Shown here one piece after another: positions 1 to 64,000 of a stretch of 64,000 bases of DNA. A model generated the notes under the pieces. The model searched no databases, was not told the DNA's origin, and saw only the letters and a program-made list of their open reading frames with translations. The position numbers were made by a program, and so were the translations under genes. Origin of the DNA: Giardia intestinalis (taxonomy: Eukaryota); the NCBI GenBank assembly GCA_000002435.2, contig CM018793.1. The stretch is one strand, 5' to 3'. Every line of letters begins with the position of its first letter. Positions within the stretch are counted from its first letter, which is position 1.

Positions 1-3000
1 AAGGCGGCCTTTCAAATGGATCCTTAACCAATCCTATATCCTCAAGGTGTACAGAACTGGTCAACCCTGAAGGCAGGCTACTCTCATGTTTATCCACATA
101 CTTCTTGTAAAGAGCGAGTTCTGGATTTATGAGCTGTATATTGCAGATATCCGCGACCGTGCAACTCGACCTTGCCAGCCCGACTAAGCCTTTGGCAACG
201 TGCTCGATATTTTGAACGGCCTCCTGATATGTAAACGGGGTATCGTCCTCTATGCTTTTGAAACGATTAAACGCGTCATCTTGAAACTCCTTAGTGGAAA
301 CGCAATATGTAATGACAAAATCCTCTAGAATTAGCTCTGCAATTATGTTAGCTAGAAACGCCTTATTTTTGAAAACCATCCCTAGTCTATGCTCATCGTT
401 AGCTTTCTTCCCTGCAGAGAGTTCTGTGTCCATTTCACGTACACCTCTCCGCTTGCTAGAAGATTCGACGGTTATCCGCTCTCCGTGAATATTACACGAC
501 GTAGCTGCCAGAATAGCCAGATATGACTGGCGAATCATCTTGAGGAGATCCCCATTAAAGTAATCCTCCAATGATTGTATGGTCTTCATGAGGGAGTCTT
601 TGGTGGAGTCGTCGCTAGGAAGATCGGCTTTATGTAGGTCTGTTAATTTGTCAATATAAGCCTGCAACTCTTGCGCTTTTTCAAGCCCGCTGGCATACTT
701 CTCGATATCACTGCTTAAAGCTAGAAAATTATCGTGGCGACGAGATATGAAAACTCTCTTGTACACTCTGAGAAGCTTCCGTGCAGAAAGCCACGGGAGA
801 AAGGCTATCAGATGGGTATAGTGAGGAGATATAAACGGCAAGTTGATGTCTGGACGGCGTCTGTAGATGGCTAGTGAGAGTGCATAGTGGGCTATGAATG
901 AAAAGCAGAGCTTAAACCTCGCATGGAAATCAGATGAGACGTTGATCGTGCGGACCTTATCACTGCTCTCAAGATTGGTTAAGGGAGCAAAGTCGGTCAT
1001 AAAATTAATCAGGGGGGCTGCTACCAAGTCTTCTATCGACCCACCCCCATTTGCAAGGCATGCATAAGCAGCGAGCGGGTCCAACAAATAGCGTCCTGCC
1101 CAGATGCCAAGGACAACGCTCTCGCCGTGGTAATGATCCTCTATTGCCCGGTAGTCTACCTTGGGGTGCACATACAATCCAGGGAGATACTGACCCCTAA
1201 AAAGCTCTGGTGGAAGCGCATCTTTTTGCAAACGTGCCCCGGTCTCATCCAACTGCAAACCATCAAGCGCAAGTCTAGTGGCAACACTATACATTTTAAC
1301 GTTACCAGTGGTGAGAGAAAGCTTCTGTCTACAGAGGCGAATCCGATCATGTGCCTGCGAGACGGGATAGAGATTCCAATGGAAGGGGCTGCTACTTATG
1401 ATGAGATTTGTAGACGTCTTAAGCATGCTGCTAATAACATTCAGCATTATGTCTCTTTGCCTTTGAAAGCTAAGTCGAGCCCCTTCTTCTCTGTGCGTAC
1501 CTCTAAGTATGAAACTGGGATCATGCATCATACGGAACTTCTTACTATATAACGACATTGGGACATCAGCAGGGATGCGTAGGAGATTGATTCTTGTTAT
1601 GTTGTAAGCTAATGGCTGTCTCTTAAAGAAGAGATCATCTATGAAGAGCGGATTTCCACTGATCAAAGCCTTCTCTAAACATGGGAACTCCACGTTTCTC
1701 CACTGATCTACTTGAAAATTGGATCCGGAGGCATCGTTCGCCTCTTTTCTTAAAAGACTTGCCTCAATGTATTTTGGTAGTGGAAGGTTGAGATACTGAA
1801 GTGTGGCCTCCAAGTTTCGATACGTTGAGTCACTAGTAAACCCGCGGGATAAGACCCCAACCGCACAAACGCCGGAAGAAATAATGTAGTCGTGAAGCCT
1901 AGCTTCGTCCAGGATGCGTTGAAACTCTGATTGGCGAGAAGAGTAGACCTGCAATGCAGGCTCCAGAACCTTGAAGAGCTTTTCACGGGGACAGCTGACA
2001 AGGGAGGCGAAGATGGGATCCAAGGATCTGACAAGCGCTCTGTACTCGTTCCGGACCTGCTCGCACGCTTTTTCAGTGCGCAGAGGGTTGGGGAGCTGCT
2101 CATGATACTGTGAAAGAATCAAGTGGGATACGTACCGGCCGTAGCGGTCTAACACGACAAAGGTGGTGCAGTCGTGTCCAACTCCTGCTACGGATAAACC
2201 CAGGTGCTTGTCGTCTCTAGATATCTTTGACTTGTTCACAGAAACAATCCTATGGGGTATGCATATCATAATTCGGAAGTGTTTGCACGCTCCTACAAAA
2301 CTCGGAGATTTGTTGCGTGTAGAGTCGATGTCAAACGGAGTTTTATTTTCATTATAAAGCGGAACCAGGTTTGGCTTTTCACGTCGCTCCTTATCTGTTT
2401 GGCTCATGGTTGGCTTTTGCAAGCGGAGAGGATTATATTCTGGGGTGGAAAAGCGGATGCTCAACGAGTGAAGCGCCTGCGTTTCTAGAGCCTCTATTGC
2501 ATGACTATGTAGGACCTTTATGAGATTCTCCTGGGCTCGGAAAAGAATCTTTGACACAATATCGTCTAAAAATGTATTACAGTTATCGTACCAGCATTGG
2601 AAATTGTCGGCGACAATCTCGTGCAGATCACTGATCTGATGACCACTCCGTTCTTCCAGTCTACGTTGTGTCAATTCCAGAAGGCTATCAAATGATGAGA
2701 AGTCATGCAACCGGTCTAGATGGTCAAAGAAGCACCCATATGGAAAAATAAAGGCTGAAACGGCCTCTTTTAGCTCCCCAAACTTGCACACGTCGAGAAC
2801 CTTAGGGCACACAACTAGAGGATGCTTCGTCTTAGCTATTGAAAACTCTATCCTCGGAGTCACTTTGTTTGAGGCAGGAATACCCTCGTGAGACGAAGCA
2901 CGCTTGGAGCACTCATAGATCTCGTTAATATATATAAATGCAACGCGATTGAATCCCTGTGCGTAGTACTTGCTGAATAAATACAGAGGTGCTTCATGGA

Positions 3001-5832
3001 TGTAGCACACACTGGAGAATATATCATCTACATTAACTACATAGGATGCTTCGCTAAATAGAGACTTGTATGCAACTGGATCCTCCGTAAATTCTGACAC
3101 AAGCCCTTGACTTGGGACATTTCTGCGCTGAGAGACATCTGCCGGCAACTCGACTGAGATAGCCCCGAACTTGAGCAAGAACATCATTGTCATGTATTCT
3201 ACGATCGGATTTGACTCCAGATAACTTTGCAAATACACCTTAACGTTTTCGAAGAATTTAAACTTCATCTCTTCTGGGGTAACACCAAGGTATTCATCGT
3301 CTTGCGAATAGTATCTGGATCTGTGAGTGACCAGTTTATATAAGTGCGGAAATTCTTCGGGCTGCTCCCCTTCTATTGCTCTTTTATAGATAGTATAGAT
3401 CTTGGAGATGGGCATCTCGGCCGCCTTCTGCGCATAGATAATTTGGATTTTATCCAGAAGCCGCTTTCTAAACAGTTCTGGGCTTTCTGTATAACCTAAA
3501 CAGCTCTCCAGTCCTGGCGGGACGTAGTTTTCATCATCTATCATACTTGCTTGCTCGTCTGGAGAGAGATCCGTATAGAAGGTGACTTCTCTATCCTTAA
3601 TTTGGTAGAACTCCATGAGAGTACGAGCAAATAGCTCGTCAGTCATGGTGTCAATATACTTGGCCAGCAAAGTATCCACTGAGATGGAGCCAAAGTAGTA
3701 GATGAAAAACGGTACTGGATAGGTGTTGTGCTCTGTGGCTGCTGAAGCAAGCACGATATTATATACTAGGTCATTGACAGACGAAGACGCGGCAACGGTA
3801 GAAGTAGAAGTATTAGGGAGAGTCTTTCCTAGAAACTCGTGAAAAAGAGCGGATGCTGTCTCTGATATTGGCAGAGAGCATTTATTAAAAGAAAACGGTG
3901 CCAAGAAGGTTGAAACGACATAGTTGAGAACACGGATACGTTCAGAGATCGAACGATAGGTGAGCAATCCTATGTATTCAATCATGTCATGACTATCAGC
4001 AAGTAGGGTATCCATGGATGCAAAATCAATGGGCGCATCCTGCTGTATTTGAAGTTTGAAGCTGGCACATATACCAGCTAGTTTCCTAATGCATCTTCCG
4101 ATGTGATCTGCAGCCAGAATGTCTGTGCTGTTCTTTACCCACTCCTCCAGTGTTTCTGGAATGAAGAGGTGACCCATGTAGTCAGCAGCCTTCTTGTAGA
4201 GTGACGCGGTCTTAAGGCCGTGGACGTCCAGTTCATCAAGCGTGTTGAGCGTAGCAGATAGTAGGTCCCTGATTGTAGCGTCTTTGAAAGAAGTATTATC
4301 TAATAGCATGGGCCCAATATGCTCGCGAATGGAGACATCAGAAGAGGTACTTCTACACAGTCGTTCATGTATAACACATACATTGTGCAACTTCGTCACC
4401 AAGAAAGACGCGGCAGCCTGTTGAATTCGATAGACAGTCAGATCAAATGCAAAGCCCACCAGCTCACGCTTATGTGTTACTTCGTAGTCCTTGGGGATTA
4501 GCGCGTGCTTATTAATCCCTCCGTTTGAGGATGGCCTATACATGTCACTGAACATCGTAGGGGTGTCGGTAGCAAGCACAACCGACCCTACAAGGTCCGT
4601 CATTGCTGAACTATACATGTTCGCTTCAGTAGCAACAACGGCTGCGCTTACCCCCTTGGTAAACTTCTCGATAGCAAAGAAGACAAATTTGATCGAATGG
4701 AGGAGGCGAACGTTGTAATTAAGGATCTCTTCTACCTCAGCACATATGTCCTTCTGTGCGCGCTTCAGTGTGTCGTTAATAGCGATGTCTTGACGTTCTC
4801 CATAGGAGCGGTCCAGTAGGTGATTCCCACTATCTGTGCCGAGATAGATCATGTCAGCAGCCAAAAATACCTCGTATTTAGATGTGATTGTCTCCATCTT
4901 CTGTTCTACCTGAAGGCTCTTGGCAAGCATGATGGCAACATCAGCACACGTGCCTGAGGAAAGATGACTATCTGAGGGATACTCCGAAGATGCACTGAGT
5001 ATGATCTGCTCAGAATTCACGGCAAGAGTCCCGATATCTTCTATAACATCCTGGATATCTAACTTAAGCTTAGCAAACAAGTCCATGTTCTGCAGATCTG
5101 CATTCAGAGTCCTAGTATTTTCAATTTCAATTATTATATGCAAGAGCTCCTCTAGGTGTCGCGTTGTGCCTTTCAGAGTAGTCAAAATTCGAATGAAAGA
5201 AGCAGAGGAAATGTGAAAGACATGGTTCATCTGCTCTGCTACAGCTGCAATGTCACGAGGCACGACTCTGGTTAAGGAGATGGTTGGTATAGCGCGAAAA
5301 TCAGTACAGCTGTCCACGAACTTCGCCACAAACTGGGCAAAAGGCTTAATCGCTAGGACATACGGTTGCGTCTCACCTAGGACAGAGCGGTCTAGAAAAG
5401 ACGCCTCAAAAGCAGAGGGCACAAAGATATCATAGAGAACGGCCACGGTGATCTCGTGAAGCAGACTGTCCTGGTCCACATGGTTTGGAAGATGGCGGCA
5501 TATTTCCAGAAAGAGATGCTGTACAAGCTGTGTCTCATTGATGAACATCGAGGAAAACCTTCGGCCGATGTTACTAACCTGGAACTCATCTAGGGCGCTT
5601 AGCTTCTGTAAAATCTTGCCTTTCTTCCGTGAGGTCTCGCCTCCTGCCTTGCTCCTTACCTTATGGCGCTTGACGACACTTTCCTTAAAGTTCTTAGAAG
5701 CAAAATAGTTTTCTAGGGCGTTGTCTCCAAAAAGATCCTCCATTGGATCATCGTCAGTCTCGGACGATTCATCCACGTCGTCTTCAGTGTTAACAAAGCT
5801 ATAGTCTTCGGACTCGTGAGACTCGTCGGACA
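1..5832 (-). CDS. Large hypothetical protein, N-terminal ~1,943 codons; C-terminus lies beyond the window start
   Basis: Reverse-complement translation from ATG (complement of cat 5831-5833; MSDESHESEDYSFVNTEDD...) runs without a stop to position ~1, so the ORF has no in-window stop and is absent from the ORF track. No other ORF longer than 140 aa exists in this 5.8 kb. No recognisable catalytic motif seen. Confidence 0.6.
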
Positions 5833-5900
5833 TATCTCTCTACACCTAGAGCACCTTCTGGCAACTTTTTTTTCAATCGCTCGGGCCAGTTGAACTTCTT
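5833..5900. promoter_or_regulatory. 68-bp divergent intergenic region with a T8 tract, shared by two giant genes; presumptive bidirectional promoter
   Basis: The ATG of the minus gene (5832) and the ATG of the plus gene (5901) are 68 bp apart, with a tttttttt tract at ~5867-5874. Giardia core promoters are short AT-rich elements immediately upstream of the ATG (established knowledge). Confidence 0.5.
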
Positions 5901-8900
5901 ATGAGCTTTCAGCTCCACGTCTCCCCTGGGCCTTCCCAGCAGTTGCTGCACCAGGGGATAGTTGTCAAGTACTCTGGGTCCACCTCTGTGGCAGCGCAGA
6001 AGAGTCCAGTACTCTCCGACAATTTGAATGCCTGCACGGCTTCAGCCTTATCGAAACAGATTGCAAAAGTAGGAACTCTCAGTTCTCATAAAGTCATAGA
6101 CATATCTCTTTGTGATGACGCGGCATATGTTCTACTCTCCACCGGACAGCGCCTGAAGCTAGCCGTTACTCCTCCTGAGGACCAAGCCGCCACTTCCCTT
6201 TTTACCTCCGCTCCTGTCGAAGACTTTGTAGCCTGGCCAGCCCTGTCCTTTCCGGGGCCAGAGTATCTTGCATGCCAGACGCGAGTCGTAGTCGTATACA
6301 ACTTTCTATTCAGGCCCTCAAATGTATCTACCAATGTTTTGGCAGAACAGCCAGATAATGCTGCTGGCGAGGGTTCGCAAAAGCACCTTTTTTCGTATGT
6401 AGCGCTTATTTTCAGCAATCCACAATTTCTACCAATGAACAGATTGCTTCTCGACGGTAACTTTCTAATTACTAACTGTGCATTTGATGAAAGCACAGTT
6501 ATAGTATCTCTTCTTTCCGGTCATATTCTATTTATAGATCGTACACAGCAACTCCAAAAGCACAATGTAATTGACTCCAGCAACTATAGCTATTACGGTT
6601 TAATTTCCTATGCTTCTCTTGCTTCGCAATTAATGAGTGACTTCCAGTCAGCCTTTTCAGGCAATTTCTCTTTCCGTGAAGCGATCCGCCTTCTATCTAT
6701 CTCCCCCTCCAAACACGTTCCATTCATTGCATTTCGTGGTTGTGACTTTATCCTTGCCATGCCACTAGGATGTATTTTCATATTTACAAGGCATAGACTA
6801 CATGACGGTGGCTCTAGTCGCCTAGTTCTTTCTCACGCCACAGTGACTCTTCCATTTGTGCGCCATGACCTCCCTAACAAGAGCTTCAAGATAACGCACT
6901 ATGCGGCAAGCCGAGTTTCTTTCTTCCTGCCGGTCAGTGATACCATACTGATCGTTGGCTATGATAATTCTGTGATTCAATATTACTGCTGGGATGTTGA
7001 TGGAATGGCACATCCATTAGATGGTGTGGATCTTTCTGCGGGAAGGATAACCCATATTCACGCTGGCTTGATGCTTTTATCAGACTCCAGGGACTCGGCG
7101 TCCAGTTCGAGCACCTCTGGGCTTACACACCCAACACAACCATCTAACATGGTTCCCGTTAAGGTGCTTATTGTAGCGACCATTGGCTCGTCGCTTTTCT
7201 TTGTTGTCCAATGCTTTCCCAAAATGGCGCTTATTACCACCATTTCTGCTCCAGAAAGATTTATCGACTCTGGAAAAATCTGTTCGCCTACTAATCAGCA
7301 GTTTTCCCCTATACTTATTTACACTGCAATTGATGGGTCGCTACGATATACCCACTTCCCGAACGGGTATCTATTCCGATCCGGTCTTTATGAATCCGGT
7401 GAAACTGCTCAGCATCACGAGCGGCCAGACAAGACAGTTCAAAAGATTACTTCACTCCTTAAAAATGTCACCTGTCAATATGAGAGCGATGAGTCTGCAT
7501 CTGAACTTAATGTACTTAATGATAGATCTAAGGCCGCCATTCCTGCGTTTCTACTTAGTTCTAGTGAACACGAAGCTTCTTCGCACTCGACAGAAGAACA
7601 CAATAGGCCAAAACGATCCATTTTGGACATAGGTAATATAAAGACTGAGCCCACTGGCTCTTCCCACCGTAGAAAACGGCCCCGAAAGTTAACCAGCATT
7701 GGTGCACGCTCCAGTCTTTGGACTCCGTCAGTTCACAATAAAGTGTTAGCTCTGGGTGAGCCAGCCGAACCTGAACTGCTGCAATCGATAGAATCGCTTA
7801 GTATTTCACCATTCGATAATAAGTCTACATCTCCCCATGTAGCGCCAACATTTCAGCTTGCATGTAGACCCTTTGAACAAGTCAGTGTTCAGCTCGGTAC
7901 TGAGCCGCTTCTGGTGGAGCTCCAGGGACTATATTCGCTTCTAGGGACAATACACCGAAGGAAGTTAGAGACGGGAGAACGGGTGTCCTATGATGATAGT
8001 TCTTTGACCAGACTTAGCATTATCCGCAACACCCACGATCTGATCAAAAGGACAGCACTTATGACACAACGAGTTACAATCTCAGAATACCAGAAGTCTA
8101 TCTCCCCCTCTATAAACATTCATAAGCTGTTGATGTCACCAGAAAATCTCACGCGCGCAACAGAGCTACTCGCTAGAAACGACCAGATTTTTCGTTCATC
8201 CAGAAACAGAATTCTGCCTCACGTTCGAAATGCATATCTCCACCTCAAGTATGCTGATAGAGTAACTGGAAAGGCGAAAAAGAGGCCAAGTAGCCCTTTC
8301 CGCTTGGCAAGACCCTTGGCCAATCAATTTGCCCCACTAACTAAAACTGGCTCCCTGACCTCCACCATATTCTCTGGTCCACGAAGATCCTTGAGTTTAA
8401 AACCATATGGAAGTCATCGTGGTGTGCACGGTCACCTTAGTGCTGAACGTGTCCTGAAGCACAAGGGGAGTCATGCGTTTCGGTATCTCCCTATCCTAGC
8501 CCGGGATCTTATGCTCGATAATGTCTATCCTGTTCTTATGGAGCCAGAATACATTTCACGAAGTGCATGGTCTCCCTCGCTTAAACCCCGTGAAGGACCA
8601 CATCACCTAACTAGTATTATAATGAGATCAAGAAGCAGGCAAACAGAGCTAATCACTCACAGACATACGGATAACTTCATTGGTGTACTCCGCAGCAAAG
8701 TGCTTGAGAAACCGGTAGAAGGAACTCTCAATAGAGTCAAACACAAGGAGAAGGAAAGGGCCCGCCCCAAAATAGTAGTTAACAGATATGAGCATATCAA
8801 AGTGATAGACAAAGAGTTATTGAAGGACCTTCGCCGCTTCAAGGCGCTCAGGCTTGGCCGTGACTTAGGAGGTAGAATTCTTCGAGACAAGGCAGTTCTT

Positions 8901-11900
8901 AGTGCTCTCCTGACGGGTAAAAATGCCTCTGAGAACCTGAAAGGCCTTATCGATCTTACCAACCACGATAGCATGTTCCTGGACGACATTCTTTCTATGG
9001 GTAAGAATATCATTAGCATACTCGATCCTGAAAACGACTGCATTCTTGAAAGCATCCCAGCGTCTAGAATGGCAAGCAGTCGCAAAGGCCTGAGACCTGG
9101 TAATCTCACTGATCATGAGAGCTCCACTCAAATGGATGCCGTCGAGATCGCTCGTCTTATTACACCAAAGGATACTTCGTTGAGGACTCTGCAGCACAGT
9201 AGGCCACCTACTGCAGAGCAAAAGGATCTCTTTGGGTTTGATCTAATGAACCAACTGCTTCGTAATTTCGACTATAGACTAAATCGGAGGCGTGTGCGGA
9301 GCGGCATAAATGGCATCATCACTGTTTCTGATGAGTATACCAAAACAGTTTTGCTCCGAAGATCAGCCTCGTTGCCAACAATTGAGACCCTTAATAGAAA
9401 CAGGATTGATTTGGCCACAAAACTAGATTCCATTTTGGGCCATGAGATGGGGATAAGTAGATGGGATGAGGACGCAAATCGTAGCTATCGTGCACGCATC
9501 CTTTCAATAGATCGTCTTTCTGATCCTGAGAGCAGCATTTGGGATACTGAGGAAACGTTCAGCTCTTCCTACAGCTCTGTGCCGAGCGATTTAGAGGATA
9601 GCGGGGTATGTATTCCTATGCCTGCTACAAGTTTGGTACCATTCGCTGCACGGAACTGCTTTTCAGCAGATGCGCCTAGACGAGTGAAGTTGTCGTTAGA
9701 CAAAGACCCTCTTCCTAGAAGATCGTATTCTGCTAGGCGAGCCGCTGAGGCGACACTCATAAATCTGCAACCTTTAGACACAGACCTGTATGCTACTCGC
9801 ATAGCTACCTGTGGAACCATAGATTTAGGAATAGATCTGGATAATGACAGGGCAGTTACTCCGACAGGACGTGTGCACCCTGATAATGTTGACAGTTCAG
9901 GCTCAGAGGGTCCTTCAGATAGCGATGTGCCCCGCTTGAACTCCGGGACAAGATCTCCGAGCCCTACTACATCGTTGTCTGATACCATATCCAATGAACC
10001 CACTGAATACGCACCATCTATCTTCGGCATTAGAGGAGAGTTTGATCCTAATCAATACGTCGTCTCTTCGTCGTATCTCCCTGACCTTTTGCTTCGTGCA
10101 GCGCTTCAAGATTTAAAAAAGCAAATGGCGACTACGAGCAATACAAAAAGGCCTTTACCCCTGCTTCGAGACGATTGTTCACAAATATTTAAAGCATTGC
10201 GCAAACCATCTATTATATCCAACATCAAGGTTCAGAAAAAGCAAAGTCAATACGGATACAACCCGTTGTCCCGGTACTGCATGCAAAACCATATGTTTTG
10301 TCCGCGAGAGCACTTCGAGCTCCGCACTCTAGCCACGAGAGATGTAGCTCTTGATGTAAAGCGGAGAGCATATTCATTTGATAAGCTGGAGCCTTTAATT
10401 CTCGCTAAAGAAAAGTATGGACAAAAGCCCATACAGTCCCAGCGTGCGCATAACCATCTTCTGAATGCTGACCTTAACGACAACACGTGCCTGTCTAACT
10501 GTCCAGATTGGTCGCTTAGAGACGATTATGACTATCTAAGTTTTAAGCCTATAAAGAGCAGAAGATGGGAAAGAAGAGGATATGCTGACCATACCGGTGC
10601 ATCGCTTATTACAAACCAACAACGAACCCCGCCAATAGTACAGCAATCTACAACCGTTGCCCCATATACTTTTGTTGGAGACGAAGACCATAGAGCTGCT
10701 GTTAGACTCAAAGCGTTTACTACCCACGCAGAGACCCTGGCCCTAAACCGGATAAAGCGAAGACAAGCAAGCACTCTGCCACTTATTACAAAAATGAGGG
10801 CCTTTAAGAAGCTTTTCACCAGAGAACTATACGAGGATTGGGCCAGATTGTATCGTCACAATGTGATCAGAAGGGATACCCTCTACGATGATCAGTTTGA
10901 GGTTACCGTCATGAAGCCAACGTTTCCACTATATTATCATGTAATGACAAACAAAACTGAAATGGACGGAATGATCAATAACATAATCAACGACGAAGCC
11001 GACGGCTTAGAGTCGGTTGTGCATGCAAATTTAGTGGTTACAAAAGCGCAGTTTCCCTTTTCTGGTCCTCAAAATCAGTCTATCGATTCTCTCTTTGACG
11101 ACATGCAGTTAGCACTAGGCTCATGGCCCGAGCAGCAGTCTGAAGAAAGCATGATACCACATCATTATGCTCTTCCTCCTAAACCACCTTATTACAACCC
11201 GCGAATTCCTGTTGTTGACTCCTTCGATGGATTCTATGATCCTGCTTCTATTGTTCCACTGGAGCCACTCCTTCCAGAAGGAGAGGACGGAATCCAGCTG
11301 CAAATTGGCGTGTTTACACCATATGCGTTTTGTCTAAAGAATCCCGAGTTTGTTGATAACGAAAAGCTAACAACGGTTTTAAATCCAGTTGCATACATGA
11401 GCTGCAATGACGTTATACTGAGTTCTTCTCACTGTGAGAAACCGCATAGTTTCCTAGCAAAGCATTTAAAGGAGGCGGGATACCCCCTGGCTGATGGTAC
11501 TGACAATGAACCATTAGACTTGGAGCAACTAGACTCGCGACAAGGCTGTCTAGCATCCTTTGATGTCAGAGTCAATGAGTTTATTACATCTTTCTTTAGT
11601 CTTTCCGAGGCTAGATCAGAGGACCTTCCAAAATACCACAAGGGTATCTATGCTCACTCAGTTCATTCATTGCCGTCGCATACAGAAGGTTTCCTTCCCA
11701 GGGTTCGGCTTTCCATGCTCACAGTTGGGCAGGCAGCAAAGACAGTATTCATACGATATTTTCAATCATTCACGCCAGTGCAGAGGAAGATAATGGCCCA
11801 GACTGCGTCACGAGGCATTACCATTGATTACAACCGGCTTAATTATGTTCCATATTCATTTTTGCAGCTACTGTTGCTCTACTCCACTGCACTAGCAATC

Positions 11901-14183
11901 CTTGAGCTCCTGAAGGGCCAAAGATATGCATCCAAGCATCCAGAACAATCAGTGCCGTTACCAGGTTCTCGCCGGTTGCGTTATATTCTTGATACGCAAT
12001 TCCCTGTAGAGCCAATCCTGCCGTCCAAAATGAAAAATAAAAAAGATAGCTATGGACGTGCCTCATCAGACGTATATACAGAGCCATACTTTAATTTCTA
12101 TAGTGTCCAGGCTGTACTGACATACAGCTGCGAAACCTTTGTTCGATATTTATTAATAATAATATACTATGTGCGATTGTGCAATCTGGAGACCTGCATT
12201 TCGAGATTTGTGGATTATCAACTTAGGCGAGTGCTCAAACAGGATGCGTATATACAAGAGCTTTCAGACCCATACAAAGGTGTGGTGAGAATCTATGAGC
12301 AAATGGAAACTCACATTTGCGCTGTCCGTAGCTTGCAAAAGGTCAAGGAATTCAGCTGTGTCTACGAAGATTGCCTTCGGCAATCTATATTTAAAGCCGC
12401 TTCGGGTGAAGTTTCAGTAACTCGACCGTTTCCCTTTCTAACATACTTTGGGCCTCGATCAGATCTTGCAGCCTTGTCCCGTATACTAGGGAAAACTCTA
12501 GGAATATCTGCAGATTTGCTACCAATGCAAAGTACCACCTTAGCCGTGATTTACAATGACAGTGACTTAAAGGCGGAAGCACTTGAGGCCATTCTAAGTA
12601 AGTATGCCATCGGCTGCATGCTTGATGATACAAAAATGCATATCCATGGAGTCTACGCTGCGATTCTGAATCGTTTCCAACTTACCAAGAGGACTCTTGC
12701 GAGCGAAAGTACTCAGTACTTCTCTGGGTTTATAACCAACTTAGTTGCGATACCTCTATCTATACTAATTCTACTCAGTAGATTGGAAGAGATTGAATCG
12801 CTAGACATATCGCATACCCAAAAGGCCGTTATTTGTCGCAAGTTACACATAGTATTGCTTGAGGCATACATTAGGGCGTTCATTACACACAAGAAACTAT
12901 CGCTGGCCATATTTTCTCCGTTGGTTCCCATGTATGTCCATACCTTTAGAATTCCAAGGTCATCAAGCTACCAGAGCTATGCATCAATGCTCCGTCAGAG
13001 GCAGCATGCTATTTATAAGATTCTTTATAACGCTTCTATGCACGAATTGCGGCTGCGCATGCACAACAACTATGTAATACAGCATCCTGATATAACAGGT
13101 GTCATTGGAATAGCTAAAGCAAATGCGCTCTCTCACTTCTTCTCTACTCACTTTCATCCTGCATATGTGGCTGGCTATGTGAAGTATACCGTTTGCCACA
13201 AGGTAATAATAGGTGAGGGGATTTATTCCGAGGCAGATATTGGCGCCAAGGATGAGTCATCTCAGTTAGATGCTTCAACTATCTCTATCCCCGGCAAGGC
13301 CTACTCTGAGCTACGTGATAACCAGTCTGAGTCTTCTCTCAATCTTTCGTGGTATACGTCACTCTGCAACGCCGTGATTAAGAATCCATTGGCAGAAGGA
13401 ATACAAAAAGCATACAAGAATAGATACTCGTATGACCTCTATGAAGACAACGTTTCTCTGTTAGAGCAAGTCAACCAATCCTCCTACAAAGGAAACTCGC
13501 AATTTCTAGCATTAGTCGCTACAAACAAATTTGACGAGCTGCGTCGAAACATTGAGGAACGGAGACTTAGCTTAGACAGAGGACGCCTTAGTGAAGAGCC
13601 GACAGGCCGGAGCATTGACCAATCAAGAGAGGACCTTCCCGCCCTTGGGAGGAGCATCTTTCGCAATCGGATATTAGACACGTTGAAAAGCAGCATTGTA
13701 GATCCGGCGCAGAAGAACTTCGGGGATAAGAGTATGATTGAAAGGTCATCGGCGGAGGAGCTATGCATTAGTGAATCCCTCGGGGATTCTGTTCAGGCTG
13801 GTGAGCGGATACTTGCGAATACTACTGTGCAACTCCTCAAAACACAGAAGCTGGCGCATAACATATCGAACTGGACTGAGATTGCAAAAGATGAGGAATC
13901 AAACCTGGAGCAATCCTGCATAGCAAACCCTCCAGACGCTACGACGCAAAATTCAAATAGAGCTAGCGTTGACTCTACATATGAATTGCGTAGGGCATTT
14001 ACTGATATCCGTGTACCTAGGTATCGTACATCCAGTGTACTGGTGCATACTAACACAAAGCGTCTTGGAATCTTACTCAACAAACCATTGCCGTCTATTC
14101 CTGCCGGTTCCACTCATAGATCTTCTTTCATAGAGGAAGAAGAGTTATTCGCAAAGGGTAGGAGGAGCGCTTCAAATGCTTAG
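5901..14183 (+). CDS. Giant hypothetical protein (2,760 aa), no recognisable domain
   Basis: Uninterrupted 8.3 kb ORF starting at a true ATG (MSFQLHVSPG...). Only short out-of-frame ORFs lie on either strand within it. Confidence 0.7.
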   Translation: MSFQLHVSPGPSQQLLHQGIVVKYSGSTSVAAQKSPVLSDNLNACTASALSKQIAKVGTLSSHKVIDISLCDDAAYVLLSTGQRLKLAVTPPEDQAATSLFTSAPVEDFVAWPALSFPGPEYLACQTRVVVVYNFLFRPSNVSTNVLAEQPDNAAGEGSQKHLFSYVALIFSNPQFLPMNRLLLDGNFLITNCAFDESTVIVSLLSGHILFIDRTQQLQKHNVIDSSNYSYYGLISYASLASQLMSDFQSAFSGNFSFREAIRLLSISPSKHVPFIAFRGCDFILAMPLGCIFIFTRHRLHDGGSSRLVLSHATVTLPFVRHDLPNKSFKITHYAASRVSFFLPVSDTILIVGYDNSVIQYYCWDVDGMAHPLDGVDLSAGRITHIHAGLMLLSDSRDSASSSSTSGLTHPTQPSNMVPVKVLIVATIGSSLFFVVQCFPKMALITTISAPERFIDSGKICSPTNQQFSPILIYTAIDGSLRYTHFPNGYLFRSGLYESGETAQHHERPDKTVQKITSLLKNVTCQYESDESASELNVLNDRSKAAIPAFLLSSSEHEASSHSTEEHNRPKRSILDIGNIKTEPTGSSHRRKRPRKLTSIGARSSLWTPSVHNKVLALGEPAEPELLQSIESLSISPFDNKSTSPHVAPTFQLACRPFEQVSVQLGTEPLLVELQGLYSLLGTIHRRKLETGERVSYDDSSLTRLSIIRNTHDLIKRTALMTQRVTISEYQKSISPSINIHKLLMSPENLTRATELLARNDQIFRSSRNRILPHVRNAYLHLKYADRVTGKAKKRPSSPFRLARPLANQFAPLTKTGSLTSTIFSGPRRSLSLKPYGSHRGVHGHLSAERVLKHKGSHAFRYLPILARDLMLDNVYPVLMEPEYISRSAWSPSLKPREGPHHLTSIIMRSRSRQTELITHRHTDNFIGVLRSKVLEKPVEGTLNRVKHKEKERARPKIVVNRYEHIKVIDKELLKDLRRFKALRLGRDLGGRILRDKAVLSALLTGKNASENLKGLIDLTNHDSMFLDDILSMGKNIISILDPENDCILESIPASRMASSRKGLRPGNLTDHESSTQMDAVEIARLITPKDTSLRTLQHSRPPTAEQKDLFGFDLMNQLLRNFDYRLNRRRVRSGINGIITVSDEYTKTVLLRRSASLPTIETLNRNRIDLATKLDSILGHEMGISRWDEDANRSYRARILSIDRLSDPESSIWDTEETFSSSYSSVPSDLEDSGVCIPMPATSLVPFAARNCFSADAPRRVKLSLDKDPLPRRSYSARRAAEATLINLQPLDTDLYATRIATCGTIDLGIDLDNDRAVTPTGRVHPDNVDSSGSEGPSDSDVPRLNSGTRSPSPTTSLSDTISNEPTEYAPSIFGIRGEFDPNQYVVSSSYLPDLLLRAALQDLKKQMATTSNTKRPLPLLRDDCSQIFKALRKPSIISNIKVQKKQSQYGYNPLSRYCMQNHMFCPREHFELRTLATRDVALDVKRRAYSFDKLEPLILAKEKYGQKPIQSQRAHNHLLNADLNDNTCLSNCPDWSLRDDYDYLSFKPIKSRRWERRGYADHTGASLITNQQRTPPIVQQSTTVAPYTFVGDEDHRAAVRLKAFTTHAETLALNRIKRRQASTLPLITKMRAFKKLFTRELYEDWARLYRHNVIRRDTLYDDQFEVTVMKPTFPLYYHVMTNKTEMDGMINNIINDEADGLESVVHANLVVTKAQFPFSGPQNQSIDSLFDDMQLALGSWPEQQSEESMIPHHYALPPKPPYYNPRIPVVDSFDGFYDPASIVPLEPLLPEGEDGIQLQIGVFTPYAFCLKNPEFVDNEKLTTVLNPVAYMSCNDVILSSSHCEKPHSFLAKHLKEAGYPLADGTDNEPLDLEQLDSRQGCLASFDVRVNEFITSFFSLSEARSEDLPKYHKGIYAHSVHSLPSHTEGFLPRVRLSMLTVGQAAKTVFIRYFQSFTPVQRKIMAQTASRGITIDYNRLNYVPYSFLQLLLLYSTALAILELLKGQRYASKHPEQSVPLPGSRRLRYILDTQFPVEPILPSKMKNKKDSYGRASSDVYTEPYFNFYSVQAVLTYSCETFVRYLLIIIYYVRLCNLETCISRFVDYQLRRVLKQDAYIQELSDPYKGVVRIYEQMETHICAVRSLQKVKEFSCVYEDCLRQSIFKAASGEVSVTRPFPFLTYFGPRSDLAALSRILGKTLGISADLLPMQSTTLAVIYNDSDLKAEALEAILSKYAIGCMLDDTKMHIHGVYAAILNRFQLTKRTLASESTQYFSGFITNLVAIPLSILILLSRLEEIESLDISHTQKAVICRKLHIVLLEAYIRAFITHKKLSLAIFSPLVPMYVHTFRIPRSSSYQSYASMLRQRQHAIYKILYNASMHELRLRMHNNYVIQHPDITGVIGIAKANALSHFFSTHFHPAYVAGYVKYTVCHKVIIGEGIYSEADIGAKDESSQLDASTISIPGKAYSELRDNQSESSLNLSWYTSLCNAVIKNPLAEGIQKAYKNRYSYDLYEDNVSLLEQVNQSSYKGNSQFLALVATNKFDELRRNIEERRLSLDRGRLSEEPTGRSIDQSREDLPALGRSIFRNRILDTLKSSIVDPAQKNFGDKSMIERSSAEELCISESLGDSVQAGERILANTTVQLLKTQKLAHNISNWTEIAKDEESNLEQSCIANPPDATTQNSNRASVDSTYELRRAFTDIRVPRYRTSSVLVHTNTKRLGILLNKPLPSIPAGSTHRSSFIEEEELFAKGRRSASNA

Positions 14184-14333
14184 GGCACGTCTCTACTTCA
14201 ACCTCTTGGTCTATTCTGGATTGTTGGTAAAGCATACTGCGCCGTTAACTGTTAGCAACGTCTGTTGATATTATGCTAAAGTGTGGCAAACTACGAATAC
14301 ACAGCATCGGGTGAAGCGGATTGAAGGCTTGTC

Positions 14334-16094
14334 CTAAGTTAGTGAGGGAGACCCCAAGCATTCAGATAGCAAGCTGGGTGCCTCTTTTGTCCTTTCCTTT
14401 GACACCTTAATTACCCTATGCTCAGGGCTGCAATTATTGTGAATAAGCTCTTCGCACAGGTGGCAAAGTAGTGAGCCTCCTGCGCAAGTTAAGCAAATCC
14501 TATTACCATAGGCCAGCAAGCAAAACATGCATCTCTTTCTGACTTTTTTTGGTATAGCAATCTTTTGAGGAGCCGTCGGAGCATGTTTATCGCAAAAACA
14601 AGTTACTTTTGTTGCGGTAAGCAGCATCCATCGGATAGGATTATTACACTCCTCATCCTCCTCGTTACATTTGGATGGAGCAGCATGAATTATAACTGGT
14701 CCCTTTAATATATCATTTGGTGTCAATCCAGAAAGTAACCTTGGATTGTGATAAATAGATTTCATCCGAGGCTGATTTCCTCCACGAGAGAGGTACTCGA
14801 GGAGGAGGATTCTCTGACGGGCCTCATTGTTGCGAGGCAAGAGAATTGTTTGGACTAGCTCTATCATTGTCTTTTCCGAGCAGGACCAGAATTTAGGGGT
14901 GATGCGCACATATGGTCGCCAGGTTGCAGATTGGGTAAGTGGGGACAGGTCGAGCTGGGGGTTGTACCGCAGGAGCCAGAGATTTAGAGGTTTGCTTATA
15001 TCTAGAAGTGGAAAGCTATCCCAACACCTTGAGAGATATACCTTTTTGGGACGAAGTGCTCCATGGGTGGAACATGCACGCTCTAGTATCCAGATTACTG
15101 TGATGCCGAGTAAACACAGGCCAATAAGCTCCAGGATGAGGATAACCGCATTGGGCATGTCTGGCACAGCGGCTGCGTTTTGCAGCGTCTGCTCTACACA
15201 GTCTTCAAGTGACTTGTTCAAAGAATAGATTGTGTAGCTTACTAAAGAGGGCAGCAGCTTGTCTTGTTCAGTTGCTGCCATATAGAGGGTTGAAGGAGGT
15301 AGAACAGAGGGCACGCTACTGGCATTGTATACACGCCATACACCGCTTCTAAAGCGTGCACAAAGAAACTGTGAGACCTCCATAGATTGCTCGATTGTGC
15401 TGGGTACAGTTTCCACAGTACCGGGTAACTCGCATACATCAAATATGTTTGGTGCTGCACCCTCTACGATAGCATATAGTACTCGGACAGTAACAGAATC
15501 ACTGAGCTGTGTGTTTGCAGAAAGGGATGCTAAAAGGGGCACGGGGCGGTATAGGAGGCGAGCCTGTGTAGGAGAGACAATCCCAGCCGCGAGGAGACGG
15601 CTTCTATCTTCCAGGAGATCAACATTGACTATACTATCGAGGGTGCCCCTTATCCAGTCTTTCTCTGTCCAAAGTGAGATCGTAGGAATAGCAAGCACGG
15701 CACGTCTGCACACGTTTATTCGTTGAGGAATGGAGACACGTCCATCAGCATCTGCCCAAATGTAGAGGGGGCCATCCCTAAGCAGATTGTCAGAGACACG
15801 AAGGATAGTGGGAACATCGGGGGTCACTTCAAATGACTCCAGCCCAAAGGCACCCTCATCAGCAGGATCTGCTGTGCTGACATAGATTGTTGTACTGCAG
15901 CCGGAGACTTGTAAGACAGGACTGTCTGTGGCATAACATGGTCTCGAGTAGGAAAACGAAAGAAACGATCCAGAAATACTGGCTTCCGTACCCTTCTCGC
16001 GCATCGGCAAAAGTACTATTCTTGGCATGCAGTCTATGGACTCGTGAACAACTTCTAAGCAGATGGCCCATACAGTGAGAAATAGGAGGAGCAT
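14334..16094 (-). CDS. Type-I-like membrane protein with N-terminal signal peptide, one internal TM helix and a Cys-rich, zinc-finger-like C-terminal tail
   Basis: The track start at 16121 is TTG; the first ATG gives MLLLFLTVWAICLEVVHES (signal-peptide-like). There is a hydrophobic stretch AVILILELIGLCLLGITVIWIL. The C-terminus reads CMFCLLAYGNRICLTCAGGSLLCHLCEE...C..EH (paired CxxC). Confidence 0.55.
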   Translation of the reverse strand: MLLLFLTVWAICLEVVHESIDCMPRIVLLPMREKGTEASISGSFLSFSYSRPCYATDSPVLQVSGCSTTIYVSTADPADEGAFGLESFEVTPDVPTILRVSDNLLRDGPLYIWADADGRVSIPQRINVCRRAVLAIPTISLWTEKDWIRGTLDSIVNVDLLEDRSRLLAAGIVSPTQARLLYRPVPLLASLSANTQLSDSVTVRVLYAIVEGAAPNIFDVCELPGTVETVPSTIEQSMEVSQFLCARFRSGVWRVYNASSVPSVLPPSTLYMAATEQDKLLPSLVSYTIYSLNKSLEDCVEQTLQNAAAVPDMPNAVILILELIGLCLLGITVIWILERACSTHGALRPKKVYLSRCWDSFPLLDISKPLNLWLLRYNPQLDLSPLTQSATWRPYVRITPKFWSCSEKTMIELVQTILLPRNNEARQRILLLEYLSRGGNQPRMKSIYHNPRLLSGLTPNDILKGPVIIHAAPSKCNEEDEECNNPIRWMLLTATKVTCFCDKHAPTAPQKIAIPKKVRKRCMFCLLAYGNRICLTCAGGSLLCHLCEELIHNNCSPEHRVIKVSKERTKEAPSLLSECLGSPSLT

Positions 16095-16579
16095 AGCTTT
16101 TGTAACCAAGTACGTTTCCAATTAGTCGATCGGAAACGACGCACTCTTTGGAAACACACTAGATCGTCACCCTTTGGGAGCTCTGTTACAATGAGCCTTG
16201 TGCAACATGAGATTGGTCTTTTGCACTAGCTTGTGTCTACCGAAATGGCTTCACAGCTCTTTATCTATGACCTTGGTGATAATTGCTGAGTATTATTAGG
16301 CAATTACACACCTAAATCTCAGAGAAAACTAAGTACATGCGTTTACTTAGCCATTACACAGGATAGGGGGATTTCGTCGATGTTGATCAGTAACAATTTT
16401 CTTAGGTATGACTGGGGTAGACAAACTGTAGGGCGAATTATAGGGCCCCATACCGAACACTGCTGAACCACTGGCTAAAGAGTAACATTTGCTTCTGATA
16501 TTTCTAATTCAATTACATACCGGCTCCATTCTTGACGTCACAGCTCTACGCAAGGGCTGTCCCCTGTTCTCACAGCGCT

Positions 16580-19500
16580 ATGAAGGACACATCTACCGAA
16601 TCTATGCAGCAGTGTAGCACTGCAATAACAGCTATATCTCTCATTCTAAAGAGGGCCATAACTGCCTCCGAAAGCGTGCATCGAGAACTGAACGATGATG
16701 TTACAGTCGTTCATCATAATACGGTCCAGGCTGCCATGAATACTGACAATTATTCTCTAAATATGGACTACGAGCAAGAACTTCTTCAACTTAGAGAGGA
16801 GCTACACGCTGAGCTTAAGAAACTGTTGTCGACACTAGTTGGTGAATACCTACGGCATAAAGATTTAATAGAGTCGTTATCTAGAAGATTAGAGAGCCTG
16901 TGCTCTATAGAGGCCAAACAGGTATCCGGTGCACCTTCAAATCAACCAAGCAGTGATCTTCCATCTTCATTTCCTAATATCCATCGGCCTGAAGATAACG
17001 TCATAGCCACTGCAGCCGATGCCATTATAGAAGATCTAATTTTGCAGCATGCTCCCAACTTGTGCCTTGATTTGACGGAGATTCAGTTATGGGGTAAAAG
17101 AGCTAGTCTTCCTGTATTAATTGGCATCGTTAACCGGCTTATTTTGCAGTATACTACCACAGAGCTTACACTTTCTGAAATAACGCAAATACTTAATTCT
17201 ACAATTACTAGCATAAATGATTTAAAGCTTTCCTTTGAGCTATTAACCTCCCATCTAACTAGAGACGCCTTCAGACTAGTAGATATTAGCCATACTAATC
17301 CACCAAGAGGAAAAGGTGCAAGTATCATTGAACCTCTTTGTCTAGCATTATTATATTGGCTAACCGAATTGATACTTAAGGCTAAAGAAAAAGATTCTCA
17401 AATTGAAGCCATATTTTGTGCAGATAGAATGTCTGATGACGCGACACTTAAAGACTTGATGATGCAGTTGCAAGTCATTCGAGCAGACAACACTAGCACT
17501 CTGCTATCTGAGTCTGCCCTTTGGGAAGTAGAAGATAACCTGGAATGCCGCAAAGCTGAGCTACTGGTGGAGTCATGTAAAGAGGCGTCGGTGCTACTCA
17601 TTGAGAAGGACCGATATGTTCAAGAGATCAATAAGCTATTGACGATTCTGCTGAGTATTTTACATAAGAACAGCAGCCTTCCTTGTCCTTCTTTCAACGG
17701 GTCTCTTCTTTCAGATTTAGTTTCATCCAAGCTAGCTCTGCAACGGGTTGAGTTGGAGAAACAGCTGCTGGCCTGTTCTACGTCCTCAGTATTGCTGAAA
17801 AAGCTTATAATCTTACATGTAATGCGCCACTATGGCTATTCATCATCCCTGGATGTATGGTCTGTTCCATTAGGACCCCACGACAGTCTGTTGGTGGAGC
17901 AAGAGTATCTCTCTGCACAGGAATATTCAGCTCTTGCAAACTTACATAGTAATCATAGCGACTACGAGAACAAAGCGCTCTTGATGAAATTGATAGCGGA
18001 ACTCACTGAAGATCTGGATGCAGCCAAGCAGCTGCTAGATGGGCTTTCACTTAATATGTGCATTCCTGAGATAATTTTAGATAATACTGAGCAGTCTACC
18101 GATCCTTTATATTCATTGTCAGACTTAGATTGCTTTTCCAGTTTAGACGTAATTAGGAAACCTCTTATGATTCTATCCTACGAAGAATCTATTCCACAGA
18201 TAGCTGGACTTAAATGTAGATCTGGAAGTCATAAGGACTCTAGCAACCAGATTACTACTCTGACAGAGGATCTTCAAGCCATGATTTTGGATCATACATC
18301 TGATCAAGAGGTTTCTTTCTTATCTGCAACACAGTACACTGCCAGGACAACAATGAAAGAGCTTAGTGAGCTCATCCAAAGTAGGCTCCAGCTGTTCAAG
18401 ACTATCTGGGAAGATCTTTTAGAGATTGCTGGAAAGCGAAAAGAGATAATGAAGAATATCAAAGGTTTCTTATCTGGCTGCATCGACGAAGTGTCTAGTA
18501 CAGTAGCAGATTCTTCTCAAAAGCTGTCGCTGATTGTCAAGGATGCGCTTTTGCACGCTTTGAAACTTCTTTCCGCATCACCTTCAGCAAATATGGATCT
18601 GCTGAAAATCATATTGAACAAACTAAAGCATCAATTAGAAGAATTTGAGGTCAAGTGCATGCACAGTTCATGCGAGCTCCGATTCGATCTCTTAGGGGAG
18701 ACCCTGTCAATAGAGTCGGTTCTGGATGAATTCATTGAAAAAGCTCAACTCCAATATGACATGGTGATATCAAGAGCATATTTGACCGTCACCTGGACAA
18801 AGCTGATTTGTCTTAAAGAGTGTTGGTATCCTAGGCCCATGGCCGAACCCTTATTAATGGGACACAAGGCTCATTGCTCATCTATACACTCGGCCATAGA
18901 ACACTTCGTTACACCTATAGCCGTTCGCCAGGCACTATTGGATACGTTGGATGCACTAGCTTTGCAACCAAATACAGACACGTCTTTAGCTGAAGACGAT
19001 TTGCATGTTTCAGGCTTGGTGATCAGTCGCCCAACACCTCATCTTACCGCCAGTATCAAGGATAGTAAGAAGACTGCATCTAGCGTTTGCAGCGTCTCGT
19101 CAACTATTTCCGCTGCATCTTCGTTAGCATGCAAAGTAGCGGCCGACGTGCTCGCGCCAGATGCATCTGAAAAGGGGTATATTAGTGCCCTTCAAATGTC
19201 GCAATATGCCAAGGTTTCTAACTATGCTTATTCTGCGGCTCATTCTACTTTTGCTACTGATTCGGTAACCAGAACAAAACAGAGCACTGGATCATTGATG
19301 GCCAGTCAAGCTGTTTACAAGTTAGGAACTGGCGTCAAGGCAAGGCAACATGACACTTTATTCAACGGATATTCAGAAGATGTGGACACCCCCATGGAGC
19401 ATGGAACCATACACTACTTTGATGAAAATTATGACAAGCTCTATGTGGTTAAAGCTCTGGGAAGTTTGCGGAGACCGGAGGTGCGGATGTTGGAATACCT

Positions 19501-19864
19501 GTTTGGGTACATGAAGCGTCCCCACCATGTTCTTTACTGGACGGCAAAGGCGTTGCATCTCTGTGATTGCGCGGTTTATCTTTCCGCCAACCTACAAGCT
19601 ATCGTCATAACGCACTGTGAAAAAACCATCTGTTCAATCTCATCGCGATCCCTCGTGGCTGTGACAGAAAATCCTCTCAAAATGCATCCTATAGATAAAG
19701 CAACTCGTTCTCTTCCTCTTGTTTTATCAACCAGCAATAAGGGAGATTTAATGCTACTTTTCACTGAAGAGAGAGGAGCAGTGGTTTTTAAGGTTGGTTT
19801 GCAAACACTTGTCCGACACCGTAATAACCTCTCTAGACTGGCAATTGTAAGTCAGTGCGAATAG
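16580..19864 (+). CDS. Hypothetical protein (~1,094 aa from first ATG)
   Basis: The track ORF 16532..19864 begins with TTG; the first in-frame ATG is at 16580 (MKDTSTESMQQ...). Long uninterrupted ORF with no recognisable domain. Confidence 0.6.
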   Translation: MKDTSTESMQQCSTAITAISLILKRAITASESVHRELNDDVTVVHHNTVQAAMNTDNYSLNMDYEQELLQLREELHAELKKLLSTLVGEYLRHKDLIESLSRRLESLCSIEAKQVSGAPSNQPSSDLPSSFPNIHRPEDNVIATAADAIIEDLILQHAPNLCLDLTEIQLWGKRASLPVLIGIVNRLILQYTTTELTLSEITQILNSTITSINDLKLSFELLTSHLTRDAFRLVDISHTNPPRGKGASIIEPLCLALLYWLTELILKAKEKDSQIEAIFCADRMSDDATLKDLMMQLQVIRADNTSTLLSESALWEVEDNLECRKAELLVESCKEASVLLIEKDRYVQEINKLLTILLSILHKNSSLPCPSFNGSLLSDLVSSKLALQRVELEKQLLACSTSSVLLKKLIILHVMRHYGYSSSLDVWSVPLGPHDSLLVEQEYLSAQEYSALANLHSNHSDYENKALLMKLIAELTEDLDAAKQLLDGLSLNMCIPEIILDNTEQSTDPLYSLSDLDCFSSLDVIRKPLMILSYEESIPQIAGLKCRSGSHKDSSNQITTLTEDLQAMILDHTSDQEVSFLSATQYTARTTMKELSELIQSRLQLFKTIWEDLLEIAGKRKEIMKNIKGFLSGCIDEVSSTVADSSQKLSLIVKDALLHALKLLSASPSANMDLLKIILNKLKHQLEEFEVKCMHSSCELRFDLLGETLSIESVLDEFIEKAQLQYDMVISRAYLTVTWTKLICLKECWYPRPMAEPLLMGHKAHCSSIHSAIEHFVTPIAVRQALLDTLDALALQPNTDTSLAEDDLHVSGLVISRPTPHLTASIKDSKKTASSVCSVSSTISAASSLACKVAADVLAPDASEKGYISALQMSQYAKVSNYAYSAAHSTFATDSVTRTKQSTGSLMASQAVYKLGTGVKARQHDTLFNGYSEDVDTPMEHGTIHYFDENYDKLYVVKALGSLRRPEVRMLEYLFGYMKRPHHVLYWTAKALHLCDCAVYLSANLQAIVITHCEKTICSISSRSLVAVTENPLKMHPIDKATRSLPLVLSTSNKGDLMLLFTEERGAVVFKVGLQTLVRHRNNLSRLAIVSQCE

Positions 19865-20877
19865 AACAAATAGAGTTTTTACTGCTCACTTTATCTTACT
19901 TCGTTAATGATATTTACATGAAAAAGATCTATGGAAGTTTTGGATTGTATATATCATAGAATAGATTTATGGTTTGCTTGTGCTTATAACAGAGTGTATT
20001 TATCATGTAAAATACCTTCTATGCTTACAACCTTCTTGATTCTTCGTGAGTATTGCATTTAGGACTTTGTCTTCAAAACCTCCAATCGCCCTATATAGTG
20101 AATTGTGTGGTGAAGGCATCAAGCTGTGGTTTTTTCTGCTAACCGATCTGAATCCACCCTCTAGTTGATATAACGTTCTTCTGATGCATGTGCAATAGGC
20201 TTATCCAATGAAGGGGCGGCTTCCAAGCTCACTGGCGGGATATACCTACGCTAGTACACATTGTAGGCTACGCCAATGGAGCAGAGCTACGACTCCGTCT
20301 GAACGGCCGCACATCCCGCTGTGCACCCCTGGATTAGCACTCGTAGCTACACATACTGAACAGAACATCCCCGCCAGCTCGCCTGTTCTGCTGATACTGT
20401 CAGGATCACCGATTCCTCCAACGTCCCAGTAAGCCGGCCATCCGATACCGGCCAGGAAGCACAGATACATAGGACATCGGAGGATGCTCGAAATCTCCCG
20501 CTCTGGAATGGCTGTCGTCCTCCCCCTCTGGGTCTCTATTATAGTTGTACTAGTAGCCCACTGGCGTCCAACTCAATAATCACACACTCATCAAGCTAGT
20601 AACATCCAGAACAAGCCCTCTATAGACTCCTGCTAGTGTAACTGCCACGTGGTTGGAAGCGCACTACTAGAGGCTAGCCATTTACTATAGGGCTACTTTG
20701 TAAGGATGGCCACTATCTCCTTGAGAGCTGGAACAGGTGGAAGGCATCTTTAGAGGGCCTGCTTCTCTTAGGGACGGTGGTCCCGTGCACCGACTCACCT
20801 TGCGGTCAGAGAGACCATACTGGGACAGTTTGCCTGTGTGGCTCTAGGTCAGACCCACAAACAGAATTCGTCGACGC

Positions 20878-20884
20878 ATTTACT
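20878..20884 (-). promoter_or_regulatory. Giardia polyadenylation signal AGTAAAT, 9 nt downstream of the VSP stop
   Basis: Minus-strand reading gives ...TGC AGA GGC AAG GCG TAG atAGTAAATgcg. This matches the AGTRAAY consensus described for Giardia 3' ends and its typical position just after VSP stops. Confidence 0.7.
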
Positions 20885-20892
20885 ATCTAAGT

Positions 20893-23097
20893 CTACGCCT
20901 TGCCTCTGCACATAAACCACCAGCAGAGGAAACCGACGAGGCCGCCGACGACAATGATGACAGCCACGGCAATACCAGCGATGGCGCCAGTGGAGAGCCC
21001 GCCCTTGTTAGTGTTCTCGCCACTCTGCACGAGGTAACAGAGGACAGACCCTTTATCGTTAAGTGGAGGAGCGCAGCTAGCGCAGTTGGCGACGCCGGTG
21101 ATGGTGCTATCAGCGGTATTTGCCGTGCAAGACACACAGGTAGTCCCAGATTTGTAGTACCCAGTGCTGCAAATGTCGCAATTTGAGGCGGATCCTGCAC
21201 ACGTAGCACAGCCAGTGGCACACTTTGTGCACTTATTATCAGTCTTTACATACCCATACATGCATGTAGTACACACGGTGTTACTAGTGCAGGTCTTACA
21301 TCCAGGCGAGCAAGTCACAAGGTCATTGTTATTAAGATGATAGCCTGGAGCCTCTGTTTTGCAGGTATCCCCATCCTGCGTTACCTCCTCACAGACGTTC
21401 TTTCCAGGAAGTTTGGTCGTCTCATAGCAGCCCCCGTTCATACGAAGAAGCCCGTTGGCGCATTTGTTGCAAACACCACCTCCTTGAGTAGTGCACGTAA
21501 TAGCCTTTCCGGCCGCCGCCGAGCAGACTCCGTTCTGTGGAAACTGGTTGGCGTCCTTGCACTTGGAGCAGTAGGCCGTGCCATCGACTGTCAGCTCGCA
21601 CTTCTCGCAGTTGTTAGTACCCGGTTTGCATTCTGATTTGCACGTCCCCGTGTTGCCCTCTCCTTCGTAGCTGAGGGCCTTCTTAGGCTCGCAGCTCGTG
21701 CACCCGTTGGAGTTCCCGTTCGCGCATGTCTTACACGAGGTATCGCACTTGGCACAGGCGGCTCCGCTCTTGTAGTACCCGTCCTTGCAGGTATCACACT
21801 GTCCCTGAAGATTGCACAGGAGGCAGTTCTCAACCTCGCACTTCTTGCAGGCCTTCTTGCCCCCCTCGTTGGTGCCCGCGTAGTAGCCTCCCAGATCTCC
21901 GCAGTTATCGATGCACTGGCCCGTGGGCGTGAGGGCCTTGGGGCCTTCGCACTCTGTGCACACCTCCTTGCTTGTCTTCGGCTCGCTGCACGTCTTGCAG
22001 CCGGGGGTGTTGCACTGGGGGTCGGGCTTCTTCGTGCACCCGGTGCCCGCGCCGTTGAGAACGTAGCCATCAACGCACTCACAGGTGCCAGCGGTCTTTT
22101 CATCGTTGGAGTTCGAGGGGCAGTTCTCAACGCACGACTTCTTTCCAAGGCCAAACTTGGTCTTCGTACCACTCGTACATGTCTTGCAAACCACTCCGGT
22201 GGGGCCTTTCTCACAAGTGGTGCAGTCAGTTGTTCCAGCCGACACACATGTATTGCACTCCTTTGCTCCTTCATCAACGTAATGAGTTTCCGGGCAGCCT
22301 TTTGCGTCAACGCATGTGCCAGTTGTGGACTCGCCATCCTTCTTCAGGTACGGCTTGTCTCCGTTGCAGGAGGTGCACTTCGCAGCCTCGGTTTTACAGG
22401 TCTTGCATGTCTCAGCGCACTTGCTGCATTTTTTACCGTCAGTTGTATCGACGAAAAAGCCTGGGGCATCCGTGCACTCTTTTTCTGTCACGCAGGAGGT
22501 GGCTGGGTCTGTGGCCGTCTTCAGATACTTATCCGCCTGGCACGCAGTACACGTCGCCACCTTAGCCCCGCTGGCATCGGCTGGCGCAGGTGCATCGCAC
22601 GCTGTGCACCCATCCACGCCTTTGTACGTCTTATCAGCAAGCGTTACGCCCGTCGCGTCTCCGCACGAAACAACCGAGTCGTGGGTCTTATCTGCCCCCG
22701 GCGGAACAAAGTAAGCCTTCGATTCGAGAGCTTCTGTACACTTTCCGTCTGCCGCTGTTTTGCACATGCTACTGCCAGGTGCTTGACTCGTTTGGTAGCA
22801 GCTGCCCTTGTACATGAAAGTCTGCTCGGCGCACTGTGCACAGGTCCGATCAGCTGTATCGCCTCCATCGGCACCTTTACAGTTGGCTTTTGCACCTTCT
22901 TTGTCTGCACATTTTCCATTGATAGGAACAAATCCTGTGTTACATCGAGAGCAATACAATTTACCATCAATTAGAACGTCGCAGATTTCACAGTCATTTG
23001 TTTTATCTGCGCATTCAGCCTGTCGCGCGCGCTCTGTTACTTTTTCTGCCAACGCAATCTGGACGAGTACCCCCGCGAGAACAAAACTGCCAAACAT
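20893..23097 (-). CDS. vsp: Variant-specific surface protein (VSP), ~735 aa
   Basis: Signal peptide MFGSFVLAGVLVQIALA at the first ATG (the track start at 23247 is TTG). There are dozens of CXXC motifs and GGCY motifs (MNGGCYETTKLPG). The C-terminal TM helix AIAGIAVAVIIVVGGLVGFLCWWFMCRGKA* carries the invariant CRGKA tail. Coding sequence is GC-rich. Confidence 0.9.
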   Translation of the reverse strand: MFGSFVLAGVLVQIALAEKVTERARQAECADKTNDCEICDVLIDGKLYCSRCNTGFVPINGKCADKEGAKANCKGADGGDTADRTCAQCAEQTFMYKGSCYQTSQAPGSSMCKTAADGKCTEALESKAYFVPPGADKTHDSVVSCGDATGVTLADKTYKGVDGCTACDAPAPADASGAKVATCTACQADKYLKTATDPATSCVTEKECTDAPGFFVDTTDGKKCSKCAETCKTCKTEAAKCTSCNGDKPYLKKDGESTTGTCVDAKGCPETHYVDEGAKECNTCVSAGTTDCTTCEKGPTGVVCKTCTSGTKTKFGLGKKSCVENCPSNSNDEKTAGTCECVDGYVLNGAGTGCTKKPDPQCNTPGCKTCSEPKTSKEVCTECEGPKALTPTGQCIDNCGDLGGYYAGTNEGGKKACKKCEVENCLLCNLQGQCDTCKDGYYKSGAACAKCDTSCKTCANGNSNGCTSCEPKKALSYEGEGNTGTCKSECKPGTNNCEKCELTVDGTAYCSKCKDANQFPQNGVCSAAAGKAITCTTQGGGVCNKCANGLLRMNGGCYETTKLPGKNVCEEVTQDGDTCKTEAPGYHLNNNDLVTCSPGCKTCTSNTVCTTCMYGYVKTDNKCTKCATGCATCAGSASNCDICSTGYYKSGTTCVSCTANTADSTITGVANCASCAPPLNDKGSVLCYLVQSGENTNKGGLSTGAIAGIAVAVIIVVGGLVGFLCWWFMCRGKA

Positions 23098-23559
23098 TGC
23101 CCGATTGATAGATTGGTAGGAACATACTCGCGGTACATCAGTCAATCCGCGTCGATTGATGCAGTTGATTGATCCTTCTGGCACACGTTGACCACAGGCG
23201 CTGATGGAATCAACACTCACCGGGTCTATCGCGAACACTACTTGCAATCTGCAATCTCGGCACAGGGCCAGAAGGAGGTGGATTGAGCCGAACAGAACTG
23301 CGGCTGTCTCAATGTGTATGTCATACTAATGCACCTCGTGGCTCCGTTGCAATCTGTACGGACCATCCAGTGCGAGCCAAAGCTGCCACACGTGCACTGG
23401 GACAGTACTGCCCAGTAGCGGTCCAGAGCTTTCAATGGCTCCATCAACGGCCCACTGACAACTGCAAGGGCGACCCCCGCAGCTCTGCATAACGTGCATC
23501 CAAGGCCCGAGAGGCAGTGCACAGCAACGAGCGTCTCTCAGATGCGCCAGGAGCCCGTC

Positions 23560-24500
23560 CCAAGGAGTGTTCAGCCCCGATACCGCTTGGTGTGGCTGTG
23601 CTGCGTCTCATAAGGCACCTTCTGCAGCAGAACTAGGATCCATAACTGCGTTCTCCATTTGAAAAGTCAAAGGGAGCAGGAGCGCCCGCCACGAGGAGCC
23701 GGCCCCCGGGACGGCTGGGGCGGCACGCCTGTCTGCGGACCCATCCCGGGCTGCTGCGGCGCGCTCCAGGCGCATGGGCACAGCAGCAGCCCAGGGCGTT
23801 CCACCGGTTGCCGCTGCCGAGTCGATGGTCCGGTGGTCTCCCGGCGCCACCGCACCAGCAGGAGGCCGAGCACTGGCCCCCGTCCTCGGCTCTGTCCGCG
23901 GGCCGCTCGCATTGGAGCAGGGGCAGGGCCAGAAATGTTTTGTCCCTCGGGGCCCGCCTCTGGGGCGCCGCTGCCAGGTGGAGCCTGTCTGGGACGCGTC
24001 GTAGCGTGTGATTCTGTTAACACTACACCCAGAAAAGCGTTGACTGCATCTGGCGCATTTCCGGCAGACCTCTTCTGCGCCTGGTGCTGCTCGATGGGAC
24101 GACGGGGGCGCTCATAGCCCTCCGGTGGGCGGATGGGATTACGCCTGCCTAGTTCTCTGTCCTCTGAGCACAGCAAGAAGCGGACGATCGGGCTTTCCGG
24201 TGGAGCCATGAAGCGCCGCTGACGGGTAGGATGCACCCCAACACCGGCAGATGCATTGAGGGTCTCTTCTGCTGCCCTGGTCGAGGAAGATGTCATCCCC
24301 GGAAAGCGACGATTTACTTCGACAGCCAGCTATTTCTAGCGCTCTAGTACTGAGCCCCCTGCAGCCGCGGCCCAAGGGTTGCGCAAGTAAACCCACCTCC
24401 CCGCTCTTGTGTGAAGACGGGGACGAGCCAAGCCCGGCTCTCCCACTGCAGCAAGCTCTGGTGACTGGTAGTCCTTCCTCTCCCCAGTCTGTCTGAGCTA
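23560..24500. other. GC-rich (~65-75% by eye) apparently non-coding island within the VSP-HCMP divergent spacer
   Basis: Runs such as ccgcccgccacgaggagccggcccccgggacggctggggcggcacgcc. Overlapping low-complexity P/R/G/A-rich ORFs occur on both strands (23659..24117 +, 23667..24296 -), which is typical of GC-rich non-coding DNA. No Cys-repeat or other protein signature. Confidence 0.5.
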
Positions 24501-25090
24501 TTCGACAAGAATCAAGAGTGTCGGCTGGACGAGACCCATAGAGGCACTCAGTCTAGCTTTAGGACCCGTCTAATTAGCTAAATATAGTGTCTGTCTCCTG
24601 ATGTTGCGTAGACAGGGTATAAATTGAAAACTTTCCATCACCTAATGGAGTCTTCGAGCCGTTTCTCCAACTCGGAACGGAAGAGGCCATCCGCTCTGTG
24701 GTCCTTGATGCATATCTTGAACACGATCAAAAATAAGCAGGTTTCCCACGCGAGTTTTGGACCACGTCCACAAAGGGTTCAATATTACGGCAACACTTGT
24801 GAACAACAAAGCACCAGAGACAGCTTGCCAGAATAGTCAACACCTCACTACTTATCTGAAAGCTTTTCTACAATAATCAACATAAACAACTGCCATGTAC
24901 TTTCATCAGACCTGATTTACACAATATGCATTAGACACCACGAGCGATGGGATATTGCTCAAGCAACGGAAGTCAGGTAACGCAGCCCTTTGCAATAGGC
25001 ACCTGTATTGTAGTTTGCTCCTGTATATTATATAGTAAGTTTGTTGATATTTAAAGAGTTACCAAGACTGTTCAACTATTCGATAGCTAA

Positions 25091-26455
25091 ATGCAGATGT
25101 CCAGGAAATTTTTGTTAGCAATATTTATTCTACAACTGGCATGGGCCGTCCAAGTAGAAGATGAACGTGAAGAGGCAGCCAGTGACAATGTCAGTACGTC
25201 CGGGATATATAGTTTCACCATCGAAGACAAAAGGTATTGTCCCCAATGCAACCATAGTGAAGACAATCCTGACTCCATAAGCAGAGAGCATGTGGTAAAC
25301 AACACCATAAATAGCAAAGAGGCAGAAGAAGAGCCCACCAAATGCGGCGAGAATCTATACTTAAAAGTGGATTCAGGGACAACTTCATGCGTAGCAGGCG
25401 AAGACTGTGGAACTGGATCATTCCCTGGGACTGATAGTGCTGGTAATAGGAAGTGCATTTCTTGTAGCGATAGCGCTAACGGAGGCATACAACACTGTAG
25501 TGAATGCTCCTTGCTCGCTCCTACGAGTAGATCTGTCACTGTCCTTATCACGTGCTCTAAATGCTCTGCTAATAATCTTAGCCCTTTGGGCGATAAATGC
25601 TTAAGAAAGTGTCCTTTTGGGACATATGATAATGGTGATAACGTCTGTGCTCGCTGTCATGAATCGTGCGCTAGTTGCAATAACAGTCCTGAACCTACTT
25701 CTTGCACTTCTTGTTATCCAGGGTTTGTACTGGATCACGCTGGTGGGCCTGCTGGCACATGCATCCCAGAGTGCACGGGAAGATACGCGGAGAACTGCGA
25801 GGCTGGCCAGTGCACGGCTGTTGTGGGAACGTCCAAGTACTGCAGCAAGTGCAAGACTGGATACGTCCCAGTAGATGGTATTTGCGTATCGACAGCAACA
25901 AGAGAAGTCATGGGATGCACGCCAGGAAACGACGGGACATGTACGGCCTGTACAGGTACATATTTCTTACAATCTGGTGGCTGTTATCAGTCAACAGCGT
26001 ATCCTGGTATGAGATTATGTGAGCAAGCTCAAGATGGAAAGTGCACAAAGTGTGCTAACTTGCAAGCTGTAGATAAACAGGGCTCTTGCCCCTTGTGTGA
26101 AACTGGATGTGACCTATGCGGTACTTCAAGGACGACAGCATGCCAGGCTTGCTTTCCTGGATACTATCACTCTGGCACTAAATGTTTTAAGTGTACAGAT
26201 GATAGTGATGAAAGCGGTGTGAAAATCACTGGCGCCCCTAATTGTGTAAGCTGTGAACCCCCTAATCCCGGCAAGTCTGGTCCTGTTACATGCTATGTAA
26301 CACAGCAACCAAATAACGATAATACTGGGTGGTCCATGAATAGTAATGCACTTTCCCCGGGGGCCATTACAGGGATCTCTATTACAGTTATCCTTATTAT
26401 CGGTGGCGTGGCTGGCTTTCTTTGCTGGTGGTTCTTTTGCCACAAGAAAAAATAG
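25091..26455 (+). CDS. High-cysteine membrane protein (HCMP; VSP-like CXXC/GGCY protein lacking the CRGKA tail), 454 aa
   Basis: ATG start with signal peptide MQMSRKFLLAIFILQLAWAV. Multiple CXXC motifs and GGCYQSTAYPG. The C-terminal TM helix ITGISITVILIIGGVAGFLCWWFFCHKKK* ends in CHKKK rather than CRGKA. Confidence 0.85.
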   Translation: MQMSRKFLLAIFILQLAWAVQVEDEREEAASDNVSTSGIYSFTIEDKRYCPQCNHSEDNPDSISREHVVNNTINSKEAEEEPTKCGENLYLKVDSGTTSCVAGEDCGTGSFPGTDSAGNRKCISCSDSANGGIQHCSECSLLAPTSRSVTVLITCSKCSANNLSPLGDKCLRKCPFGTYDNGDNVCARCHESCASCNNSPEPTSCTSCYPGFVLDHAGGPAGTCIPECTGRYAENCEAGQCTAVVGTSKYCSKCKTGYVPVDGICVSTATREVMGCTPGNDGTCTACTGTYFLQSGGCYQSTAYPGMRLCEQAQDGKCTKCANLQAVDKQGSCPLCETGCDLCGTSRTTACQACFPGYYHSGTKCFKCTDDSDESGVKITGAPNCVSCEPPNPGKSGPVTCYVTQQPNNDNTGWSMNSNALSPGAITGISITVILIIGGVAGFLCWWFFCHKKK

Positions 26456-26468
26456 ACGCTCACTTGAG

Positions 26469-26475
26469 AGTAAAC
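26469..26475 (+). promoter_or_regulatory. Polyadenylation signal AGTAAAC, 14 nt after the HCMP stop
   Basis: ...aaaaaaTAGacgctcacttgagAGTAAACatg: an exact AGTRAAY match immediately 3' of the stop. Confidence 0.65.
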
Positions 26476-26841
26476 ATGAATCTCTATGAATACACCCGTG
26501 GATGGTTACCTGGGAAGCGAGCTGCTAAGTTGCCATTCAGAGCAGGTAACAACATCCACTCTAACTTGTGAAATCCAAGATTTATCAGAAGAGGAGAGGT
26601 AAATGGTTGCGTATCTATCCAGTGAACTCCAACTCCTGCTCCTTCTGACATCAAGTTTCCCTTGTATGACGAGCATCCGTCTGTTGAATGTCTCATAGAA
26701 GGTGGCATTAGCCTAGTATCTACACCAATAGGCCAAAAGTACAAATTCTGCAGGGATAGGCCATATGTACATGGCAACAGCCGTTGGAATAAGCCATGTG
26801 AATTGTTATGCGAATTTAATTCTTCTCTTGAATTGCTTGTT

Positions 26842-28143
26842 ATGCTAGAGTGTCCACAACGTCCATCTACTGCCGCCAGTACAGCTTTCAGGAAAAATAC
26901 TCGCCATGGCAGTGCACTTCCACCTAAATCTGAAAGTGGTCTACTGCCGCTTGCAAGACTCCAGACTTGTCAATCTGCTCTCGGTAGTCTAAGATCAAAG
27001 ATAGACAATAGCCGAGGCCGTGTAAGCACTTTGTCGCGACCTAGAACAAGTTACTTTCAACGATTCAATCAACAGCCAGCTCAGGAATACTCGCCCCACT
27101 ACTTGCAGTCGCTCCACACGTCAGAATGGCTCTCTAATAGGCGCGTGACACATGACGAAATCTTAATTCCCCGGGTTATTGATATTTCTGCACTGCCCTC
27201 TTTGGAAGAAACTACATTTTACTCCAAAGCTACTCTATCTAATAACAGAAACCAGATTGATGAGGTGCTGGAGCCTGAAGACACTAACAGATCCTTCTTT
27301 TATAACAGAAAGCGCAGACAGGCAGACTTTGAATTTATAGAGCAGGAACTGCTTGCACAGGAGGAAGCATACAACAATAGTAAGTGTCCTTCGAAAGGTG
27401 CACTTGCAGCTCTTCGGAAGACTGCACAAATGATCACATGCTCTATTCCAGTAGCCTCATTGTCTGGTGAAACTGCTGCAAACTCATTACTGCTCTCTGC
27501 ATCAGCAACACAAGCAGCGCCGGAGGGTGGTGAGGAGAACAAAAATAGATATCCCTACACTGAAGAGCTGACCAAGAGCCAGTCTAATGAAGGCACCTTC
27601 CTCAATGCGTCTAGTCCTGCTTACAAGTCTACTCACAACCAGGATGGCAATACTGGAGCCGAGAACAATCATCATGCCACCTTTATGACAGGAATCAGCA
27701 AGTCTACTGTACCGCCGGAAACAACGTCTAAGTCTACCCGGGCCTCTCAACAGGCAACAAGCTTGACACGTCCTACACATGTAGACACCCAGCAGGTGTA
27801 CCATCCGCCAAATCGTGACACTCAGATATCCACCAAGGACCCAACTCTACATATTACCAGTTCTATTAATTTGGGAGCAGGCTCGTACAATCTTTCATTC
27901 GCATCTTTGAGGCCACTGTCCCGTAGTCAGCTTAATACTTACATCCCTCCACTCTCACACACCGCTCAACACACCTCCAGACACATCGCCAGACACGCTT
28001 CTCAATTGAGAGCTGTGTATAATGCCAATGAATTCAATGATAATTATTCAATGGGTTCTGGCATCAAGCAGAATGCTGGTGAGGTCCCTGTGATGCAAAC
28101 ATCCCCCATCCCAGTTACTATTCTTGATTTCTTCGCATATTAA
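26842..28143 (+). CDS. Hypothetical Ser/Thr/Gln-rich low-complexity protein (~433 aa from first ATG)
   Basis: The track ORF 26662..28143 starts at TTG; the first ATG is at 26842 (MLECPQRPSTAAS...). Composition looks disordered. The call is weak because low-complexity ORFs can be spurious. Confidence 0.4.
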   Translation: MLECPQRPSTAASTAFRKNTRHGSALPPKSESGLLPLARLQTCQSALGSLRSKIDNSRGRVSTLSRPRTSYFQRFNQQPAQEYSPHYLQSLHTSEWLSNRRVTHDEILIPRVIDISALPSLEETTFYSKATLSNNRNQIDEVLEPEDTNRSFFYNRKRRQADFEFIEQELLAQEEAYNNSKCPSKGALAALRKTAQMITCSIPVASLSGETAANSLLLSASATQAAPEGGEENKNRYPYTEELTKSQSNEGTFLNASSPAYKSTHNQDGNTGAENNHHATFMTGISKSTVPPETTSKSTRASQQATSLTRPTHVDTQQVYHPPNRDTQISTKDPTLHITSSINLGAGSYNLSFASLRPLSRSQLNTYIPPLSHTAQHTSRHIARHASQLRAVYNANEFNDNYSMGSGIKQNAGEVPVMQTSPIPVTILDFFAY

Positions 28144-28198
28144 TGAGGGGGAAAGACGTGAGACAAAGGGTCAAATAAAAAGGACAAAAAAACCTTGG

Positions 28199-30358
28199 AT
28201 GACTGTTAGACATTCCCTGGAGCAGTACGCCCTGCGGCCTCTGGCGCTCATCGGGATGATCTTTATTGGTGCGCTAGCCTTCTTCTGCCGCCTCATGTCT
28301 GTCATCCGGTATGAAACTGTAATTCATGAATTTGATCCATATTTCCAATACAAATCCACACTCTACCTTAACGAGAAGGGTACCACGGCCTTTCAGGGGT
28401 GGCTGGACACTGATACATGGTATCCCCTGTCTCGCTCAATGCCCATTTCACTCTACCCCGGACTCATGTACACTGCCGAAGCTTTTCTACGCCTGTGCAG
28501 GGCAATAGTGTACACCCCCATTTCTGTTCTTCAAGCTAGTGTGTTCATGGGCCCTGTGATGTCTGTAGTTGGCTCAATCTTTAGCTTCGATATTGGGTAT
28601 ATTATTGATGAATCCCCCAGCACCCAGGTCATGACCGGCCTCTTGACAGCGTTATTCTTTAGCATAATCCCCGGGTTCATTCAAAGATCGGTTGCAGGGA
28701 GCTATGACAACGAGTCGTCTTCCATAACCGCCATGATGGTCATCTTTGACATATGGCTCCGGGCTTGCACTGCAAAACAAGGGAACATTGTGCTTCCGTT
28801 CCTCGCTGCACTTGCATATTTCTATATGGCTGTCTCCTGGGGCGGCTATGTCTTCTTGACCGTCCTTATACCTCTTCACGTGTTTCTGGGGGTATTATCG
28901 GGAATAGCGACACCTCAAACCCTTCTTGCATTCAAAGTCTGGCAAACAGTCGGCCTGCTCTCTATTGGTTTGATCTGGCGCGAGTACTCCGGCACATTCT
29001 CTTCACCAGTGTATCTACCCGGTATAGGCGTGTTCTTTCTTGTTATCTTGTCAGAGTACCGCCAGGTTCTCAAGTCAAAACTGCCAGCAGACACATACAG
29101 CGCTCTAAAGAAACAGGTAGCGGTCTATCTCTGCATCTTGGGAGCCCTAATAACCCCGCTCCTCATTAGAATGGGTCTGATCGGAAAGCTTTCTGGTCGC
29201 CTTCTTTCCTTCATCAACCCTACCTATGCGAAAAGATTCAACCCCATAGTTGCATCAGTGGCAGAACACCAACCAACTGTCTGGTCATCTTTTTATTTTA
29301 ACACAGGGTTTCTGATTGTTACGGTTCCTGTGGCACTCTATTTTTGCATTCTTGTCAATCGAACTGTCCCTACTTTGTTCCTTGCAGCGTACATTGCCAC
29401 AACCATTTGGTTTTCAGCCGTTATGGCCAGGATGATCCTTATTTCATCCCCTGCCGTTTCTGTGTGCGCTGCGTATACGATAAGCAAGGCTTTTGAAACT
29501 ATTGTCAACATGCCTGGCAAACAGAGATTGAGGCGTTCTAGTTCCCAAGATAGATCTAAGGCAAGAGACAAAGACGTTGAAAGCAAGTGGGGGTCACATT
29601 CAGGAGCTGTGAAGAAACTCGTTTCTGTGACTGTGGCAATATTATTGACATTGGTGTTTATAGTTGCATTCATCAAGCACTCTCTCTTCTGCGCAAAAGA
29701 GGTCTATTCATCCCCGTCAATTGTTCTCATCTCTTCTCAGCGTCGAGAGAACGGTAAGGCTGCATATATAGACGACTTTCGCGAGGCATATGCATGGCTG
29801 GAGCACAACACCCATCCAACCGCAAAGGTTGCATCGTGGTGGGACTACGGCTATCAGATAAACCAAATTGGCAACAAGACCACGCTGGCTGATGGCCTTA
29901 CGCGCTCCACCTATTGGATAGGGCTGATAGGGGCAGCTCTGGCGTCTGACGAAGCAACTGCTTGGCGCATTTGTCGAGAGTTGAATATCGATTACATGCT
30001 AATTTTATATGGTGGCATGTCTGGCTATTCCGGTGACGACCTCAACAAATTCATATGGCCGATCCGAATTTCTGGTAATCGCCATTTTGAAGAAACCTAT
30101 CCGTGGATTGCACCTATTCACGAGCACAACTACTACGCAAATGGAGAATACCGCACAGACCATGCCGCGTCCAGCACAATGCTAAAGAGTCTGTTGCTCA
30201 AGCTGTCGTATCACAACGCCCACCAGTTGGGTATGCCAATCGATAGAGCCAGGAATGCACAATTTACACCGTCAACGTTGCAACACTTCGAGGAAGTGTT
30301 CTCTTCTCAGCATTTTATAGTAAGAATATATAAGGTAAAGGATTCGCTGAACTTTTGA
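28199..30358 (+). CDS. STT3: Oligosaccharyltransferase catalytic subunit STT3
   Basis: The track start at 28124 is TTG; the ATG at 28199 gives MTVRHSLEQYALRPLALIGMIFIGALAFFCRLMSVIRYETVIHEFDPYFQYK...WYPLSRS...YPGLMYTA, the conserved STT3 N-terminal block. The protein is multi-TM and carries the diagnostic WWDYGYQI motif (ASWWDYGYQINQIGNKTTLADG). Confidence 0.9.
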   Translation: MTVRHSLEQYALRPLALIGMIFIGALAFFCRLMSVIRYETVIHEFDPYFQYKSTLYLNEKGTTAFQGWLDTDTWYPLSRSMPISLYPGLMYTAEAFLRLCRAIVYTPISVLQASVFMGPVMSVVGSIFSFDIGYIIDESPSTQVMTGLLTALFFSIIPGFIQRSVAGSYDNESSSITAMMVIFDIWLRACTAKQGNIVLPFLAALAYFYMAVSWGGYVFLTVLIPLHVFLGVLSGIATPQTLLAFKVWQTVGLLSIGLIWREYSGTFSSPVYLPGIGVFFLVILSEYRQVLKSKLPADTYSALKKQVAVYLCILGALITPLLIRMGLIGKLSGRLLSFINPTYAKRFNPIVASVAEHQPTVWSSFYFNTGFLIVTVPVALYFCILVNRTVPTLFLAAYIATTIWFSAVMARMILISSPAVSVCAAYTISKAFETIVNMPGKQRLRRSSSQDRSKARDKDVESKWGSHSGAVKKLVSVTVAILLTLVFIVAFIKHSLFCAKEVYSSPSIVLISSQRRENGKAAYIDDFREAYAWLEHNTHPTAKVASWWDYGYQINQIGNKTTLADGLTRSTYWIGLIGAALASDEATAWRICRELNIDYMLILYGGMSGYSGDDLNKFIWPIRISGNRHFEETYPWIAPIHEHNYYANGEYRTDHAASSTMLKSLLLKLSYHNAHQLGMPIDRARNAQFTPSTLQHFEEVFSSQHFIVRIYKVKDSLNF

Positions 30359-30376
30359 AGCTCAGGTAAATACAAT

Positions 30377-32311
30377 CTATTGCTTTTCTCCTTGGACCGG
30401 CTGTGTTGTGCATGCCACGGTTGCTGGGTCATCGGGATTAATCAATGCACGCTTTTCGTCGTTTTCTGTACCTTCTACTAACTTAGGATTGCTAAGTTTT
30501 ACGCGTTTCCTATGTATTACCGTTCTTATTACAAGTCCCAGAACGGCGGAGATGATCGCTAGAAGCAAAATGATTATTACTGATGTCACTATCGGAGATT
30601 GGGATTTAGGAGTAGAGTTTTTAAATATTATTAAAGAGGGAACTGTAGTGACAGGCAGCGAATTGTGAGGGACTCCCCTGTGAGGAAGACCCGGCCAGTC
30701 AGAAAAAGTAAACTTAGGAAGGTCATTGTGAGTCCCCAGGGTGGGGCCAAAAATGGCCCAGAAGCTCATGTCGTTGAAGTTATAGTTGGCAACAACCTTG
30801 GCATCTGTGGCACCGAAGGGGGCAGGGTTTTTCCCGCACTCCTCATATGATCGCAGGTCGTACCGTGATGCAATAGCACTACCCGGATCCTTATTGGATG
30901 CACTGTCGGTCTTATAACTGTTATGACGCATAAGAGTTACCATAGACTTACAATTACCAACTCTGGTCCCTTCTCTCATGAAAATAGAATAGCGGGGGCT
31001 TCCCTCGTACGGATCATCGTCATGGAAGTACCCATACTTCCTGACATAAGGATCTGCAGGGACGTTAATACTGACATACAGACCATCGTGGATGAGCTTG
31101 GAAGTGGCATCAAAGGACTTATAGTATCCTGGAACGACCTCCAAGGAAGTCAGTATAACAGGCGAATGAGTCCTTATATAGCTATCACGCTCTCCGCGTG
31201 TCTTGCACATAGAGTTGATTGTATCCAGGATAGCATAATCGGTGATGAGCCAATTGTCATTATATGTATAAGAGATTTTGTTGGTAAAAACCTCTGGCCA
31301 ATTGGCAGCCGATGAGGCTATTAGGTTTGCTGCCATAGCTCTAGACCATGTCAGAACAGAGGTGTTACTGGCTCGTGATATAGCGGAAAGTGCTGCTGTA
31401 GTATTCATGATGTTGTAGGATGTTTCTATGACTGAAAACTTGATAGGGTGCCCGGTTGTTTTTTCTGTCCCCTTAACGATATAGAAATCGTCAACAGAGG
31501 AAACAAAGCCAGGATACGAGCTGAAGCTAATTTGCTGTGCAGTTGTGTTGAGGGTCTGGAAATTGAAATCATAAATCTTCATCACACGCAAGAAACCAAA
31601 TCCCCAGGATGTCCACGTGGCATGCCCTGTGAAGATTTCATCTAAATCGTCTGCTATTCTCACACACCCGCTGCAATGTGAATAGAGCTGTTCTGCAGCT
31701 CTGTGCTCAATGGATTGGATGACTGTTTCATTGTCACCATAAAGAAGGAGCTCTAGACCTATTTCCCAGTCACCTATTGACGAGAGCATGTAAAACTCGT
31801 CTTCCGATATGTCAATCAGCTTCAGAGACGGATTATCAATACTATAGCGCATGTATCCTGCGTGAAGACCACTTATGTACCTGTCACTCATCAGATACGT
31901 TGCCACCCAGAAGGGCTCGAGTCCGTGGGTGTGATAGTTGTGCACAATGCGGGCTCTGCTTTCGGATGCATACTCTCGGAACTTACTCGGCCAATTGCCG
32001 TCATAGAGCTCAGAAAAGGTGTCGTCCATCACATTCCTCATATGATCTTGAATTTGAGGGGCAAGAAGATAGCCCTCTGCATACCCCATATAGTAGGCAC
32101 GCTCCTCATCGGTATCATGTTCCGCCGTGCTTGCTGCAGAACGAAGTTGATAGTATCCTCCAACTGAATTGACGTCCGTTAGCTCGGAGTTAACTATAGC
32201 ATTGGACGCAAAATTGTGGAGCAAGCTAACACCTCCCTGGTCATCGCGCACAATGGCCAGTCGTCTGGATGCGTGTGCAATGGTAACGAAGGATGTCAGG
32301 ATGAGAAGCAT
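30377..32311 (-). CDS. Phospholipase B-like (PLBD/LAMA family, Ntn-hydrolase) protein with C-terminal TM anchor
   Basis: ATG start with signal peptide MLLILTSFVTIAHA. The internal ...LYSHCSGCVRIADD resembles the autoproteolytic H-C-S-A nucleophile site of PLB-like proteins. Overall length (~640 aa) and Y/W-rich composition fit the family. The C-terminal hydrophobic stretch IVTSVIIILLLAIISAVLGLVI is followed by a basic tail. Confidence 0.6.
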   Translation of the reverse strand: MLLILTSFVTIAHASRRLAIVRDDQGGVSLLHNFASNAIVNSELTDVNSVGGYYQLRSAASTAEHDTDEERAYYMGYAEGYLLAPQIQDHMRNVMDDTFSELYDGNWPSKFREYASESRARIVHNYHTHGLEPFWVATYLMSDRYISGLHAGYMRYSIDNPSLKLIDISEDEFYMLSSIGDWEIGLELLLYGDNETVIQSIEHRAAEQLYSHCSGCVRIADDLDEIFTGHATWTSWGFGFLRVMKIYDFNFQTLNTTAQQISFSSYPGFVSSVDDFYIVKGTEKTTGHPIKFSVIETSYNIMNTTAALSAISRASNTSVLTWSRAMAANLIASSAANWPEVFTNKISYTYNDNWLITDYAILDTINSMCKTRGERDSYIRTHSPVILTSLEVVPGYYKSFDATSKLIHDGLYVSINVPADPYVRKYGYFHDDDPYEGSPRYSIFMREGTRVGNCKSMVTLMRHNSYKTDSASNKDPGSAIASRYDLRSYEECGKNPAPFGATDAKVVANYNFNDMSFWAIFGPTLGTHNDLPKFTFSDWPGLPHRGVPHNSLPVTTVPSLIIFKNSTPKSQSPIVTSVIIILLLAIISAVLGLVIRTVIHRKRVKLSNPKLVEGTENDEKRALINPDDPATVACTTQPVQGEKQ

Positions 32312-32331
32312 TTAAAGTGTTTCACTTTTAA
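32312..32331. promoter_or_regulatory. 20-bp near-palindromic AT-rich bidirectional promoter between the PLB-like gene and the FG-repeat protein gene
   Basis: The two ATGs (complement of cat 32309-32311, and 32332-32334) are separated by ttaaagtgtttcacttttaa. The arms TTAAAGTG and CACTTTTAA form an imperfect inverted repeat. Confidence 0.5.
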
Positions 32332-33336
32332 ATGCCAGTGGCAAAGCCTTTAATAAAGACTATCAAACTTTGGATGTCTGGTGGGTTCAGTTTCGGAGCT
32401 CCCGCTCAAGCATCTTCCCAGCCACAAGGTAAAGCACCTGGATTCTCCTTTGGATCTGGCTTTGGCCCCGCGCAGTCAACGCAGTTAACCCAACAGCCAC
32501 AGCAGTCACAGCCTGCCCCATCATTCACGTTCGGTGCATCATCCACAAGTGCACCAACCTCAGCCAACACTGGAACTACTGGCTTTGGATTCAGCTTCGC
32601 GGCTAAGCCGCAGGTCTCAGGGGCTGGAGGCATCGGCCAGACAACTTCTTCCGTAGCTCCCACAACAACGGCGCCAACTACAGCATCTGCTCCTGCTCCC
32701 TTTTCATTTGGGGCACCTGCTGCTCAGTCTTCACAACCTGCACAGCCCACACAACAACCACCGCCGTCAACAGCACCAGCAACCACTGCACCTTTTGCAT
32801 TTGGCAAGCCGTCCGAGCCTGTCACTGTTAATAAGGCAAAGGAAGATCAGCCGTCAATAGCTAGTGGAACACAACCAGTCATGGATGCCCGGCTCGTTGA
32901 ACTGGAGGGCAAAAAGGTCTCAGGTATTCTTGATAACTTGTATAGTGTTCTTTTAAAAGATTTAGGTACAGCTAACAAGCATTCTGCCGCATTGATAGCT
33001 TGCGAGAAAGACATTGAGCTTCTCGAGGAGACCATGAAACAGTTTTCCTCGAAGCTCACATATATTCAGCAAAAACAGTCTGCTACAGAAGAATCACTGC
33101 GAAAGCTATATGAGCTGCAATGTGATGTCCTTGATATTGTAAAGAAAATGGAAGATTATTCGCAGTACACTGCGCACCCCTTAACCCACGCCATCAATAC
33201 CGTGGAGAGTAATCTTCTGACCCTGGAACAGAAAATCTTGTCATCAAGCGTTATCGATAGAGAAGTACTAGAAGTGTATCAAGGTCTCCAGAGGCAGATT
33301 TCTCTTATAGCTATGCTCGAGGCGGAAGCGCAGTAA
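32332..33336 (+). CDS. FG-repeat protein with C-terminal coiled coil; candidate Nsp1/Nup62-type nucleoporin
   Basis: The N-terminal ~170 aa is S/T/A/P/Q-rich with FSFG, SFGSGFG, FTFG, FGFSFA, FSFG and FAFG motifs. The C-terminal ~150 aa is heptad-rich (LVELEGKKVSGILDNLYSVLLKDL...LEAEAQ). This is the architecture of Nup62/Nsp1-family central-channel nucleoporins. Confidence 0.55.
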   Translation: MPVAKPLIKTIKLWMSGGFSFGAPAQASSQPQGKAPGFSFGSGFGPAQSTQLTQQPQQSQPAPSFTFGASSTSAPTSANTGTTGFGFSFAAKPQVSGAGGIGQTTSSVAPTTTAPTTASAPAPFSFGAPAAQSSQPAQPTQQPPPSTAPATTAPFAFGKPSEPVTVNKAKEDQPSIASGTQPVMDARLVELEGKKVSGILDNLYSVLLKDLGTANKHSAALIACEKDIELLEETMKQFSSKLTYIQQKQSATEESLRKLYELQCDVLDIVKKMEDYSQYTAHPLTHAINTVESNLLTLEQKILSSSVIDREVLEVYQGLQRQISLIAMLEAEAQ

Positions 33337-33344
33337 CTGAGTCA

Positions 33345-36300
33345 CTACTCTCCTACTGTGTGTCCTGGGCGTATGTGCCACTTTTTAAGCATTGAAATAA
33401 AGCGAGAGTTACCAATTTCAGAAGCCATGGATAGAGCTGTTTGTCCGCTACAGTTCCGCATTCCCAGCTCCTTATCTACTAACAGCAGCGCAGTTTCATA
33501 TGCATTATATTGCACACAGTACATGAGAGCGGTCATTCCTCGGTCATCTTTCATTCCACTCTCATGGGGGACAAGAGCTCTGGATAGTGCTGTATCTCCC
33601 AAGGCTATGGCGTGCATAAGGGCCGTTGCCCCCACGGCATCGCGGGCCCCACAGCCTAGAGGAATACATAATTGTGCAAATGGGAGTTTGTTGGCCTTGA
33701 TGGCATATATGAGAGACGAGTCGCAACCAGGACACCAGACGTTTGCCTCAAACGCTAGAATCTCAGCGCACTTGTAGTGTCCTGATTCTATGGCGACGAT
33801 GAGCCCGGTTTTTCCTTCCTTGGAGAGTATTTTGCCCTCGTGTGTAGATAGGTGCCTTACACCACCCACGTTCCCCACCTCCGCAGCAATCATAAGGGCT
33901 GTGATGCCTGTTTCTGTGACCGTCATTCCATATTCTTCAGAGAGAAGTGGGATGGAGGAGTTAAACGAGAGGAATGCGGCATACATCAAGGCAGTCCACC
34001 CTCTAGAGTCCTTATGACGCACTTGGTGTAAATGCTTTTTTACCTCGACTATGCTTTTCTTTTTGATAGAGTTGATTAGACCTAGCTCGCTATCACGGAG
34101 CATCGTGCTATGGGACATATTAAGTTGTGAAAGCTGCCTGACTGCATCGGGATCGTTTGCTGCAAATGGACCGGAAACAATAAGATTTGAAGAGGCTCCT
34201 AAACTGCTTTGATAACCAAAAAGGCCAGACGAGTGGGCTGATTGCCGAAGAACTTGTTGAGACGCCAAAGATGGAGATACTTGCCGAGAATTTCGCAAGA
34301 TCTGAGCGAGTCCTTTGTCATGTGTTGACCGAGCGCTTAGTGGCATTGCGCATACGCGCTCAATGCGAACCAGATCTTCCTTAGAAACGCAGTCTTTAAG
34401 CTTAGCCCAGTGGAGCTCTCCGAGTGCATCCCTAGCCGAGTCGATCAGATCAAGAGCCAGCTGTTTCATTCCCTTGCGCATAACATATTCTAGCGGAAAC
34501 ATGCCGTCTCTGCCTCTAATCATAAGTTCATACGGAGCCAGAAGCATCGCTATCTTAAGCATCCCCATTTCCAGAGCCACGGAGAGTGCAGTGGCCCCGT
34601 TCTTCTCACGCTTACCAGCATGCTCAGGTATAAGCTGAAGAATTTCTCTGGTAGGGTCATTATTCTTGACTGCGGCAATTAGAGGAGAACCTGTGTTTCG
34701 ATACAAAAGCTCTGGATGGCAAGACGTTGGTCTTTTCCGCTGCTTGATTGGTGTGCATTCGTTTGTCTCCTTTGTATCAGGCTGAGTCGTCGACAGTAAC
34801 AGAGTGCTTGCTACACTGGGAACAGCGTATTGATTAAATGTATCAACAGCAGACGCCTGCGAATTTAGAAGGATGCTCTGATTGCGTTGAAAGTCTTCCG
34901 CTAGAATAAGAATATTGACGATATCTCTGTTATTTAAACTTCGGGCTAAATCTATGGGAAGTAGATTTTGTGGACCGTGGATGCGGGATTCAAACCGAGC
35001 TAGAATGCGCACAAAGGATCGACGATTTAACCTTATAGCATGAGTTAGAGCGGTATTGGAAGAGGAATCGATGCAGCCACATTGAGACGGAGTGTACTTT
35101 TCAACACCACTTGGCAGATTATAAATCACGGATAGAATCAAACCTGTCTTCTTATCAGCGCCCACTAATAGCACCCCAGATGTTACTACGGCTTCTACTA
35201 GCTCTGTCATATTCTGGATGAGGGCGAACTCAAAGGCTTGAGTTGAAAGCAATATATTTGAGGTCAATTTCTGATGAAAAGCTTGTAGAGAAGACATGGT
35301 CTCTTCCAACTCCTTCACTAAAACAACAGCCTCATCAGATAGGAAAGCCTGCACTTGGTCGTTTTTATTTGTTACCTGCTTAATTCCCTCCGCAGAGTTG
35401 CATGCAGGGAGACTGTCATTAAGAGAAATATTAGAGACATCTAACGTTCCGCTTAAGCTACTATCCTCTCGAAGATTCTCTGCCTGACGATAGACCGGCT
35501 CAATCTTTTCGCTCCGAGAGAGAATTATGTGAGACTGAGGCCTGGGACGAGACGCTATAGAAGATAGGCTGGCAGAAGCAGTCTTTGCCTGCATATGCTG
35601 GGCTGCCGCGGTACGTAAAGTCTGAGTTCTATCAACACTACATGGAGCCTTTCTCATCATAGAAGTTCCTGACAAAGGTCTTCTGGTCCTTTCTGGAGTG
35701 ACGGCCGTCGGGATTAGCTTGTTAGCTTGAAAATACTCATACTCAAATATTCGTTGAACAGATCTCTGCAAGTCCCTAAATGACCGCAAAGATGTAATCC
35801 GCCGCAAGTAGAGAACTGTCTGCTCGAGCTCTGTGCTATACGTTCCATTAGGTACATATGCCATTGCATATGCCAGGATACTTCCCAGCTGGTTCGCGTC
35901 GTGGCAGGCGGAGACCGGTGCTTCTGGGTACATATCGTATCCTGTAGTGTGTTCCTTCCGAAATCTAAGTTGTCGAGCCATGGAGTGGATGTCACCGAAT
36001 GCGTAATCCGCGATCAAGATGGTGTCCCCAGTCACTGACGCCACAACATTTTCGAGAGAGAGGTGACCATGTATGTAGTGTCCCCCATTAATAGCCTCCA
36101 GAACAACAAGGCCTTCTATGATTCCTTTGCAGATCCTTCGCAGAAAGAGGTCTGGTGGCGCCTTCTGATGTGTCGCGGCCACTCGCAGAATATCTGCCAA
36201 AGAGCGGGAATTGTCGTACTTATACCCCAGCTTAATGGATCTCTGCGGTGACTCAGCATTATCTAGATGTATAACATCGTATGAGATAACTTGGGGCACT

Positions 36301-36458
36301 CTTATGGGAGCAATACTTCGCACCTGCTGGATGAACAGGGACACCATCTGCGGGGGCAAGTCTCGCAAAATAACGCGTCTAAAAATCTGCCGACTCTGTG
36401 TTGCTGCACTAGATGTTGCATAGATGCAGCTAATCCGGTCAGATGCGTACTCTTTCAT
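33345..36458 (-). CDS. NEK-like protein (pseudo)kinase with C-terminal ankyrin repeats (Giardia NEK/'21.1' family)
   Basis: The track start at 36485 is GTG; the first ATG is at ~36458 (MKEYASDR...). The N-terminal kinase-like fold has degenerate catalytic motifs (YIHGHLSLENV in place of HRDLKPxN, LIADYAFGD in place of DFG, MYPEAP in place of APE, no GxGxxG or VAIK). The C-terminal half carries multiple ankyrin repeats (GWTALMYAA..., GITALMIAAEVGN..., GATALMHAIALGD..., GMTALMYCVQYN..., GQTALSMASEIGN...). Confidence 0.8.
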   Translation of the reverse strand: MKEYASDRISCIYATSSAATQSRQIFRRVILRDLPPQMVSLFIQQVRSIAPIRVPQVISYDVIHLDNAESPQRSIKLGYKYDNSRSLADILRVAATHQKAPPDLFLRRICKGIIEGLVVLEAINGGHYIHGHLSLENVVASVTGDTILIADYAFGDIHSMARQLRFRKEHTTGYDMYPEAPVSACHDANQLGSILAYAMAYVPNGTYSTELEQTVLYLRRITSLRSFRDLQRSVQRIFEYEYFQANKLIPTAVTPERTRRPLSGTSMMRKAPCSVDRTQTLRTAAAQHMQAKTASASLSSIASRPRPQSHIILSRSEKIEPVYRQAENLREDSSLSGTLDVSNISLNDSLPACNSAEGIKQVTNKNDQVQAFLSDEAVVLVKELEETMSSLQAFHQKLTSNILLSTQAFEFALIQNMTELVEAVVTSGVLLVGADKKTGLILSVIYNLPSGVEKYTPSQCGCIDSSSNTALTHAIRLNRRSFVRILARFESRIHGPQNLLPIDLARSLNNRDIVNILILAEDFQRNQSILLNSQASAVDTFNQYAVPSVASTLLLSTTQPDTKETNECTPIKQRKRPTSCHPELLYRNTGSPLIAAVKNNDPTREILQLIPEHAGKREKNGATALSVALEMGMLKIAMLLAPYELMIRGRDGMFPLEYVMRKGMKQLALDLIDSARDALGELHWAKLKDCVSKEDLVRIERVCAMPLSARSTHDKGLAQILRNSRQVSPSLASQQVLRQSAHSSGLFGYQSSLGASSNLIVSGPFAANDPDAVRQLSQLNMSHSTMLRDSELGLINSIKKKSIVEVKKHLHQVRHKDSRGWTALMYAAFLSFNSSIPLLSEEYGMTVTETGITALMIAAEVGNVGGVRHLSTHEGKILSKEGKTGLIVAIESGHYKCAEILAFEANVWCPGCDSSLIYAIKANKLPFAQLCIPLGCGARDAVGATALMHAIALGDTALSRALVPHESGMKDDRGMTALMYCVQYNAYETALLLVDKELGMRNCSGQTALSMASEIGNSRFISMLKKWHIRPGHTVGE

Positions 36459-36584
36459 TTGGGAATTTTGGCGACAGATGACCACGTGGGAAATTTAAAC
36501 TGCGAAGATGCGCACGGACTAACAGATGTTCATGCAATTCTCTATACTGAGGTCATTTACATTAGAGTCGGTTAGCCCAAAAAG

Positions 36585-39245
36585 ATGTCTAATAGCAATC
36601 TTGATTCATATTTGCGTTCTGCTCGTCATGCGCCTGTGCTGCATTGTCCTTTTAGCATATATTCGGAGCTGCAGCACTTAAAAGACTCTAGCGATCTTCC
36701 CTCATTCCTTTTACGTCCGCTGAGCTATAGCTTATCCCGCTTTAACTTATTTAGAAGCGCAGGGTCCATCTCATTTTCAGCCGCACTAGCTCCTGCAGCT
36801 CCCCATGAACACTATGCATATCCGTGTCTTGCCTCACTGGTCCAATTTCTAGGCTACAGGCCAGAGGACTGTAATGCATCCGTGGAACTCGAAAAGCCTC
36901 TGCAAAATCATGATGTCTGCACATATATAGCTTCACCTGACGAGCTGGCGTGCGCTCTATCACTCCTCGGCACCCAACACACCCATCCACCTGATCTTGA
37001 GAGCGATACCACGAGCGACAGTGAAGAGCTGTCTGATGATCAACAATCGCCCAACAGGTCTCGCCCCAGAACTCACGTCGAGCTCCATTTGCAACACCTC
37101 CGGAGGTCAATTCCGCGTCCAAAATCAACTAAGCATGCAAATCTTTACTTACTTCGGGCATCATCTAGGCCTACTGTCTGTCCGAATATCATTCTCGTCG
37201 AAGACAGTGGGGGTGCTGGACTTGCTGCACTTTTTCGATCGATATGTCATCGGGTAAGTGACGTTTATAGCAATCTGCCTGTCCACAGTATCTTTTCAAC
37301 CGTTTATTCGACAAGTATTGGAGAAAAGCAGTGCTTAACAATGGCGCATAGAGGCTTGCAGATGCAATGTTGTAACGACGGTGCTACTAGTGACCTTGCT
37401 ACTGAACGTGTGCTCTTCACAGTCCAAGAATCAAAGAGAATCATGCGCTTATTCAATCGCAAAGAGCGCCAGAAAGACGGGACCTGGACAAAGAGACCCC
37501 GCAAACCCTTAGTATCTCCATCAGAGTCTATAACACAGGCTCTTTTGCGTGCCAAGGCTGCTGCTCAAACAAATAGCAAAGATGAAGATAAAGAGACATA
37601 CCAATTCTCCTCTTCTCTCTCCCCCTCTTCTTCTGAGTCCTCCCTTACTGCGCAACACAAACATAAAATTACATCCTATTTTAGCTATTTGTCAGGCTAC
37701 CCCACCCTTGCATGGCCCCCCGTAACAGTCATTGACTTTAGTCCCATTCAATACAACATCTCTACGTTTGATATGTGCAGCGAGATAAGCTTCAGCCTAG
37801 GTACGGTCCATAAGGAAGCAGGGACAAAGGCGGCTAAGCGGCCAATTCTCGTGGGCTATAGCAGACACCGCTTTAGCTACAGACGACAACTTTTTCGTGC
37901 GCAACTTTTTTATCATATGCTATCTAATTCCTCAAGCTACAAATTGGAAAGTGACAAGTATTACTATAATAGTCTAAATGATTGCATGGACCTACACGTA
38001 GAACAGGCAGTAGTTGAGAAGAGAAAAGGCCAGTTTCGTCCATTATCGGTTCAGGAAGTGCTCTGCGGGATAACTGGAGAGAGTAGATCCCTGGATGAAG
38101 TGGTGCAAAAGATCAGCGAGCCTGCTGATATCATCCCTCCCAAAAAAGTACCAGAGACGAAAAGAACCCAGAAGAAAAATGCAAAATCTAGTAGCAAGCA
38201 TTCTATCTTAGATCAAATGGTAAAGGTATCTCAGAAGCCATCAGAGGCAATAGACTGTGAGGTCGGCGAACCACTAAGAAAGCAGCTACCTTCATCCACC
38301 GTCCTAGACGCAGACTCTTTTATTAAGCTATTTAACAAAACATCAGACAGTAACATAAGCTCAATGCAGCACCTCGGAAGGGACGCACCTGTGCCGACCT
38401 TCATTAACGGTCGAGGCCGGGCGCAACATGAATACTCGCTCATTAATGAGTACTCAGCAGATGATCGGGAGGACATCTCTTTTATTAGTGTGCCGTTGTG
38501 TGAGATTGCTCCATTTAATTGTAGCCACTTATTTATGCTCAAAGATGTGGCTTCAGACATAGCCAAGTATAAAGCGCTTGCTTGTGAGGCACTTGTCTTA
38601 GCATGCTATGACACCGCCAGCTGGCAGGCGTCTAAGCATACGCTATCTCTGCGTCCAGACATACGCCAGCTTTCCAACCTTATACACTTTTGGGGAGATG
38701 CAGCGAGTATGCCCCTGGTGGCTAAGCGAAAACAGGGTGCTGCCTGGCCAGATCACACGTATGCAGACGTTATAGAAATATGTTCGTCTCTTTGTGGCGG
38801 GTTCCTCATTCTGTCGGGGTCATCTCACTTGTCACTGCATCAAGCATCTACTGGGCAGGCTAGTTGCACGATTGAAATAAGTCATATCGTGAATAGTGAA
38901 AGGATTCAGTCAGCCGTTCGCTATGTTCTGTTGTCGCAGAAAGGGTCTCGAAAGCGATACAGAGTAGACTTTGTACCGGAGACGTGTCCAGCACTTCCCG
39001 TAACAGAGAAGTACATATCGTATCTGGAACGTGCAGATCATCAAGATACCATACAATACAATATATCACTCAACATGGACCAGAAAGGCATATGGGGTGA
39101 TATTCTGTTGGCTAGTGGCGAGATCATGACCAGAAGAATGGTAGACATGGTACACATGGCGCTCCCGATGGTCGACTACGGGGCACCAAGCAGCGTACTT
39201 CAAGGTTTGAATGTCTTAAAAAAATGGTCTTATTTGTTGCTTTGA
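36585..39245 (+). CDS. Hypothetical protein (886 aa)
   Basis: Long ORF from ATG (MSNSNLDSYLRS...). The start sits at 36585 per the track, or 36586 by my reading of the displayed sequence, an unresolved ±1 discrepancy. No recognisable domain. The 3' end overlaps the next gene by 22 nt. Confidence 0.55.
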   Translation: MSNSNLDSYLRSARHAPVLHCPFSIYSELQHLKDSSDLPSFLLRPLSYSLSRFNLFRSAGSISFSAALAPAAPHEHYAYPCLASLVQFLGYRPEDCNASVELEKPLQNHDVCTYIASPDELACALSLLGTQHTHPPDLESDTTSDSEELSDDQQSPNRSRPRTHVELHLQHLRRSIPRPKSTKHANLYLLRASSRPTVCPNIILVEDSGGAGLAALFRSICHRVSDVYSNLPVHSIFSTVYSTSIGEKQCLTMAHRGLQMQCCNDGATSDLATERVLFTVQESKRIMRLFNRKERQKDGTWTKRPRKPLVSPSESITQALLRAKAAAQTNSKDEDKETYQFSSSLSPSSSESSLTAQHKHKITSYFSYLSGYPTLAWPPVTVIDFSPIQYNISTFDMCSEISFSLGTVHKEAGTKAAKRPILVGYSRHRFSYRRQLFRAQLFYHMLSNSSSYKLESDKYYYNSLNDCMDLHVEQAVVEKRKGQFRPLSVQEVLCGITGESRSLDEVVQKISEPADIIPPKKVPETKRTQKKNAKSSSKHSILDQMVKVSQKPSEAIDCEVGEPLRKQLPSSTVLDADSFIKLFNKTSDSNISSMQHLGRDAPVPTFINGRGRAQHEYSLINEYSADDREDISFISVPLCEIAPFNCSHLFMLKDVASDIAKYKALACEALVLACYDTASWQASKHTLSLRPDIRQLSNLIHFWGDAASMPLVAKRKQGAAWPDHTYADVIEICSSLCGGFLILSGSSHLSLHQASTGQASCTIEISHIVNSERIQSAVRYVLLSQKGSRKRYRVDFVPETCPALPVTEKYISYLERADHQDTIQYNISLNMDQKGIWGDILLASGEIMTRRMVDMVHMALPMVDYGAPSSVLQGLNVLKKWSYLLL

Positions 39246-40426
39246 TCTGCACGGGACTCAGCCTTGAACTCAAGCGTGTCCAAGTTGTAACGCGTCACGG
39301 GGCCAGGACAACTTTAAACCCATTTCCGGCTGAGACAGAGGACTGGATCTGCGATGGAATCGGAACCATTGCCTTTTCCACTCTGCAGGCAGGGTCCACA
39401 GCACATACAAAGCATTTCTTGGCTGTATATAACACACCGCATCCCACTCTTAAGGGTGGTTCGTGCATTCAGGGCATACTCACGAGGGAGGGTCGACTTC
39501 AGCATGAGCAATTGGGCAAGGCTTTTCGACAAAAGTACGGCGACTTCTTTCCCCGCAGGTTTGTGCAGGAGGCATTTTATATTCGATCTACCAACTATGA
39601 AAGAACAAAGCAATCCGCTATGAGCTTCTTAATAGGCATGTATCCAGAGCTGGGCCAAGGGTCTTATCACGATGGTCACCAGATAACTATGCCGGCTATT
39701 CACATAGCGGAGACAGATGACTGGTTGGAACTTATGGACTGTCCGTCAATGGATAAGGCCAAGAAGTATTTTTCCAGAGATCCGGACTATGTGCAGTTGC
39801 TGGAGCTTCATCAAGAGTCGCAACAGCGCTTGAGTAGGCTTGCTGGATTTAATGAAACAGTGGGCTGGGGCGTTCTCCGTGACAATCTTATTGCTCGCAC
39901 AACCATGGGCATTCCCCTGATGAAGGGCTTTACAGAGGTTGACGTCGAAGAGTCTCGCGAACTGCACGACGCTAAGTACAGGCTTGTGTACTGCCGCTCT
40001 GATCTGGAGGAAAGGAAGAAGTATCTCCGTCCTGCCATCGGGAGGCTCTTGAAGCTCTTGACCACTGAAATGAGCGACGAGCAGAGGGTGGAGAAACTCC
40101 TGCTGTACTCGGCACACGATACCACCCTGGCTCCGTTGATGGGTGCCCTTACCGACCCAAGCAAGTACGATTGTGCCCAGCCAGATTATGCATCATCAGT
40201 GACTTTTGAGCTTTATCAGCATGAAAATGACCGATACGTACGTCTCCTCTATAATAGCAAACCATTTGTCCCGCCCTTCTGTGCCTCGATTACAATAGGC
40301 GATATCGACAGCTTATGTCTGTTCGACGATTATGTTGCAGGCGTTTCCGAGTTCTACAGTATAGACTTTGAGGAGGAGTGCTACCACACTCAGTGGCCTG
40401 ACGCTCAGGAGATCAAAGCGAACTGA
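39224..40426 (+). CDS. Histidine acid phosphatase (lysosomal/prostatic acid phosphatase family)
   Basis: ATG plus signal peptide MVLFVALICTGLSLELK. The RHGxRxP signature (VVTRHGARTTLNPFP) is present near the N-terminus. The downstream HD motif (LLYSAHDTTLAPLMGAL) is also present. Length is ~400 aa. Confidence 0.85.
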   Translation: MVLFVALICTGLSLELKRVQVVTRHGARTTLNPFPAETEDWICDGIGTIAFSTLQAGSTAHTKHFLAVYNTPHPTLKGGSCIQGILTREGRLQHEQLGKAFRQKYGDFFPRRFVQEAFYIRSTNYERTKQSAMSFLIGMYPELGQGSYHDGHQITMPAIHIAETDDWLELMDCPSMDKAKKYFSRDPDYVQLLELHQESQQRLSRLAGFNETVGWGVLRDNLIARTTMGIPLMKGFTEVDVEESRELHDAKYRLVYCRSDLEERKKYLRPAIGRLLKLLTTEMSDEQRVEKLLLYSAHDTTLAPLMGALTDPSKYDCAQPDYASSVTFELYQHENDRYVRLLYNSKPFVPPFCASITIGDIDSLCLFDDYVAGVSEFYSIDFEEECYHTQWPDAQEIKAN

Positions 40427-40516
40427 GGATTACGGATCAACACTGGTATCTTTCAATCAAATCTGAGAAAAAAATCTGAAAAATTTAAAAAATAAAGCTC
40501 GGAAAGAAGGAAGCAG

Positions 40517-40921
40517 ATGGGAAATCCACGCATCGCAGCAGAGCAGTATCTCAAGAAGTACAACATCCCAGACCTTTTTGACTATCTCCTTTCCCAGATA
40601 GTCATCAACCTGCCGGAGGATCCATGGACCCATCTGTCCGAGATATGCGAAAAGCTTGACAGCCGCTCTTTCCAAGACAACATTCCCTTCTTCACGCGGG
40701 ACGAGATCAATATTGTATTCAGCAATTATGAGGTCTTAAACAGGGGTTACATCACAGGCGCCCAGGCAAAGCAGGCACTGAAGACAATGGGCCTTAAGCC
40801 GCGAATAGTAGATGATTTATTCATTGACGACGACGCCAATCTCTCTCGAGAGGAGTTCAGTCAGTATGCCGTCAACGGATTCAACAAGAGGTTGAACTCG
40901 TGGCTGGGGAAGTACCCATGA
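40517..40921 (+). CDS. Small protein (134 aa) with an RIIa/DPY-30-like N-terminal docking motif and an acidic EF-hand-like loop
   Basis: ATG start preceded by an AT-rich initiator (aaaaaatttaaaaaataaag...). AEQYLKKYNIPDLFDYLLSQIVINLPEDPWTHLSE resembles the RIIa dimerisation/docking helix pair (IP..L.E.L......P.D). DDLFIDDDANLSREEF is an acidic, non-canonical EF-like loop. Confidence 0.45.
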   Translation: MGNPRIAAEQYLKKYNIPDLFDYLLSQIVINLPEDPWTHLSEICEKLDSRSFQDNIPFFTRDEINIVFSNYEVLNRGYITGAQAKQALKTMGLKPRIVDDLFIDDDANLSREEFSQYAVNGFNKRLNSWLGKYP

Positions 40922-40947
40922 GGTCGGGGCAGGCCTTCAGCCATCCA

Positions 40948-42687
40948 TCATTGTATGCACGGACAGCCCGTATGCACCTCTATCTGCTCAAAGCGATCAG
41001 TAAACCAGTACTTGGCCAGGCTATGCAAGAAGTTGCTACTTCCAGACAGACCGGTTCCTTTGAAGCACTCTTTCGTTAGCCGACGCCCCTGCTCGAGCCG
41101 AGTCCTGATGTTAGCGAAGAGCCGGGCATTTAGAGTGCAGATGAGGAAAGGAACGTTTTCGGCGTCCTTCTGAGCATCACAAAGACGTGTCATAGATTCG
41201 CCTAGTGTGCCCTGCACGCTGGCCTTAGTAAGAAACTTATACTTCTTTAGAAGCTTTGAGTTAACGTACACATTACTCAGACGTGTTTTGACGAGATAGG
41301 GATGAATGAGACTGGGCGTCAACTGTAACTGCCTGGTTTGAACAGAGGGCATAAGGATAACAATGTCAAACATCTCATGGAGCTGTGATATTTCTGTTGA
41401 TATGCCTATTACGCCATTGAATGCGATGTTAAATGTTTGTGCTTCGCCGAGAGTCAAGGAGGTTGAGGCCTTATCGTCTGCATCTGACCAGAGGTAATTA
41501 AACATGGATACTTGAGAAATATGCGTGAGCCTTGATTCAACTGGCCCGCCGTGTAATTTGTGAACGACATTCTCGGGCCCGCTCTCGGTAGGGTCTAGAA
41601 ACAGAAATGGGCGATTGATTTTGGTCTGCTGCGCCACAGCCAATGAATGCAGTTCAATGTGACCCAACAAACGAGGAAGTAACGTATATCTTAGGGCCTC
41701 GGGAACGTTGTCCGACGTATCCGAGAGCAAGTCGCCGGGGGCAGTTCGTGACTCACAATCGTCATCAAAGAAACCCGATGCATTGTTTTTCAATTGCGTA
41801 GTTTGAAAGGACTTTCTCTTTGGGGAGACAACGACTTTACCCTGTCTTTCTACCCGCCGGGCATTCTTCTTATTCTTGTGACCATCATGGGAGGCAGCCT
41901 TTGTGACTGTCTGGGGTGAGAGCAGTATGTGATCATTAAACGTTGTCGTTATGCTGAGCATGGCGAGGGTTCCGATGATATCTACTATATGCTTAACAGG
42001 TGGGTGTGCTGCAATACCGACTCGAAGACCTAGGAGAAGACCTGCTCTGACAATTGCTAAAGTCGATTCATCAAATTCCTCAACAAGACGCTGATCCTGA
42101 TGAGGTCGAAAGAGCTGTGGCCTCATCAGTAGTCTAGCACCCAGAAGTGGACGCAGATGTTCCTTGAGCTCAGACCCAAGATCCAATGGGCTCACAATAG
42201 CCTCGCTTTCGTCGCGAAGACGTACAAGCTCGGAATATATCGTGTCACATACCTTTTTAATCTGAATGGCGCAATCAGAGTCTACAAGCCCCCGTTCCAG
42301 GAACAAGAGCATGTCTCCATGCCCAAAAAGAAGACCAACAGAGAACATTACCGCGTTTCTATTCGCCTGCTTTCCTGTTTCTCCTCTATAGCAGAACAGT
42401 GCAAAGCAACCTTGATGATAGGAGTAACACAAGTCATGCGTCTGCGTATGTGCTCCAGAGATGATGGATGTATGTTCTAGATTATTACTAAGCTTGTGCA
42501 TTAGTAGCATAGCCGGATCAGAGCTCTTCAGGGCGGTGCTGAAGTTATATACAAGCCCCTCCGAACTCATCAATAAGTCTAAAGTACTGCCATGAAGCGG
42601 ATCGAAGTGCGTGCAGAACACATGAGTGGCTTCCGCAAACCGCGGTTCCTCAGACTTGGTGTCCTTGGACGCCGACAGGAAGGCCAT
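40948..42687 (-). CDS. Hypothetical protein (579 aa)
   Basis: ATG start (MAFLSASKDTKSEEPRF...). Long uninterrupted ORF with no confident domain assignment. Confidence 0.55.
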   Translation of the reverse strand: MAFLSASKDTKSEEPRFAEATHVFCTHFDPLHGSTLDLLMSSEGLVYNFSTALKSSDPAMLLMHKLSNNLEHTSIISGAHTQTHDLCYSYHQGCFALFCYRGETGKQANRNAVMFSVGLLFGHGDMLLFLERGLVDSDCAIQIKKVCDTIYSELVRLRDESEAIVSPLDLGSELKEHLRPLLGARLLMRPQLFRPHQDQRLVEEFDESTLAIVRAGLLLGLRVGIAAHPPVKHIVDIIGTLAMLSITTTFNDHILLSPQTVTKAASHDGHKNKKNARRVERQGKVVVSPKRKSFQTTQLKNNASGFFDDDCESRTAPGDLLSDTSDNVPEALRYTLLPRLLGHIELHSLAVAQQTKINRPFLFLDPTESGPENVVHKLHGGPVESRLTHISQVSMFNYLWSDADDKASTSLTLGEAQTFNIAFNGVIGISTEISQLHEMFDIVILMPSVQTRQLQLTPSLIHPYLVKTRLSNVYVNSKLLKKYKFLTKASVQGTLGESMTRLCDAQKDAENVPFLICTLNARLFANIRTRLEQGRRLTKECFKGTGLSGSSNFLHSLAKYWFTDRFEQIEVHTGCPCIQ

Positions 42688-42711
42688 CTAATTTACACAC
42701 TCTAATTTACG

Positions 42712-43422
42712 TTAAGCGAGGACCACCTTGATCGAGGTCTGGACTGTTGGCACATCGATAACGGTGAGAGTTTCGTGCAGGGCGACTGTCTGTGGAAAGG
42801 AGATGCGCGAGAGACTCGACACAAGGTGTGGGTATTGGGTTTTGGTGTACTGTGTGCTTATGTGAAGTTCTTTGAGGACGTCAGTGAGCAGAGGAAGGAC
42901 CTGAGTGCATGCCCTCTTGCTTCCAAACCACACCTCTATCGTGCAGAACTCCTTCTCTAGCTTCAAGCAGCAGCCGTTGATTCCAAGCTTGGTCTTGTCT
43001 GTGGAGGCCGAGGAGTGCTCCAAAGCTCCAGTCAAAAGCAGTGTGCAGATAAAATTCCAGAGAGAATCTAGATCCGTGGGATCGACAATTGGATGTAACT
43101 TGTTAGACGCTTGATAGACCGCCTGGACTGCTTGCACCGATAGGCAACAGCGAAACCTGACGATCGATCCGCCGGCATTCATGGGATCTTCCCACAGGCA
43201 CTCTATTTGGTCTCTGAACAGTGAAATATGACCCTGCCTCAACTTTGAAATGGACGGAATGCTGTGCAAGGAAGATATAATTTCATCTAGATCAGTTGAA
43301 TCCACGCAAATCCTGCTATTCTGCTGGCTGAACGGTATCGGCAGGCTGTGCTTGGAGTAGAAACGCAAGGGCACCCAAAAGGCAACGCTCCACGAGGAGA
43401 GTAGCTCTCCCGTTGCCCCCAT
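42712..43422 (-). CDS. eIF4E-like mRNA cap-binding protein (~237 aa from first ATG)
   Basis: The track start at 43491 is GTG; the first ATG at 43422 gives MGATGELLSSWSVAFWVPL... SLFRDQIECLWEDPMNAGGSIVRF parallels the eIF4E block SLFKDGIEPMWEDEKNKRGGRW. DSLWNFICTLLLTGALE parallels DRFWLETLLCLIGE. GCCLKLEKEFCTIEVWF parallels GAVVNVRAKGDKIAIWT. The conserved Trp scaffold is present. Confidence 0.55.
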   Translation of the reverse strand: MGATGELLSSWSVAFWVPLRFYSKHSLPIPFSQQNSRICVDSTDLDEIISSLHSIPSISKLRQGHISLFRDQIECLWEDPMNAGGSIVRFRCCLSVQAVQAVYQASNKLHPIVDPTDLDSLWNFICTLLLTGALEHSSASTDKTKLGINGCCLKLEKEFCTIEVWFGSKRACTQVLPLLTDVLKELHISTQYTKTQYPHLVSSLSRISFPQTVALHETLTVIDVPTVQTSIKVVLA

Positions 43423-43463
43423 TTTTTGACCCACTCGTTTTAAAACAAAAAGGCAACACGGAT

Positions 43464-43970
43464 TCAAGGCTGCTTTGGCACATCGAGCCACTGCGCAATT
43501 TTGTCACAGCCTTGGCCGTCCAGCCCACAAAACATAAAAACCTCTTGGACGCGGTCTTTGTCCAGTTGTAAAGTGGTCCTGTAATAATCGGCCTTTTGCG
43601 ACACCCCAGGCTGGTCTATTTTCGTTACTACCACTGCAAAACGGGAAGCACGCATGTCCGTGTGCCCCAATATGTCCTTTATCAGATCCCGCGCTTGATC
43701 GAGCGGGCTTGTCCCGTCGACCACAAAGAGGCACGTTTGCGTGCCTGAGTAGTGCTCACTCCACAGCTGCATCATCTCAGCCGAGCCACCCACGTCTATA
43801 ACTTCATATCTATTGTATTTCTCTGCAGTGAAGTTGATTGTGGGATTGACAACAGTAAACGAGTTGGTTTTTAGGTAATTGATCAGGGTGGATTTCCCAG
43901 AGAACTGCCGGCCCAGAATCAATAACTTGGCTGTTTTATGGCGAGCGGGTCTGGAGCTGGCTGCACCCAT
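43464..43970 (-). CDS. ARF-like small GTPase (ARL)
   Basis: ATG start with MGAASS (N-myristoylation-type Gly2). Motifs present are G1 LGRQFSGKST, switch-I Thr in TINFTAEKY, DVGGSAEMMQLWSEHY (DxxGQ/WxxY-like), a TKID box (variant of NKxD) and C-terminal FCGLDGQGCDKIAQWL (SAxxGxGLxEGLxWL-like). Confidence 0.8.
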   Translation of the reverse strand: MGAASSRPARHKTAKLLILGRQFSGKSTLINYLKTNSFTVVNPTINFTAEKYNRYEVIDVGGSAEMMQLWSEHYSGTQTCLFVVDGTSPLDQARDLIKDILGHTDMRASRFAVVVTKIDQPGVSQKADYYRTTLQLDKDRVQEVFMFCGLDGQGCDKIAQWLDVPKQP

Positions 43971-44104
43971 AATATTTTATAATTTTTTAAGTTATGAGCA
44001 AGGAAAGAGGAAGGCATAACAAAGGTCTTATTGGATGAAAAGCCTTAGTCAGTACTTACAGAACTAGAGCCGCAACAGAACGGGATCCGGTCATAAGACC
44101 CCAC

Positions 44105-47100
44105 TCAGATCTTACCGTAAGTGGACCTTCTGCTCGGTGTAAGAGCGGTCCCAGCCCCGGAGCTGGGAGCCCTGTAGTTCAGTGCTTCTGCAGCCTTCGG
44201 TAAGTCAACTAGCATGAGCTTGTCCATCAACTCCTTCTGCCTTTCCAACTCGGTCATAACTATGGTTTTCTGTTGCGAGAGGGTGCTCATTGTTTGAGAT
44301 GCATCCAGCATGGATTTGCTGAGCCTTGTCGTCATGTTCTCTGCCTGATTGCGTAGATCGTTAATTTCTTGCTCATATCTAACATTCTCGGCTATTATAT
44401 CATCCATGGCAGACATCTGCTTGTTCAGAGCCAATATATCTTTCTTGAGAGCATCGTTTTCTGCCTTAAGTAAAAGAAATTCTTTGGTTGATGTGATTAG
44501 GCTACTGAATTTTGAATAGAGCATAGAGTGCTCCCTCTCTATACCCTCTGGATTATCTGCCGTCACTTCTATCTCCTGTATTAGTGCTCTCAGTGCATCA
44601 CGCTCCTCAATGAGAGAGGTTATGTCTACATAGGTCTTCTTAAGAGATGCCAGTTTCCGTTTCAGTATTGTTACCTCCTCGATCAGGCAAGGATCGTCCT
44701 TATGACCCAGAAACTGTGCCAATTGGTCTTCAAGATACTGTCGTTCGAGAACAGCAGCGGCTACTTCCGGGTTAGCTTGTCTTGCCTCCTCAAGTGAGCT
44801 GGAGAGTGAGGCTATCTGCCGGTCCAGAAGTGTCGGATTGGTGGAAAAATCCCGAAACTCTTGTAAGTCCTGAGACAGTTCGGCTCTGTGCTTAATTCTG
44901 GCGCTCAGGGACGTGTTGCTGTCACGAGCAGTTGCTAGCTGTACTTCCAGTGTCTCTATTTCATTTTGGAGGCGACTCTCTTGGCCTATTTGGCTCTTGA
45001 ATTCCTTTAATTCCTTTCTCAACGATAAAGCCTTATCGATCATGGTGCTAAGGTTATAGTTACTGGACTTAAACGCCTCCAATATGTTGTGCAAATTATC
45101 AATCCTGGTTTGTAGCGCCTTTGTGTTTCTCTCAGTTCCTTCTGCGCTCTCTGCTGCCATCTGGCAGTCCTCACAGAGGATGGTGAGGTCTTCTATGTCA
45201 AGAAGGCAGTTATGTATTTCTGGATAAGACTCTCGTAATTCAAGAAGGTTGTTTTGTATGACTTCGCGGCGAGTTTCTAGCTCATCTAGGGCTCCTGGCC
45301 TGAGATAATTGTCTATCTCGGCGTGCAAGTCCTTTATGTCCTGGTTCAATGCAGTTATCGCGTGATCATCCTGCTGCAGTTGTTGAAGCTGCAGTTGAAG
45401 ATGTGCCTTCTTGGCCTCTAATTGGTCAAGGACGACTTTTGGATCCTCGATGCGCTCATATTGCTTTAGTGACATTCCCAGCTCGTCGCAGTCCTTTATT
45501 AACTGGTGTAGCTGTGGATTGGCCTTCATTAGCGCATCGAAACGAAGCTGCAGATCACTCTTCTTTGTCTCGAGCAGCTCAGTATTGAGCCTCCCTTCAT
45601 GGATGTCACCAACCAACGTCTCTAGGTACTTATTTTCCTCTATGATGCTGAAAATGGAAGGATGCTTCTGTTTGAGAGCAGACAGTTGATCTACCAAGTT
45701 GGCATTTTCACGCACTATGGCAGAAGGCTGTTTAATGGCATTTGTTAAGCTATTAAGCTCTACCGTGGTTACTTCTATGCGGTTAATAAGCTCGGCTAGC
45801 TGGGGATTAGACTTCCGGAGCGTCTCCACTTCTGTTTCCAGACTCCTCTGACGGGCCTCGAGACGGCTCGGGTTATCTTTGTATGTCTTCATCTCTTCTA
45901 ATATCAGTTTGAGGTGCTCTACCTCGTTGACAAGGTGAGTGATGCCTTTTTCGCTCTTTATAGTGAAAAGCTCGGTCTGGAGTTGCGAGATATCATCAGA
46001 CAACGTCTTTTCATTGATCTCTCCGGATTTAAAGGCATTAATGAGACCTCTGAGCCGGTCTTGTTCGTCAAGTAGTAGCGAAACAGCAGAATTAGTATTT
46101 CTTAGAACGCGTGCCTCATTGCTTAACGATGTAATGACATTGCGTAACTCTGTTGTATCCAGAGAGTAGCGCTGAAGTTCAACAATCTCACGCTCTAGTT
46201 GGGCTTTCTCAGCTAAAAGTGCACCAACGGGTGACTTCTTTGCAGTATCATCTAGCGCTTTCAGTTGAGCCTTCAGTTGGGCAATTTGTTCCACGAGGCA
46301 TTCTGACTTGACAGAGTTATCTTTAGCTAATTGCGTGCTGGCTTCCAGCTTCTGCTGAAGAGAGTCAATCTCTGCAAGACGCTCAAACACATGGCTGTGC
46401 GCACTGTGCAATTCAGCAATCTCGTGCTCAATCTCTACTTTTTTCTGAGCAAGCTGGTCAGGACTATTAATATAGTTTTTGTATTGGCTCACTTCCTGCT
46501 GCATGCCCTCAACAGACTGCAGCAGCTGAAGAACATCCGGGGAGCCACGCTTCAAATCCTCCAAGGCATTGATTAGCTCACGATTTTGCTGCTCTAGCCG
46601 TGGCCTAGATTGAATAGCTATCTCTAGTGTTTGCATCTTCTCCTTCAGGCGTTCATTTTCAGCCAAAAGGGAATCTATGTCTGGGTTAAGTGTCTTCAGT
46701 TCTGCAATCTTATCTAGCAATACCTGCTTGCTTTCCTCCAAACGTCCTCTATCATCAATGCTCGCGTGGAACTCATTGATTTGCTGCAGCAAGCACAGCT
46801 TATCTTGTATGATGGATTCGATATCTGGAAAGTCGAGCTGCAATGCCGCCAGATTCTCTTGTAGCTTGTAATTATCTTCTTGCAAAGCTTCAGGATCTAT
46901 ATTTCCTTCTTTAATATCCATTATTTGGGTGCGGAGTGCGTTGTTTTCGTCCAGGAGCCTCAGAGTATTTCCGTGGGCTTCTTTCAACGCTGCTAGATTT
47001 TCCTGCAGCTGGATATAGTCCGCCTCAATTGTGAGCTTATTGCGCACTGCTGTCTCTACTGCTGCTTGCTCTTCACGGATCTTCTCCAAACCGGTTATCA

Positions 47101-49063
47101 TAGATAGAATCTCCGCACTACTCTCCTTTATTGAAGCCAGCTCTTCTTGAGACTTAACTAGCTCCCCTAGAAGTGTAGAAGGAGACTCAGCGTATAGCTT
47201 AAGCGACTTGATCTCGTTCTGAATGATGCCACGCTTTTCTAGAAGCTCCACTACTCCCGGTGAGTTTGTGCGGAGATCGTTTAGCTCCTGTTCTAGATTA
47301 CAAATCTCTGTGGCAAGAGCGGTGCTGCTGGTTGCAAGTCCATTGAGCTCCATGATCTCGTCTTGCAGAGCTGCTCTCTGCTTAGTAAGTTTCTCCACCT
47401 CTGGGTTATTGCGTTTAAGCTCTTCTTTCAGCCCGCGCATAGCCTCCACTTCGTTGTAAATTGTCTTTATATTGGCCAATGAATCTCCGAAGTTCTTGAT
47501 ATCCTGAGCCAGCTTGTTCTTATCTGCCAAAAGCCCAACGATATCTGGGTTCCCTTCTACTAGCATTGTTAGCTCTCCTCTCAATACCTCTAGTTCTTGC
47601 TCCAAGCTTTGCTTGTTATTTATGTACTCCTTAAACTCTAAGATCTCGTCATGTGTTCGCTTATAGATGTCAACGAGAAGTTTCACATCCGGAGAGGATG
47701 TCTTCAGCATTCCTAGCGTCTCCTTTTCCTGATTAAGCTTGTCAGCAAATCCAGCATTGTTGTCGAGTGCCTGCTGATAGAGGTCCACAATAGATCTGCA
47801 CTCCACATGCTCTCTAACCAGGAGGGAAATCTCTGGGTTGTTCTTTTCAAGTTCTGTAAGCTTCTGCTTCAGGCTTGTACATTCAAAAAGAGCACTTTCT
47901 AGAGTGCTGGTAGAGATGCGTTGTATCATGGAGCGCAGGTCTTCTGCCTTCTTAAGGGTCTCTGCGACATCCGGGTGGTTGGCCGCCATTTCCTGGTATT
48001 GCTTGCGAAGCAACGCATTCTCATTTAACCCATTTGTGGGAAACTGCACCATCTGCCGCAACTCTTCGATGTTCGATAGTAGCTGCTTTCTCTCTGTATA
48101 CCCTTGCATGACTGCCGGGTTGCTTTCGAGTATGGAGTCTATGCTCTGCTGGAGCATGCTTATATTATCAGTTAAACTAACAGGATTAATAATATAATTG
48201 TCCAACAGGCTTTTCTCTGCTTTGAGTTCCATGATTTTGTCAATATACACCGATGCAGTTTGATGTTTCGCGCGCTTAAGCTCAATGGTCGCTTGAAGTG
48301 CAGAGATCTGGTGCGATAGTTGGCTCAGGTCTTCCCCTGTATCCTCGGATGGCGCTGGACCATTACGAACAGGATGCTCAATTAAGGAATATAGATTAAG
48401 CTCGTGTTCTGCGTCTAAATAATCCTGTACCAAGGCCAGTGAATCCGCACTCATCGCTTTTCGAGTCTCCTCAATCTGCTTCCTCAGCAGCTCTGCCTCT
48501 GGGAGCATGACATGGCTTCCACTTGAAGCTGCCTGGATAGCTCGTGTAAGTACTTCAAGCTCCTTTTCAAGCTCTAATTTTTCAGATGTACATTTTTGAA
48601 TGGTCGGGTTTGTGCCCAAATCTGCCACCCGTGTCCGTAGCTCTTCGACTGTGCGGGAAAGAGAGCTCAACTCGGCAAGCTGATCCTGCAATTTAGTGCA
48701 TTCTTCTTTGAGAGCTTCCCTACTTCCTGATTGTTGTTCAATGGCTTCAATACTGGCAAGAAGGTCCTGTCGTGTGACAGATAACGTGGCACGCCCAGAG
48801 AGATCTTGGCAGGACGCAAGAATTGCACCATAAAGAGACTCCACCCGGCCATCGAGTTGCTGACGATACGTCTCCGAGAGCCTCTGTACCTGGAGCTGAA
48901 GCTCAGCACCAAGATTCTTCACGACTTCCTCCGGAAAAAGCCCTGCACCGCCCAAAAGCGCCAAGACATATGTGCTAAAGATATCCATTGTGCCGCTCAC
49001 AGCACCGTTCACTTCCTCGACCAGGGCACTCAGCTGCTCCAGTGGCACGGGATTCAAGGACAT
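44105..49063 (-). CDS. Very long coiled-coil protein (~1,650 aa) with a recurring L..L(R/K)..NP(D/E)(I/V)..LL module
   Basis: The track start at 49084 is TTG; the first ATG is at 49063 (MSLNPVPLEQ...). It is heptad-rich E/L/K/Q throughout. At least 12 copies of the module occur, e.g. KNNPEISLLV, SSPDVKLLV, GNPDIVGLL, NNPEVEKLT, NSPGVVELL, NPDIDSLL, GSPDVLQLL, SNPQLAELI, ANPQLHQLI, ANPEVAAAV. Confidence 0.8.
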   Translation of the reverse strand: MSLNPVPLEQLSALVEEVNGAVSGTMDIFSTYVLALLGGAGLFPEEVVKNLGAELQLQVQRLSETYRQQLDGRVESLYGAILASCQDLSGRATLSVTRQDLLASIEAIEQQSGSREALKEECTKLQDQLAELSSLSRTVEELRTRVADLGTNPTIQKCTSEKLELEKELEVLTRAIQAASSGSHVMLPEAELLRKQIEETRKAMSADSLALVQDYLDAEHELNLYSLIEHPVRNGPAPSEDTGEDLSQLSHQISALQATIELKRAKHQTASVYIDKIMELKAEKSLLDNYIINPVSLTDNISMLQQSIDSILESNPAVMQGYTERKQLLSNIEELRQMVQFPTNGLNENALLRKQYQEMAANHPDVAETLKKAEDLRSMIQRISTSTLESALFECTSLKQKLTELEKNNPEISLLVREHVECRSIVDLYQQALDNNAGFADKLNQEKETLGMLKTSSPDVKLLVDIYKRTHDEILEFKEYINNKQSLEQELEVLRGELTMLVEGNPDIVGLLADKNKLAQDIKNFGDSLANIKTIYNEVEAMRGLKEELKRNNPEVEKLTKQRAALQDEIMELNGLATSSTALATEICNLEQELNDLRTNSPGVVELLEKRGIIQNEIKSLKLYAESPSTLLGELVKSQEELASIKESSAEILSMITGLEKIREEQAAVETAVRNKLTIEADYIQLQENLAALKEAHGNTLRLLDENNALRTQIMDIKEGNIDPEALQEDNYKLQENLAALQLDFPDIESIIQDKLCLLQQINEFHASIDDRGRLEESKQVLLDKIAELKTLNPDIDSLLAENERLKEKMQTLEIAIQSRPRLEQQNRELINALEDLKRGSPDVLQLLQSVEGMQQEVSQYKNYINSPDQLAQKKVEIEHEIAELHSAHSHVFERLAEIDSLQQKLEASTQLAKDNSVKSECLVEQIAQLKAQLKALDDTAKKSPVGALLAEKAQLEREIVELQRYSLDTTELRNVITSLSNEARVLRNTNSAVSLLLDEQDRLRGLINAFKSGEINEKTLSDDISQLQTELFTIKSEKGITHLVNEVEHLKLILEEMKTYKDNPSRLEARQRSLETEVETLRKSNPQLAELINRIEVTTVELNSLTNAIKQPSAIVRENANLVDQLSALKQKHPSIFSIIEENKYLETLVGDIHEGRLNTELLETKKSDLQLRFDALMKANPQLHQLIKDCDELGMSLKQYERIEDPKVVLDQLEAKKAHLQLQLQQLQQDDHAITALNQDIKDLHAEIDNYLRPGALDELETRREVIQNNLLELRESYPEIHNCLLDIEDLTILCEDCQMAAESAEGTERNTKALQTRIDNLHNILEAFKSSNYNLSTMIDKALSLRKELKEFKSQIGQESRLQNEIETLEVQLATARDSNTSLSARIKHRAELSQDLQEFRDFSTNPTLLDRQIASLSSSLEEARQANPEVAAAVLERQYLEDQLAQFLGHKDDPCLIEEVTILKRKLASLKKTYVDITSLIEERDALRALIQEIEVTADNPEGIEREHSMLYSKFSSLITSTKEFLLLKAENDALKKDILALNKQMSAMDDIIAENVRYEQEINDLRNQAENMTTRLSKSMLDASQTMSTLSQQKTIVMTELERQKELMDKLMLVDLPKAAEALNYRAPSSGAGTALTPSRRSTYGKI

Positions 49064-49157
49064 TGCCTGTATAGTATTAGTCAAAAATTATTACAAGTAG
49101 TTGCAAAAATTATGGCAAATGCTAAATTCCGAATTTTGAGACACCTCTAAATTAAAA
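49064..49157. promoter_or_regulatory. AT-rich bidirectional promoter region between the two coiled-coil genes; classic Giardia initiator aaattaaaaATG at 49149-49160
   Basis: This 94-bp spacer (…caaaaattattacaagtagttgcaaaaattatggcaaatgctaaattccgaattttgag…acctctaaattaaaaATGtcc) is flanked by divergent ATGs. Confidence 0.55.
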
Positions 49158-51731
49158 ATGTCCGAGGCTATGGTTTTCAGCAAGATCGACGAGTACACGC
49201 TCTTTATGAGCCGGTCTCTCCAGAAATCGCTCAAAACATTTGCTGAGCAGGTCATGGCCCTAATTTATCAGTATAAAGATACGCTTGTCGAGGATAGGCT
49301 TGCTCTCACCAACACCCTCGACGAGGCGGTTCAGATTCTTGTCGACAGTGGCAAGGAGGAGGCGGATAAGCTTGGATTTAATATATACTCTGCGGTGAGT
49401 AGGTATATCAGCGAGATCTGGGCCTCTCAGTCTGGTCAGACAACGGCGGCCCCGCCAGCGACGGATATCGACGGGCTCCACAGGCAGCTTGTTGCTCTCA
49501 AGAATAGCCTTGGCCAAAATGCTGAGCTCTATGAGCAGAGGTGCCAACTTCAGGCGGAGTTGCGCGAACTTCAGGAATTTTCGGAGAACCCCGCGGCAGC
49601 AGTCGAGGAAATTATGCAGCTGAAGGCCCAGATAGATGAGCTCAAGTACGGGGCCTCGAACCACAACGCCCTTGTCCAGGAGAAGAGGGATCTTGAGCGC
49701 CATCTTGCAGACCTGCGCCTCAGTAGACAAGACACTAACTCACGCCTCCCCCAGGAGATCGACAGACTTCGCGCTGAGATCGAGGACGAGAAGCGCAATC
49801 TGCCGCATATGGACGATCTGCAAAGGCAGCGCGACGAGCTCCAGAGGCAGCTAGACACAATCAGGCGCCGGGGCAACACGTCGGGTGTCATGGCCGAGAT
49901 TGAGAACATACAGAGGCAGATAGACGATGCCAACTCCTCTGCGTCGAGCGAGCATGAGCTTCGAATGCTCCGTGCCGAAGTTGAGACTCTCCGTGCCCAG
50001 AAGTCCATCGTCACCCGTCTTGAGGCGGAGAATGCGGATCTGCGCCGAGAGCTACAGGACATTCGTGGCCGTGCTCAGGAAATGAGCGCTAGCCAGCGCT
50101 ACAGCGCCAATCAGGCGCAGGAGCTGCAGGAGAAGGCGATGCAGGCAGAGGAGCTTCTGCAGCAGAAGATTGAGCTTAGGCGCCAGCTTCATGAGGCTCT
50201 AGAGCGAGCAGATGCAGGTGAGGCTGCTCTTCGTGACAAGAGGCGACTTGAAGATGAGATAAAGGGCCTTCAGTTGCGTCTTACCGAAAACGACTTTACG
50301 AAGGAGCGCTCTATCCTCCGGAACGAGATCCAGGCTAAGACTACCGAGATAGACACACTTATCAGTGACCGTCGCGCTCTGGAGACCAAGCTCCTCAATA
50401 AAGAGGCAGAAGTGGATCAGCTTCTTTATGAAAAGCAACTTCTCAAGACAGAGCTGAACTCCTATCGCGGAACAAACGAGGATATAGACAAGCTTACCTT
50501 TGAGAAACGCCAGCTTGTTGAGGAGCTAAACGACCTGCGTGAGAAGACTATCAAATACGACCAATTGGCTCGTGAGAAGGCGGCGCTCGAGACTGAACTC
50601 AAGGAAAACTCGTACAACTTTGACCAGTTGCTTGAACAAAAGCAACAGATGCGTAGCGATCTCAATGCCCTTCGCGAAAAGGCAGCCGACTACGAGCGCG
50701 TCGATCGCGAGCTTCGCCTCAAGGACAAGGAGCTCGAGGAGAAGAATGCTGAGATCGAGAGGCTTCTTGAGGACCGCCGCGTCATGCGTACCGAGCTCCT
50801 CCACTCTAAGGAGTCTGCGACCGATGTTGACAGTTTGATACAAGAGAAGAGGCTGCGTGACCGAGAGCTTGCCCACCTTCGTGACCGCATGAGCGAGTAT
50901 GAGCGTGTGGTAGAAGAGAGGATCCAAAAGGAGAAAGAAAATAACCTTCTTAAGCAGCGTATCACGGAATTGGAGCAGCAGCAGCGCACCGCGACAGTCC
51001 GCGAGACCGAGATGAGTGCCCTCCGTGAGAAGGCTAACGAGTTAGATGGCTACAACCGTGAGCGCCAGGCAAGAGAGCATGAGATCAACATGTTGCGTGA
51101 CAAGGCCTTGGAGTCCGACAAGCTTCGCCAGGATAACAGGGTGATGGCGATGGAATTGACAGAGCTTCGCGAGAAGGTGCAACTTCTCGAGAAACTCCAA
51201 TACGAGAAGAGAGCACGAGACGTAGAGATGCTCGAGTTGCGCCACAAAGCCATGGACGTTGACACTCTTGTTGAGGAGAAGCAACGCCTTGAAATGCGTC
51301 TTGCAGAGCTCAAGATCAAGGTCAATAATTATGATCAGCTGGCAGACGACAAGGCTCGTCTGCAGGAGCAACTGAAAGAAATGTCAGACAAGCTGATAGA
51401 GTTCGAGATGATCATGGATGACAACCGAAGGCTTAAGCTTCAGGTTAAGGAGCTCGACCTTAAGACTGCAAACATGGAGAAGCTTTATGAGGAGTACAAG
51501 AAGCTCGAAGACCAGCTGAAGGCAACGAAGGCGATGACCTCTACAGGCATGGGTGTGTCGGCTGCCTCTCCGGCATTTTACAAGACGAAGAGTATGCGCC
51601 TTACACAACAAAACAACCAGATGAAAAACACAACAGACAACCTCCTAACGCGCGACATTCCCAAGTTGATCGACAAGCTTATTGAGCGCCCTGCGGGGAC
51701 TACAACCATGGGCCGAAGTGGTAAGTTCTGA
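49158..51731 (+). CDS. Coiled-coil protein (857 aa) with ~20-24-residue periodic repeats and strongly GC3-biased codons
   Basis: ATG start. The sequence is almost entirely heptad E/L/R/K/Q. Recurring units are L(N/A)xLREKxxxY(D/E)(Q/R)(L/V), e.g. LNDLREKTIKYDQL, LNALREKAADYERV, LAHLRDRMSEYERV, LTELREKVQLLEKL. Codons are dominated by gag, ctc, cgc and aag, unlike the neighbouring genes. Confidence 0.8.
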   Translation: MSEAMVFSKIDEYTLFMSRSLQKSLKTFAEQVMALIYQYKDTLVEDRLALTNTLDEAVQILVDSGKEEADKLGFNIYSAVSRYISEIWASQSGQTTAAPPATDIDGLHRQLVALKNSLGQNAELYEQRCQLQAELRELQEFSENPAAAVEEIMQLKAQIDELKYGASNHNALVQEKRDLERHLADLRLSRQDTNSRLPQEIDRLRAEIEDEKRNLPHMDDLQRQRDELQRQLDTIRRRGNTSGVMAEIENIQRQIDDANSSASSEHELRMLRAEVETLRAQKSIVTRLEAENADLRRELQDIRGRAQEMSASQRYSANQAQELQEKAMQAEELLQQKIELRRQLHEALERADAGEAALRDKRRLEDEIKGLQLRLTENDFTKERSILRNEIQAKTTEIDTLISDRRALETKLLNKEAEVDQLLYEKQLLKTELNSYRGTNEDIDKLTFEKRQLVEELNDLREKTIKYDQLAREKAALETELKENSYNFDQLLEQKQQMRSDLNALREKAADYERVDRELRLKDKELEEKNAEIERLLEDRRVMRTELLHSKESATDVDSLIQEKRLRDRELAHLRDRMSEYERVVEERIQKEKENNLLKQRITELEQQQRTATVRETEMSALREKANELDGYNRERQAREHEINMLRDKALESDKLRQDNRVMAMELTELREKVQLLEKLQYEKRARDVEMLELRHKAMDVDTLVEEKQRLEMRLAELKIKVNNYDQLADDKARLQEQLKEMSDKLIEFEMIMDDNRRLKLQVKELDLKTANMEKLYEEYKKLEDQLKATKAMTSTGMGVSAASPAFYKTKSMRLTQQNNQMKNTTDNLLTRDIPKLIDKLIERPAGTTTMGRSGKF

Positions 51732-51753
51732 GCCTCTGTGAATTTACACCTGG

Positions 51754-54720
51754 TCATAAGTAGCCTGTGTTAGAAAAGTTAGCAATTTTGTCGTACATGT
51801 ATGGTTTGCAAAAGTTCATCTTTATATGTGGTCGTGACTTCTGTGATATGAGATCGCAGTAGGAGACGATGGCCGGACGTATCCTGTAAACATGCTTAGA
51901 TCGTGCTATGGAATCCAATCTTTTCATTAGCTTTTCGTCGATAGATTGCTGGAGTTGCTGCTTGCGTAAGATATCGCCTGCGTTGAAGGCCAGTGAGAGG
52001 TCTAGAATAGCTGTAGTGGTTTCTGTGATAATGTCTAATGGTTCTTTCGCTCTGGAACCTAGTAGATGAAATGAATCAATCTCTACGCCACTTGTTGCAG
52101 TCGAGGGTTGCTTTCCTTGCGTGCTGTTGCTCTCATAAGATAGGTATTTGCTGGAACGGGGATTAAGGGACAATGGCTCTAAGACGGACTGTCCATTCTT
52201 GTAAAAGCGTATTGTCTCGGTTGCCATATCCACTATGGCGCCTACCACATCGTTGGATCCCAAGAATAGTCCACTGAATCTCCTTTGACCACGCTCAAAG
52301 ATAAATCCATCTGTAGTTATAAAAGCTCCATTGATAGCCGGAGAGTCGCATCCGTGGAATAGCTGCTCTTCATACATTACCCCCAATGCTAGATTTGTAG
52401 CACTGGGGAGGTTCTTGAGGATAAACTCGAAGTACACCTTAGCGAATTTGGAAGATGATAAGATGTACTTATTACATTTGATCGTGACATAGTGCCTAGG
52501 AGTCTTTAGTTCAATATGGAGCCCGCTCACATCAAGATCATAGAGGTCCATATGCTTAAGCATGCAGACGGTTCCATCCAGGATCTGATATTGTTTCACT
52601 AGCTTCCGGCTCTCAAGCACCTCTGTGAGAAGATCTTGGAACGGTTCCGTCCCTGAGGTAAGAGCCATTTTGATTGCATCCTCACTCCACTGTTTGTACA
52701 TTTCACGCATGGCAGCTCTTCTACTACGCATCTCCTCTATAAGGTATTCAAACGGCACTATCTCTACTCGTGTACGTTTAGGGCATTGCTTGGTCCCACA
52801 GGGGTCTCGAGGATGATCACAGGGATGCTCCTGGGCCTCCTCTGATGGGTGGGAGAAAGGATTGGGGGCACTATATATTGTAGCGCTTGTCTCTGATAGC
52901 TCATTATTGGGATTGTTGGTAGTATTAAGCTGATGGAACGAGGAGAACTCCTGGACAGATGGAATGACGACATGCTCCAGGTCCTTTAGGGTTTCGTCAT
53001 CAATGTGAACAGAACTACTATCAATTAATGGAAATAGTTGCTCCTTTAACTCCTGATTTTCCCCTGTTAATAGATTGATCTGTAACGTGACTCCTTGCTT
53101 GTCTTGCAACACGAGATTGTACTTATCTCCATCTAATCCTGACTGTCCTGTGCTCTCCTCATCTCCTGTGAAGGGCGCACGGGATTGTCTTATGGCCGCA
53201 GAAAAGCCTAGGTTAATAAGCTCTTTATTTGCACAGTCCTTCATAAGAATGCACCCGTACGCCCTGATATGCATGAAAAGAAGACCCAAGTCCTTTGTAG
53301 AGACGCGTCGAAGAATCTCTCGATAGATATCTTCTGATACAAGCTTGCAACTGGTCAGTGCTGGTGATGTATATATCTCTGGTGAGACAATATGGCGTGC
53401 AATTAGGACCGTGACAGCATCTATGAATGTGTCCGACTCCAGAGAAATGGCCATTATGAGCAGTTGCGGTAGCTGAGCTATAGGCTTAAAGATCATTTCC
53501 TCTAGCATCTTTAGATCTGCCAGTCTGCGACTCGTTCCCGCTGTCTCCTGAGTTAGCGCAAAGAACGCCTGAAGGTGGTCCCTGTACTCTGTTTCGAGCG
53601 CATCATAGTACTGCAAAGCATCCACTTGGTGATCCACATACACACTATCAATCTGCTTGGCTCCATTTTTCAGCAGCCCCTCATATTTCAACTGCACCTC
53701 CTTCACTGCTTCTATGAAGCTCGCGGTCACCTCATCACAGAGTCGCTTCTCTGCGTATGCCTTCCAGCTTTTGAGACAGTTAAGCCTTTCCTCCCTACGT
53801 ATGTCGATCAGCATATTGAATTCGTTGGTTATTTCAGTTGCATATGTTTCAGCCAGAGAAATGGCAGATGATATCAGTCGCTGCTCACTTATAACAGTGG
53901 GGTGGCGGCAAAAGAGAAGAAAGCGTGCAAAGCCATCGGGATATAAGTGAGGATGAGATCTGTGTGTTTCGCAGGAGGCCATATGGGGGAAGCTTCTGTC
54001 CACTAGCTCTATGGCAGCATCCTCTTCAATAGTCGCAAAGCAGCCCTGAGACTCTCCATAGATGGCGGGGGGAAGGTCACGTGTCTTTTGTGCGTAAAGC
54101 CGTGACATGAGATTGGACTGCCTGGTAAGAGCGCATCTTCGAGTAACAAAGGAAATAAACTTCTGGCCTTTCAAGTTTGTGTAGAGTAGGGAGTCTGAGA
54201 TATGAGATAGAACAGGGGAGCTTGCCTTTAGTTCCTCTGGTGGCACATGCAGAGGAAACTGAACAATTAGCTTCTCTTTTCCGTAGTTTGAGGTTTCTCG
54301 TTGGAAGATCAGTTTCTCCTGAGTGTCTGTCTGGGGAGGAAAGGCCAGCAAGGACCGATCCTTGAGAAGTATGCTCTCCGGATCCTTAAGTATGGCATCT
54401 CTCTCCTCTTGTAGTGTAAGCTCTCTGGAGATAAGGGAAACTAAGGGTGCATATAAAGGAGAATTAATGAGTGTATCTAGGCGCAGAAGAAGCGCTTTAC
54501 TGTACAAGTTGTACCTCTCTGGTTTGGGAAATTTGCCGGGCGCCTTTTCTCTCGCTTTTGCATAAAGATAACAGAGTGCATCATTGATCCCATCCTCTGT
54601 CGTACTTTCATAGTTATTGGCCCAGTACGCCGAGAGGAGGAGCTTGTCTTCCGAAAACGAAAACTCAGTAATGGCAAGGGGCATCGGCCACTCCACGACA
54701 GGGGACGCGGGATAGCCCAT
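51754..54720 (-). CDS. Large protein (988 aa) with a C-terminal SPRY (B30.2-like) domain
   Basis: ATG start (MGYPASPVVEWPMPLAITEF...). The C-terminal ~130 aa reads KVYFEFILKNLPSATNLALGVMYEE...AINGAFITTDGFIFERGQRRFSGLFLGSNDVVGAIVDMATETIRFYKNGQSV. This matches the SPRY consensus (YFEV.I......IG......; GDVIGC..D...GTLSF.KNG). Confidence 0.6.
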   Translation of the reverse strand: MGYPASPVVEWPMPLAITEFSFSEDKLLLSAYWANNYESTTEDGINDALCYLYAKAREKAPGKFPKPERYNLYSKALLLRLDTLINSPLYAPLVSLISRELTLQEERDAILKDPESILLKDRSLLAFPPQTDTQEKLIFQRETSNYGKEKLIVQFPLHVPPEELKASSPVLSHISDSLLYTNLKGQKFISFVTRRCALTRQSNLMSRLYAQKTRDLPPAIYGESQGCFATIEEDAAIELVDRSFPHMASCETHRSHPHLYPDGFARFLLFCRHPTVISEQRLISSAISLAETYATEITNEFNMLIDIRREERLNCLKSWKAYAEKRLCDEVTASFIEAVKEVQLKYEGLLKNGAKQIDSVYVDHQVDALQYYDALETEYRDHLQAFFALTQETAGTSRRLADLKMLEEMIFKPIAQLPQLLIMAISLESDTFIDAVTVLIARHIVSPEIYTSPALTSCKLVSEDIYREILRRVSTKDLGLLFMHIRAYGCILMKDCANKELINLGFSAAIRQSRAPFTGDEESTGQSGLDGDKYNLVLQDKQGVTLQINLLTGENQELKEQLFPLIDSSSVHIDDETLKDLEHVVIPSVQEFSSFHQLNTTNNPNNELSETSATIYSAPNPFSHPSEEAQEHPCDHPRDPCGTKQCPKRTRVEIVPFEYLIEEMRSRRAAMREMYKQWSEDAIKMALTSGTEPFQDLLTEVLESRKLVKQYQILDGTVCMLKHMDLYDLDVSGLHIELKTPRHYVTIKCNKYILSSSKFAKVYFEFILKNLPSATNLALGVMYEEQLFHGCDSPAINGAFITTDGFIFERGQRRFSGLFLGSNDVVGAIVDMATETIRFYKNGQSVLEPLSLNPRSSKYLSYESNSTQGKQPSTATSGVEIDSFHLLGSRAKEPLDIITETTTAILDLSLAFNAGDILRKQQLQQSIDEKLMKRLDSIARSKHVYRIRPAIVSYCDLISQKSRPHIKMNFCKPYMYDKIANFSNTGYL

Positions 54721-54883
54721 TATTTTAACAAGTGCTCGTCACACGTGGGCGCTCTAGATTTACAATAATCACACAGAAAATCTAATGGTCTTCTTGTCAA
54801 GCCTTTACTAAGGTTTATGGCAGTGTATAGACAGAAAAATAATACAACGCAAGTGAAGGCCCGAGCTGCTGCCTACGCTGCCT

Positions 54884-55492
54884 ATGGCCTCATGGAAGCA
54901 CAACCAAATAGGCTCGTCCGATTTTATCTTTGCCGAGATTGACTGTATGGGGGTCTCCATCATTGTCACCGAGCTGCCCACCGTGTCTTCGCTTCCGCTC
55001 CATTTGCAAGTTTATGATTTTCTCAACGTCACAGCCTTAGTCACATTTGGCCCAGCTAGCTACAGCATGGCACCTATCAGGAATCGTGGCTTGAGCGTCA
55101 CGATGTTTGACTATTCATCTTCAACAGCGCTCACACACAACGCCCTGGCTGAGTGGCAAAGCTTTATGCAGAGGAAAATTCTGGATGCACACTCCTCTCC
55201 CAGACGTGAGCTGATTTGCATATTGGACGATACAGCCGGTGTCAAGACGATCATTCTCTTCTCTCTACTAATGTATCACTGGGGGTGCTCTTTGGAACAT
55301 GCGCTGCAACGTGGCCGAGAGTACTTGCCTCGAGTTGTCCTCACGTCTGAAGAGGAGATCTTTCTGTGCAAGCAAATCTTAGCTACCAAGCAAATATCAC
55401 GTACCAAACGGTTCCTTTTCCTCTTTCGACGGTATGTGCTGCAACTGAGGCTTTGTAAGCGGCGTAAAGAGTATAGTGCTACTCTTCTTTAG
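54884..55492 (+). CDS. Dual-specificity-phosphatase-like protein, probably catalytically divergent or inactive (202 aa)
   Basis: ATG start. LICILDDTAGVKTIILFSLLMYHWGCSLEHALQRGREYLPRVVLTSEEEIFLCKQIL aligns with the DUSP core VHCxAGVSRSATxVIAYLMxxxxxSLxxAxxxVKxxRP. The canonical CX5R arginine appears replaced or shifted (CILDDTAGVKT). Confidence 0.35.
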   Translation: MASWKHNQIGSSDFIFAEIDCMGVSIIVTELPTVSSLPLHLQVYDFLNVTALVTFGPASYSMAPIRNRGLSVTMFDYSSSTALTHNALAEWQSFMQRKILDAHSSPRRELICILDDTAGVKTIILFSLLMYHWGCSLEHALQRGREYLPRVVLTSEEEIFLCKQILATKQISRTKRFLFLFRRYVLQLRLCKRRKEYSATLL

Positions 55493-55506
55493 ATCAAGAA
55501 AAAACA

Positions 55507-55827
55507 ATGGCCGTGGCCTCTCCTCTTTTAGAGCAGTTCCTGATGGTCAACTCTGGTAATTTTCAATACAACATCGTTGACAAAGGTGTAGACGGTGATA
55601 TGCTCTTTTACAAAGTTGCATTTTTCCTCATGGACCCCAAGGAGCCCATCCCAGAGGCAATCATTTTTACCTTTTATGAAGGCTCTAGCAATGGAGAAAG
55701 CAACCTTCTGTTTGTTCCCGAAAATTATCACTACAAATGTGACACGCGGTGCATCGCCGAAGGGAAGTTTTCTGCCCTTTTGATGTCACGCTTCAACCAG
55801 AAGTTGCGGGCCAAAGGCCTTACTTAG
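55507..55827 (+). CDS. Small hypothetical protein (106 aa)
   Basis: ATG start 14 nt after the previous stop (…taga tcaagaaaaaacaATGgcc). No recognisable motif. Confidence 0.4.
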   Translation: MAVASPLLEQFLMVNSGNFQYNIVDKGVDGDMLFYKVAFFLMDPKEPIPEAIIFTFYEGSSNGESNLLFVPENYHYKCDTRCIAEGKFSALLMSRFNQKLRAKGLT

Positions 55828-55872
55828 CGGTGTTACAATCTAGTGCGTAAATTTTTCTGTACATGTCAAGGT

Positions 55873-57324
55873 TCACTTGAATGCCTCCATGTTCCGCCTA
55901 TAGGCTTGGAGCTGACCCACCAGGTTGTCGAAAATGGTAACGTAGGACGGAGCCAGTTCTATTCCCATCAGGTTCGTTCTGTCTCTTCCATCATACTTCC
56001 CTTGGGTCATCTTGACCGCTACGTCAACCTCCAGAACCTTGGAAAGAAGGTGTAGTTTTTCGTCGTCTCCCCTCTCCATAAACTCATCTGCAGACATGCC
56101 CATGAGGGTGGATGCATAGGGGTCAAAAATCGTTATGCGCGTGTGTGCCAGCACATCAGATATGTTCCCCCCTATGCGCCAGTAATACTTTTCGCCTGCA
56201 CTGGTCTCTTGGCACTTCGGGCAGATGGGACTGTCTCGCAGAGCACACTTGCAGGATGCACACCCCCGATAGGTGGCTAACTCCAGATTACGGTCCAGTA
56301 CGAGAGACACCAAGGCACGCAAGGGCTCGCTACTTGCGAGTTCTCCAAGAGTGCTGTAGGGCATCGTCTTCCAGCCACCTGCTCCCCTGTCGTCGCGCCT
56401 AGGAGAATTGGGCTCCATGTTTGCTCCCGATAGATTAGCACACGCCTCTTTGGCCTCCTGAGACGCCCACCAGAAGCGAAAGTCCTTTAGATTGCCAAGC
56501 TCATCCGGCTTGGATGGAGCGTCAGTAACCAGAAAAATCTTAGTGTGACTTGTGCAAGAACATTGGATACCATACCTCTCGCTGCTTCTGAACTGAACTC
56601 TCGAGAAAACAACAATCTTTCCTGTGAGGTGTGTATCGACGTTGTCTTTCGTGAAGTTGTACGCACTAAGGAACGGCTCTAGTTGCTCCGACCAAATAGA
56701 GACTTTAATGTTCCCTGTCTTATCAACAACCAAAAGGTCTAACCGGGACCACTGGCGAGCCGATTCTGGCGATGAGTAAACCATAGTTGCATCCGAGATG
56801 CCGGCAAGAATGGTACACACATGAGTGTGGGGTTGCTCAGAATCACCTTGCAGCTCGGACCTAAAGCCTACTGAGTTGTGTGTTTGATTCAAAAGGCCTT
56901 TTACAACCTCCTTAGCCTCAGATATGGCCGAAACAGTAGAGAGCGCAGATTCAAGTTGTTTCTCCTTATTTGGTGGCGGGGCAGTGCTAGCTGCTGAGAG
57001 TAGAGTAATGATTGTCCCGCTCTTTATTGAGATCTTATAATCTGACCGCGACATGTCGAACTTTCTGTCTGCTGGAGTCTTTGAGGAAATCCCAATATTC
57101 TTCAACTGTATGATATCCCCCACCGAGATCTGAGGGGAAAACTTATCAGCGTCGGTGAAGCAGTCAACCTTGACGTCTGAAGAATCGTCGTCGAGCAGAA
57201 AAGAGAACCACGGCTTTCCTGTGCGCGTAGTAGCAAGCGGCTTCCTACTAACGACTCTTCCTTGAACTGTGTGCTGACCAAAGTCGACCAAGTCAGCTAT
57301 TCGGGTGATAATTGGTTCCATCAT
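55873..57324 (-). CDS. Replication protein A large-subunit-like (RPA70-type) OB-fold protein lacking the N-terminal 70N domain
   Basis: The track start at 57333 is TTG; the ATG at 57324 gives MMEPIITRIADLVDFGQHTVQGRVVSRKPLATTRTGKPWFSFLLDDDSSDVKVDCFTD...VGDIIQLKNI, an OB-fold pattern like RPA DBD-A. A second OB-like block follows. There is a 4-Cys zinc ribbon (CASCKCALRDSPICPKCQ) in the C-terminal third, as in RPA70 DBD-C. Confidence 0.5.
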   Translation of the reverse strand: MMEPIITRIADLVDFGQHTVQGRVVSRKPLATTRTGKPWFSFLLDDDSSDVKVDCFTDADKFSPQISVGDIIQLKNIGISSKTPADRKFDMSRSDYKISIKSGTIITLLSAASTAPPPNKEKQLESALSTVSAISEAKEVVKGLLNQTHNSVGFRSELQGDSEQPHTHVCTILAGISDATMVYSSPESARQWSRLDLLVVDKTGNIKVSIWSEQLEPFLSAYNFTKDNVDTHLTGKIVVFSRVQFRSSERYGIQCSCTSHTKIFLVTDAPSKPDELGNLKDFRFWWASQEAKEACANLSGANMEPNSPRRDDRGAGGWKTMPYSTLGELASSEPLRALVSLVLDRNLELATYRGCASCKCALRDSPICPKCQETSAGEKYYWRIGGNISDVLAHTRITIFDPYASTLMGMSADEFMERGDDEKLHLLSKVLEVDVAVKMTQGKYDGRDRTNLMGIELAPSYVTIFDNLVGQLQAYRRNMEAFK

Positions 57325-57773
57325 TTTTTGCAATCCTCATAACAGGATGTGAGAGGAGGGGCGATGACTGTGTTGATCCAACCACGTACACTATTGGTCA
57401 ACGCTTCCCAGTGTCACCAGATCAACCGCCTGACAAAATTACAGCTGTATACCTTAATTCCCTTTTGAGAAAGAAAACATTAGGAAGTTAGCAACAACGA
57501 TTGCTCCCACAGAAAACCGCATCAGAGGTGCACGTGCGCTCAAAAAGGCCAAAAAAACAGAATCTTTCGGGCCTCTTTTGGGCCAATCGTTTTTACTGAC
57601 ATGAACAACTGTTAAACGTTGGTGAATAACTAGAAGGCCGCTAAAGATGCGACGATTCACTGGCACGCCACAGCTATAATTTTCTCTCACTATAGGTAAA
57701 AAGATATTGTAAAGCATTACATTAAACCCATCTCTGCGTTAAAAATTAATTATTGGCAGTACTCGGAGGCACC

Positions 57774-60587
57774 ATGTCCTGGTCATCACTGTTCGCGCTT
57801 TTAATTATTGCTATGCATGCTCATGATGAAGTCTGCGCACGCTGCCTTCATGATAAGTGCTTGCAGACGAGGCACGGCAGTGTATGCACTCATTGCGAGA
57901 CTGGATATGTCCCCTTGGAGGGCCGGTGCACCGCCACGGATGTGTCTTTCTGTCTTGTCGAATCAGAAGGGGGAGGTACATGTTCTCAGTGTGCCTATGG
58001 ATATAGAGGCCTCCTAAATGGTTGCTATCCTGTGCCACTGTTTGGAGTGCTTGACGGTAATGTATCTGCTGCCTCAGCCTTTTACATTTCCACTCACGTC
58101 CTTCTTAATGGCCAAATTCTCTTCACGGGGTGCTTTGCAAACAATGAACTGCCCATCAATGGTGTCTGCGCCGAGGACACTGACAATTGGTGTGCTCAAT
58201 CTGGAGAGACTGACTTTAGCTATGGAACGTCCTGTTTGCGGTGCACAGGGACTAATGTGTTCTATTTCAAGGGAGGATGCTATAACACCAAGACAGAGCC
58301 TGGCAGCCTGATTTGCAAGGCAGCTTTGGATGGAGTCTGTACTGCTTGCAATACCGATAGCGGCTACGTGTTCGAGAACCCTAGTACAGGTACGAAGACA
58401 GACCAGTGCATATCATGCGGCGATGGATATGGAGCCGATGGGTACAGTGGCGTTGAAAGTTGTAAAACATGTGTAGCGCCAAGTGGAAATAGCAAAATAG
58501 CTACGTGCTCTGCATGCCCAGATGGCTATAAATTTAACATTGCACACACTCGGTGCTTTAACTGTGCATTGCAGGGGTGCTTAAACTGTGATGGCTACGA
58601 CAGCTGTGAACACTGTGACACCGGCTTCTTTATGGCTGATCAATCGTACAGCAAAATCTGTGTTACGACGTGTCCATCAGGAACGTTCCCGTTTGTCAAC
58701 TCCACTGGATATAATAAGTGTTTCTCGTGCTCAAGTTCTGATGGAAGTGATTCTATAGCTGTAGAGCGCATACCAGGCTGTGAAACATGCGCAGTTGGTA
58801 GTGGCAACCTCCTGACATGCAGCGCATGCCTACAAGGGTATCAGCTCACGCCCACTGGATGCAAACAGGTTTGCGCTGACGTATTAGGGTGCGGTTTAGA
58901 TGCTTGTACTGTTGTCATAGGCTCTATGTCATACTGTTCAAAGTGCAAAAGTACAAATAACTATGCGCCCATAAACGGAGTATGTGAATATGTTTCCATG
59001 AATGATAAGTCTGGTTGCAGAAGAGAAGAAACTATCGCTGGGGTCTGTCCTCAATGCGGTGAGGGGTATTTCCTGCACATGAATGGTTGCTATAAAGCTG
59101 ATCAGGCTCCAGGAAATCTTGTGTGTAGCAGTGTTGGAACTGGTAGTCGATCTCTTAGAAACGCTGGCGCAGGGTTGTGCAGCGTCTGCGGGTCAGGGTA
59201 CCGTGCTAAGCATGGGCGGTGTATATCATGCAATAAACAGCACTGCCTTGAATACATCCCAAACACTTGTGTATGCACGCTATGCGAGGACAACGTTCTC
59301 CTAATTCAGGGGGAGTGCGTTTCGTTTCCCAGTTCCGGGTGCAAGGTGCCCTACTGTGCGCTGTGCGAAAAGAAGCTGGAAGTGTGCACGCGTTGTGAGG
59401 CCAGCTACTATATCACACCCCTGCACGGATGCACAAAGGACTGTGAAGACCTCATGGGATACCACAACAACGCTGATCTGGGCAAATGCGTTAGATGCAG
59501 AATTAGAAACTGTTACAAGTGCTACGATAGCGCTCGCTGCTCAGAATGCTCTACCGGATACGGGCTCACGGACAACCAGCAATGTGTACGGTGCCCCAAG
59601 AACTGCTTTGCATGCGCACATCACAATAAGTGCACGACATGCAAGTCTGGATACATCTTGAGTGACTCCGAAGTATGTGAGTCGGAGGATGAGTATAAGG
59701 TGGATTGCAAACATGCTGACGCTAAATACATCAAGTACGAGTTCGCACGTCATATAAAGGGATCTGTGCGCCAGAGATTAACGGCCTCCATGTGTTCAGA
59801 ATGTAATGCTGGTAAGGTGCCCATAAACGGTAAGTGCGTTTCAGTATCTGCAAAAGCTCCGAGTTGCACGCCTGGGACCGGGGAGAATGCTGGAAAGTGC
59901 ACCCGCTGCATAAGTAGTGGCAGCTCAAATAGTACCTTCCTTTATTCAGGGGGTTGCTACGATAGCAATACTAACGTGGGTAAGTCTCTCTGTGCAAGCG
60001 TTGGCGACAACGGATTGTGCGCCAGGTGCCCACGGGGCGGGTTTATGCTCGACACCAGTCGTAATGAGTGTGTACCGTGTCCCATGAACTGTATGAAATG
60101 TAACTCATCTGGCTGCCTAAGGTGTGATTCTGGCTGGCTGCTTATCGAAAGTGAGTGCGTGCCGTGCAAAAAAGGCTGCCTTGAATGCGGCAGTTCTTCA
60201 GACAAGTGCACAAGTTGCATCACTGGGTACTACGTAGCTGGAGCCACTACGTCATCTGGAAAGGAGGGGATATGCCGTAGGTGTGATGATACACAGGAAG
60301 TAGACGGTTGGAAAGGGATCCAAGGATGCACACTGTGTACACCACCAGTTTTTGCTGGAGAGGTGCTATGTTTGTCCAAAGAAGTGATAGAAGATGTAGT
60401 AACCCGCTCGCTCAGTTCTGGGGTCGTAGCAGGAATCTCTATTACAATAGTAGTTGTGGTTGCAGCGATCGTGGGGGTCCTAGTTTGGAAATATGTTTGC
60501 AAAAAGAAATCATCCAAACGCATCAAAATGGTTGACATGGACGTCAGCATCAATACCAGCCAGTACATGTCCACAAGCACTGTGTAA
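57774..60587 (+). CDS. High-cysteine membrane protein (HCMP), ~937 aa
   Basis: The track start at 57753 is TTG; the ATG at 57774 gives signal peptide MSWSSLFALLIIAMHAHDEV. There are several dozen CXXC motifs and three GGCY/NGCY motifs (KGGCYNTKTEPG, MNGCYKADQAPG, SGGCYDSNTNVG). A single C-terminal TM helix (VVAGISITIVVVVAAIVGVLVW) is followed by a 40-aa cytoplasmic tail ending ...STSTV, not CRGKA. Confidence 0.85.
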   Translation: MSWSSLFALLIIAMHAHDEVCARCLHDKCLQTRHGSVCTHCETGYVPLEGRCTATDVSFCLVESEGGGTCSQCAYGYRGLLNGCYPVPLFGVLDGNVSAASAFYISTHVLLNGQILFTGCFANNELPINGVCAEDTDNWCAQSGETDFSYGTSCLRCTGTNVFYFKGGCYNTKTEPGSLICKAALDGVCTACNTDSGYVFENPSTGTKTDQCISCGDGYGADGYSGVESCKTCVAPSGNSKIATCSACPDGYKFNIAHTRCFNCALQGCLNCDGYDSCEHCDTGFFMADQSYSKICVTTCPSGTFPFVNSTGYNKCFSCSSSDGSDSIAVERIPGCETCAVGSGNLLTCSACLQGYQLTPTGCKQVCADVLGCGLDACTVVIGSMSYCSKCKSTNNYAPINGVCEYVSMNDKSGCRREETIAGVCPQCGEGYFLHMNGCYKADQAPGNLVCSSVGTGSRSLRNAGAGLCSVCGSGYRAKHGRCISCNKQHCLEYIPNTCVCTLCEDNVLLIQGECVSFPSSGCKVPYCALCEKKLEVCTRCEASYYITPLHGCTKDCEDLMGYHNNADLGKCVRCRIRNCYKCYDSARCSECSTGYGLTDNQQCVRCPKNCFACAHHNKCTTCKSGYILSDSEVCESEDEYKVDCKHADAKYIKYEFARHIKGSVRQRLTASMCSECNAGKVPINGKCVSVSAKAPSCTPGTGENAGKCTRCISSGSSNSTFLYSGGCYDSNTNVGKSLCASVGDNGLCARCPRGGFMLDTSRNECVPCPMNCMKCNSSGCLRCDSGWLLIESECVPCKKGCLECGSSSDKCTSCITGYYVAGATTSSGKEGICRRCDDTQEVDGWKGIQGCTLCTPPVFAGEVLCLSKEVIEDVVTRSLSSGVVAGISITIVVVVAAIVGVLVWKYVCKKKSSKRIKMVDMDVSINTSQYMSTSTV

Positions 60588-60792
60588 ATTACTGTAAGAT
60601 AATGTCGGCATCATGTCTTGATCCACGGGTGTTCGCCCTTAGTGTCCTGGACAATACAGTGAGCCTCCACGGAACAAATACAAAGTCCTTATGGTGTTCT
60701 CATAGTAGTAGAGTTGTCGAACATATTTGCTTAAAAGTTTTTACACTCCAATTTGCAAAAAAGTTTGTGTTTTAACTTTGTTTTAAATTTTA

Positions 60793-63700
60793 ATGACAAA
60801 CCCGCCTCCTCTCGCAGAGACGATCCTGCAATGCAGCAACCCGGAGCAGGAGATGTTCCGCTCTCTCAATGTGGACATGAGCGACCGCAATGACGAGATC
60901 ACCAACAAGCTTGTCCTCAGGGAGTACATAAATATGAAGCTCCAGACCCTTGGATACGAGCCAATTCCGTCGTTAGAGTCGCTTGTACTAACAACACCTG
61001 GTTCCACAAACTCACAGAGTGCTTCACAGGCAAATACGCCTGGCCCTGCCCACTGCATCCAACCCTACAGCAAGCCTTGCGCAGAGTCAGGTGTGACGTC
61101 CGCTCAACATGAAGTTGTGACGGTGTCGTCTATTGCGCGAGATCTGCTGAGGTCTCTCCGTATTGCAGACATTGCACTAGCGGATCACCCATCTCCTGTT
61201 GACATGCGTATCCAGGACTTCATTAACCAGGACCTGAAACCCTTCCCAGGCCTCTCTGCGGACGAGGTAGCTGCACTGAATCTTCCTCCGAAGGCGAACT
61301 GCTTCTCTATGGATCGCTGTGGAATCTCATTCGAGCTATCTACGCCTTTTGACTCGAACTACTACAAGGCAAGTGGCACAGAAGCAGTTCACCTCCCGCA
61401 GGGTCTCCTTGCCAACCCAGAGTCTGACAAACGCACCACAGTGGGAACATTTCATGTTGCAGAAGGTCATCTGCCGATTCCACAAGATAAACTGGCGGTC
61501 CCCACGCGAACCTTCATCCACTTGCTTTCACACGCCCTACATCCACCGAAGGAAACGATGGAGCTTCCATTCACGGGTACCCTCCCTGCTGAGAAACGCT
61601 GCCGCTGCTGGTGCTCTGCCTACCTGACCCCTGTGGTGCAGCCAGGCGTCAGTGCAAACTTTCCTCAGAAGCACATGGAAGTGCGCTTCTTTGTTCCAGG
61701 AGCCTACGTCAGCAATTTAGCATTCGTTGAGTATATTTTTGGGAACGCTGGGGATCCCAGCCTTCCCGAAAACGATCTCTGGCTCAAGCCTGACCGGAAC
61801 ATTGGGGTCACCAGCTGCATCATCATAGCGCCTCACCTGCGCAAGCTCCGAAAGAAGGACCTTGGCCTGCCTAACGTTGCGGATGCAACAGATCGCCAGA
61901 AGAGGGATGGAATGTGCTGGGCATCTGAGGATGAACTGTACAATGGTGGAAAGGCGTTTAAGATCTGTTACCGCTCCAAGGAGGGTGTGTCGATCACGCT
62001 TGTTGCAGACACCTACTACGGCTACTCTAAGAAAGAGATAAAGACGCAGATTTCATATGCTGCCAATGTCCGTGGAAATGCAGAGGAGGAACACAGCGGG
62101 GGCTGTCTCGCTTTCCCTGTTATGTCGTGGGGTCGCAACTTCCGTGCGGATGATAAGCGCATCGGGCTTGTTTCTACCGTGGACGAGCATTCGAATCCAC
62201 GCAGACTTGTTCGTGAAAACTCGTGTCTTTCAACTGGCCTCCCGACAACCTGTCATACGTTCAACGAAATGAGGAAGCTTTTGGCTCCATCTCCAGCGTC
62301 CCTATTCCTGACACTTACCTCTCAAAATTCATCGGGACACGATGGTTCTTCCAAGAAGAGTATTTCTGCGCACGTGAAGCCTGTTGCCACTTATAACAAG
62401 GCAAGGGGTGTTCTGATTGACACTCGCTACCCAGATGACATCGTTTATGTGCCTGAGACTATGTCTATCGATTTGGCCACACGGCACATCAGCTGGACTC
62501 ACCCTGAGTCGGGGGAGCAGATCACAGAAACCATCCTGGCCAATGTCGACTACATCCTCCCTAATGGATACCGTGTTCGCTTAATTCGTCACCCTATTTC
62601 CCATACCTGGATGATTAAGGGAACAAGCGCCGAAGCGATTTGCAATTTCCATAAGCCATTCACTGTCTCCGGGGGTGGAAAGTCAGAGATCAGCAAATCG
62701 GTCCTGGACGCAATAACTTCGGGGACCTTCTATGTAAAAAACTTCGACGATCTAAAGACACAGGTTGATACCGTGTTCAACTACGACTTTCCTAAGAGGT
62801 TCCGCGACGGAAATATCAAGGCAACATCACGCCACATCCTGTCCGAAGATCGTACGCTGGGGTCTGTGATCAAACTTCTAACGGTTGACTATGATATCTA
62901 CACCGATGAGTATAACGAATGGCTCGAAAAGCTTCATAAGGAGATGCCGGATGTCATTGGCTTTATCTTTATTCTAAAGGCTCTCTATCGCCCGTCCTGG
63001 GGTGACTACGACAGCTGGAAAACCAGATTCAGGGTTGATAAGATGAACGGGTCAACAAGTCACACTATCATTTACCAGGATGCACCCCTGGCCGTTAACT
63101 ATTTGAGAGTGGGGTCTGAGAGGGACGAGAAGGGAATGTGGAGGTGGCGAAATTATCGCCTACGCGCAGATTACTACCCCAGCCAGAAGATTCAAACAGA
63201 GGATGACATTACGGCGTCCACAGTTGTGCGCAGCAAGGACCTTTACGACATGGAGATGGACGCAAGCTCAGCGTTGATGGGGTCGCACTGTGGATTGCCT
63301 ACGCCCAATACAGAGGGCGATGCCTCCGAAAAGTCCTACAAATTCGTCAGCAATTGTGAGTACCGCTTTTTCCAGCGCCCGGATGACTGCGTACACCCAG
63401 GAGCAGATAAGCAGTGCGAGATGGACCTCTCTCGTTGCAAGGGGAGGACCTTCATCACAAACTTCCAAAAGATCACTAGAAGCGAGTGCAAGGCAATGGC
63501 AGCCGATGTAATGAGCCTCGAAAAGTACACACAGCCTGTTCAGCAGCTGATCCGCGACTTCGCAGCAGGCGCTTATCCACATGAGGAGTACTGTGTCGTC
63601 TCGTCTCTTCCACGCATTACAGGGACAAAACCGGACGGCACTCCCATTCGCAGTGCTAATGTCCGCTACCTCCAAGACAGGCCTGAGTGGTACGAGCCGT

Positions 63701-63999
63701 GCAAGCGCGAAAAGTACTCTAGCGAGATTTCCCTGCGACTGGCGCGAGGGATAAGTCTAGAGAAGCCTGTGCTCCTGCCTGTTTCGCTGGTCGTTCCGGG
63801 GCGTAGACTGAATCCTAAGGACGGAGATATCAGGCCTCTCGCGGTCTTCAATCCGATGCACTATCAAGAGCTCCCAGAGCTTTTCATGGATCTGATCCCG
63901 TGTATCACCGGGAAGTCTCCATCCACGACTGGAGCTGGCGTTGAGGGGGCGCTCACAAAGGGCCCGTTCAACAGTATTCTTCCGATAGTGGACCTCAAC
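60793..63999 (+). CDS. Hypothetical protein, N-terminal >1,069 codons; continues beyond the window end
   Basis: ATG at 60793 preceded by an AT-rich initiator (ttttaaattttaATGacaaac). Manual translation (MTNPPPLAETILQCSNPEQEMF...) runs to position 63999 without a stop, so it is absent from the ORF track. No confident domain recognised. Confidence 0.6.
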   Translation, partial: MTNPPPLAETILQCSNPEQEMFRSLNVDMSDRNDEITNKLVLREYINMKLQTLGYEPIPSLESLVLTTPGSTNSQSASQANTPGPAHCIQPYSKPCAESGVTSAQHEVVTVSSIARDLLRSLRIADIALADHPSPVDMRIQDFINQDLKPFPGLSADEVAALNLPPKANCFSMDRCGISFELSTPFDSNYYKASGTEAVHLPQGLLANPESDKRTTVGTFHVAEGHLPIPQDKLAVPTRTFIHLLSHALHPPKETMELPFTGTLPAEKRCRCWCSAYLTPVVQPGVSANFPQKHMEVRFFVPGAYVSNLAFVEYIFGNAGDPSLPENDLWLKPDRNIGVTSCIIIAPHLRKLRKKDLGLPNVADATDRQKRDGMCWASEDELYNGGKAFKICYRSKEGVSITLVADTYYGYSKKEIKTQISYAANVRGNAEEEHSGGCLAFPVMSWGRNFRADDKRIGLVSTVDEHSNPRRLVRENSCLSTGLPTTCHTFNEMRKLLAPSPASLFLTLTSQNSSGHDGSSKKSISAHVKPVATYNKARGVLIDTRYPDDIVYVPETMSIDLATRHISWTHPESGEQITETILANVDYILPNGYRVRLIRHPISHTWMIKGTSAEAICNFHKPFTVSGGGKSEISKSVLDAITSGTFYVKNFDDLKTQVDTVFNYDFPKRFRDGNIKATSRHILSEDRTLGSVIKLLTVDYDIYTDEYNEWLEKLHKEMPDVIGFIFILKALYRPSWGDYDSWKTRFRVDKMNGSTSHTIIYQDAPLAVNYLRVGSERDEKGMWRWRNYRLRADYYPSQKIQTEDDITASTVVRSKDLYDMEMDASSALMGSHCGLPTPNTEGDASEKSYKFVSNCEYRFFQRPDDCVHPGADKQCEMDLSRCKGRTFITNFQKITRSECKAMAADVMSLEKYTQPVQQLIRDFAAGAYPHEEYCVVSSLPRITGTKPDGTPIRSANVRYLQDRPEWYEPCKREKYSSEISLRLARGISLEKPVLLPVSLVVPGRRLNPKDGDIRPLAVFNPMHYQELPELFMDLIPCITGKSPSTTGAGVEGALTKGPFNSILPIVDLN

Positions 64000-64000
64000 A

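Follow-up and report, generated by a model that had tools for sequence, protein, structure and literature searches.

The long intergenic spacer between a VSP gene and an HCMP gene of Giardia intestinalis WB (assemblage A, 4.02-Mb chromosome) harbours a GC-rich block at positions 23645-24545 of the 64,000-nucleotide stretch of DNA that was analysed (the window). This block is probably a non-coding low-copy repeat, a relic of duplication and recombination among VSP-bearing regions which occupies at least two loci in each genome. No sequence-specific function is detectable, the block drifts neutrally, and its only likely effect would be structural, in that it enlarges the spacer and may provide a substrate for reshuffling VSP-bearing segments.

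The VSP/HCMP spacer and its GC-rich block

The VSP and HCMP genes are divergently oriented (minus and plus strand, respectively) and are separated by 1,993 bp (23098-25090); no other gap in the window is as large, the next being about half this size. The initial annotation of this DNA was thus correct in describing an unusually long divergent spacer of ~2 kb. Its accompanying statement that all other spacers measure 8-160 bp applies to most of them, which fall in the range 8-165 bp, but four span 380-485 bp and one, located on the opposite side of the same VSP gene (19865-20892), extends over 1,028 bp. The VSP gene is an exact, 100% match to WB VSP P0085, which is located on the 4,018,654-bp chromosome (chr5). 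With its start at 25091 the HCMP product comprises 454 aa; with the start at 25097 it has 452 aa and corresponds, by exact look-up, to KAE8305734.1 / XP_001707420.2. The window as a whole is a dense run of housekeeping genes. The features of the locus are as follows:

20893..23097, minus strand: VSP gene, 734 aa with a CRGKA tail; Pfam VSP E=4.5e-152
23098..23644, unstranded: VSP-proximal spacer 'Rw'; in contigs L009 and L021, too, it accompanies the block and the 5' end of the VSP
23645..24545, unstranded: GC-rich homology block, 64% GC with a peak of 76.5%; low-copy dispersed repeat with sharp ends
23667..24296, minus strand: open frame of 209 aa within the block, rich in P, R and G; self-hits only
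24546..25090, unstranded: HCMP-proximal spacer 'Lw', AT-rich sequence directly upstream of the HCMP ATG
25091 or 25097..26455, plus strand: HCMP gene; Pfam VSP E=1.8e-57

A windowed GC scan confirmed the ~0.9-kb GC-rich island that had been noted earlier. The GC content reaches 0.765 at 23700-23899, the highest value of the window, and remains at or above 0.595 throughout about 23400-24500, while all 200-bp windows exceeding 0.68 lie within 23614-24039. For 900-bp windows the mean is 0.475 (sd 0.036) and the top value, 0.649, falls in the VSP/HCMP gap. The island had been placed at 23560-24500; its presence is upheld, but its limits, when defined by homology, are 23645-24545. On the plus strand the block begins with TCTCCATTTGAAAAGTC... 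and ends with ...GACGAGACCCATAGAGG. Searches for tandem and inverted repeats yielded nothing meaningful, no G-quadruplex motifs occur in the window, and a self-BLAST of the gap revealed no second copy of the block within these 64 kb. No plasmid similarity was found, and in exact-pattern scans of JGI metagenomes, GTDB genomes and IMG/VR neither the block nor the Giardia SSU primer site was matched.

Copies, flanks and divergence of the block

The block recurs at 95-99% identity in eight other contigs, which belong to other assemblage-A assemblies, and it is surrounded there by two types of left flank and three types of right flank. In L006, L007 and L008 it is bounded by L6 on the left and by R6 on the right, and R6 in turn leads to the 3' end of another VSP gene, while in L009 the L6 left flank is combined with the window-type right flank and a VSP 5' end. 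Window-type flanks occur on both sides in L021, and L005 and L020 share the L6 left flank, L020 showing the third type of right flank. Spacer Rw is therefore replaced by unrelated sequence in L006, L007 and L008 and in L020, and spacer Lw, common to L021 up to at least 24683, has the chr3-type L6 sequence in its place in L005, L006-L009 and L020. Homology breaks off at one and the same nucleotide for the two left-flank types, and likewise for the three right-flank types, and flank swaps among the assemblage-A assemblies coincide exactly with the two ends of the block. The earlier proposal of rearrangement breakpoints in the vicinity of VSP genes is borne out by this pattern, the block edges being recombination or rearrangement junctions of VSP-bearing DNA.

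Constant break points are also a property of a non-autonomous mobile element, or a fragment thereof, and the low-copy occurrence of the block on different chromosomes would be consistent with the insertion of such a ~0.9-kb unit, defined at both termini, next to VSP genes at several sites. We consider this origin unlikely. The ends lack terminal repeats, whether inverted or direct, as well as a poly(A) tail and a target-site duplication, neither a transposase nor a reverse transcriptase signal was detected in or beside the block, no empty site was seen and the copy number is very low. Moreover, the joining of L6 to three right flanks is more readily reconciled with recombination at a single locus than with separate insertions, and the shared break points are also derivable by recombination from two loci.

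The L6 locus lies on a different chromosome in WB: its genes, encoding the Ring-finger protein KAE8302585.1, the coiled-coil protein KAE8302584.1 and GL50803_0061066, are located on the 1,973,847-bp chromosome and those of the window on the 4,018,654-bp chromosome. The same block is found, therefore, at loci with unrelated flanks, some of the chr5 type and others typical of the 1.97-Mb chromosome, and the second locus lies ~1.4 kb downstream of GL50803_0061066, near the Ring-finger gene.

Some insight into copy number is provided by the ends of assembled contigs. Logan contigs of two WB-like isolates stop at 24495, exactly 31 nt from position 24525, which is the first base that distinguishes the window copy from the L005/L020 copy, and L005 terminates at both block edges, at one of them on position 23652, the final base common to the right-flank types. 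The ends at 24495 and 23652 match the branching of a k=31 graph at a repeat. The 31-nt distance to the first variant base and the two ends of L005 suggest that two or more copies probably coexist in one WB-like genome, with the proviso that L005, L020 and the ENA contigs are samples of unknown, possibly mixed origin, and some of the 'copies' may be alleles or strain variants of a single locus. If the block is such a repeat, it would explain the breaks of Giardia short-read assemblies at this locus.

The copies cluster by lineage and not by flank type. Those of WB, L005 and L020 are 98.4-99.4% identical among themselves and those of L006, L008, L009 and L021 are 95.4-98% identical, with identities across the two groups of 95.2-96.3%. 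Between WB and L021 the block shows 95.3% identity and the spacers 94.7% and 93.4%, Rw being 94.5-94.7% identical to both L009 and L021; for the same lineages, orthologous intergenic DNA is 95.7% identical and the mostly coding flanks 98.5%. The block diverges, therefore, at a neutral rate, like its non-coding flanks, and no conserved core motif was found across the copies. Mosaicism was suggested by the four-gamete test, which was failed by 171 of the 820 informative site pairs, and by the L009 copy, which resembles L021 in its left third and L006/L008 in the middle; a permutation test for clustering of the incompatibilities gave p=0.08, and recurrent transitions could explain part of the mosaic. 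The excess of transitions between copies (38:2) was considered as a possible RNA or editing signal and rejected, since genome-wide these lineages show a ratio of 121:14, which makes the excess ordinary.

The precise exchange of flanks at the block raises the question of a functional recombination boundary for VSP cassettes, maintained as upstream homology in the manner of the 70-bp repeats of trypanosome VSG genes. Like the Trypanosoma brucei repeats, the block constitutes non-coding homology on the upstream side of a gene for a variant surface antigen and a boundary of exchanged segments. The VSP gene lies 547 bp from the block in the window, L009 and L021, another VSP follows the block in L006, and the sister locus shares its chromosome with the closest WB paralogue of the window VSP. 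In contrast to the 70-bp repeats, however, the block is not tandem and is not present at most VSP genes, there being few copies relative to roughly 200 VSP genes; neither its distance from VSPs nor its orientation is constant, and the next VSP in L006 is reached tail-first. The neutral rate and the lack of a conserved core motif also argue against maintenance. Furthermore, Giardia, unlike T. brucei with its VSG genes, is not known to switch VSPs by DNA transfer. Its antigenic switching is regarded as epigenetic and not recombinational (PMC2996952). A dedicated boundary role is distinctly unlikely. Extending the analogy, the block could be envisaged as a dedicated homology module at the upstream edge of movable VSP segments, within which inter-chromosomal VSP exchange would be initiated and whose GC-richness would be the footprint of GC-biased gene conversion, but this is a decidedly improbable construction.

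Protein, RNA and ribosomal DNA readings

Open frames rich in P, R and G run on both strands of the island (the minus-strand frame measures 209 aa and the plus-strand one 152 aa), and the longer one is taken to reflect GC content rather than to represent a gene. It matched only itself in a search of 5.8 billion proteins and in an exhaustive HMMER search of 1.84 billion representatives, Pfam gave no match for either long frame, and codon-usage log-odds were flat over all six frames. Its variable sites are distributed 14/21/19 over codon positions 1/2/3, with no third-position excess, and the synonymous fraction of 23-38% is at the random level (34% expected). In other copies the frame is disrupted by a 1-nt indel, a frameshift, at 24263 in the L006 group, and by a stop in L021. 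The initial annotation had taken the island to be non-coding and free of protein signatures, which agrees with the lack of Pfam matches, homologues and codon periodicity, and the conserved coding frame across isolates that would have made it a missed gene was not found. One further candidate, a degenerate HCMP relic, was suggested by a weak local resemblance (23% identity) between the minus-strand frame and HCMP residues 109-275; it was rejected because 1.4% of shuffles gave an equal match, prior to correction for the 12 combinations of frame and protein tested, and the cysteines are out of register. Thus, despite the long open frames, a missed or decayed protein gene, be it the 209-aa frame or a degenerate HCMP or VSP copy, is extremely unlikely, and the protein-coding reading is essentially refuted.

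A lineage-specific long non-coding or structured RNA gene or, relatedly, an element regulating the divergently oriented VSP and HCMP genes would accord with a GC-rich, non-coding block; a structured ncRNA and an element relevant to VSP transcriptional control had been suggested earlier. In its most speculative version the RNA would be the Giardia telomerase RNA (TER), which is still unidentified (PMC10999387), and the minus strand carries a 7-nt template-like match, CCTACCC, at 24224-24230; by our own estimate this 7-mer is expected by chance about once per two such blocks. An Rfam scan of the whole window at gathering thresholds gave no hits, and permissive scans of 23000-25200 (E<=10) and of L006 6300-11575 (E<=1) produced only chance-level miRNA and snoRNA matches. 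Folding is no more stable than that of shuffled sequences on either strand (z-scores -0.10 for minus and +0.23 for plus), and compensatory pairs number 2 of 296, equal to the 2 obtained with a slid control (-3), albeit for only 7 closely related sequences and with limited power; the covariation term contributes -2.17 of a total of -383 kcal/mol. The Giardia ncRNA 3' processing motif CCTTYNHTHAA is absent from the gap. A structured ncRNA is not supported by these results, nor is a conserved regulatory element, given that the block diverges as fast as its spacers and occurs at several loci, and that no counterpart was detected at the single orthologous assemblage-B locus examined (L022), where tblastx and nhmmer returned compositional noise only. 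We consider an RNA gene or regulatory element to be very improbable, although a lineage-specific transcript is conceivable.

The further proposal, that the block is a remnant of rDNA (its intergenic spacer) or of a subtelomere, derives from its high GC content, which it shares with Giardia rDNA, and from the gene for a cysteine-rich surface protein close by. In Giardia, a known telomere gene unit comprises rDNA together with VSP, kinase and ankyrin genes (PMC10999387), and in assemblage B the orthologue of the sister locus (L022) has a VSP-like gene on one side and a kinase/ankyrin gene on the other. However, no match to SSU, 5.8S or LSU rRNA was found at permissive thresholds, either in the gap (E<=10) or in L006 6300-11575 (E<=1), and the TAGGG telomere repeat, searched as TAGGGTAGGG with up to one mismatch, is absent from the gap. 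Unlike the telomere unit, the block is of low copy and chromosome-internal, in dense housekeeping surroundings. Moreover, the ORF of the block has only six cluster members while the neighbouring PLB gene has 176 index blocks, and frames derived from rDNA would be expected to abound in every Giardia assembly. By these rRNA, telomere-repeat and copy-number results, neither the ribosomal nor the subtelomeric origin is upheld, and we rate such a remnant as highly unlikely. Should the repeat interpretation be correct, the locus carries a caution for annotators against calling P/R/G-rich frames genes or a GC peak rDNA.

Origin of the block and related systems

We propose that the block, as a low-copy repeat, originated by segmental duplication of VSP-flanking DNA and may then have acted as a homology patch for ectopic recombination or gene conversion, with gene conversion as the process that would homogenise the copies. 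Such exchanges would account for the varied flank combinations joined at its ends, the resemblance of copies within a lineage and their apparent mosaic structure. They would also be in line with the evolution of VSP repertoires through duplication and recombination (PMC2996952). The GC-richness of the block is left unaccounted for by this model and counts against it; GC-biased gene conversion, or descent from an anciently GC-rich chr3 locus, are guesses at its cause.

The closest parallels are VSP-flanking segments of Giardia WB that have undergone duplication and recombination (Adam et al. 2010, PMC2996952). Like the block, these lie next to VSP genes at more than one locus, bear signs of recombination between copies and are internal and not subtelomeric. 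The block differs from them in being purely non-coding, upstream of the gene and far more GC-rich than its surroundings, and in having sharp ends common to several flank combinations; the 2010 analysis covered coding regions and identical gene pairs (PMC2996952). In more general terms, the block resembles low-copy repeats that undergo non-allelic homologous recombination, with few ~1-kb copies that are 95-99% identical, exchange of flanks at the repeat and grouping of copies by lineage, the difference being that recombination was deduced here from sequence and the copy number per genome from assembly-graph behaviour. Giardia also reportedly contains GilD elements, relics of 'dead' non-LTR retrotransposons described by Arkhipova and Morrison in 2001. 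These are, like the block, degenerate, non-functional and internal dispersed sequences of assemblage A, but the block lacks a reverse-transcriptase-like frame and a poly(A) end and is present in far fewer copies.

If the repeat interpretation is correct, the block itself would be of little functional weight, but it would mark a concrete junction of inter-chromosomal reshuffling of VSP DNA within assemblage A and, as such, bear on the diversification of the antigen repertoire.

At the sister locus on the 1.97-Mb chromosome, the ORFs gave no Pfam match. A larger GC-rich block occurring there was considered as foreign or mobile DNA, and this was rejected because it houses the conserved Giardia gene GL50803_0061066 and is, therefore, native.

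Composition of the VSP-HCMP spacer

The divergent VSP and HCMP genes are separated by 1,993 bp, more than any other gap in the window, in line with the initial annotation, which had described a spacer of about 2 kb as unusually long. Its accompanying statement that intergenic distances elsewhere are 8-160 bp holds for most gaps (8-165 bp in a greedy ATG-ORF map) and fails for four of 380-485 bp and one of 1,028 bp. The latter, a non-coding stretch at 19865-20892, flanks this VSP on its 3' side, such that the VSP/HCMP pair is bracketed by long spacers within an otherwise tightly packed region.

Genes in the window used for orientation
20893-23097, minus strand: VSP of 734 aa (Pfam VSP, E=4.5e-152; exact match to the WB protein P0085)
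25091-26455, plus strand: VSP-like HCMP (ORF, Pfam)
From 25097: HCMP KAE8305734.1/XP_001707420.2, exact-sequence match, recorded on the WB 4,018,654-bp chromosome
30377-32311: phospholipase B, KAE8305737.1/XP_001707417.1, exact-sequence match, recorded on the same WB chromosome

By exact sequence matching, the window belongs to Giardia intestinalis WB clone C6, of assemblage A. The HCMP start carries two in-frame ATGs spaced by 6 nt (25091-25099), and public records differ in length, with 454 aa for XP_001707420.1 and 452 aa for XP_001707420.2/KAE8305734.1.

The conspicuous GC-richness reported for the island was borne out: the window's highest 900-bp GC content (0.649; window mean 0.475, sd 0.036) and a peak of 0.765 at 23700-23899 both fall in the gap, and all 200-bp windows above 0.68 lie within 23614-24039. 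The CpG observed/expected ratio, which the annotation had proposed computing, is 0.79 in the GC-rich region vs 0.76 in the window and, being equal to the window's, does not point to a CpG island. At the GC peak, an imperfect inverted repeat of 18 nt (23745-23795; 83% complementary, 15-nt loop) gave weak miRNA-model matches at chance level.

Copies of the block and their flanks

A 209-aa frame on the minus strand (23667-24296) matches a single protein cluster, composed of Logan and ENA predictions, and the contigs encoding these proteins yielded eight further copies of one block of about 900 bp, 95-99% identical to window 23645-24545 (BLAST, alignments A1/A3/A4 and nhmmer). Homology ends abruptly on both sides. 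Two types of left flank, on the HCMP side, occur: one (Lw) in the window and L021, the other (L6) in L005, L006, L007, L008, L009 and L020. Three right-flank types were found among the contigs compared; in the window, L009 and L021 (Rw) a 547-bp spacer precedes the VSP 5' end, in L006/L007/L008 (R6) the 3' end of another VSP is reached after 757 bp, and L020 carries the third. The proposed association of the island with rearrangement is thus upheld, the same block occurring in different flank combinations with break points at its ends.

Contig L006 (39 kb) has several genes upstream of the block: annexins, a coiled-coil protein (KAE8302584.1 family), a Ring-finger protein (identical to KAE8302585.1) and a 258-aa gene. 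Since these neighbours are recorded on the WB 1,973,847-bp chromosome, the L6 flank belongs, in WB, to another chromosome than the window's. The closest WB paralogue of the window VSP (76% identity), P0089 ('VSP with INR'), is recorded on that chromosome, where the block's sister copy would also lie; the window VSP shares only 80% identity with the DH protein on the syntenic contig.

Contig ends suggest that WB-like genomes carry more than one copy. Logan contigs of two WB-like isolates (SRR3177760 and SRR3178012) enter from the HCMP side and both end at 24495, and the window copy is identical to that of L005/L020 from 24524 down to 24398, the first difference being at 24525. Positions 24495 to 24525 span exactly 31 nt, the behaviour of a k=31 de Bruijn graph, k=31 being the Logan setting, at a repeat branch. 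Moreover, the 921-bp contig L005 ends at 23652, the last base common to the right-flank types, which matches the end of a collapsed repeat unitig. Because allelic heterozygosity in WB is said, after Morrison in 2007, to be very low, a second locus explains these ends more simply.

The L006 sister locus has a larger GC-rich zone, which extends over 6800-9000 at 58-77% GC and is followed by a dip and then the block. A first impression of foreign DNA was discarded, as the zone holds a bona fide Giardia gene with an AT-rich initiator region, the counterpart of WB GL50803_0061066.

GL50803_0061066 family, uncharacterised, Giardia-specific and conserved
L006 7486-8277, plus strand
L022 (assemblage B) 3481-4497, plus strand

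Orthologues of the gene are present in P15 and GS_B, and there are paralogues within Giardia; the family shares an invariant RIYHWYRETH.R...KMT..DR motif, SANT/Myb-like by eye and with no Pfam match, and is encoded in 62-81% GC DNA in assemblages A and B. The L022 orthologue has the same GC range, indicating that high GC at the sister locus is ancient; its neighbouring genes are different. No block similarity was found in the 1.5 kb downstream of the L022 orthologue (BLASTN, tblastx, nhmmer), and among the contigs compared the block was met only in those of assemblage-A type. All short-read or draft Ring-finger contigs (L011-L019, compared with L006 6752-7183) end in a span reaching from about 50 bp before the onset of the GC-rich zone to about 400 bp past it, marking such zones as systematic assembly breakpoints in assemblage A.

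Tests of coding, RNA and ribosomal origins

The non-coding assignment is supported by several tests. Variable sites in the 209-aa frame are distributed 14/21/19 over codon positions 1/2/3, synonymous changes make up 23-38% of codon differences vs 34% expected from random transitions, and codon-usage scores are flat across six frames. The frame is disrupted by a 1-nt insertion at 24263 in the L006 group and by an in-frame stop in L021, and a conserved coding frame, which would have made the island a missed gene, was not found in the copies. Long frames in the block lack Pfam domains, and when 1.84 billion representative proteins were searched exhaustively with HMMER, the 209-aa frame found only itself. 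Derivation from an HCMP was rejected: the 23% local match is reached by 1.4% of shuffles, before correction for 12 tests, and cysteines are unaligned.

An rDNA or subtelomeric remnant had also been suggested. Neither the gap nor the 3.8 kb of GC-rich DNA at the sister locus shows rRNA similarity, the gap contains no telomere repeats and block copy number is low; as far as rRNA similarity, telomere repeats and copy number can tell, the block is of neither origin.

The suggestion of a structured ncRNA fared no better. No Rfam family matched at gathering or permissive thresholds, folding showed no excess stability over dinucleotide shuffles (minimum free energy z = -0.10 and +0.23 for the two strands), the RNAalifold covariation term across copies was -2.17 of -383 kcal/mol, compensatory change amounted to two pairs, equal to a slid control, and the Giardia ncRNA 3' motif was not found within the gap. 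GGGTAGG at 24224-24230 on the plus strand (CCTACCC on the minus strand) corresponds to 1.4 telomere repeats and is invariant across copies. The Giardia TER is unknown (PMC10999387); a minus-strand telomerase template at this site is judged unlikely, the 7-mer being at chance level and all other evidence contrary.

Divergence and exchange among the copies

Identity to L021 is 95.3% in the block, 94.7% and 93.4% in the adjoining spacers and 95.6% in the 5' coding part of the VSP. When the L006 lineage is compared with WB-like contigs, flanks that are mostly coding reach 98.5% identity and a stretch of orthologous intergenic DNA 95.7%. These comparisons with adjoining spacers and orthologous intergenic DNA reveal no selection acting on the block, and a regulatory element, the remaining suggestion, finds no support. 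The 38:2 transition:transversion ratio between block copies was dismissed as a special signal because it reflects the genome's ordinary bias (121:14, about 8.6, in 9.1 kb of flank compared between L010 and L014, contigs of different assemblage-A lineages), a bias strong enough to make the substitutions of any short region look RNA-like or editing-like.

Block identities cluster by lineage, not by flank: WB, L005 and L020 share 98.4-99.4% identity, L006, L008, L009 and L021 95.4-98.0%, and the two groups 95.2-96.3%, both containing both flank arrangements. Moreover, 171 of 820 informative site pairs fail the four-gamete test, and L009 has the left-third variants of L021, despite different left flanks, and the middle variants of L006/L008; spatial clustering of incompatibilities was only suggestive (permutation test, p=0.08). 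These patterns are most simply explained if gene conversion or ectopic recombination moves sequence between paralogous copies, with flanks exchanged at the block.

The best explanation of the island is a non-coding, low-copy assemblage-A repeat that evolves neutrally; it would lie where VSP-bearing segments join, on at least two chromosomes, and could serve as a recombination substrate between them. This reading fits the known dynamics of the VSP repertoire, shaped by duplication and recombination (PMC2996952).

Two A/G sites 8 nt apart, 24337 and 24345, always covary (CTAGAGCGCTAG vs CTGGAGCGCTGG); the A,A state occurs in WB and L020 and is absent from the otherwise near-identical L005, and the pair may represent a small templated or conversion event.

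Follow-up and report, generated by a model that had tools for sequence, protein, structure and literature searches.

The stretch of Giardia intestinalis DNA analysed here, 64 kb in length and hereafter called the window, carries at positions 32332-33336 an open reading frame (ORF) of 334 codons followed by a stop codon, present exactly as listed beforehand. This frame and all of the features described below lie on the plus strand. The product is an exact match to GL50803_7552 (XP_001707416.1) from Giardia intestinalis ATCC 50803 (assemblage A). A newer RefSeq model of the same gene, XP_001707416.2, has a length of 320 aa, and the 14 residues upstream of Met15 are found in assemblage-A sequences only. 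Because the orthologues from the other Giardia assemblages and from G. muris all begin at the equivalent of this methionine (M[SP]xGF...), the true start of GL50803_7552 is probably Met15, at position 32374. The probable real coding sequence would then cover positions 32374-33336 and encode a protein of 320 aa beginning with MSGGFSFG. Residues are numbered below from the first codon of the longer frame. An ankyrin-repeat protein gene adjoins GL50803_7552, and the window also holds two VSP genes, STT3, phospholipase B, and the genes of two coiled-coil cytoskeletal proteins, of which Giardia has many.

The N-terminal part of the product is a region of low charge in which phenylalanine-glycine (FG) dipeptides recur. 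A sequence-only reading of the locus had described a 334-aa product with at least six FG repeats of the FxFG/SFG type, set apart by S/T/A/P/Q-rich spacers, and the count bears this out. Seven FG dipeptides are present (FSFG three times, FTFG, FAFG, and GFG twice), five of them being of the FxFG type and all of them lying within residues 19-158. The FG-repeat domain covers residues 15-160 (32374-32811), is predicted to be disordered, and is rich in A, S, P, T, G, and Q. Within it, motif scanning and the alignment of orthologues place the first FxFG (FSFG) at residues 19-22 (32386-32397), the second, which is joined to a GFG as FSFGSGFG, at residues 38-45 (32443-32466), the third (FTFG) at residues 65-68 (32524-32535), a GFGFSF cluster at residues 84-89 (32581-32598), the fourth FxFG (FSFG) at residues 124-127 (32701-32712), and the fifth (FAFG) at residues 155-158 (32794-32805). 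The domain is followed by a charged/polar linker, also predicted to be disordered, at residues 161-184 (32812-32883).

This part of the protein stands apart in composition as well as in motif content. The six residues A, S, P, T, G, and Q account for 80% of the N-terminal region and charged residues for about 6%, and 14 of the 15 phenylalanines of GL50803_7552 are located there. Shuffled versions of the region contain 1.6 FG on average, and the probability of reaching seven or more is 2.5e-4. In the AlphaFold2 (AF2) model obtained with the full-length alignment, residues 1-185 are disordered, with a pLDDT of about 30 and without secondary structure. Among the other ORFs of the window with 100 aa or more, none contains an FxFG motif, and the largest number of FG dipeptides is 4, reached by ORFs of 1944-2760 aa. 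A C-terminal FG region is absent from the sequence of GL50803_7552.

The last 150 residues form the C-terminal domain (CTD), which is rich in Leu, Glu, and Lys. Its hydrophobic periodicity peaks at exactly 3.5 residues, with a power that was equalled in none of 2000 shuffles, in agreement with the heptad-rich coiled coil of about 150 residues that had been noted at first sight and that AF2 also renders as helices. With the full-length alignment, these helices span residues 186-248, 253-279, 283-304, and 310-333. With the CTD alone, the model has a pLDDT of 85 and helices at domain positions 9-106, 110-131, and 137-160. Three segments can be delimited in this way: a long helix at residues 186-279 (32887-33168), a second helix at residues 283-304 (33178-33243), and a third at residues 310-333 (33259-33330). 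As modelled, the C-terminus of GL50803_7552 is a three-segment coiled coil running to the end of the protein, and the disordered FG region plus three helical segments that the first reading had proposed to look for in an AlphaFold model are those predicted by AF2.

Homologues were sought by a word-indexed search, by HMMER run exhaustively over 1.84 billion representatives, and by another profile search. None of these found a relative outside the genus Giardia, nor a bridging homologue; one SEA-repeat protein among the matches was set aside as spurious. Orthologues from the G. intestinalis complex are 64-98% identical to GL50803_7552. The distant relatives comprise GMRT_10118 from G. muris (287 aa) and one related metagenomic sequence (271 aa), both with about 30% identity in the coiled coil. 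Counted over five G. intestinalis-complex sequences, 20 of the 24 FG-core columns are invariant (83%), as are 47 of 171 spacer columns (27%, with 31 columns gapped) and 114 of the 150 CTD columns. In the first FxFG, for instance, F19, F21, and G22 are invariant, and S20 is replaced by N in three of five orthologues. G. muris retains four FG motifs of a different flavour, despite the roughly 30% identity of its CTD. FG nucleoporins are recognizable by motifs that are kept amid fast-evolving, composition-constrained spacers. Judged from the aligned orthologues, the pattern of GL50803_7552, with its FG cores kept and its spacers variable, is typical of such proteins. The layout originally proposed, FG repeats followed by a coiled coil, is found here as a disordered FxFG domain with selectively conserved cores, followed by a three-segment coiled coil.

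Family models in current databases were consulted for the identity of this coiled coil. The Nsp1_C model of Pfam (PF05064), against which a check had been suggested, gave no match at all, either at E<=1 with the full protein or at E<=10 with the CTDs of all family members, and the precomputed Pfam field for GL50803_7552 reads '-'. Nucleoporin_FG2 gave no match at E<=10. The sole nucleoporin model to appear in the Pfam scans is Nup54 (PF13874), for which a check had also been proposed: it matches all G. intestinalis-complex members, at E 0.04-0.07 only, and its 13.5 bits are far below the cut-off of 30.5. Other Pfam matches are to miscellaneous coiled-coil families and are sub-threshold. In a phmmer search against the PDB, human Nup62 was the top match (E 0.017), but this match was discounted: its register is about 35 residues off that of the profile alignment presented below, it leans on a T/S/A-rich region, and it is gone when the coiled coil alone is searched. 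An HMM of the Giardia CTDs found no nucleoporin among PDB sequences, the matches being generic coiled coils (a de novo protein, BLOC1S2, a spike HR, and BORCS7), and the structure searches were uninformative. Finally, a Nup62 profile restricted to 41 metazoan sequences (Neff 2.3) gave nothing in hhalign (E 0.95), and a pan-eukaryotic Nup62 profile was therefore needed.

The target profile combines the C-terminal blocks of those 33 sequences that are most complete in a pan-eukaryotic Nup62 alignment (PMC2951903, supplementary file 55). It was compared, by hhalign without secondary structure, with a query profile of the eight-sequence Giardia CTD family. In local mode, 144 collinear columns were aligned with a Prob of 73%, an E of 3e-5, and a score of 36.3 (35.5 with a six-sequence version of the Giardia query), a span that opens with the first helical residues of the two domains and closes shortly before their C-termini. 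In global mode, 154 columns were aligned with a Prob of 81% and a score of 34.9. The first 92 columns are free of gaps, the long Giardia helix being aligned gaplessly with coiled-coil segment 1 (CCS1) of Nup62/Nsp1; 'NUP62 CCS1' also appears as the entry name of 7TBM. The second helix is aligned to Nup62 coiled-coil segment 2, and the third to segment 3, in the ...ILNxHxxxLxWI... region. Only two gaps are found, and they fall exactly at the AF2 helix breaks (CTD positions 106/107 and 131/132).

Several short motifs fall into register along this alignment. Giardia GKKVSGILDNL (GKKVxxILxxL) is placed on Nup62 GKT(L/V)EEIINKW, CEKDI is placed on WD(K/R)xI, and two glutamines of the Giardia CTD are placed on two conserved glutamines of Nup62 segment 1. 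At the positions of the Nup62 signature (NKW; WD[KR]x[LI]), Giardia has DNLY and CEKDI, the latter being QEEGI in G. muris. The signature tryptophans of Nsp1_C (NKW, WD) are thus replaced by L/Y and C/Q, and the acidic residue and the isoleucine are kept.

The score of the Giardia-Nup62 comparison stands only modestly above those of reversed and shuffled coiled-coil controls (22-32). In local mode, the reversed query scores 32.1 and the reversed target 29.0, against 36.3 for the native pair, and the maximum of 300 column or block shuffles is 30.3. Since the reversed query comes this close to the native score, much of the local score is due to coiled-coil bias. Global mode separates the native pair from the controls better, with 24.4 and 22.3 for the reversed profiles, a maximum of 27.0 over 80 block shuffles, and 24.1 for Nup54. 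Circular permutation is an unclean control in this mode, as small shifts leave the alignment intact. Taken by itself, each Giardia subfamily reaches 21-24, and the register of the G. muris-type pair is shifted by 14, that is, two heptads. The single-sequence CTD of GL50803_7552 scores 23.6, in a near tie with the best (23.5) of 200 real Giardia segments of 160 aa, which comes from a real Giardia coiled-coil protein. Among the ORFs of the window, GL50803_7552 scores best with the Nup62 HMM. The profile checks that had been proposed thus support the first reading weakly, the match to Nup62 being collinear over the full domain but modest in its margin over the coiled-coil controls.

A scale for these values comes from the leave-one-out scores of genuine Nup62 proteins. 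Trichomonas scores 156 (Prob 99.7%), kinetoplastids and apicomplexans score 70-92, and Encephalitozoon cuniculi scores 38.9 (Prob 86%). The Giardia match is at the level of this last protein, the most reduced accepted Nup62, which is suggestive of homology to Nup62/Nsp1. The minimal microsporidian protein is similar to that of Giardia in the size of its CTD, which measures about 142 aa between the start motif and the C-terminus, and in its similarly marginal profile score (38.9 against 36.3 for Giardia). They differ in that the E. cuniculi alignment is limited to the first 79 columns, whereas the Giardia alignment runs end to end. The E. cuniculi protein was assigned as Nup62 by Neumann et al. 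(PMC2951903), while a Giardia Nup62 was not. Trichomonas vaginalis, the nearest sampled metamonad, shares its supergroup with Giardia, and its Nup62 has the same domain order. The CTD of the latter is unmistakable, whereas the Giardia protein is much more divergent.

Compared with Nup62/Nsp1 proteins in general, GL50803_7552 shows a disordered FxFG N-terminus, uncharged Ser/Thr/Ala/Pro-rich spacers as in vertebrate Nup62, an MSGGFxFG-type start, and, at its very end, a predicted coiled coil divided into one long and two short segments, in that order. In the collinear profile alignment, GK(T/K)(V/L)xxI(I/L) stands at the start of the domain, with (W/C)(D/E)Kx(I/L) 24 residues later. The PAxFxFGA-like contexts of its FxFG motifs and its MSGGFSFG start resemble the Nup62/Nsp1 N-termini in the alignment of PMC2951903. 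By contrast, the Giardia protein is far smaller, with 320 aa and seven FG against dozens in yeast Nsp1, it is below all Pfam thresholds and has lost the signature Trp, and segments 2 and 3 of its coiled coil, at 22-24 aa, are shorter.

Since the proteins that line the central channel are built in just this way, from an FG head and a coiled-coil tail in three parts, GL50803_7552 is the best candidate for the missing Nup62/Nsp1 of Giardia, although its sequence similarity to that family barely exceeds the background. We rate it likely that the protein belongs to the FG nucleoporins and uses its coiled coil as an anchor. That it fills the Nup62/Nsp1 position specifically is held with less assurance, as the probable reading. 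On the evidence of its sequence, the protein is probably functionally Nup62-like and a very divergent orthologue of Nup62/Nsp1. The earlier description of the gene as a strong nuclear pore candidate is a fair one on architecture, but membership in the Nup62 family is unproven.

The channel nucleoporins form a trimer, Nup62-Nup54-Nup58 or Nsp1-Nup57-Nup49, and it is from this known trimer that a mechanism can be proposed for the Giardia protein. Its C-terminal helices would run parallel to those of Giardia Nup54 and of a third chain resembling Nup58/Nup49, giving a coiled-coil heterotrimer. A Nup93/Nic96-like protein would use its N-terminal helix to fasten this trimer to the inner ring. The FG domain, with its approximately 145 residues, seven Phe-Gly motifs, and uncharged cohesive spacers, would project into the pore channel of both nuclei. 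There it may help to form the permeability barrier and may provide low-affinity docking sites for receptors of the importin-beta type.

A first alternative is that GL50803_7552 is a subunit of the channel trimer in another paralogous place, either Nup58/Nup49-like or as a second Nup54-like chain, acting by the same mechanism; we regard this as unlikely. Nup54/Nup57 (PF13874) resembles the Giardia protein in combining an FG region with the three-segment coiled coil of the channel trimer, it is the sole nucleoporin family to surface in the Pfam scans, and the local hhalign score against a Nup54 profile is 31.7, with reversed controls at 24. Yeast Nup49 likewise has its FG region at the N-terminus and its coiled coil at the C-terminus, so that the likeness in layout extends to Nup58/Nup49, which were compared by Pfam scan and layout only. 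Against a place in the Nup54 family, the Pfam score is less than half of the cut-off, global mode ranks Nup62 (34.9) above Nup54 (24.1), and the alpha/beta insertion of Nup54, together with its W..A..NPDP....P.P..GF..L..R motif, is absent from GL50803_7552. Furthermore, Table 2 of Neumann et al. (2010, PMC2951903) reports a Nup54 for Giardia, with Nup62 and Nup58 not found. Their Nup54 candidate, gi 159117887, matches a 27-sequence Nup54 profile with a Prob of 96% and carries the motif in the form W..A..PD....P....GF..L..R. It differs in sequence from GL50803_7552, which rules out that the two are one and the same protein. As the Nup54 slot of Giardia is filled by gi 159117887, a channel trimer is to be expected. 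As for Nup58/Nup49, its repeats are of the GLFG or another FG type, and in vertebrate Nup58 the coil is flanked by FG on either side, whereas FxFG motifs with an MSGGFSFG-type N-terminus are characteristic of Nup62/Nsp1 and not of the GLFG-type Nup49/Nup57.

Other readings depart from the Nup62/Nsp1 orthologue favoured here in the origin of the coiled coil. GL50803_7552 could be an FG nucleoporin peculiar to its lineage, with a coiled coil unrelated by descent to those of Nup62, Nup54, and Nup58, having arisen as an invention or a convergent replacement with another mode of anchoring. Relatives confined to the genus Giardia in both the exhaustive HMMER search and the profile search are what this view would lead one to expect, as are the failure of every standard database model to recognize the protein and a similarity to the Nup62 profile that overlaps the coiled-coil background. 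Lineage-specific FG nucleoporins are known from the kinetoplastids (PMC2742445). We nevertheless consider a non-homologous coiled coil quite improbable: the match to Nup62 is collinear from one end of the domain to the other, its gaps coincide with helix breaks, the domain boundaries are shared, the segments are long, short, and short as in Nup62, and Giardia has a Nup54 that needs partners. In a broader form, the channel of Giardia would be lined by a genus-specific miniature FG protein, with the otherwise near-universal Nup62 lost and convergently replaced, or would be reduced to a two-protein unit with Nup54; to this we give a small chance.

A further reading gives the protein a role away from the pore, as a small cytoplasmic coiled-coil subunit (BLOC-1/BORC-like, cytoskeletal, or tethering) with a low-complexity N-terminal tail whose FG motifs would serve condensate formation or adaptor binding. 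In its favour, two subunits of one BORC entry are among the top PDB profile matches (BLOS2, E 0.016; BORCS7, E 0.057), coiled-coil proteins of the cytoskeleton are numerous in Giardia and two are encoded in the window, and FG repeats also occur in proteins that do not belong to the pore (PMC8311347). This role is improbable, because the BORC matches are not significant and sit amid de novo coiled coils and viral heptad repeats, Pfam BLOC1_2 appears in one of six members only (E 0.33), BLOC/BORC subunits are without an FG domain where GL50803_7552 has one of about 145 aa, and the FxFG cores are strictly conserved in PAxFxFGA-like contexts, as in Nsp1/Nup62.

The idea that GL50803_7552 is a pore protein is not entirely new, because its UniRef title, 'Nucleoporin NSP1-like C-terminal domain-containing protein', already points to NSP1. 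The basis of that title was not reproduced here, and at NCBI the product is called hypothetical. In the collection covered, literature searches by gene identifiers and by topic returned no paper naming GL50803_7552 or a Giardia Nup62, and no localisation or interaction data. As a Nup62/Nsp1 orthologue, the protein would be a very divergent, miniaturised member of a known protein kind, and would bring no conceptual surprise, since such a protein is expected in every eukaryote and the automatic database name agrees. Two nuclei are present in Giardia, whose nuclear pore complex ranks among the least catalogued. A small and easily tagged candidate for a central FG nucleoporin would offer an entry point for the purification of the Giardia pore, would allow testing whether the channel trimer is universal, and would show how few FG motifs a working barrier needs.

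Within the genus Giardia, both the type and the number of FG repeats vary in the candidate FG nucleoporin GL50803_7552 (32332-33336, plus strand) and its relatives. Sequences of the G. intestinalis complex carry 7-9 FG, five of them FxFG, G. muris GMRT_10118 carries four (FGFG, xFGG), and a related metagenomic sequence (locus L001 6001-6816) just two. While these repeats drift, the coiled coil remains about 30% identical across the genus. As for the channel trimer (Nup62-Nup54-Nup58), the Giardia Nup54 candidate of Neumann et al. (PMC2951903, supplementary file 53) is gi 159117887, a separate protein encoded outside the window, which carries the conserved W..A..PD....P....GF..L..R motif. Its score against a 27-sequence Nup54 profile (Prob 96%, score 55) indicates that, judged by sequence, a channel-trimer partner is present in Giardia.

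The only non-nucleoporin lead that recurs for the candidate is BORC. When the HMM of its coiled coil (aa 185-334, window 32884-33333) was compared with PDB sequences, two subunits of the BORC complex entry 9tqb were among the top four matches, namely BLOS2 (E 0.016) and BORCS7 (E 0.057). De novo designs and viral coiled coils make up the rest, and the BORC matches are probably a composition effect. The window also encodes two adjoining, divergently oriented, strongly coiled-coil ORFs, one of 1659 aa (44105-49084, minus strand) and one of 857 aa (49158-51731, plus strand). A single 160-aa segment of the 1659-aa ORF equals the candidate's single-sequence score against the pan-eukaryotic Nup62/Nsp1 C-terminal-domain profile, and the coiled-coil background is therefore high.

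At the 5' end of the gene, codons 1-14 (MPVAKPLIKTIKLW, window 32332-32373) are present in assemblage-A sequences only, and Met15 (32374) is the start in the orthologues and in the 320-aa RefSeq model of the candidate. The divergently transcribed 5' neighbour, a phospholipase B gene on the minus strand, has its ATG at 32311, leaving a gap of 62 nt with Met15 versus 20 nt with Met1. Three large plus-strand ORFs of 2760 aa (5901-14183), 1110 aa (16532-19864), and 886 aa (36585-39245) matched no Pfam family at E<=0.001. On its upstream side, at a distance of roughly 6-11 kb, the candidate has a pair of genes for variant-specific surface proteins (20893-23247, minus strand, Pfam VSP, E 3e-152; 25091-26455, plus strand, Pfam VSP, E 2e-57). 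Downstream, a 1046-aa ankyrin-repeat ORF on the minus strand (stop codon 33345-33347) lies tail to tail with the candidate. Because only 8 nt separate the two stop codons (window 33334-33347), the 3' untranslated regions of both genes must overlap.

Follow-up and report, generated by a model that had tools for sequence, protein, structure and literature searches.

The divergent pair of long genes described here, within a stretch of 64,000 nucleotides (the window), belongs, on the best explanation, to chromosome 5 of Giardia intestinalis WB and is the MBP / DAP16342 locus already known there, an assignment to which we give a probability of about 90%. The plus-strand gene, encoding 857 residues, is that of the median body protein, MBP (GL50803_16343), and the minus-strand gene, encoding 1,652 residues, is that of the disc-associated protein DAP16342 (GL50803_16342). 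Both genes are already known, the locus as such is ordinary and finding MBP again adds nothing new. Comparison of the two proteins, in addition, points to a likely common origin: we consider it probable that MBP and DAP16342 are ancient paralogs.

Results

Identity and layout of the locus

Our identification of MBP rests on agreement in coordinate offset, length and mass, in the identity of its neighbour and in the match to six published primers. The window matches G. intestinalis WB scaffold CH991767 with an offset of exactly 1,200,000, and the published position of MBP (CH991767:1249158-1251731, plus strand, 2,574 bp) is equal to window positions 49158-51731 plus that offset, with the same length. 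The calculated mass of the 857-residue protein, 100.6 kDa, agrees with the published 857 aa and 101 kDa; Table 1 of an earlier study gives these values for GL50803_16343, which is listed there without a conserved domain (PMC3243723). Two knockout-screening primers match the window exactly, MBPLeftF at 48272-48291 on the plus strand and MBPRightR at 50193-50212 on the minus strand, with codon 95 of MBP between them, and all four RT-qPCR primers for GL50803_16343 (two pairs) lie inside the 857-residue reading frame, within 49755-51018. For the neighbour, an exact-sequence look-up over all 1,652 residues returned XP_001707410 / A8BES0 / GL50803_16342, a protein with a calculated mass of 186.4 kDa and pI of 4.8. 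The initial annotation had held that identity could not be established from sequence alone; coordinates, primers and look-up have now supplied it for both genes.

The features of the locus are collected in Table 1. The minus-strand open reading frame (44105..49084) opens with TTG, and its first ATG, at 49063, gives the 1,652-residue product. The arrangement first recognized, two long genes diverging from an AT-rich spacer of 94 bp, was confirmed to the base pair, and the spacer (27.7% GC) stands out against 1-kb bins across the window that mostly have a GC fraction of 0.43-0.50.

Table 1. Features of the MBP / DAP16342 locus (window coordinates).
Feature	Position	Strand	Evidence and remarks
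DAP16342 (GL50803_16342) CDS and stop codon	44105..49063	-	ORF, ATG at 49063; 1,652 aa, proline-segmented helical rod
MBP (GL50803_16343) CDS	49158..51731	+	ORF; 857 aa, 100.6 kDa
Divergent intergenic spacer, AT-rich	49064..49157	.	94 bp, 27.7% GC; putatively both short core promoters, back to back
Conserved 33 nt directly upstream of the MBP ATG (GAATTTTGAGACACCTCTAAATTAAAA...)	49125..49157	+	31/33 positions invariant in three lineages; putative MBP initiator / core promoter
DAP16342, eleven gapless 48-residue units, residues 402-929	46277..47860	-	lag 48 z = 15.7; proline lattice
MBP, about 16 24-residue units, residues 409-792	50382..51533	+	lag 24 z = 12.0
DAP16342 residues 1356-1625, the part most like MBP residues 89-357	44189..44998	-	BLASTP, phmmer
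MBP residues 89-357, the part most like the DAP16342 C-terminal rod	49422..50228	+	BLASTP, phmmer, library search

Repeat architecture

Repeat periodicity was assessed by BLOSUM62 autocorrelation against 200 shuffles, and the repeats of both proteins are real and far above chance. For MBP the scores are z = 12.0 at lag 24, 8.5 at lag 48 and 4.9 at lag 7, and for DAP16342 they are z = 15.7 at lag 48, 9.5 at lag 24 and 8.2 at lag 7. The period is exactly 24 residues in MBP, where repeats had been proposed correctly, and 48, or 2 x 24, in DAP16342. In MBP, weaker units begin at about residue 121 and precede the clearly visible array; the unit consensus is approximately E-L-[RK]-[ED]-K-[AV]-x-[DE]-[VLY]-[DE]-x-L-x-x-E-[KRN]-x-x-[LM]-x-x-x-[LM]-x. 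In DAP16342, 17 units match a unit HMM at i-E <= 0.01. The eleven gapless copies have a consensus close to L-x-x-L-K-x-x-[NS]-P-[DE]-[IV]-x-x-L-L ... [FLY] ... P ... L ... L, and prolines fall on a 48-residue lattice (410, 458, 506, 554, 602 and onward). The L..LR..NP(D/E)(I/V)..LL module first described in this protein is half of the 48-residue repeat. It stands as a degenerate module but not as a literal pattern: the expression L..LR..NP[DE][IV]..LL has no exact match in DAP16342, and a relaxed form has nine.

Both proteins show the heptad (a/d) hydrophobic periodicity of alpha-helical coiled-coil rods. Windows whose heptad pattern exceeds the 99th percentile of shuffles make up 72% of DAP16342 and 55% of MBP, so that the original description of the pair as almost purely coiled-coil was roughly right. 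DAP16342 is segmented by about 40 prolines, and their regular placement argues against one continuous supercoil; AlphaFold2, run on residues 390-940 as a monomer, predicts an almost entirely helical structure, at low confidence (mean pLDDT 60, pTM 0.28). At the DNA level, TRF found no 72- or 144-bp tandem arrays, and the repeats are old and, with the exception of a few short matches at spacings of 144, 288 or 432 bp, can be seen only in the proteins. The accessible papers on MBP assign it 'three coiled-coil domains' and report that homologs are lacking outside Giardia. They mention neither a strict 24-residue period nor a link to GL50803_16342, and the 1993 sequence paper (Marshall & Holberton, J Mol Biol) may already describe the periodicity.

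Similarity between the two rods

A phmmer search with MBP against 1.84 billion representative proteins gave only three matches at E <= 1e-3: two fragments of MBP itself and one ortholog of DAP16342 (P0016; E = 2e-10, in 8 stretches, the best at residues 1310-1629). At the same threshold no generic coiled-coil protein was significant. Within the WB pair, BLASTP aligned MBP with DAP16342 over 278 residues with 5% gaps (44.3 bits, E = 5e-8), phmmer gave 35.2 bits (best domain 28.7 bits; E = 5.7e-4 at library size) and hhalign gave a probability of 90.6% over 380 columns (E = 1.3e-6). The aligned stretches stay collinear for about 270 residues; they have few gaps and 21-26% identity and share an LQEF..(S/T)NP motif. 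On these comparisons the rods have a specific sequence relationship that is significant library-wide.

Profile methods over-call similarity among coiled coils, and the unit HMMs were scored against shuffles in which the order of hydrophobic and polar positions was kept. With null2 correction off, MBP obtains 101.9 bits from the DAP16342 unit HMM, and the best of 300 such shuffles obtains 37. The reciprocal comparison is weaker, as the 24-column MBP-unit HMM scores 18.7 bits on DAP16342, a tie with the best shuffle, and finds no match with null2 on. The best phase of the two unit profiles superposes L-K..P-D-[IV]..L-L..E-[NK], by a modest margin (0.41, against 0.27 for heptad-shifted phases). 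Outside the rods, the N-terminal domains show no similarity (z = 0.3), and a C-terminal 'D[IL]PK' similarity is marginal (z = 3.2; 4/500 shuffles).

Full-length MBP gave no matches in a word-indexed search for homologs. The exact MBP sequence is absent from that collection, and a full HMMER scan found just two MBP fragments; the lack of matches from G. muris or other diplomonads consequently says little about the real phylogenetic distribution of the protein.

Conservation in two further lineages

The divergent pair is kept at the corresponding loci of two divergent Giardia lineages (L001 and L002; runs ERR3333380 and ERR3333381), with aligned spacers of about 95 bp. MBP is 94% and 93% identical in these lineages and DAP16342 71% and 67%; dN in MBP is about five- to six-fold below that in DAP16342, and dN/dS in MBP is about 0.02. 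The spacer retains 79-83% identity, whereas 61-78% of synonymous sites differ. This conservation is asymmetric, at 89-91% on the MBP side and 69-77% on the DAP16342 side, and the best conserved part is the 33 nt before the MBP ATG, with pairwise identities of 94-100%.

Codon usage and expression

GC3 is 0.649 in MBP and 0.501 in DAP16342, and the difference recurs in the three lineages (0.650 vs 0.501, 0.726 vs 0.458 and 0.541 vs 0.346). MBP exceeds its partner in its use of GAG (82% vs 59%), AAG (83% vs 68%), CGC (38% vs 24%) and CTC (29% vs 16%). The GC-ending preference reported for the 857-residue gene in the initial annotation is real, but the description of it as strong is not sustained: the bias is moderate, because ENC is 52.9 in MBP compared with 57.9 in DAP16342. 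The commonest leucine codon in MBP is still CTT (42%). The other 13 tabulated ATG-start reading frames in the window have GC3 values of 0.415-0.648, and certain small genes close by reach intermediate or equally high values (Arf-like, 0.586; IF4E-domain, eIF4E-like, 0.592; EF-hand, 0.644).

The premise that GC-ending codons track expression in Giardia is backed by a published codon-usage analysis, in which the optimal codons end in G or C, GC3 averages 51.67% across the genome and much of the variation in codon usage is ascribed to nucleotide composition (PMC8393687). In an expression table for WB, MBP stands at 233 FPKM, well below the values of more than 10,000 FPKM recorded there for ribosomal protein genes. 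GL50803_16342 is not among the rows of that table listed in decreasing order of WB FPKM down to 38.55.

Discussion

The likely history of the locus is an inverted local duplication that produced MBP and DAP16342, after which each gene may have grown by internal amplification of a common 24-residue unit. The competing view is that the two genes are unrelated neighbours, with a rod similarity that is compositional or convergent, the 24-residue spacing having arisen from binding to the same periodic disc lattice. We consider this unlikely, while recognizing that spurious profile matches are notoriously common among coiled coils, that the identity between the rods is low, that the WB pair taken by itself is marginal at library scale, that the N-termini have nothing in common and that the reciprocal signal, of the MBP-unit HMM on DAP16342, is unclear. 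These points have to be set against the specificity of the library search, in which the DAP16342 family was the sole significant non-self match among 1.84 billion representatives although coiled-coil proteins were included, and against the long collinear alignment with its shared motif, the failure of every pattern-preserving shuffle to reach the score of the DAP16342 unit HMM, and the adjacency of the genes in three lineages. Descent from a common ancestor is therefore the reading that we prefer, and DAP16342 is probably the sole detectable relative of MBP, built from the same 24-residue block.

Whatever their origin, the two genes appear to differ in output, and we propose that the G/C-ending codons and the very slow protein evolution of MBP reflect higher expression and translational selection. 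The GC3 contrast could instead stem from local mutational bias, biased gene conversion or amino-acid and repeat composition, with no expression-linked selection. The moderate size of the bias, the high GC1 of MBP (0.627) and the weight given to nucleotide composition in the published analysis (PMC8393687) would all fit such an origin; yet the switch occurs within 94 bp, recurs in three lineages whose background GC3 ranges from about 0.34 to 0.50, is present within amino-acid families (e.g. GAG/GAA, AAG/AAA, GAC/GAT and ATC/ATT) and coincides with the lower dN and published abundance of the protein, and we judge a non-selective origin to be quite improbable. The spacer poses a related question. 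It probably holds a pair of short, AT-rich core promoters of the Giardia type, arranged back to back, of which the one next to MBP is the more tightly constrained. Alternatively, one promoter that is bidirectional in the strict sense may co-regulate the two genes, with codon usage and mRNA stability setting their different outputs post-transcriptionally. In favour of the latter, bidirectionality is reported to be an inherent property of Giardia promoters (Teodorovic et al., 2007, PMC1885649), conservation extends over the whole of the short spacer, and both products are found at the same organelle. The asymmetric conservation, however, suggests separate elements under different constraint, and RNA levels appear to lie several-fold apart, as DAP16342 is not among the rows of at least 38.55 FPKM. 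A single shared promoter thus seems to us an unlikely arrangement. The conserved spacer and its near-invariant 33-nt block on the MBP side offer a compact test case for how tiny Giardia promoters can give very different outputs in each direction.

The suggestion, made from the reading frame, that the 857-residue gene encodes an abundant structural protein of the Giardia cytoskeleton was correct. MBP is a ventral disc protein, a helical rod specific to Giardia; it is abundant in disc proteomes and is found in the body, overlap zone and margin of the disc and, on occasion, in the median body (PMC3243723; PMC12367319). Its loss leads to flat, open discs that lack the overlap zone, to malformed microribbon-crossbridge complexes and to weak attachment (PMC3243723; PMC12367319), and in the knockout the disc no longer domes and the breakdown of the epithelial barrier in organoid-derived monolayers is delayed (PMC12367319). 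The importance of MBP for attachment to the host is therefore already established. For the larger neighbour, the co-localization that had been predicted, and the GFP tagging proposed as a check, are effectively in the literature with a positive result: a supplementary table lists DAP16342-GFP at 'ventral disc, median body' (PMC13322205, citing Nosala et al., 2020, PMID 32661087). In the inventory of disc-associated proteins it is entered as a 'hypothetical protein', and the role of scaffold partner proposed for it in the initial annotation is putative. A search of main texts in the accessible literature for DAP16342 or GL50803_16342 returned no functional or sequence analysis.

Both proteins may act as periodic helical rods or linkers within or between the repetitive microribbon-crossbridge lattice. 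A bolder proposal is that this ancient inverted-duplicate pair forms a two-member, Giardia-specific family of rods made of 24-residue units, which co-assemble in the ventral disc and together set the regular spacing of the microribbon-crossbridge lattice. MBP would then be the short, highly expressed and near-invariant member and DAP16342 the long, proline-kinked one with the 48-residue repeat. This is speculative and, in our view, improbable in its complete form, but were it true, loss of DAP16342 should phenocopy or enhance the MBP knockout. DAP16342 is a natural candidate for knockout and interaction studies, and possibly a source of partial redundancy with MBP, because it is probably the only detectable relative of that protein, has the 24-residue block in common with it and resides at the same organelle.

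Finally, the pair can be compared with other long helical proteins. No Pfam family matches MBP, and Pfam gives DAP16342 just a sub-threshold TMF_TATA_bd match (19.9 bits, cut-off 29.1), and sequence searches of the PDB returned no matches for either protein. A GASP-180-like (ankyrin) identity was rejected since the defining domains are absent. DAP16342 resembles SMC proteins in its long coiled-coil region and overall length, and one source names its ortholog ESU37882.1 (P0003) an SMC chromosome-segregation protein. As there is no P-loop (Walker A) motif and no SMC_N or hinge Pfam domain, this identity was rejected, and the label seems to derive from coiled-coil similarity, as an artefact of annotation. 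Identity with the SF-assemblin / giardin striated-fibre proteins was likewise rejected, as neither protein matches the SF-assemblin Pfam profile at E <= 0.01, and the library search showed no similarity. The likeness to SF-assemblin and beta-giardin is instead one of design: these, too, are structural proteins of the Giardia disc (microribbons) and segmented helical rods with a non-heptad super-repeat, although that repeat spans about 29 residues in SF-assemblin, as against 24 in MBP and 48 in DAP16342.

Identity and arrangement of the two genes

The 857-aa gene encodes median body protein (MBP; also DAP16343, GL50803_16343). Its coordinates as published for 'Median body protein GL50803_16343' (CH991767:1249158-1251731; Franzén et al., 2013, Supplementary Table S1) equal those of our ORF plus exactly 1,200,000, and thus the window corresponds to CH991767:1200001-1264000 (WB scaffold, chromosome 5). 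Furthermore, the screening primers for the MBP quadruple knockout matched the window exactly, at positions that fit the published design, which places them beyond homology arms of ~750 bp centred at MBP coding position 95 (PMC12367319). All four RT-qPCR primers for GL50803_16343 fell inside the ORF, and there is agreement in length (857 aa) and in mass, calculated here as 100.6 kDa and published as 101 kDa. The divergent neighbour, DAP16342 (GL50803_16342), is residue for residue XP_001707410 / A8BES0, annotated as hypothetical in G. intestinalis WB C6. One source names its ortholog P0003 (ESU37882.1) 'Chromosome segregation protein SMC'; P0003 has neither a P-loop nor a Pfam match to the SMC head or hinge, so the name is apparently an artefact of annotating coiled coils. 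An SMC identity for DAP16342 itself was ruled out, as head, hinge (Pfam) and P-loop are all missing, and SF-assemblin and ankyrin labels were rejected because neither of the two proteins contains such a domain.

The two long ORFs point away from each other, and the spacer between their ATGs is exactly 94 bp, with a GC of 27.7% in a window whose 1-kb bins mostly lie at 0.43-0.50; the initial annotation was correct in its coordinates, sizes and spacer length. At its 3' end, MBP converges on a SPRY-domain gene. The stops are 22 bp apart, and MBP 3' UTRs have been published at 24 and ~166 nt, so that these would extend into the 3' end of the opposite gene and the convergent transcripts would overlap. 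The tight gene packing of this genome is also illustrated by an Arf-like GTPase ORF that overlaps the downstream IF4E-domain (eIF4E-like) ORF by 28 nt; this overlap sits in the 5' extension of the IF4E ORF and is probably an ORF-calling artefact, because an ATG start makes that gene shorter. Elsewhere, a GC-rich island (1-kb bins up to 0.51-0.61, against ~46% for the window) holds several overlapping ORFs.

Coordinates of features in the window
Feature	Position	Strand	Detail
DAP16342 ORF	44105..49084	-	TTG-initiated; first ATG 49063, giving 1,652 aa
MBP ORF	49158..51731	+	857 aa
MBP stop	51729-51731	+	
SPRY-domain gene stop	51754-51756		988 aa, convergent
Spacer mini-ORF	49111-49149	+	12 codons, MANAKFRILRHL then stop
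C-terminal motif, MBP	~51636-51680	+	residues ~827-841, DNLLTRDIPKLIDKL
C-terminal motif, DAP16342	~44180-44224	-	residues ~1614-1628, DKLMLVDLPKAAEAL
Knockout screening primer	48272-48291	+	
Knockout screening primer	50193-50212	-	
Arf-like GTPase ORF	43464-43970	-	overlap at 43464-43491
IF4E-domain ORF	42712-43491		GTG start
EF-hand protein gene	40517-40921	+	134 aa
GC-rich island	20000-25000		
Island ORF	23667-24296		209 aa, 67% GC
Island ORF	20893-23247		784 aa, GC3 0.61

Repeat architecture

The repeats claimed for both proteins were borne out by BLOSUM62 autocorrelation against 200 residue shuffles. In DAP16342 a period of 48 dominates (z = 15.7), with a strong sub-period of 24 (z = 9.5) and the heptad period of 7 (z = 8.2), while in MBP the dominant period is 24 (z = 12.0), accompanied by 48 (z = 8.5) and 7 (z = 4.9). 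When set out in 48-residue rows, DAP16342 residues 402-929 form eleven fully gapless units with degenerate units on either side, and a profile HMM of the repeat unit detected 17 units at i-E <= 0.01. The motif L..LR..NP(D/E)(I/V)..LL, proposed as its recurring module, describes the first half of this unit fairly well as a consensus, but no stretch matches it literally. Prolines recur on the 48-residue lattice (410, 458, 506, 554, 602; 746, 794, 842; 1087, 1135, 1183, etc.), often followed by a second break ~22-26 residues further on. About sixteen 24-residue units occupy MBP residues 409-792, with weaker units from ~121; the 24-residue unit would carry seven core positions, as three heptads plus three residues, and five of the eight MBP prolines fall outside the repeat region (residues ~121-792). 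Heptad-patterned windows (> 99th percentile of shuffles) cover 72% of DAP16342 and 55% of MBP. An AlphaFold2 model of DAP16342 390-940 is nearly all helix, with 1-2-residue breaks at the proline sites, but of low confidence (mean pLDDT 60, pTM 0.28). No DNA-level tandem arrays underlying the protein repeats were found, and the repeats of both proteins are old. MBP may be a largely continuous helical rod, and DAP16342 a rod of twice that length, broken by proline every 24-48 residues.

Probable relationship between MBP and DAP16342

We consider it likely (probability about 0.75) that the two genes are paralogs, arising by an old inverted local duplication and then independent repeat amplification. 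The unusual 24/48-residue period common to both suggests a common building block, and several comparisons support this relationship. BLASTP with compositional adjustment aligned MBP 88-357 with DAP16342 1355-1625 (24% identity, 5% gaps, E = 5e-8 as a single comparison), the alignment including an LQEF..(S/T)NP motif present in both, and hhalign, run on the ortholog alignments of the two proteins (three sequences each), gave a probability of 90.6% (E = 1.3e-6, 380 columns). The DAP16342 48-residue unit HMM scored 20.4 bits on MBP after bias correction, against a maximum of 12.8 in 500 shuffles that kept the hydrophobic/polar pattern, and 101.9 bits against a shuffle maximum of 37 without the null2 correction. 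Among 48 cyclic phases of the unit profiles, the best superposes L-K..P-D-[IV]..L-L..E-[NK] of DAP16342 on L-R..x-D-[VLY]..L-x..E-[KRN] of MBP.

The main alternative is that the likeness reflects convergence on a common lattice spacing. In its favour, the two N-terminal domains show no relationship, and at the C-termini only a marginal D[IL]PK motif is common to both (local alignment z = 3.2; 4 of 500 shuffles score as high); this motif could serve targeting or interaction in both proteins. In the reverse direction, a 24-column HMM of MBP units scored 18.7 bits on DAP16342, equal to the best pattern-preserving shuffle. We regard a HMMER scan of MBP against 1.84 billion representative proteins as the most telling test of paralogy. 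Only three sequences reached E <= 1e-3, none of them a myosin, an SMC protein, a golgin or any other generic coiled coil; two are MBP fragments and the third, P0016, is the DAP16342 ortholog of another lineage, matched in eight stretches at 56.5 bits (E = 2e-10). Against paralogy, the WB pair itself reached no more than 35.2 bits, with E = 5.7e-4 at the size of the library. Full-length MBP was absent from two large protein collections, where only two fragments, P0018 and P0019, were present, both with apparently frameshifted tails (227 aa and 89 aa); homology negatives, such as the lack of a G. muris match, are thus a poor guide to where MBP really occurs.

Conservation, promoters and codon usage

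Homolog search recovered DAP16342 orthologs of 98%, 71% and 67% identity, the latter two on contigs from runs ERR3333380 and ERR3333381. Both divergent contigs carry the two orthologs head to head, with aligned spacers of ~95 bp. Identity to WB in these lineages is 94% and 93% for MBP but 71% and 67% for DAP16342; dN is five- to six-fold lower in MBP, with dN/dS ~0.02. Between lineages the spacer is 79-83% identical, while synonymous sites differ at 61-78%. The MBP-proximal half (89-91%) is more conserved than the DAP16342-proximal half (69-77%), and the last 33 nt 5' of the MBP ATG (…GAATTTTGAGACACCTCTAAATTAAAA) are 94-100% identical. Giardia promoters are short, AT-rich and reportedly intrinsically bidirectional (PMC1885649); from these traits we infer that the spacer holds two back-to-back core promoters, with tighter constraint on the MBP side. 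Upstream of the MBP start codon, the spacer also contains an ATG that opens a mini-ORF. Of the two divergent lineages aligned, that of ERR3333380 lacks this ATG and the other keeps it; it thus probably lies upstream of the transcription start and is without meaning.

The strong GC-ending codon bias claimed for MBP stood in kind but not in degree. GC3 is 0.649, against 0.501 in DAP16342, 0.490 in the convergent downstream gene and a genome mean of 51.67% (PMC8393687). The shares of GAG (82% versus 59%), AAG (83% versus 68%), CGC (38% versus 24%) and CTC (29% versus 16%) are all raised over DAP16342, and GAC, AAC and ATC are also favoured within their families. However, the bias is only moderate (ENC 52.9 versus 57.9), and CTT is still the commonest Leu codon. 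The GC3 contrast recurs in WB (0.650 versus 0.501) and in both divergent lineages (0.726 versus 0.458, 0.541 versus 0.346) despite a shifting background, which argues for a gene-specific rather than regional cause. Optimal codons in Giardia all end in G or C (PMC8393687). A published expression table gives MBP 233 FPKM in WB, and GL50803_16342 is not among its rows listed in order of falling WB FPKM down to 38.55; DAP16342 RNA is probably several-fold below that of MBP, or the gene lies outside that four-way ortholog table. The G/C-ending codons of MBP and its slow evolution are both plausibly explained by a combination of higher expression and structural constraint. An EF-hand protein gene in the window (sub-threshold Pfam EF_EFCAB10_C match) has a GC3 of 0.644, as high as MBP. 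Its identity in one lineage is 97.8% (dN/dS 0.005), compared with 70-80% for the genes around it there, and the protein is probably likewise subject to high expression and strong constraint.

Discussion

The gene identities, repeat architecture and conservation were observed here; that both proteins localize to the disc, and what loss of MBP function does, is established in the literature. MBP came to light as a disc protein and accounted for many mass spectra in the proteome of the disc; it lies along the whole disc spiral and only occasionally in the median body, and lacks recognised motifs as well as homologs beyond Giardia (PMC3243723). It stays disc-bound after 1 M KCl extraction (bioRxiv 10.1101/361105). 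In morpholino, CRISPRi and full quadruple-knockout mutants the discs are flattened and open ('crescent' or 'horseshoe'), without an overlap zone, and the microribbon-crossbridge complexes are malformed and irregularly spaced. Shear resistance of these mutants is poor and their breakdown of the barrier of organoid-derived monolayers slower, and an episomal copy under the native promoter rescues them (PMC12367319). DAP16342 is listed as 'ventral disc, median body' in a 2026 localization atlas table, citing Nosala et al. 2020 (PMC13322205); no main-text discussion of DAP16342 / GL50803_16342 was found in the searchable literature. The initial annotation was therefore right to expect an abundant disc or median-body structural protein beside a larger neighbour, and the tagging it proposed has already been published, with both proteins at the disc. 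Both MBP and DAP16342 probably serve as periodic linkers within the microribbon-crossbridge lattice.

In summary, both genes were already annotated and localized, and MBP is functionally well characterized. To this we add, incrementally, the exact repeat periods, the probable paralogy of the neighbours, and the conservation of both the spacer and the contrast in codon bias. DAP16342 as probably the only detectable relative of MBP offers disc biologists a testable lead, albeit one unsurprising to a specialist, and this question of paralogy is the sole point at which our analysis goes beyond the published accounts consulted.
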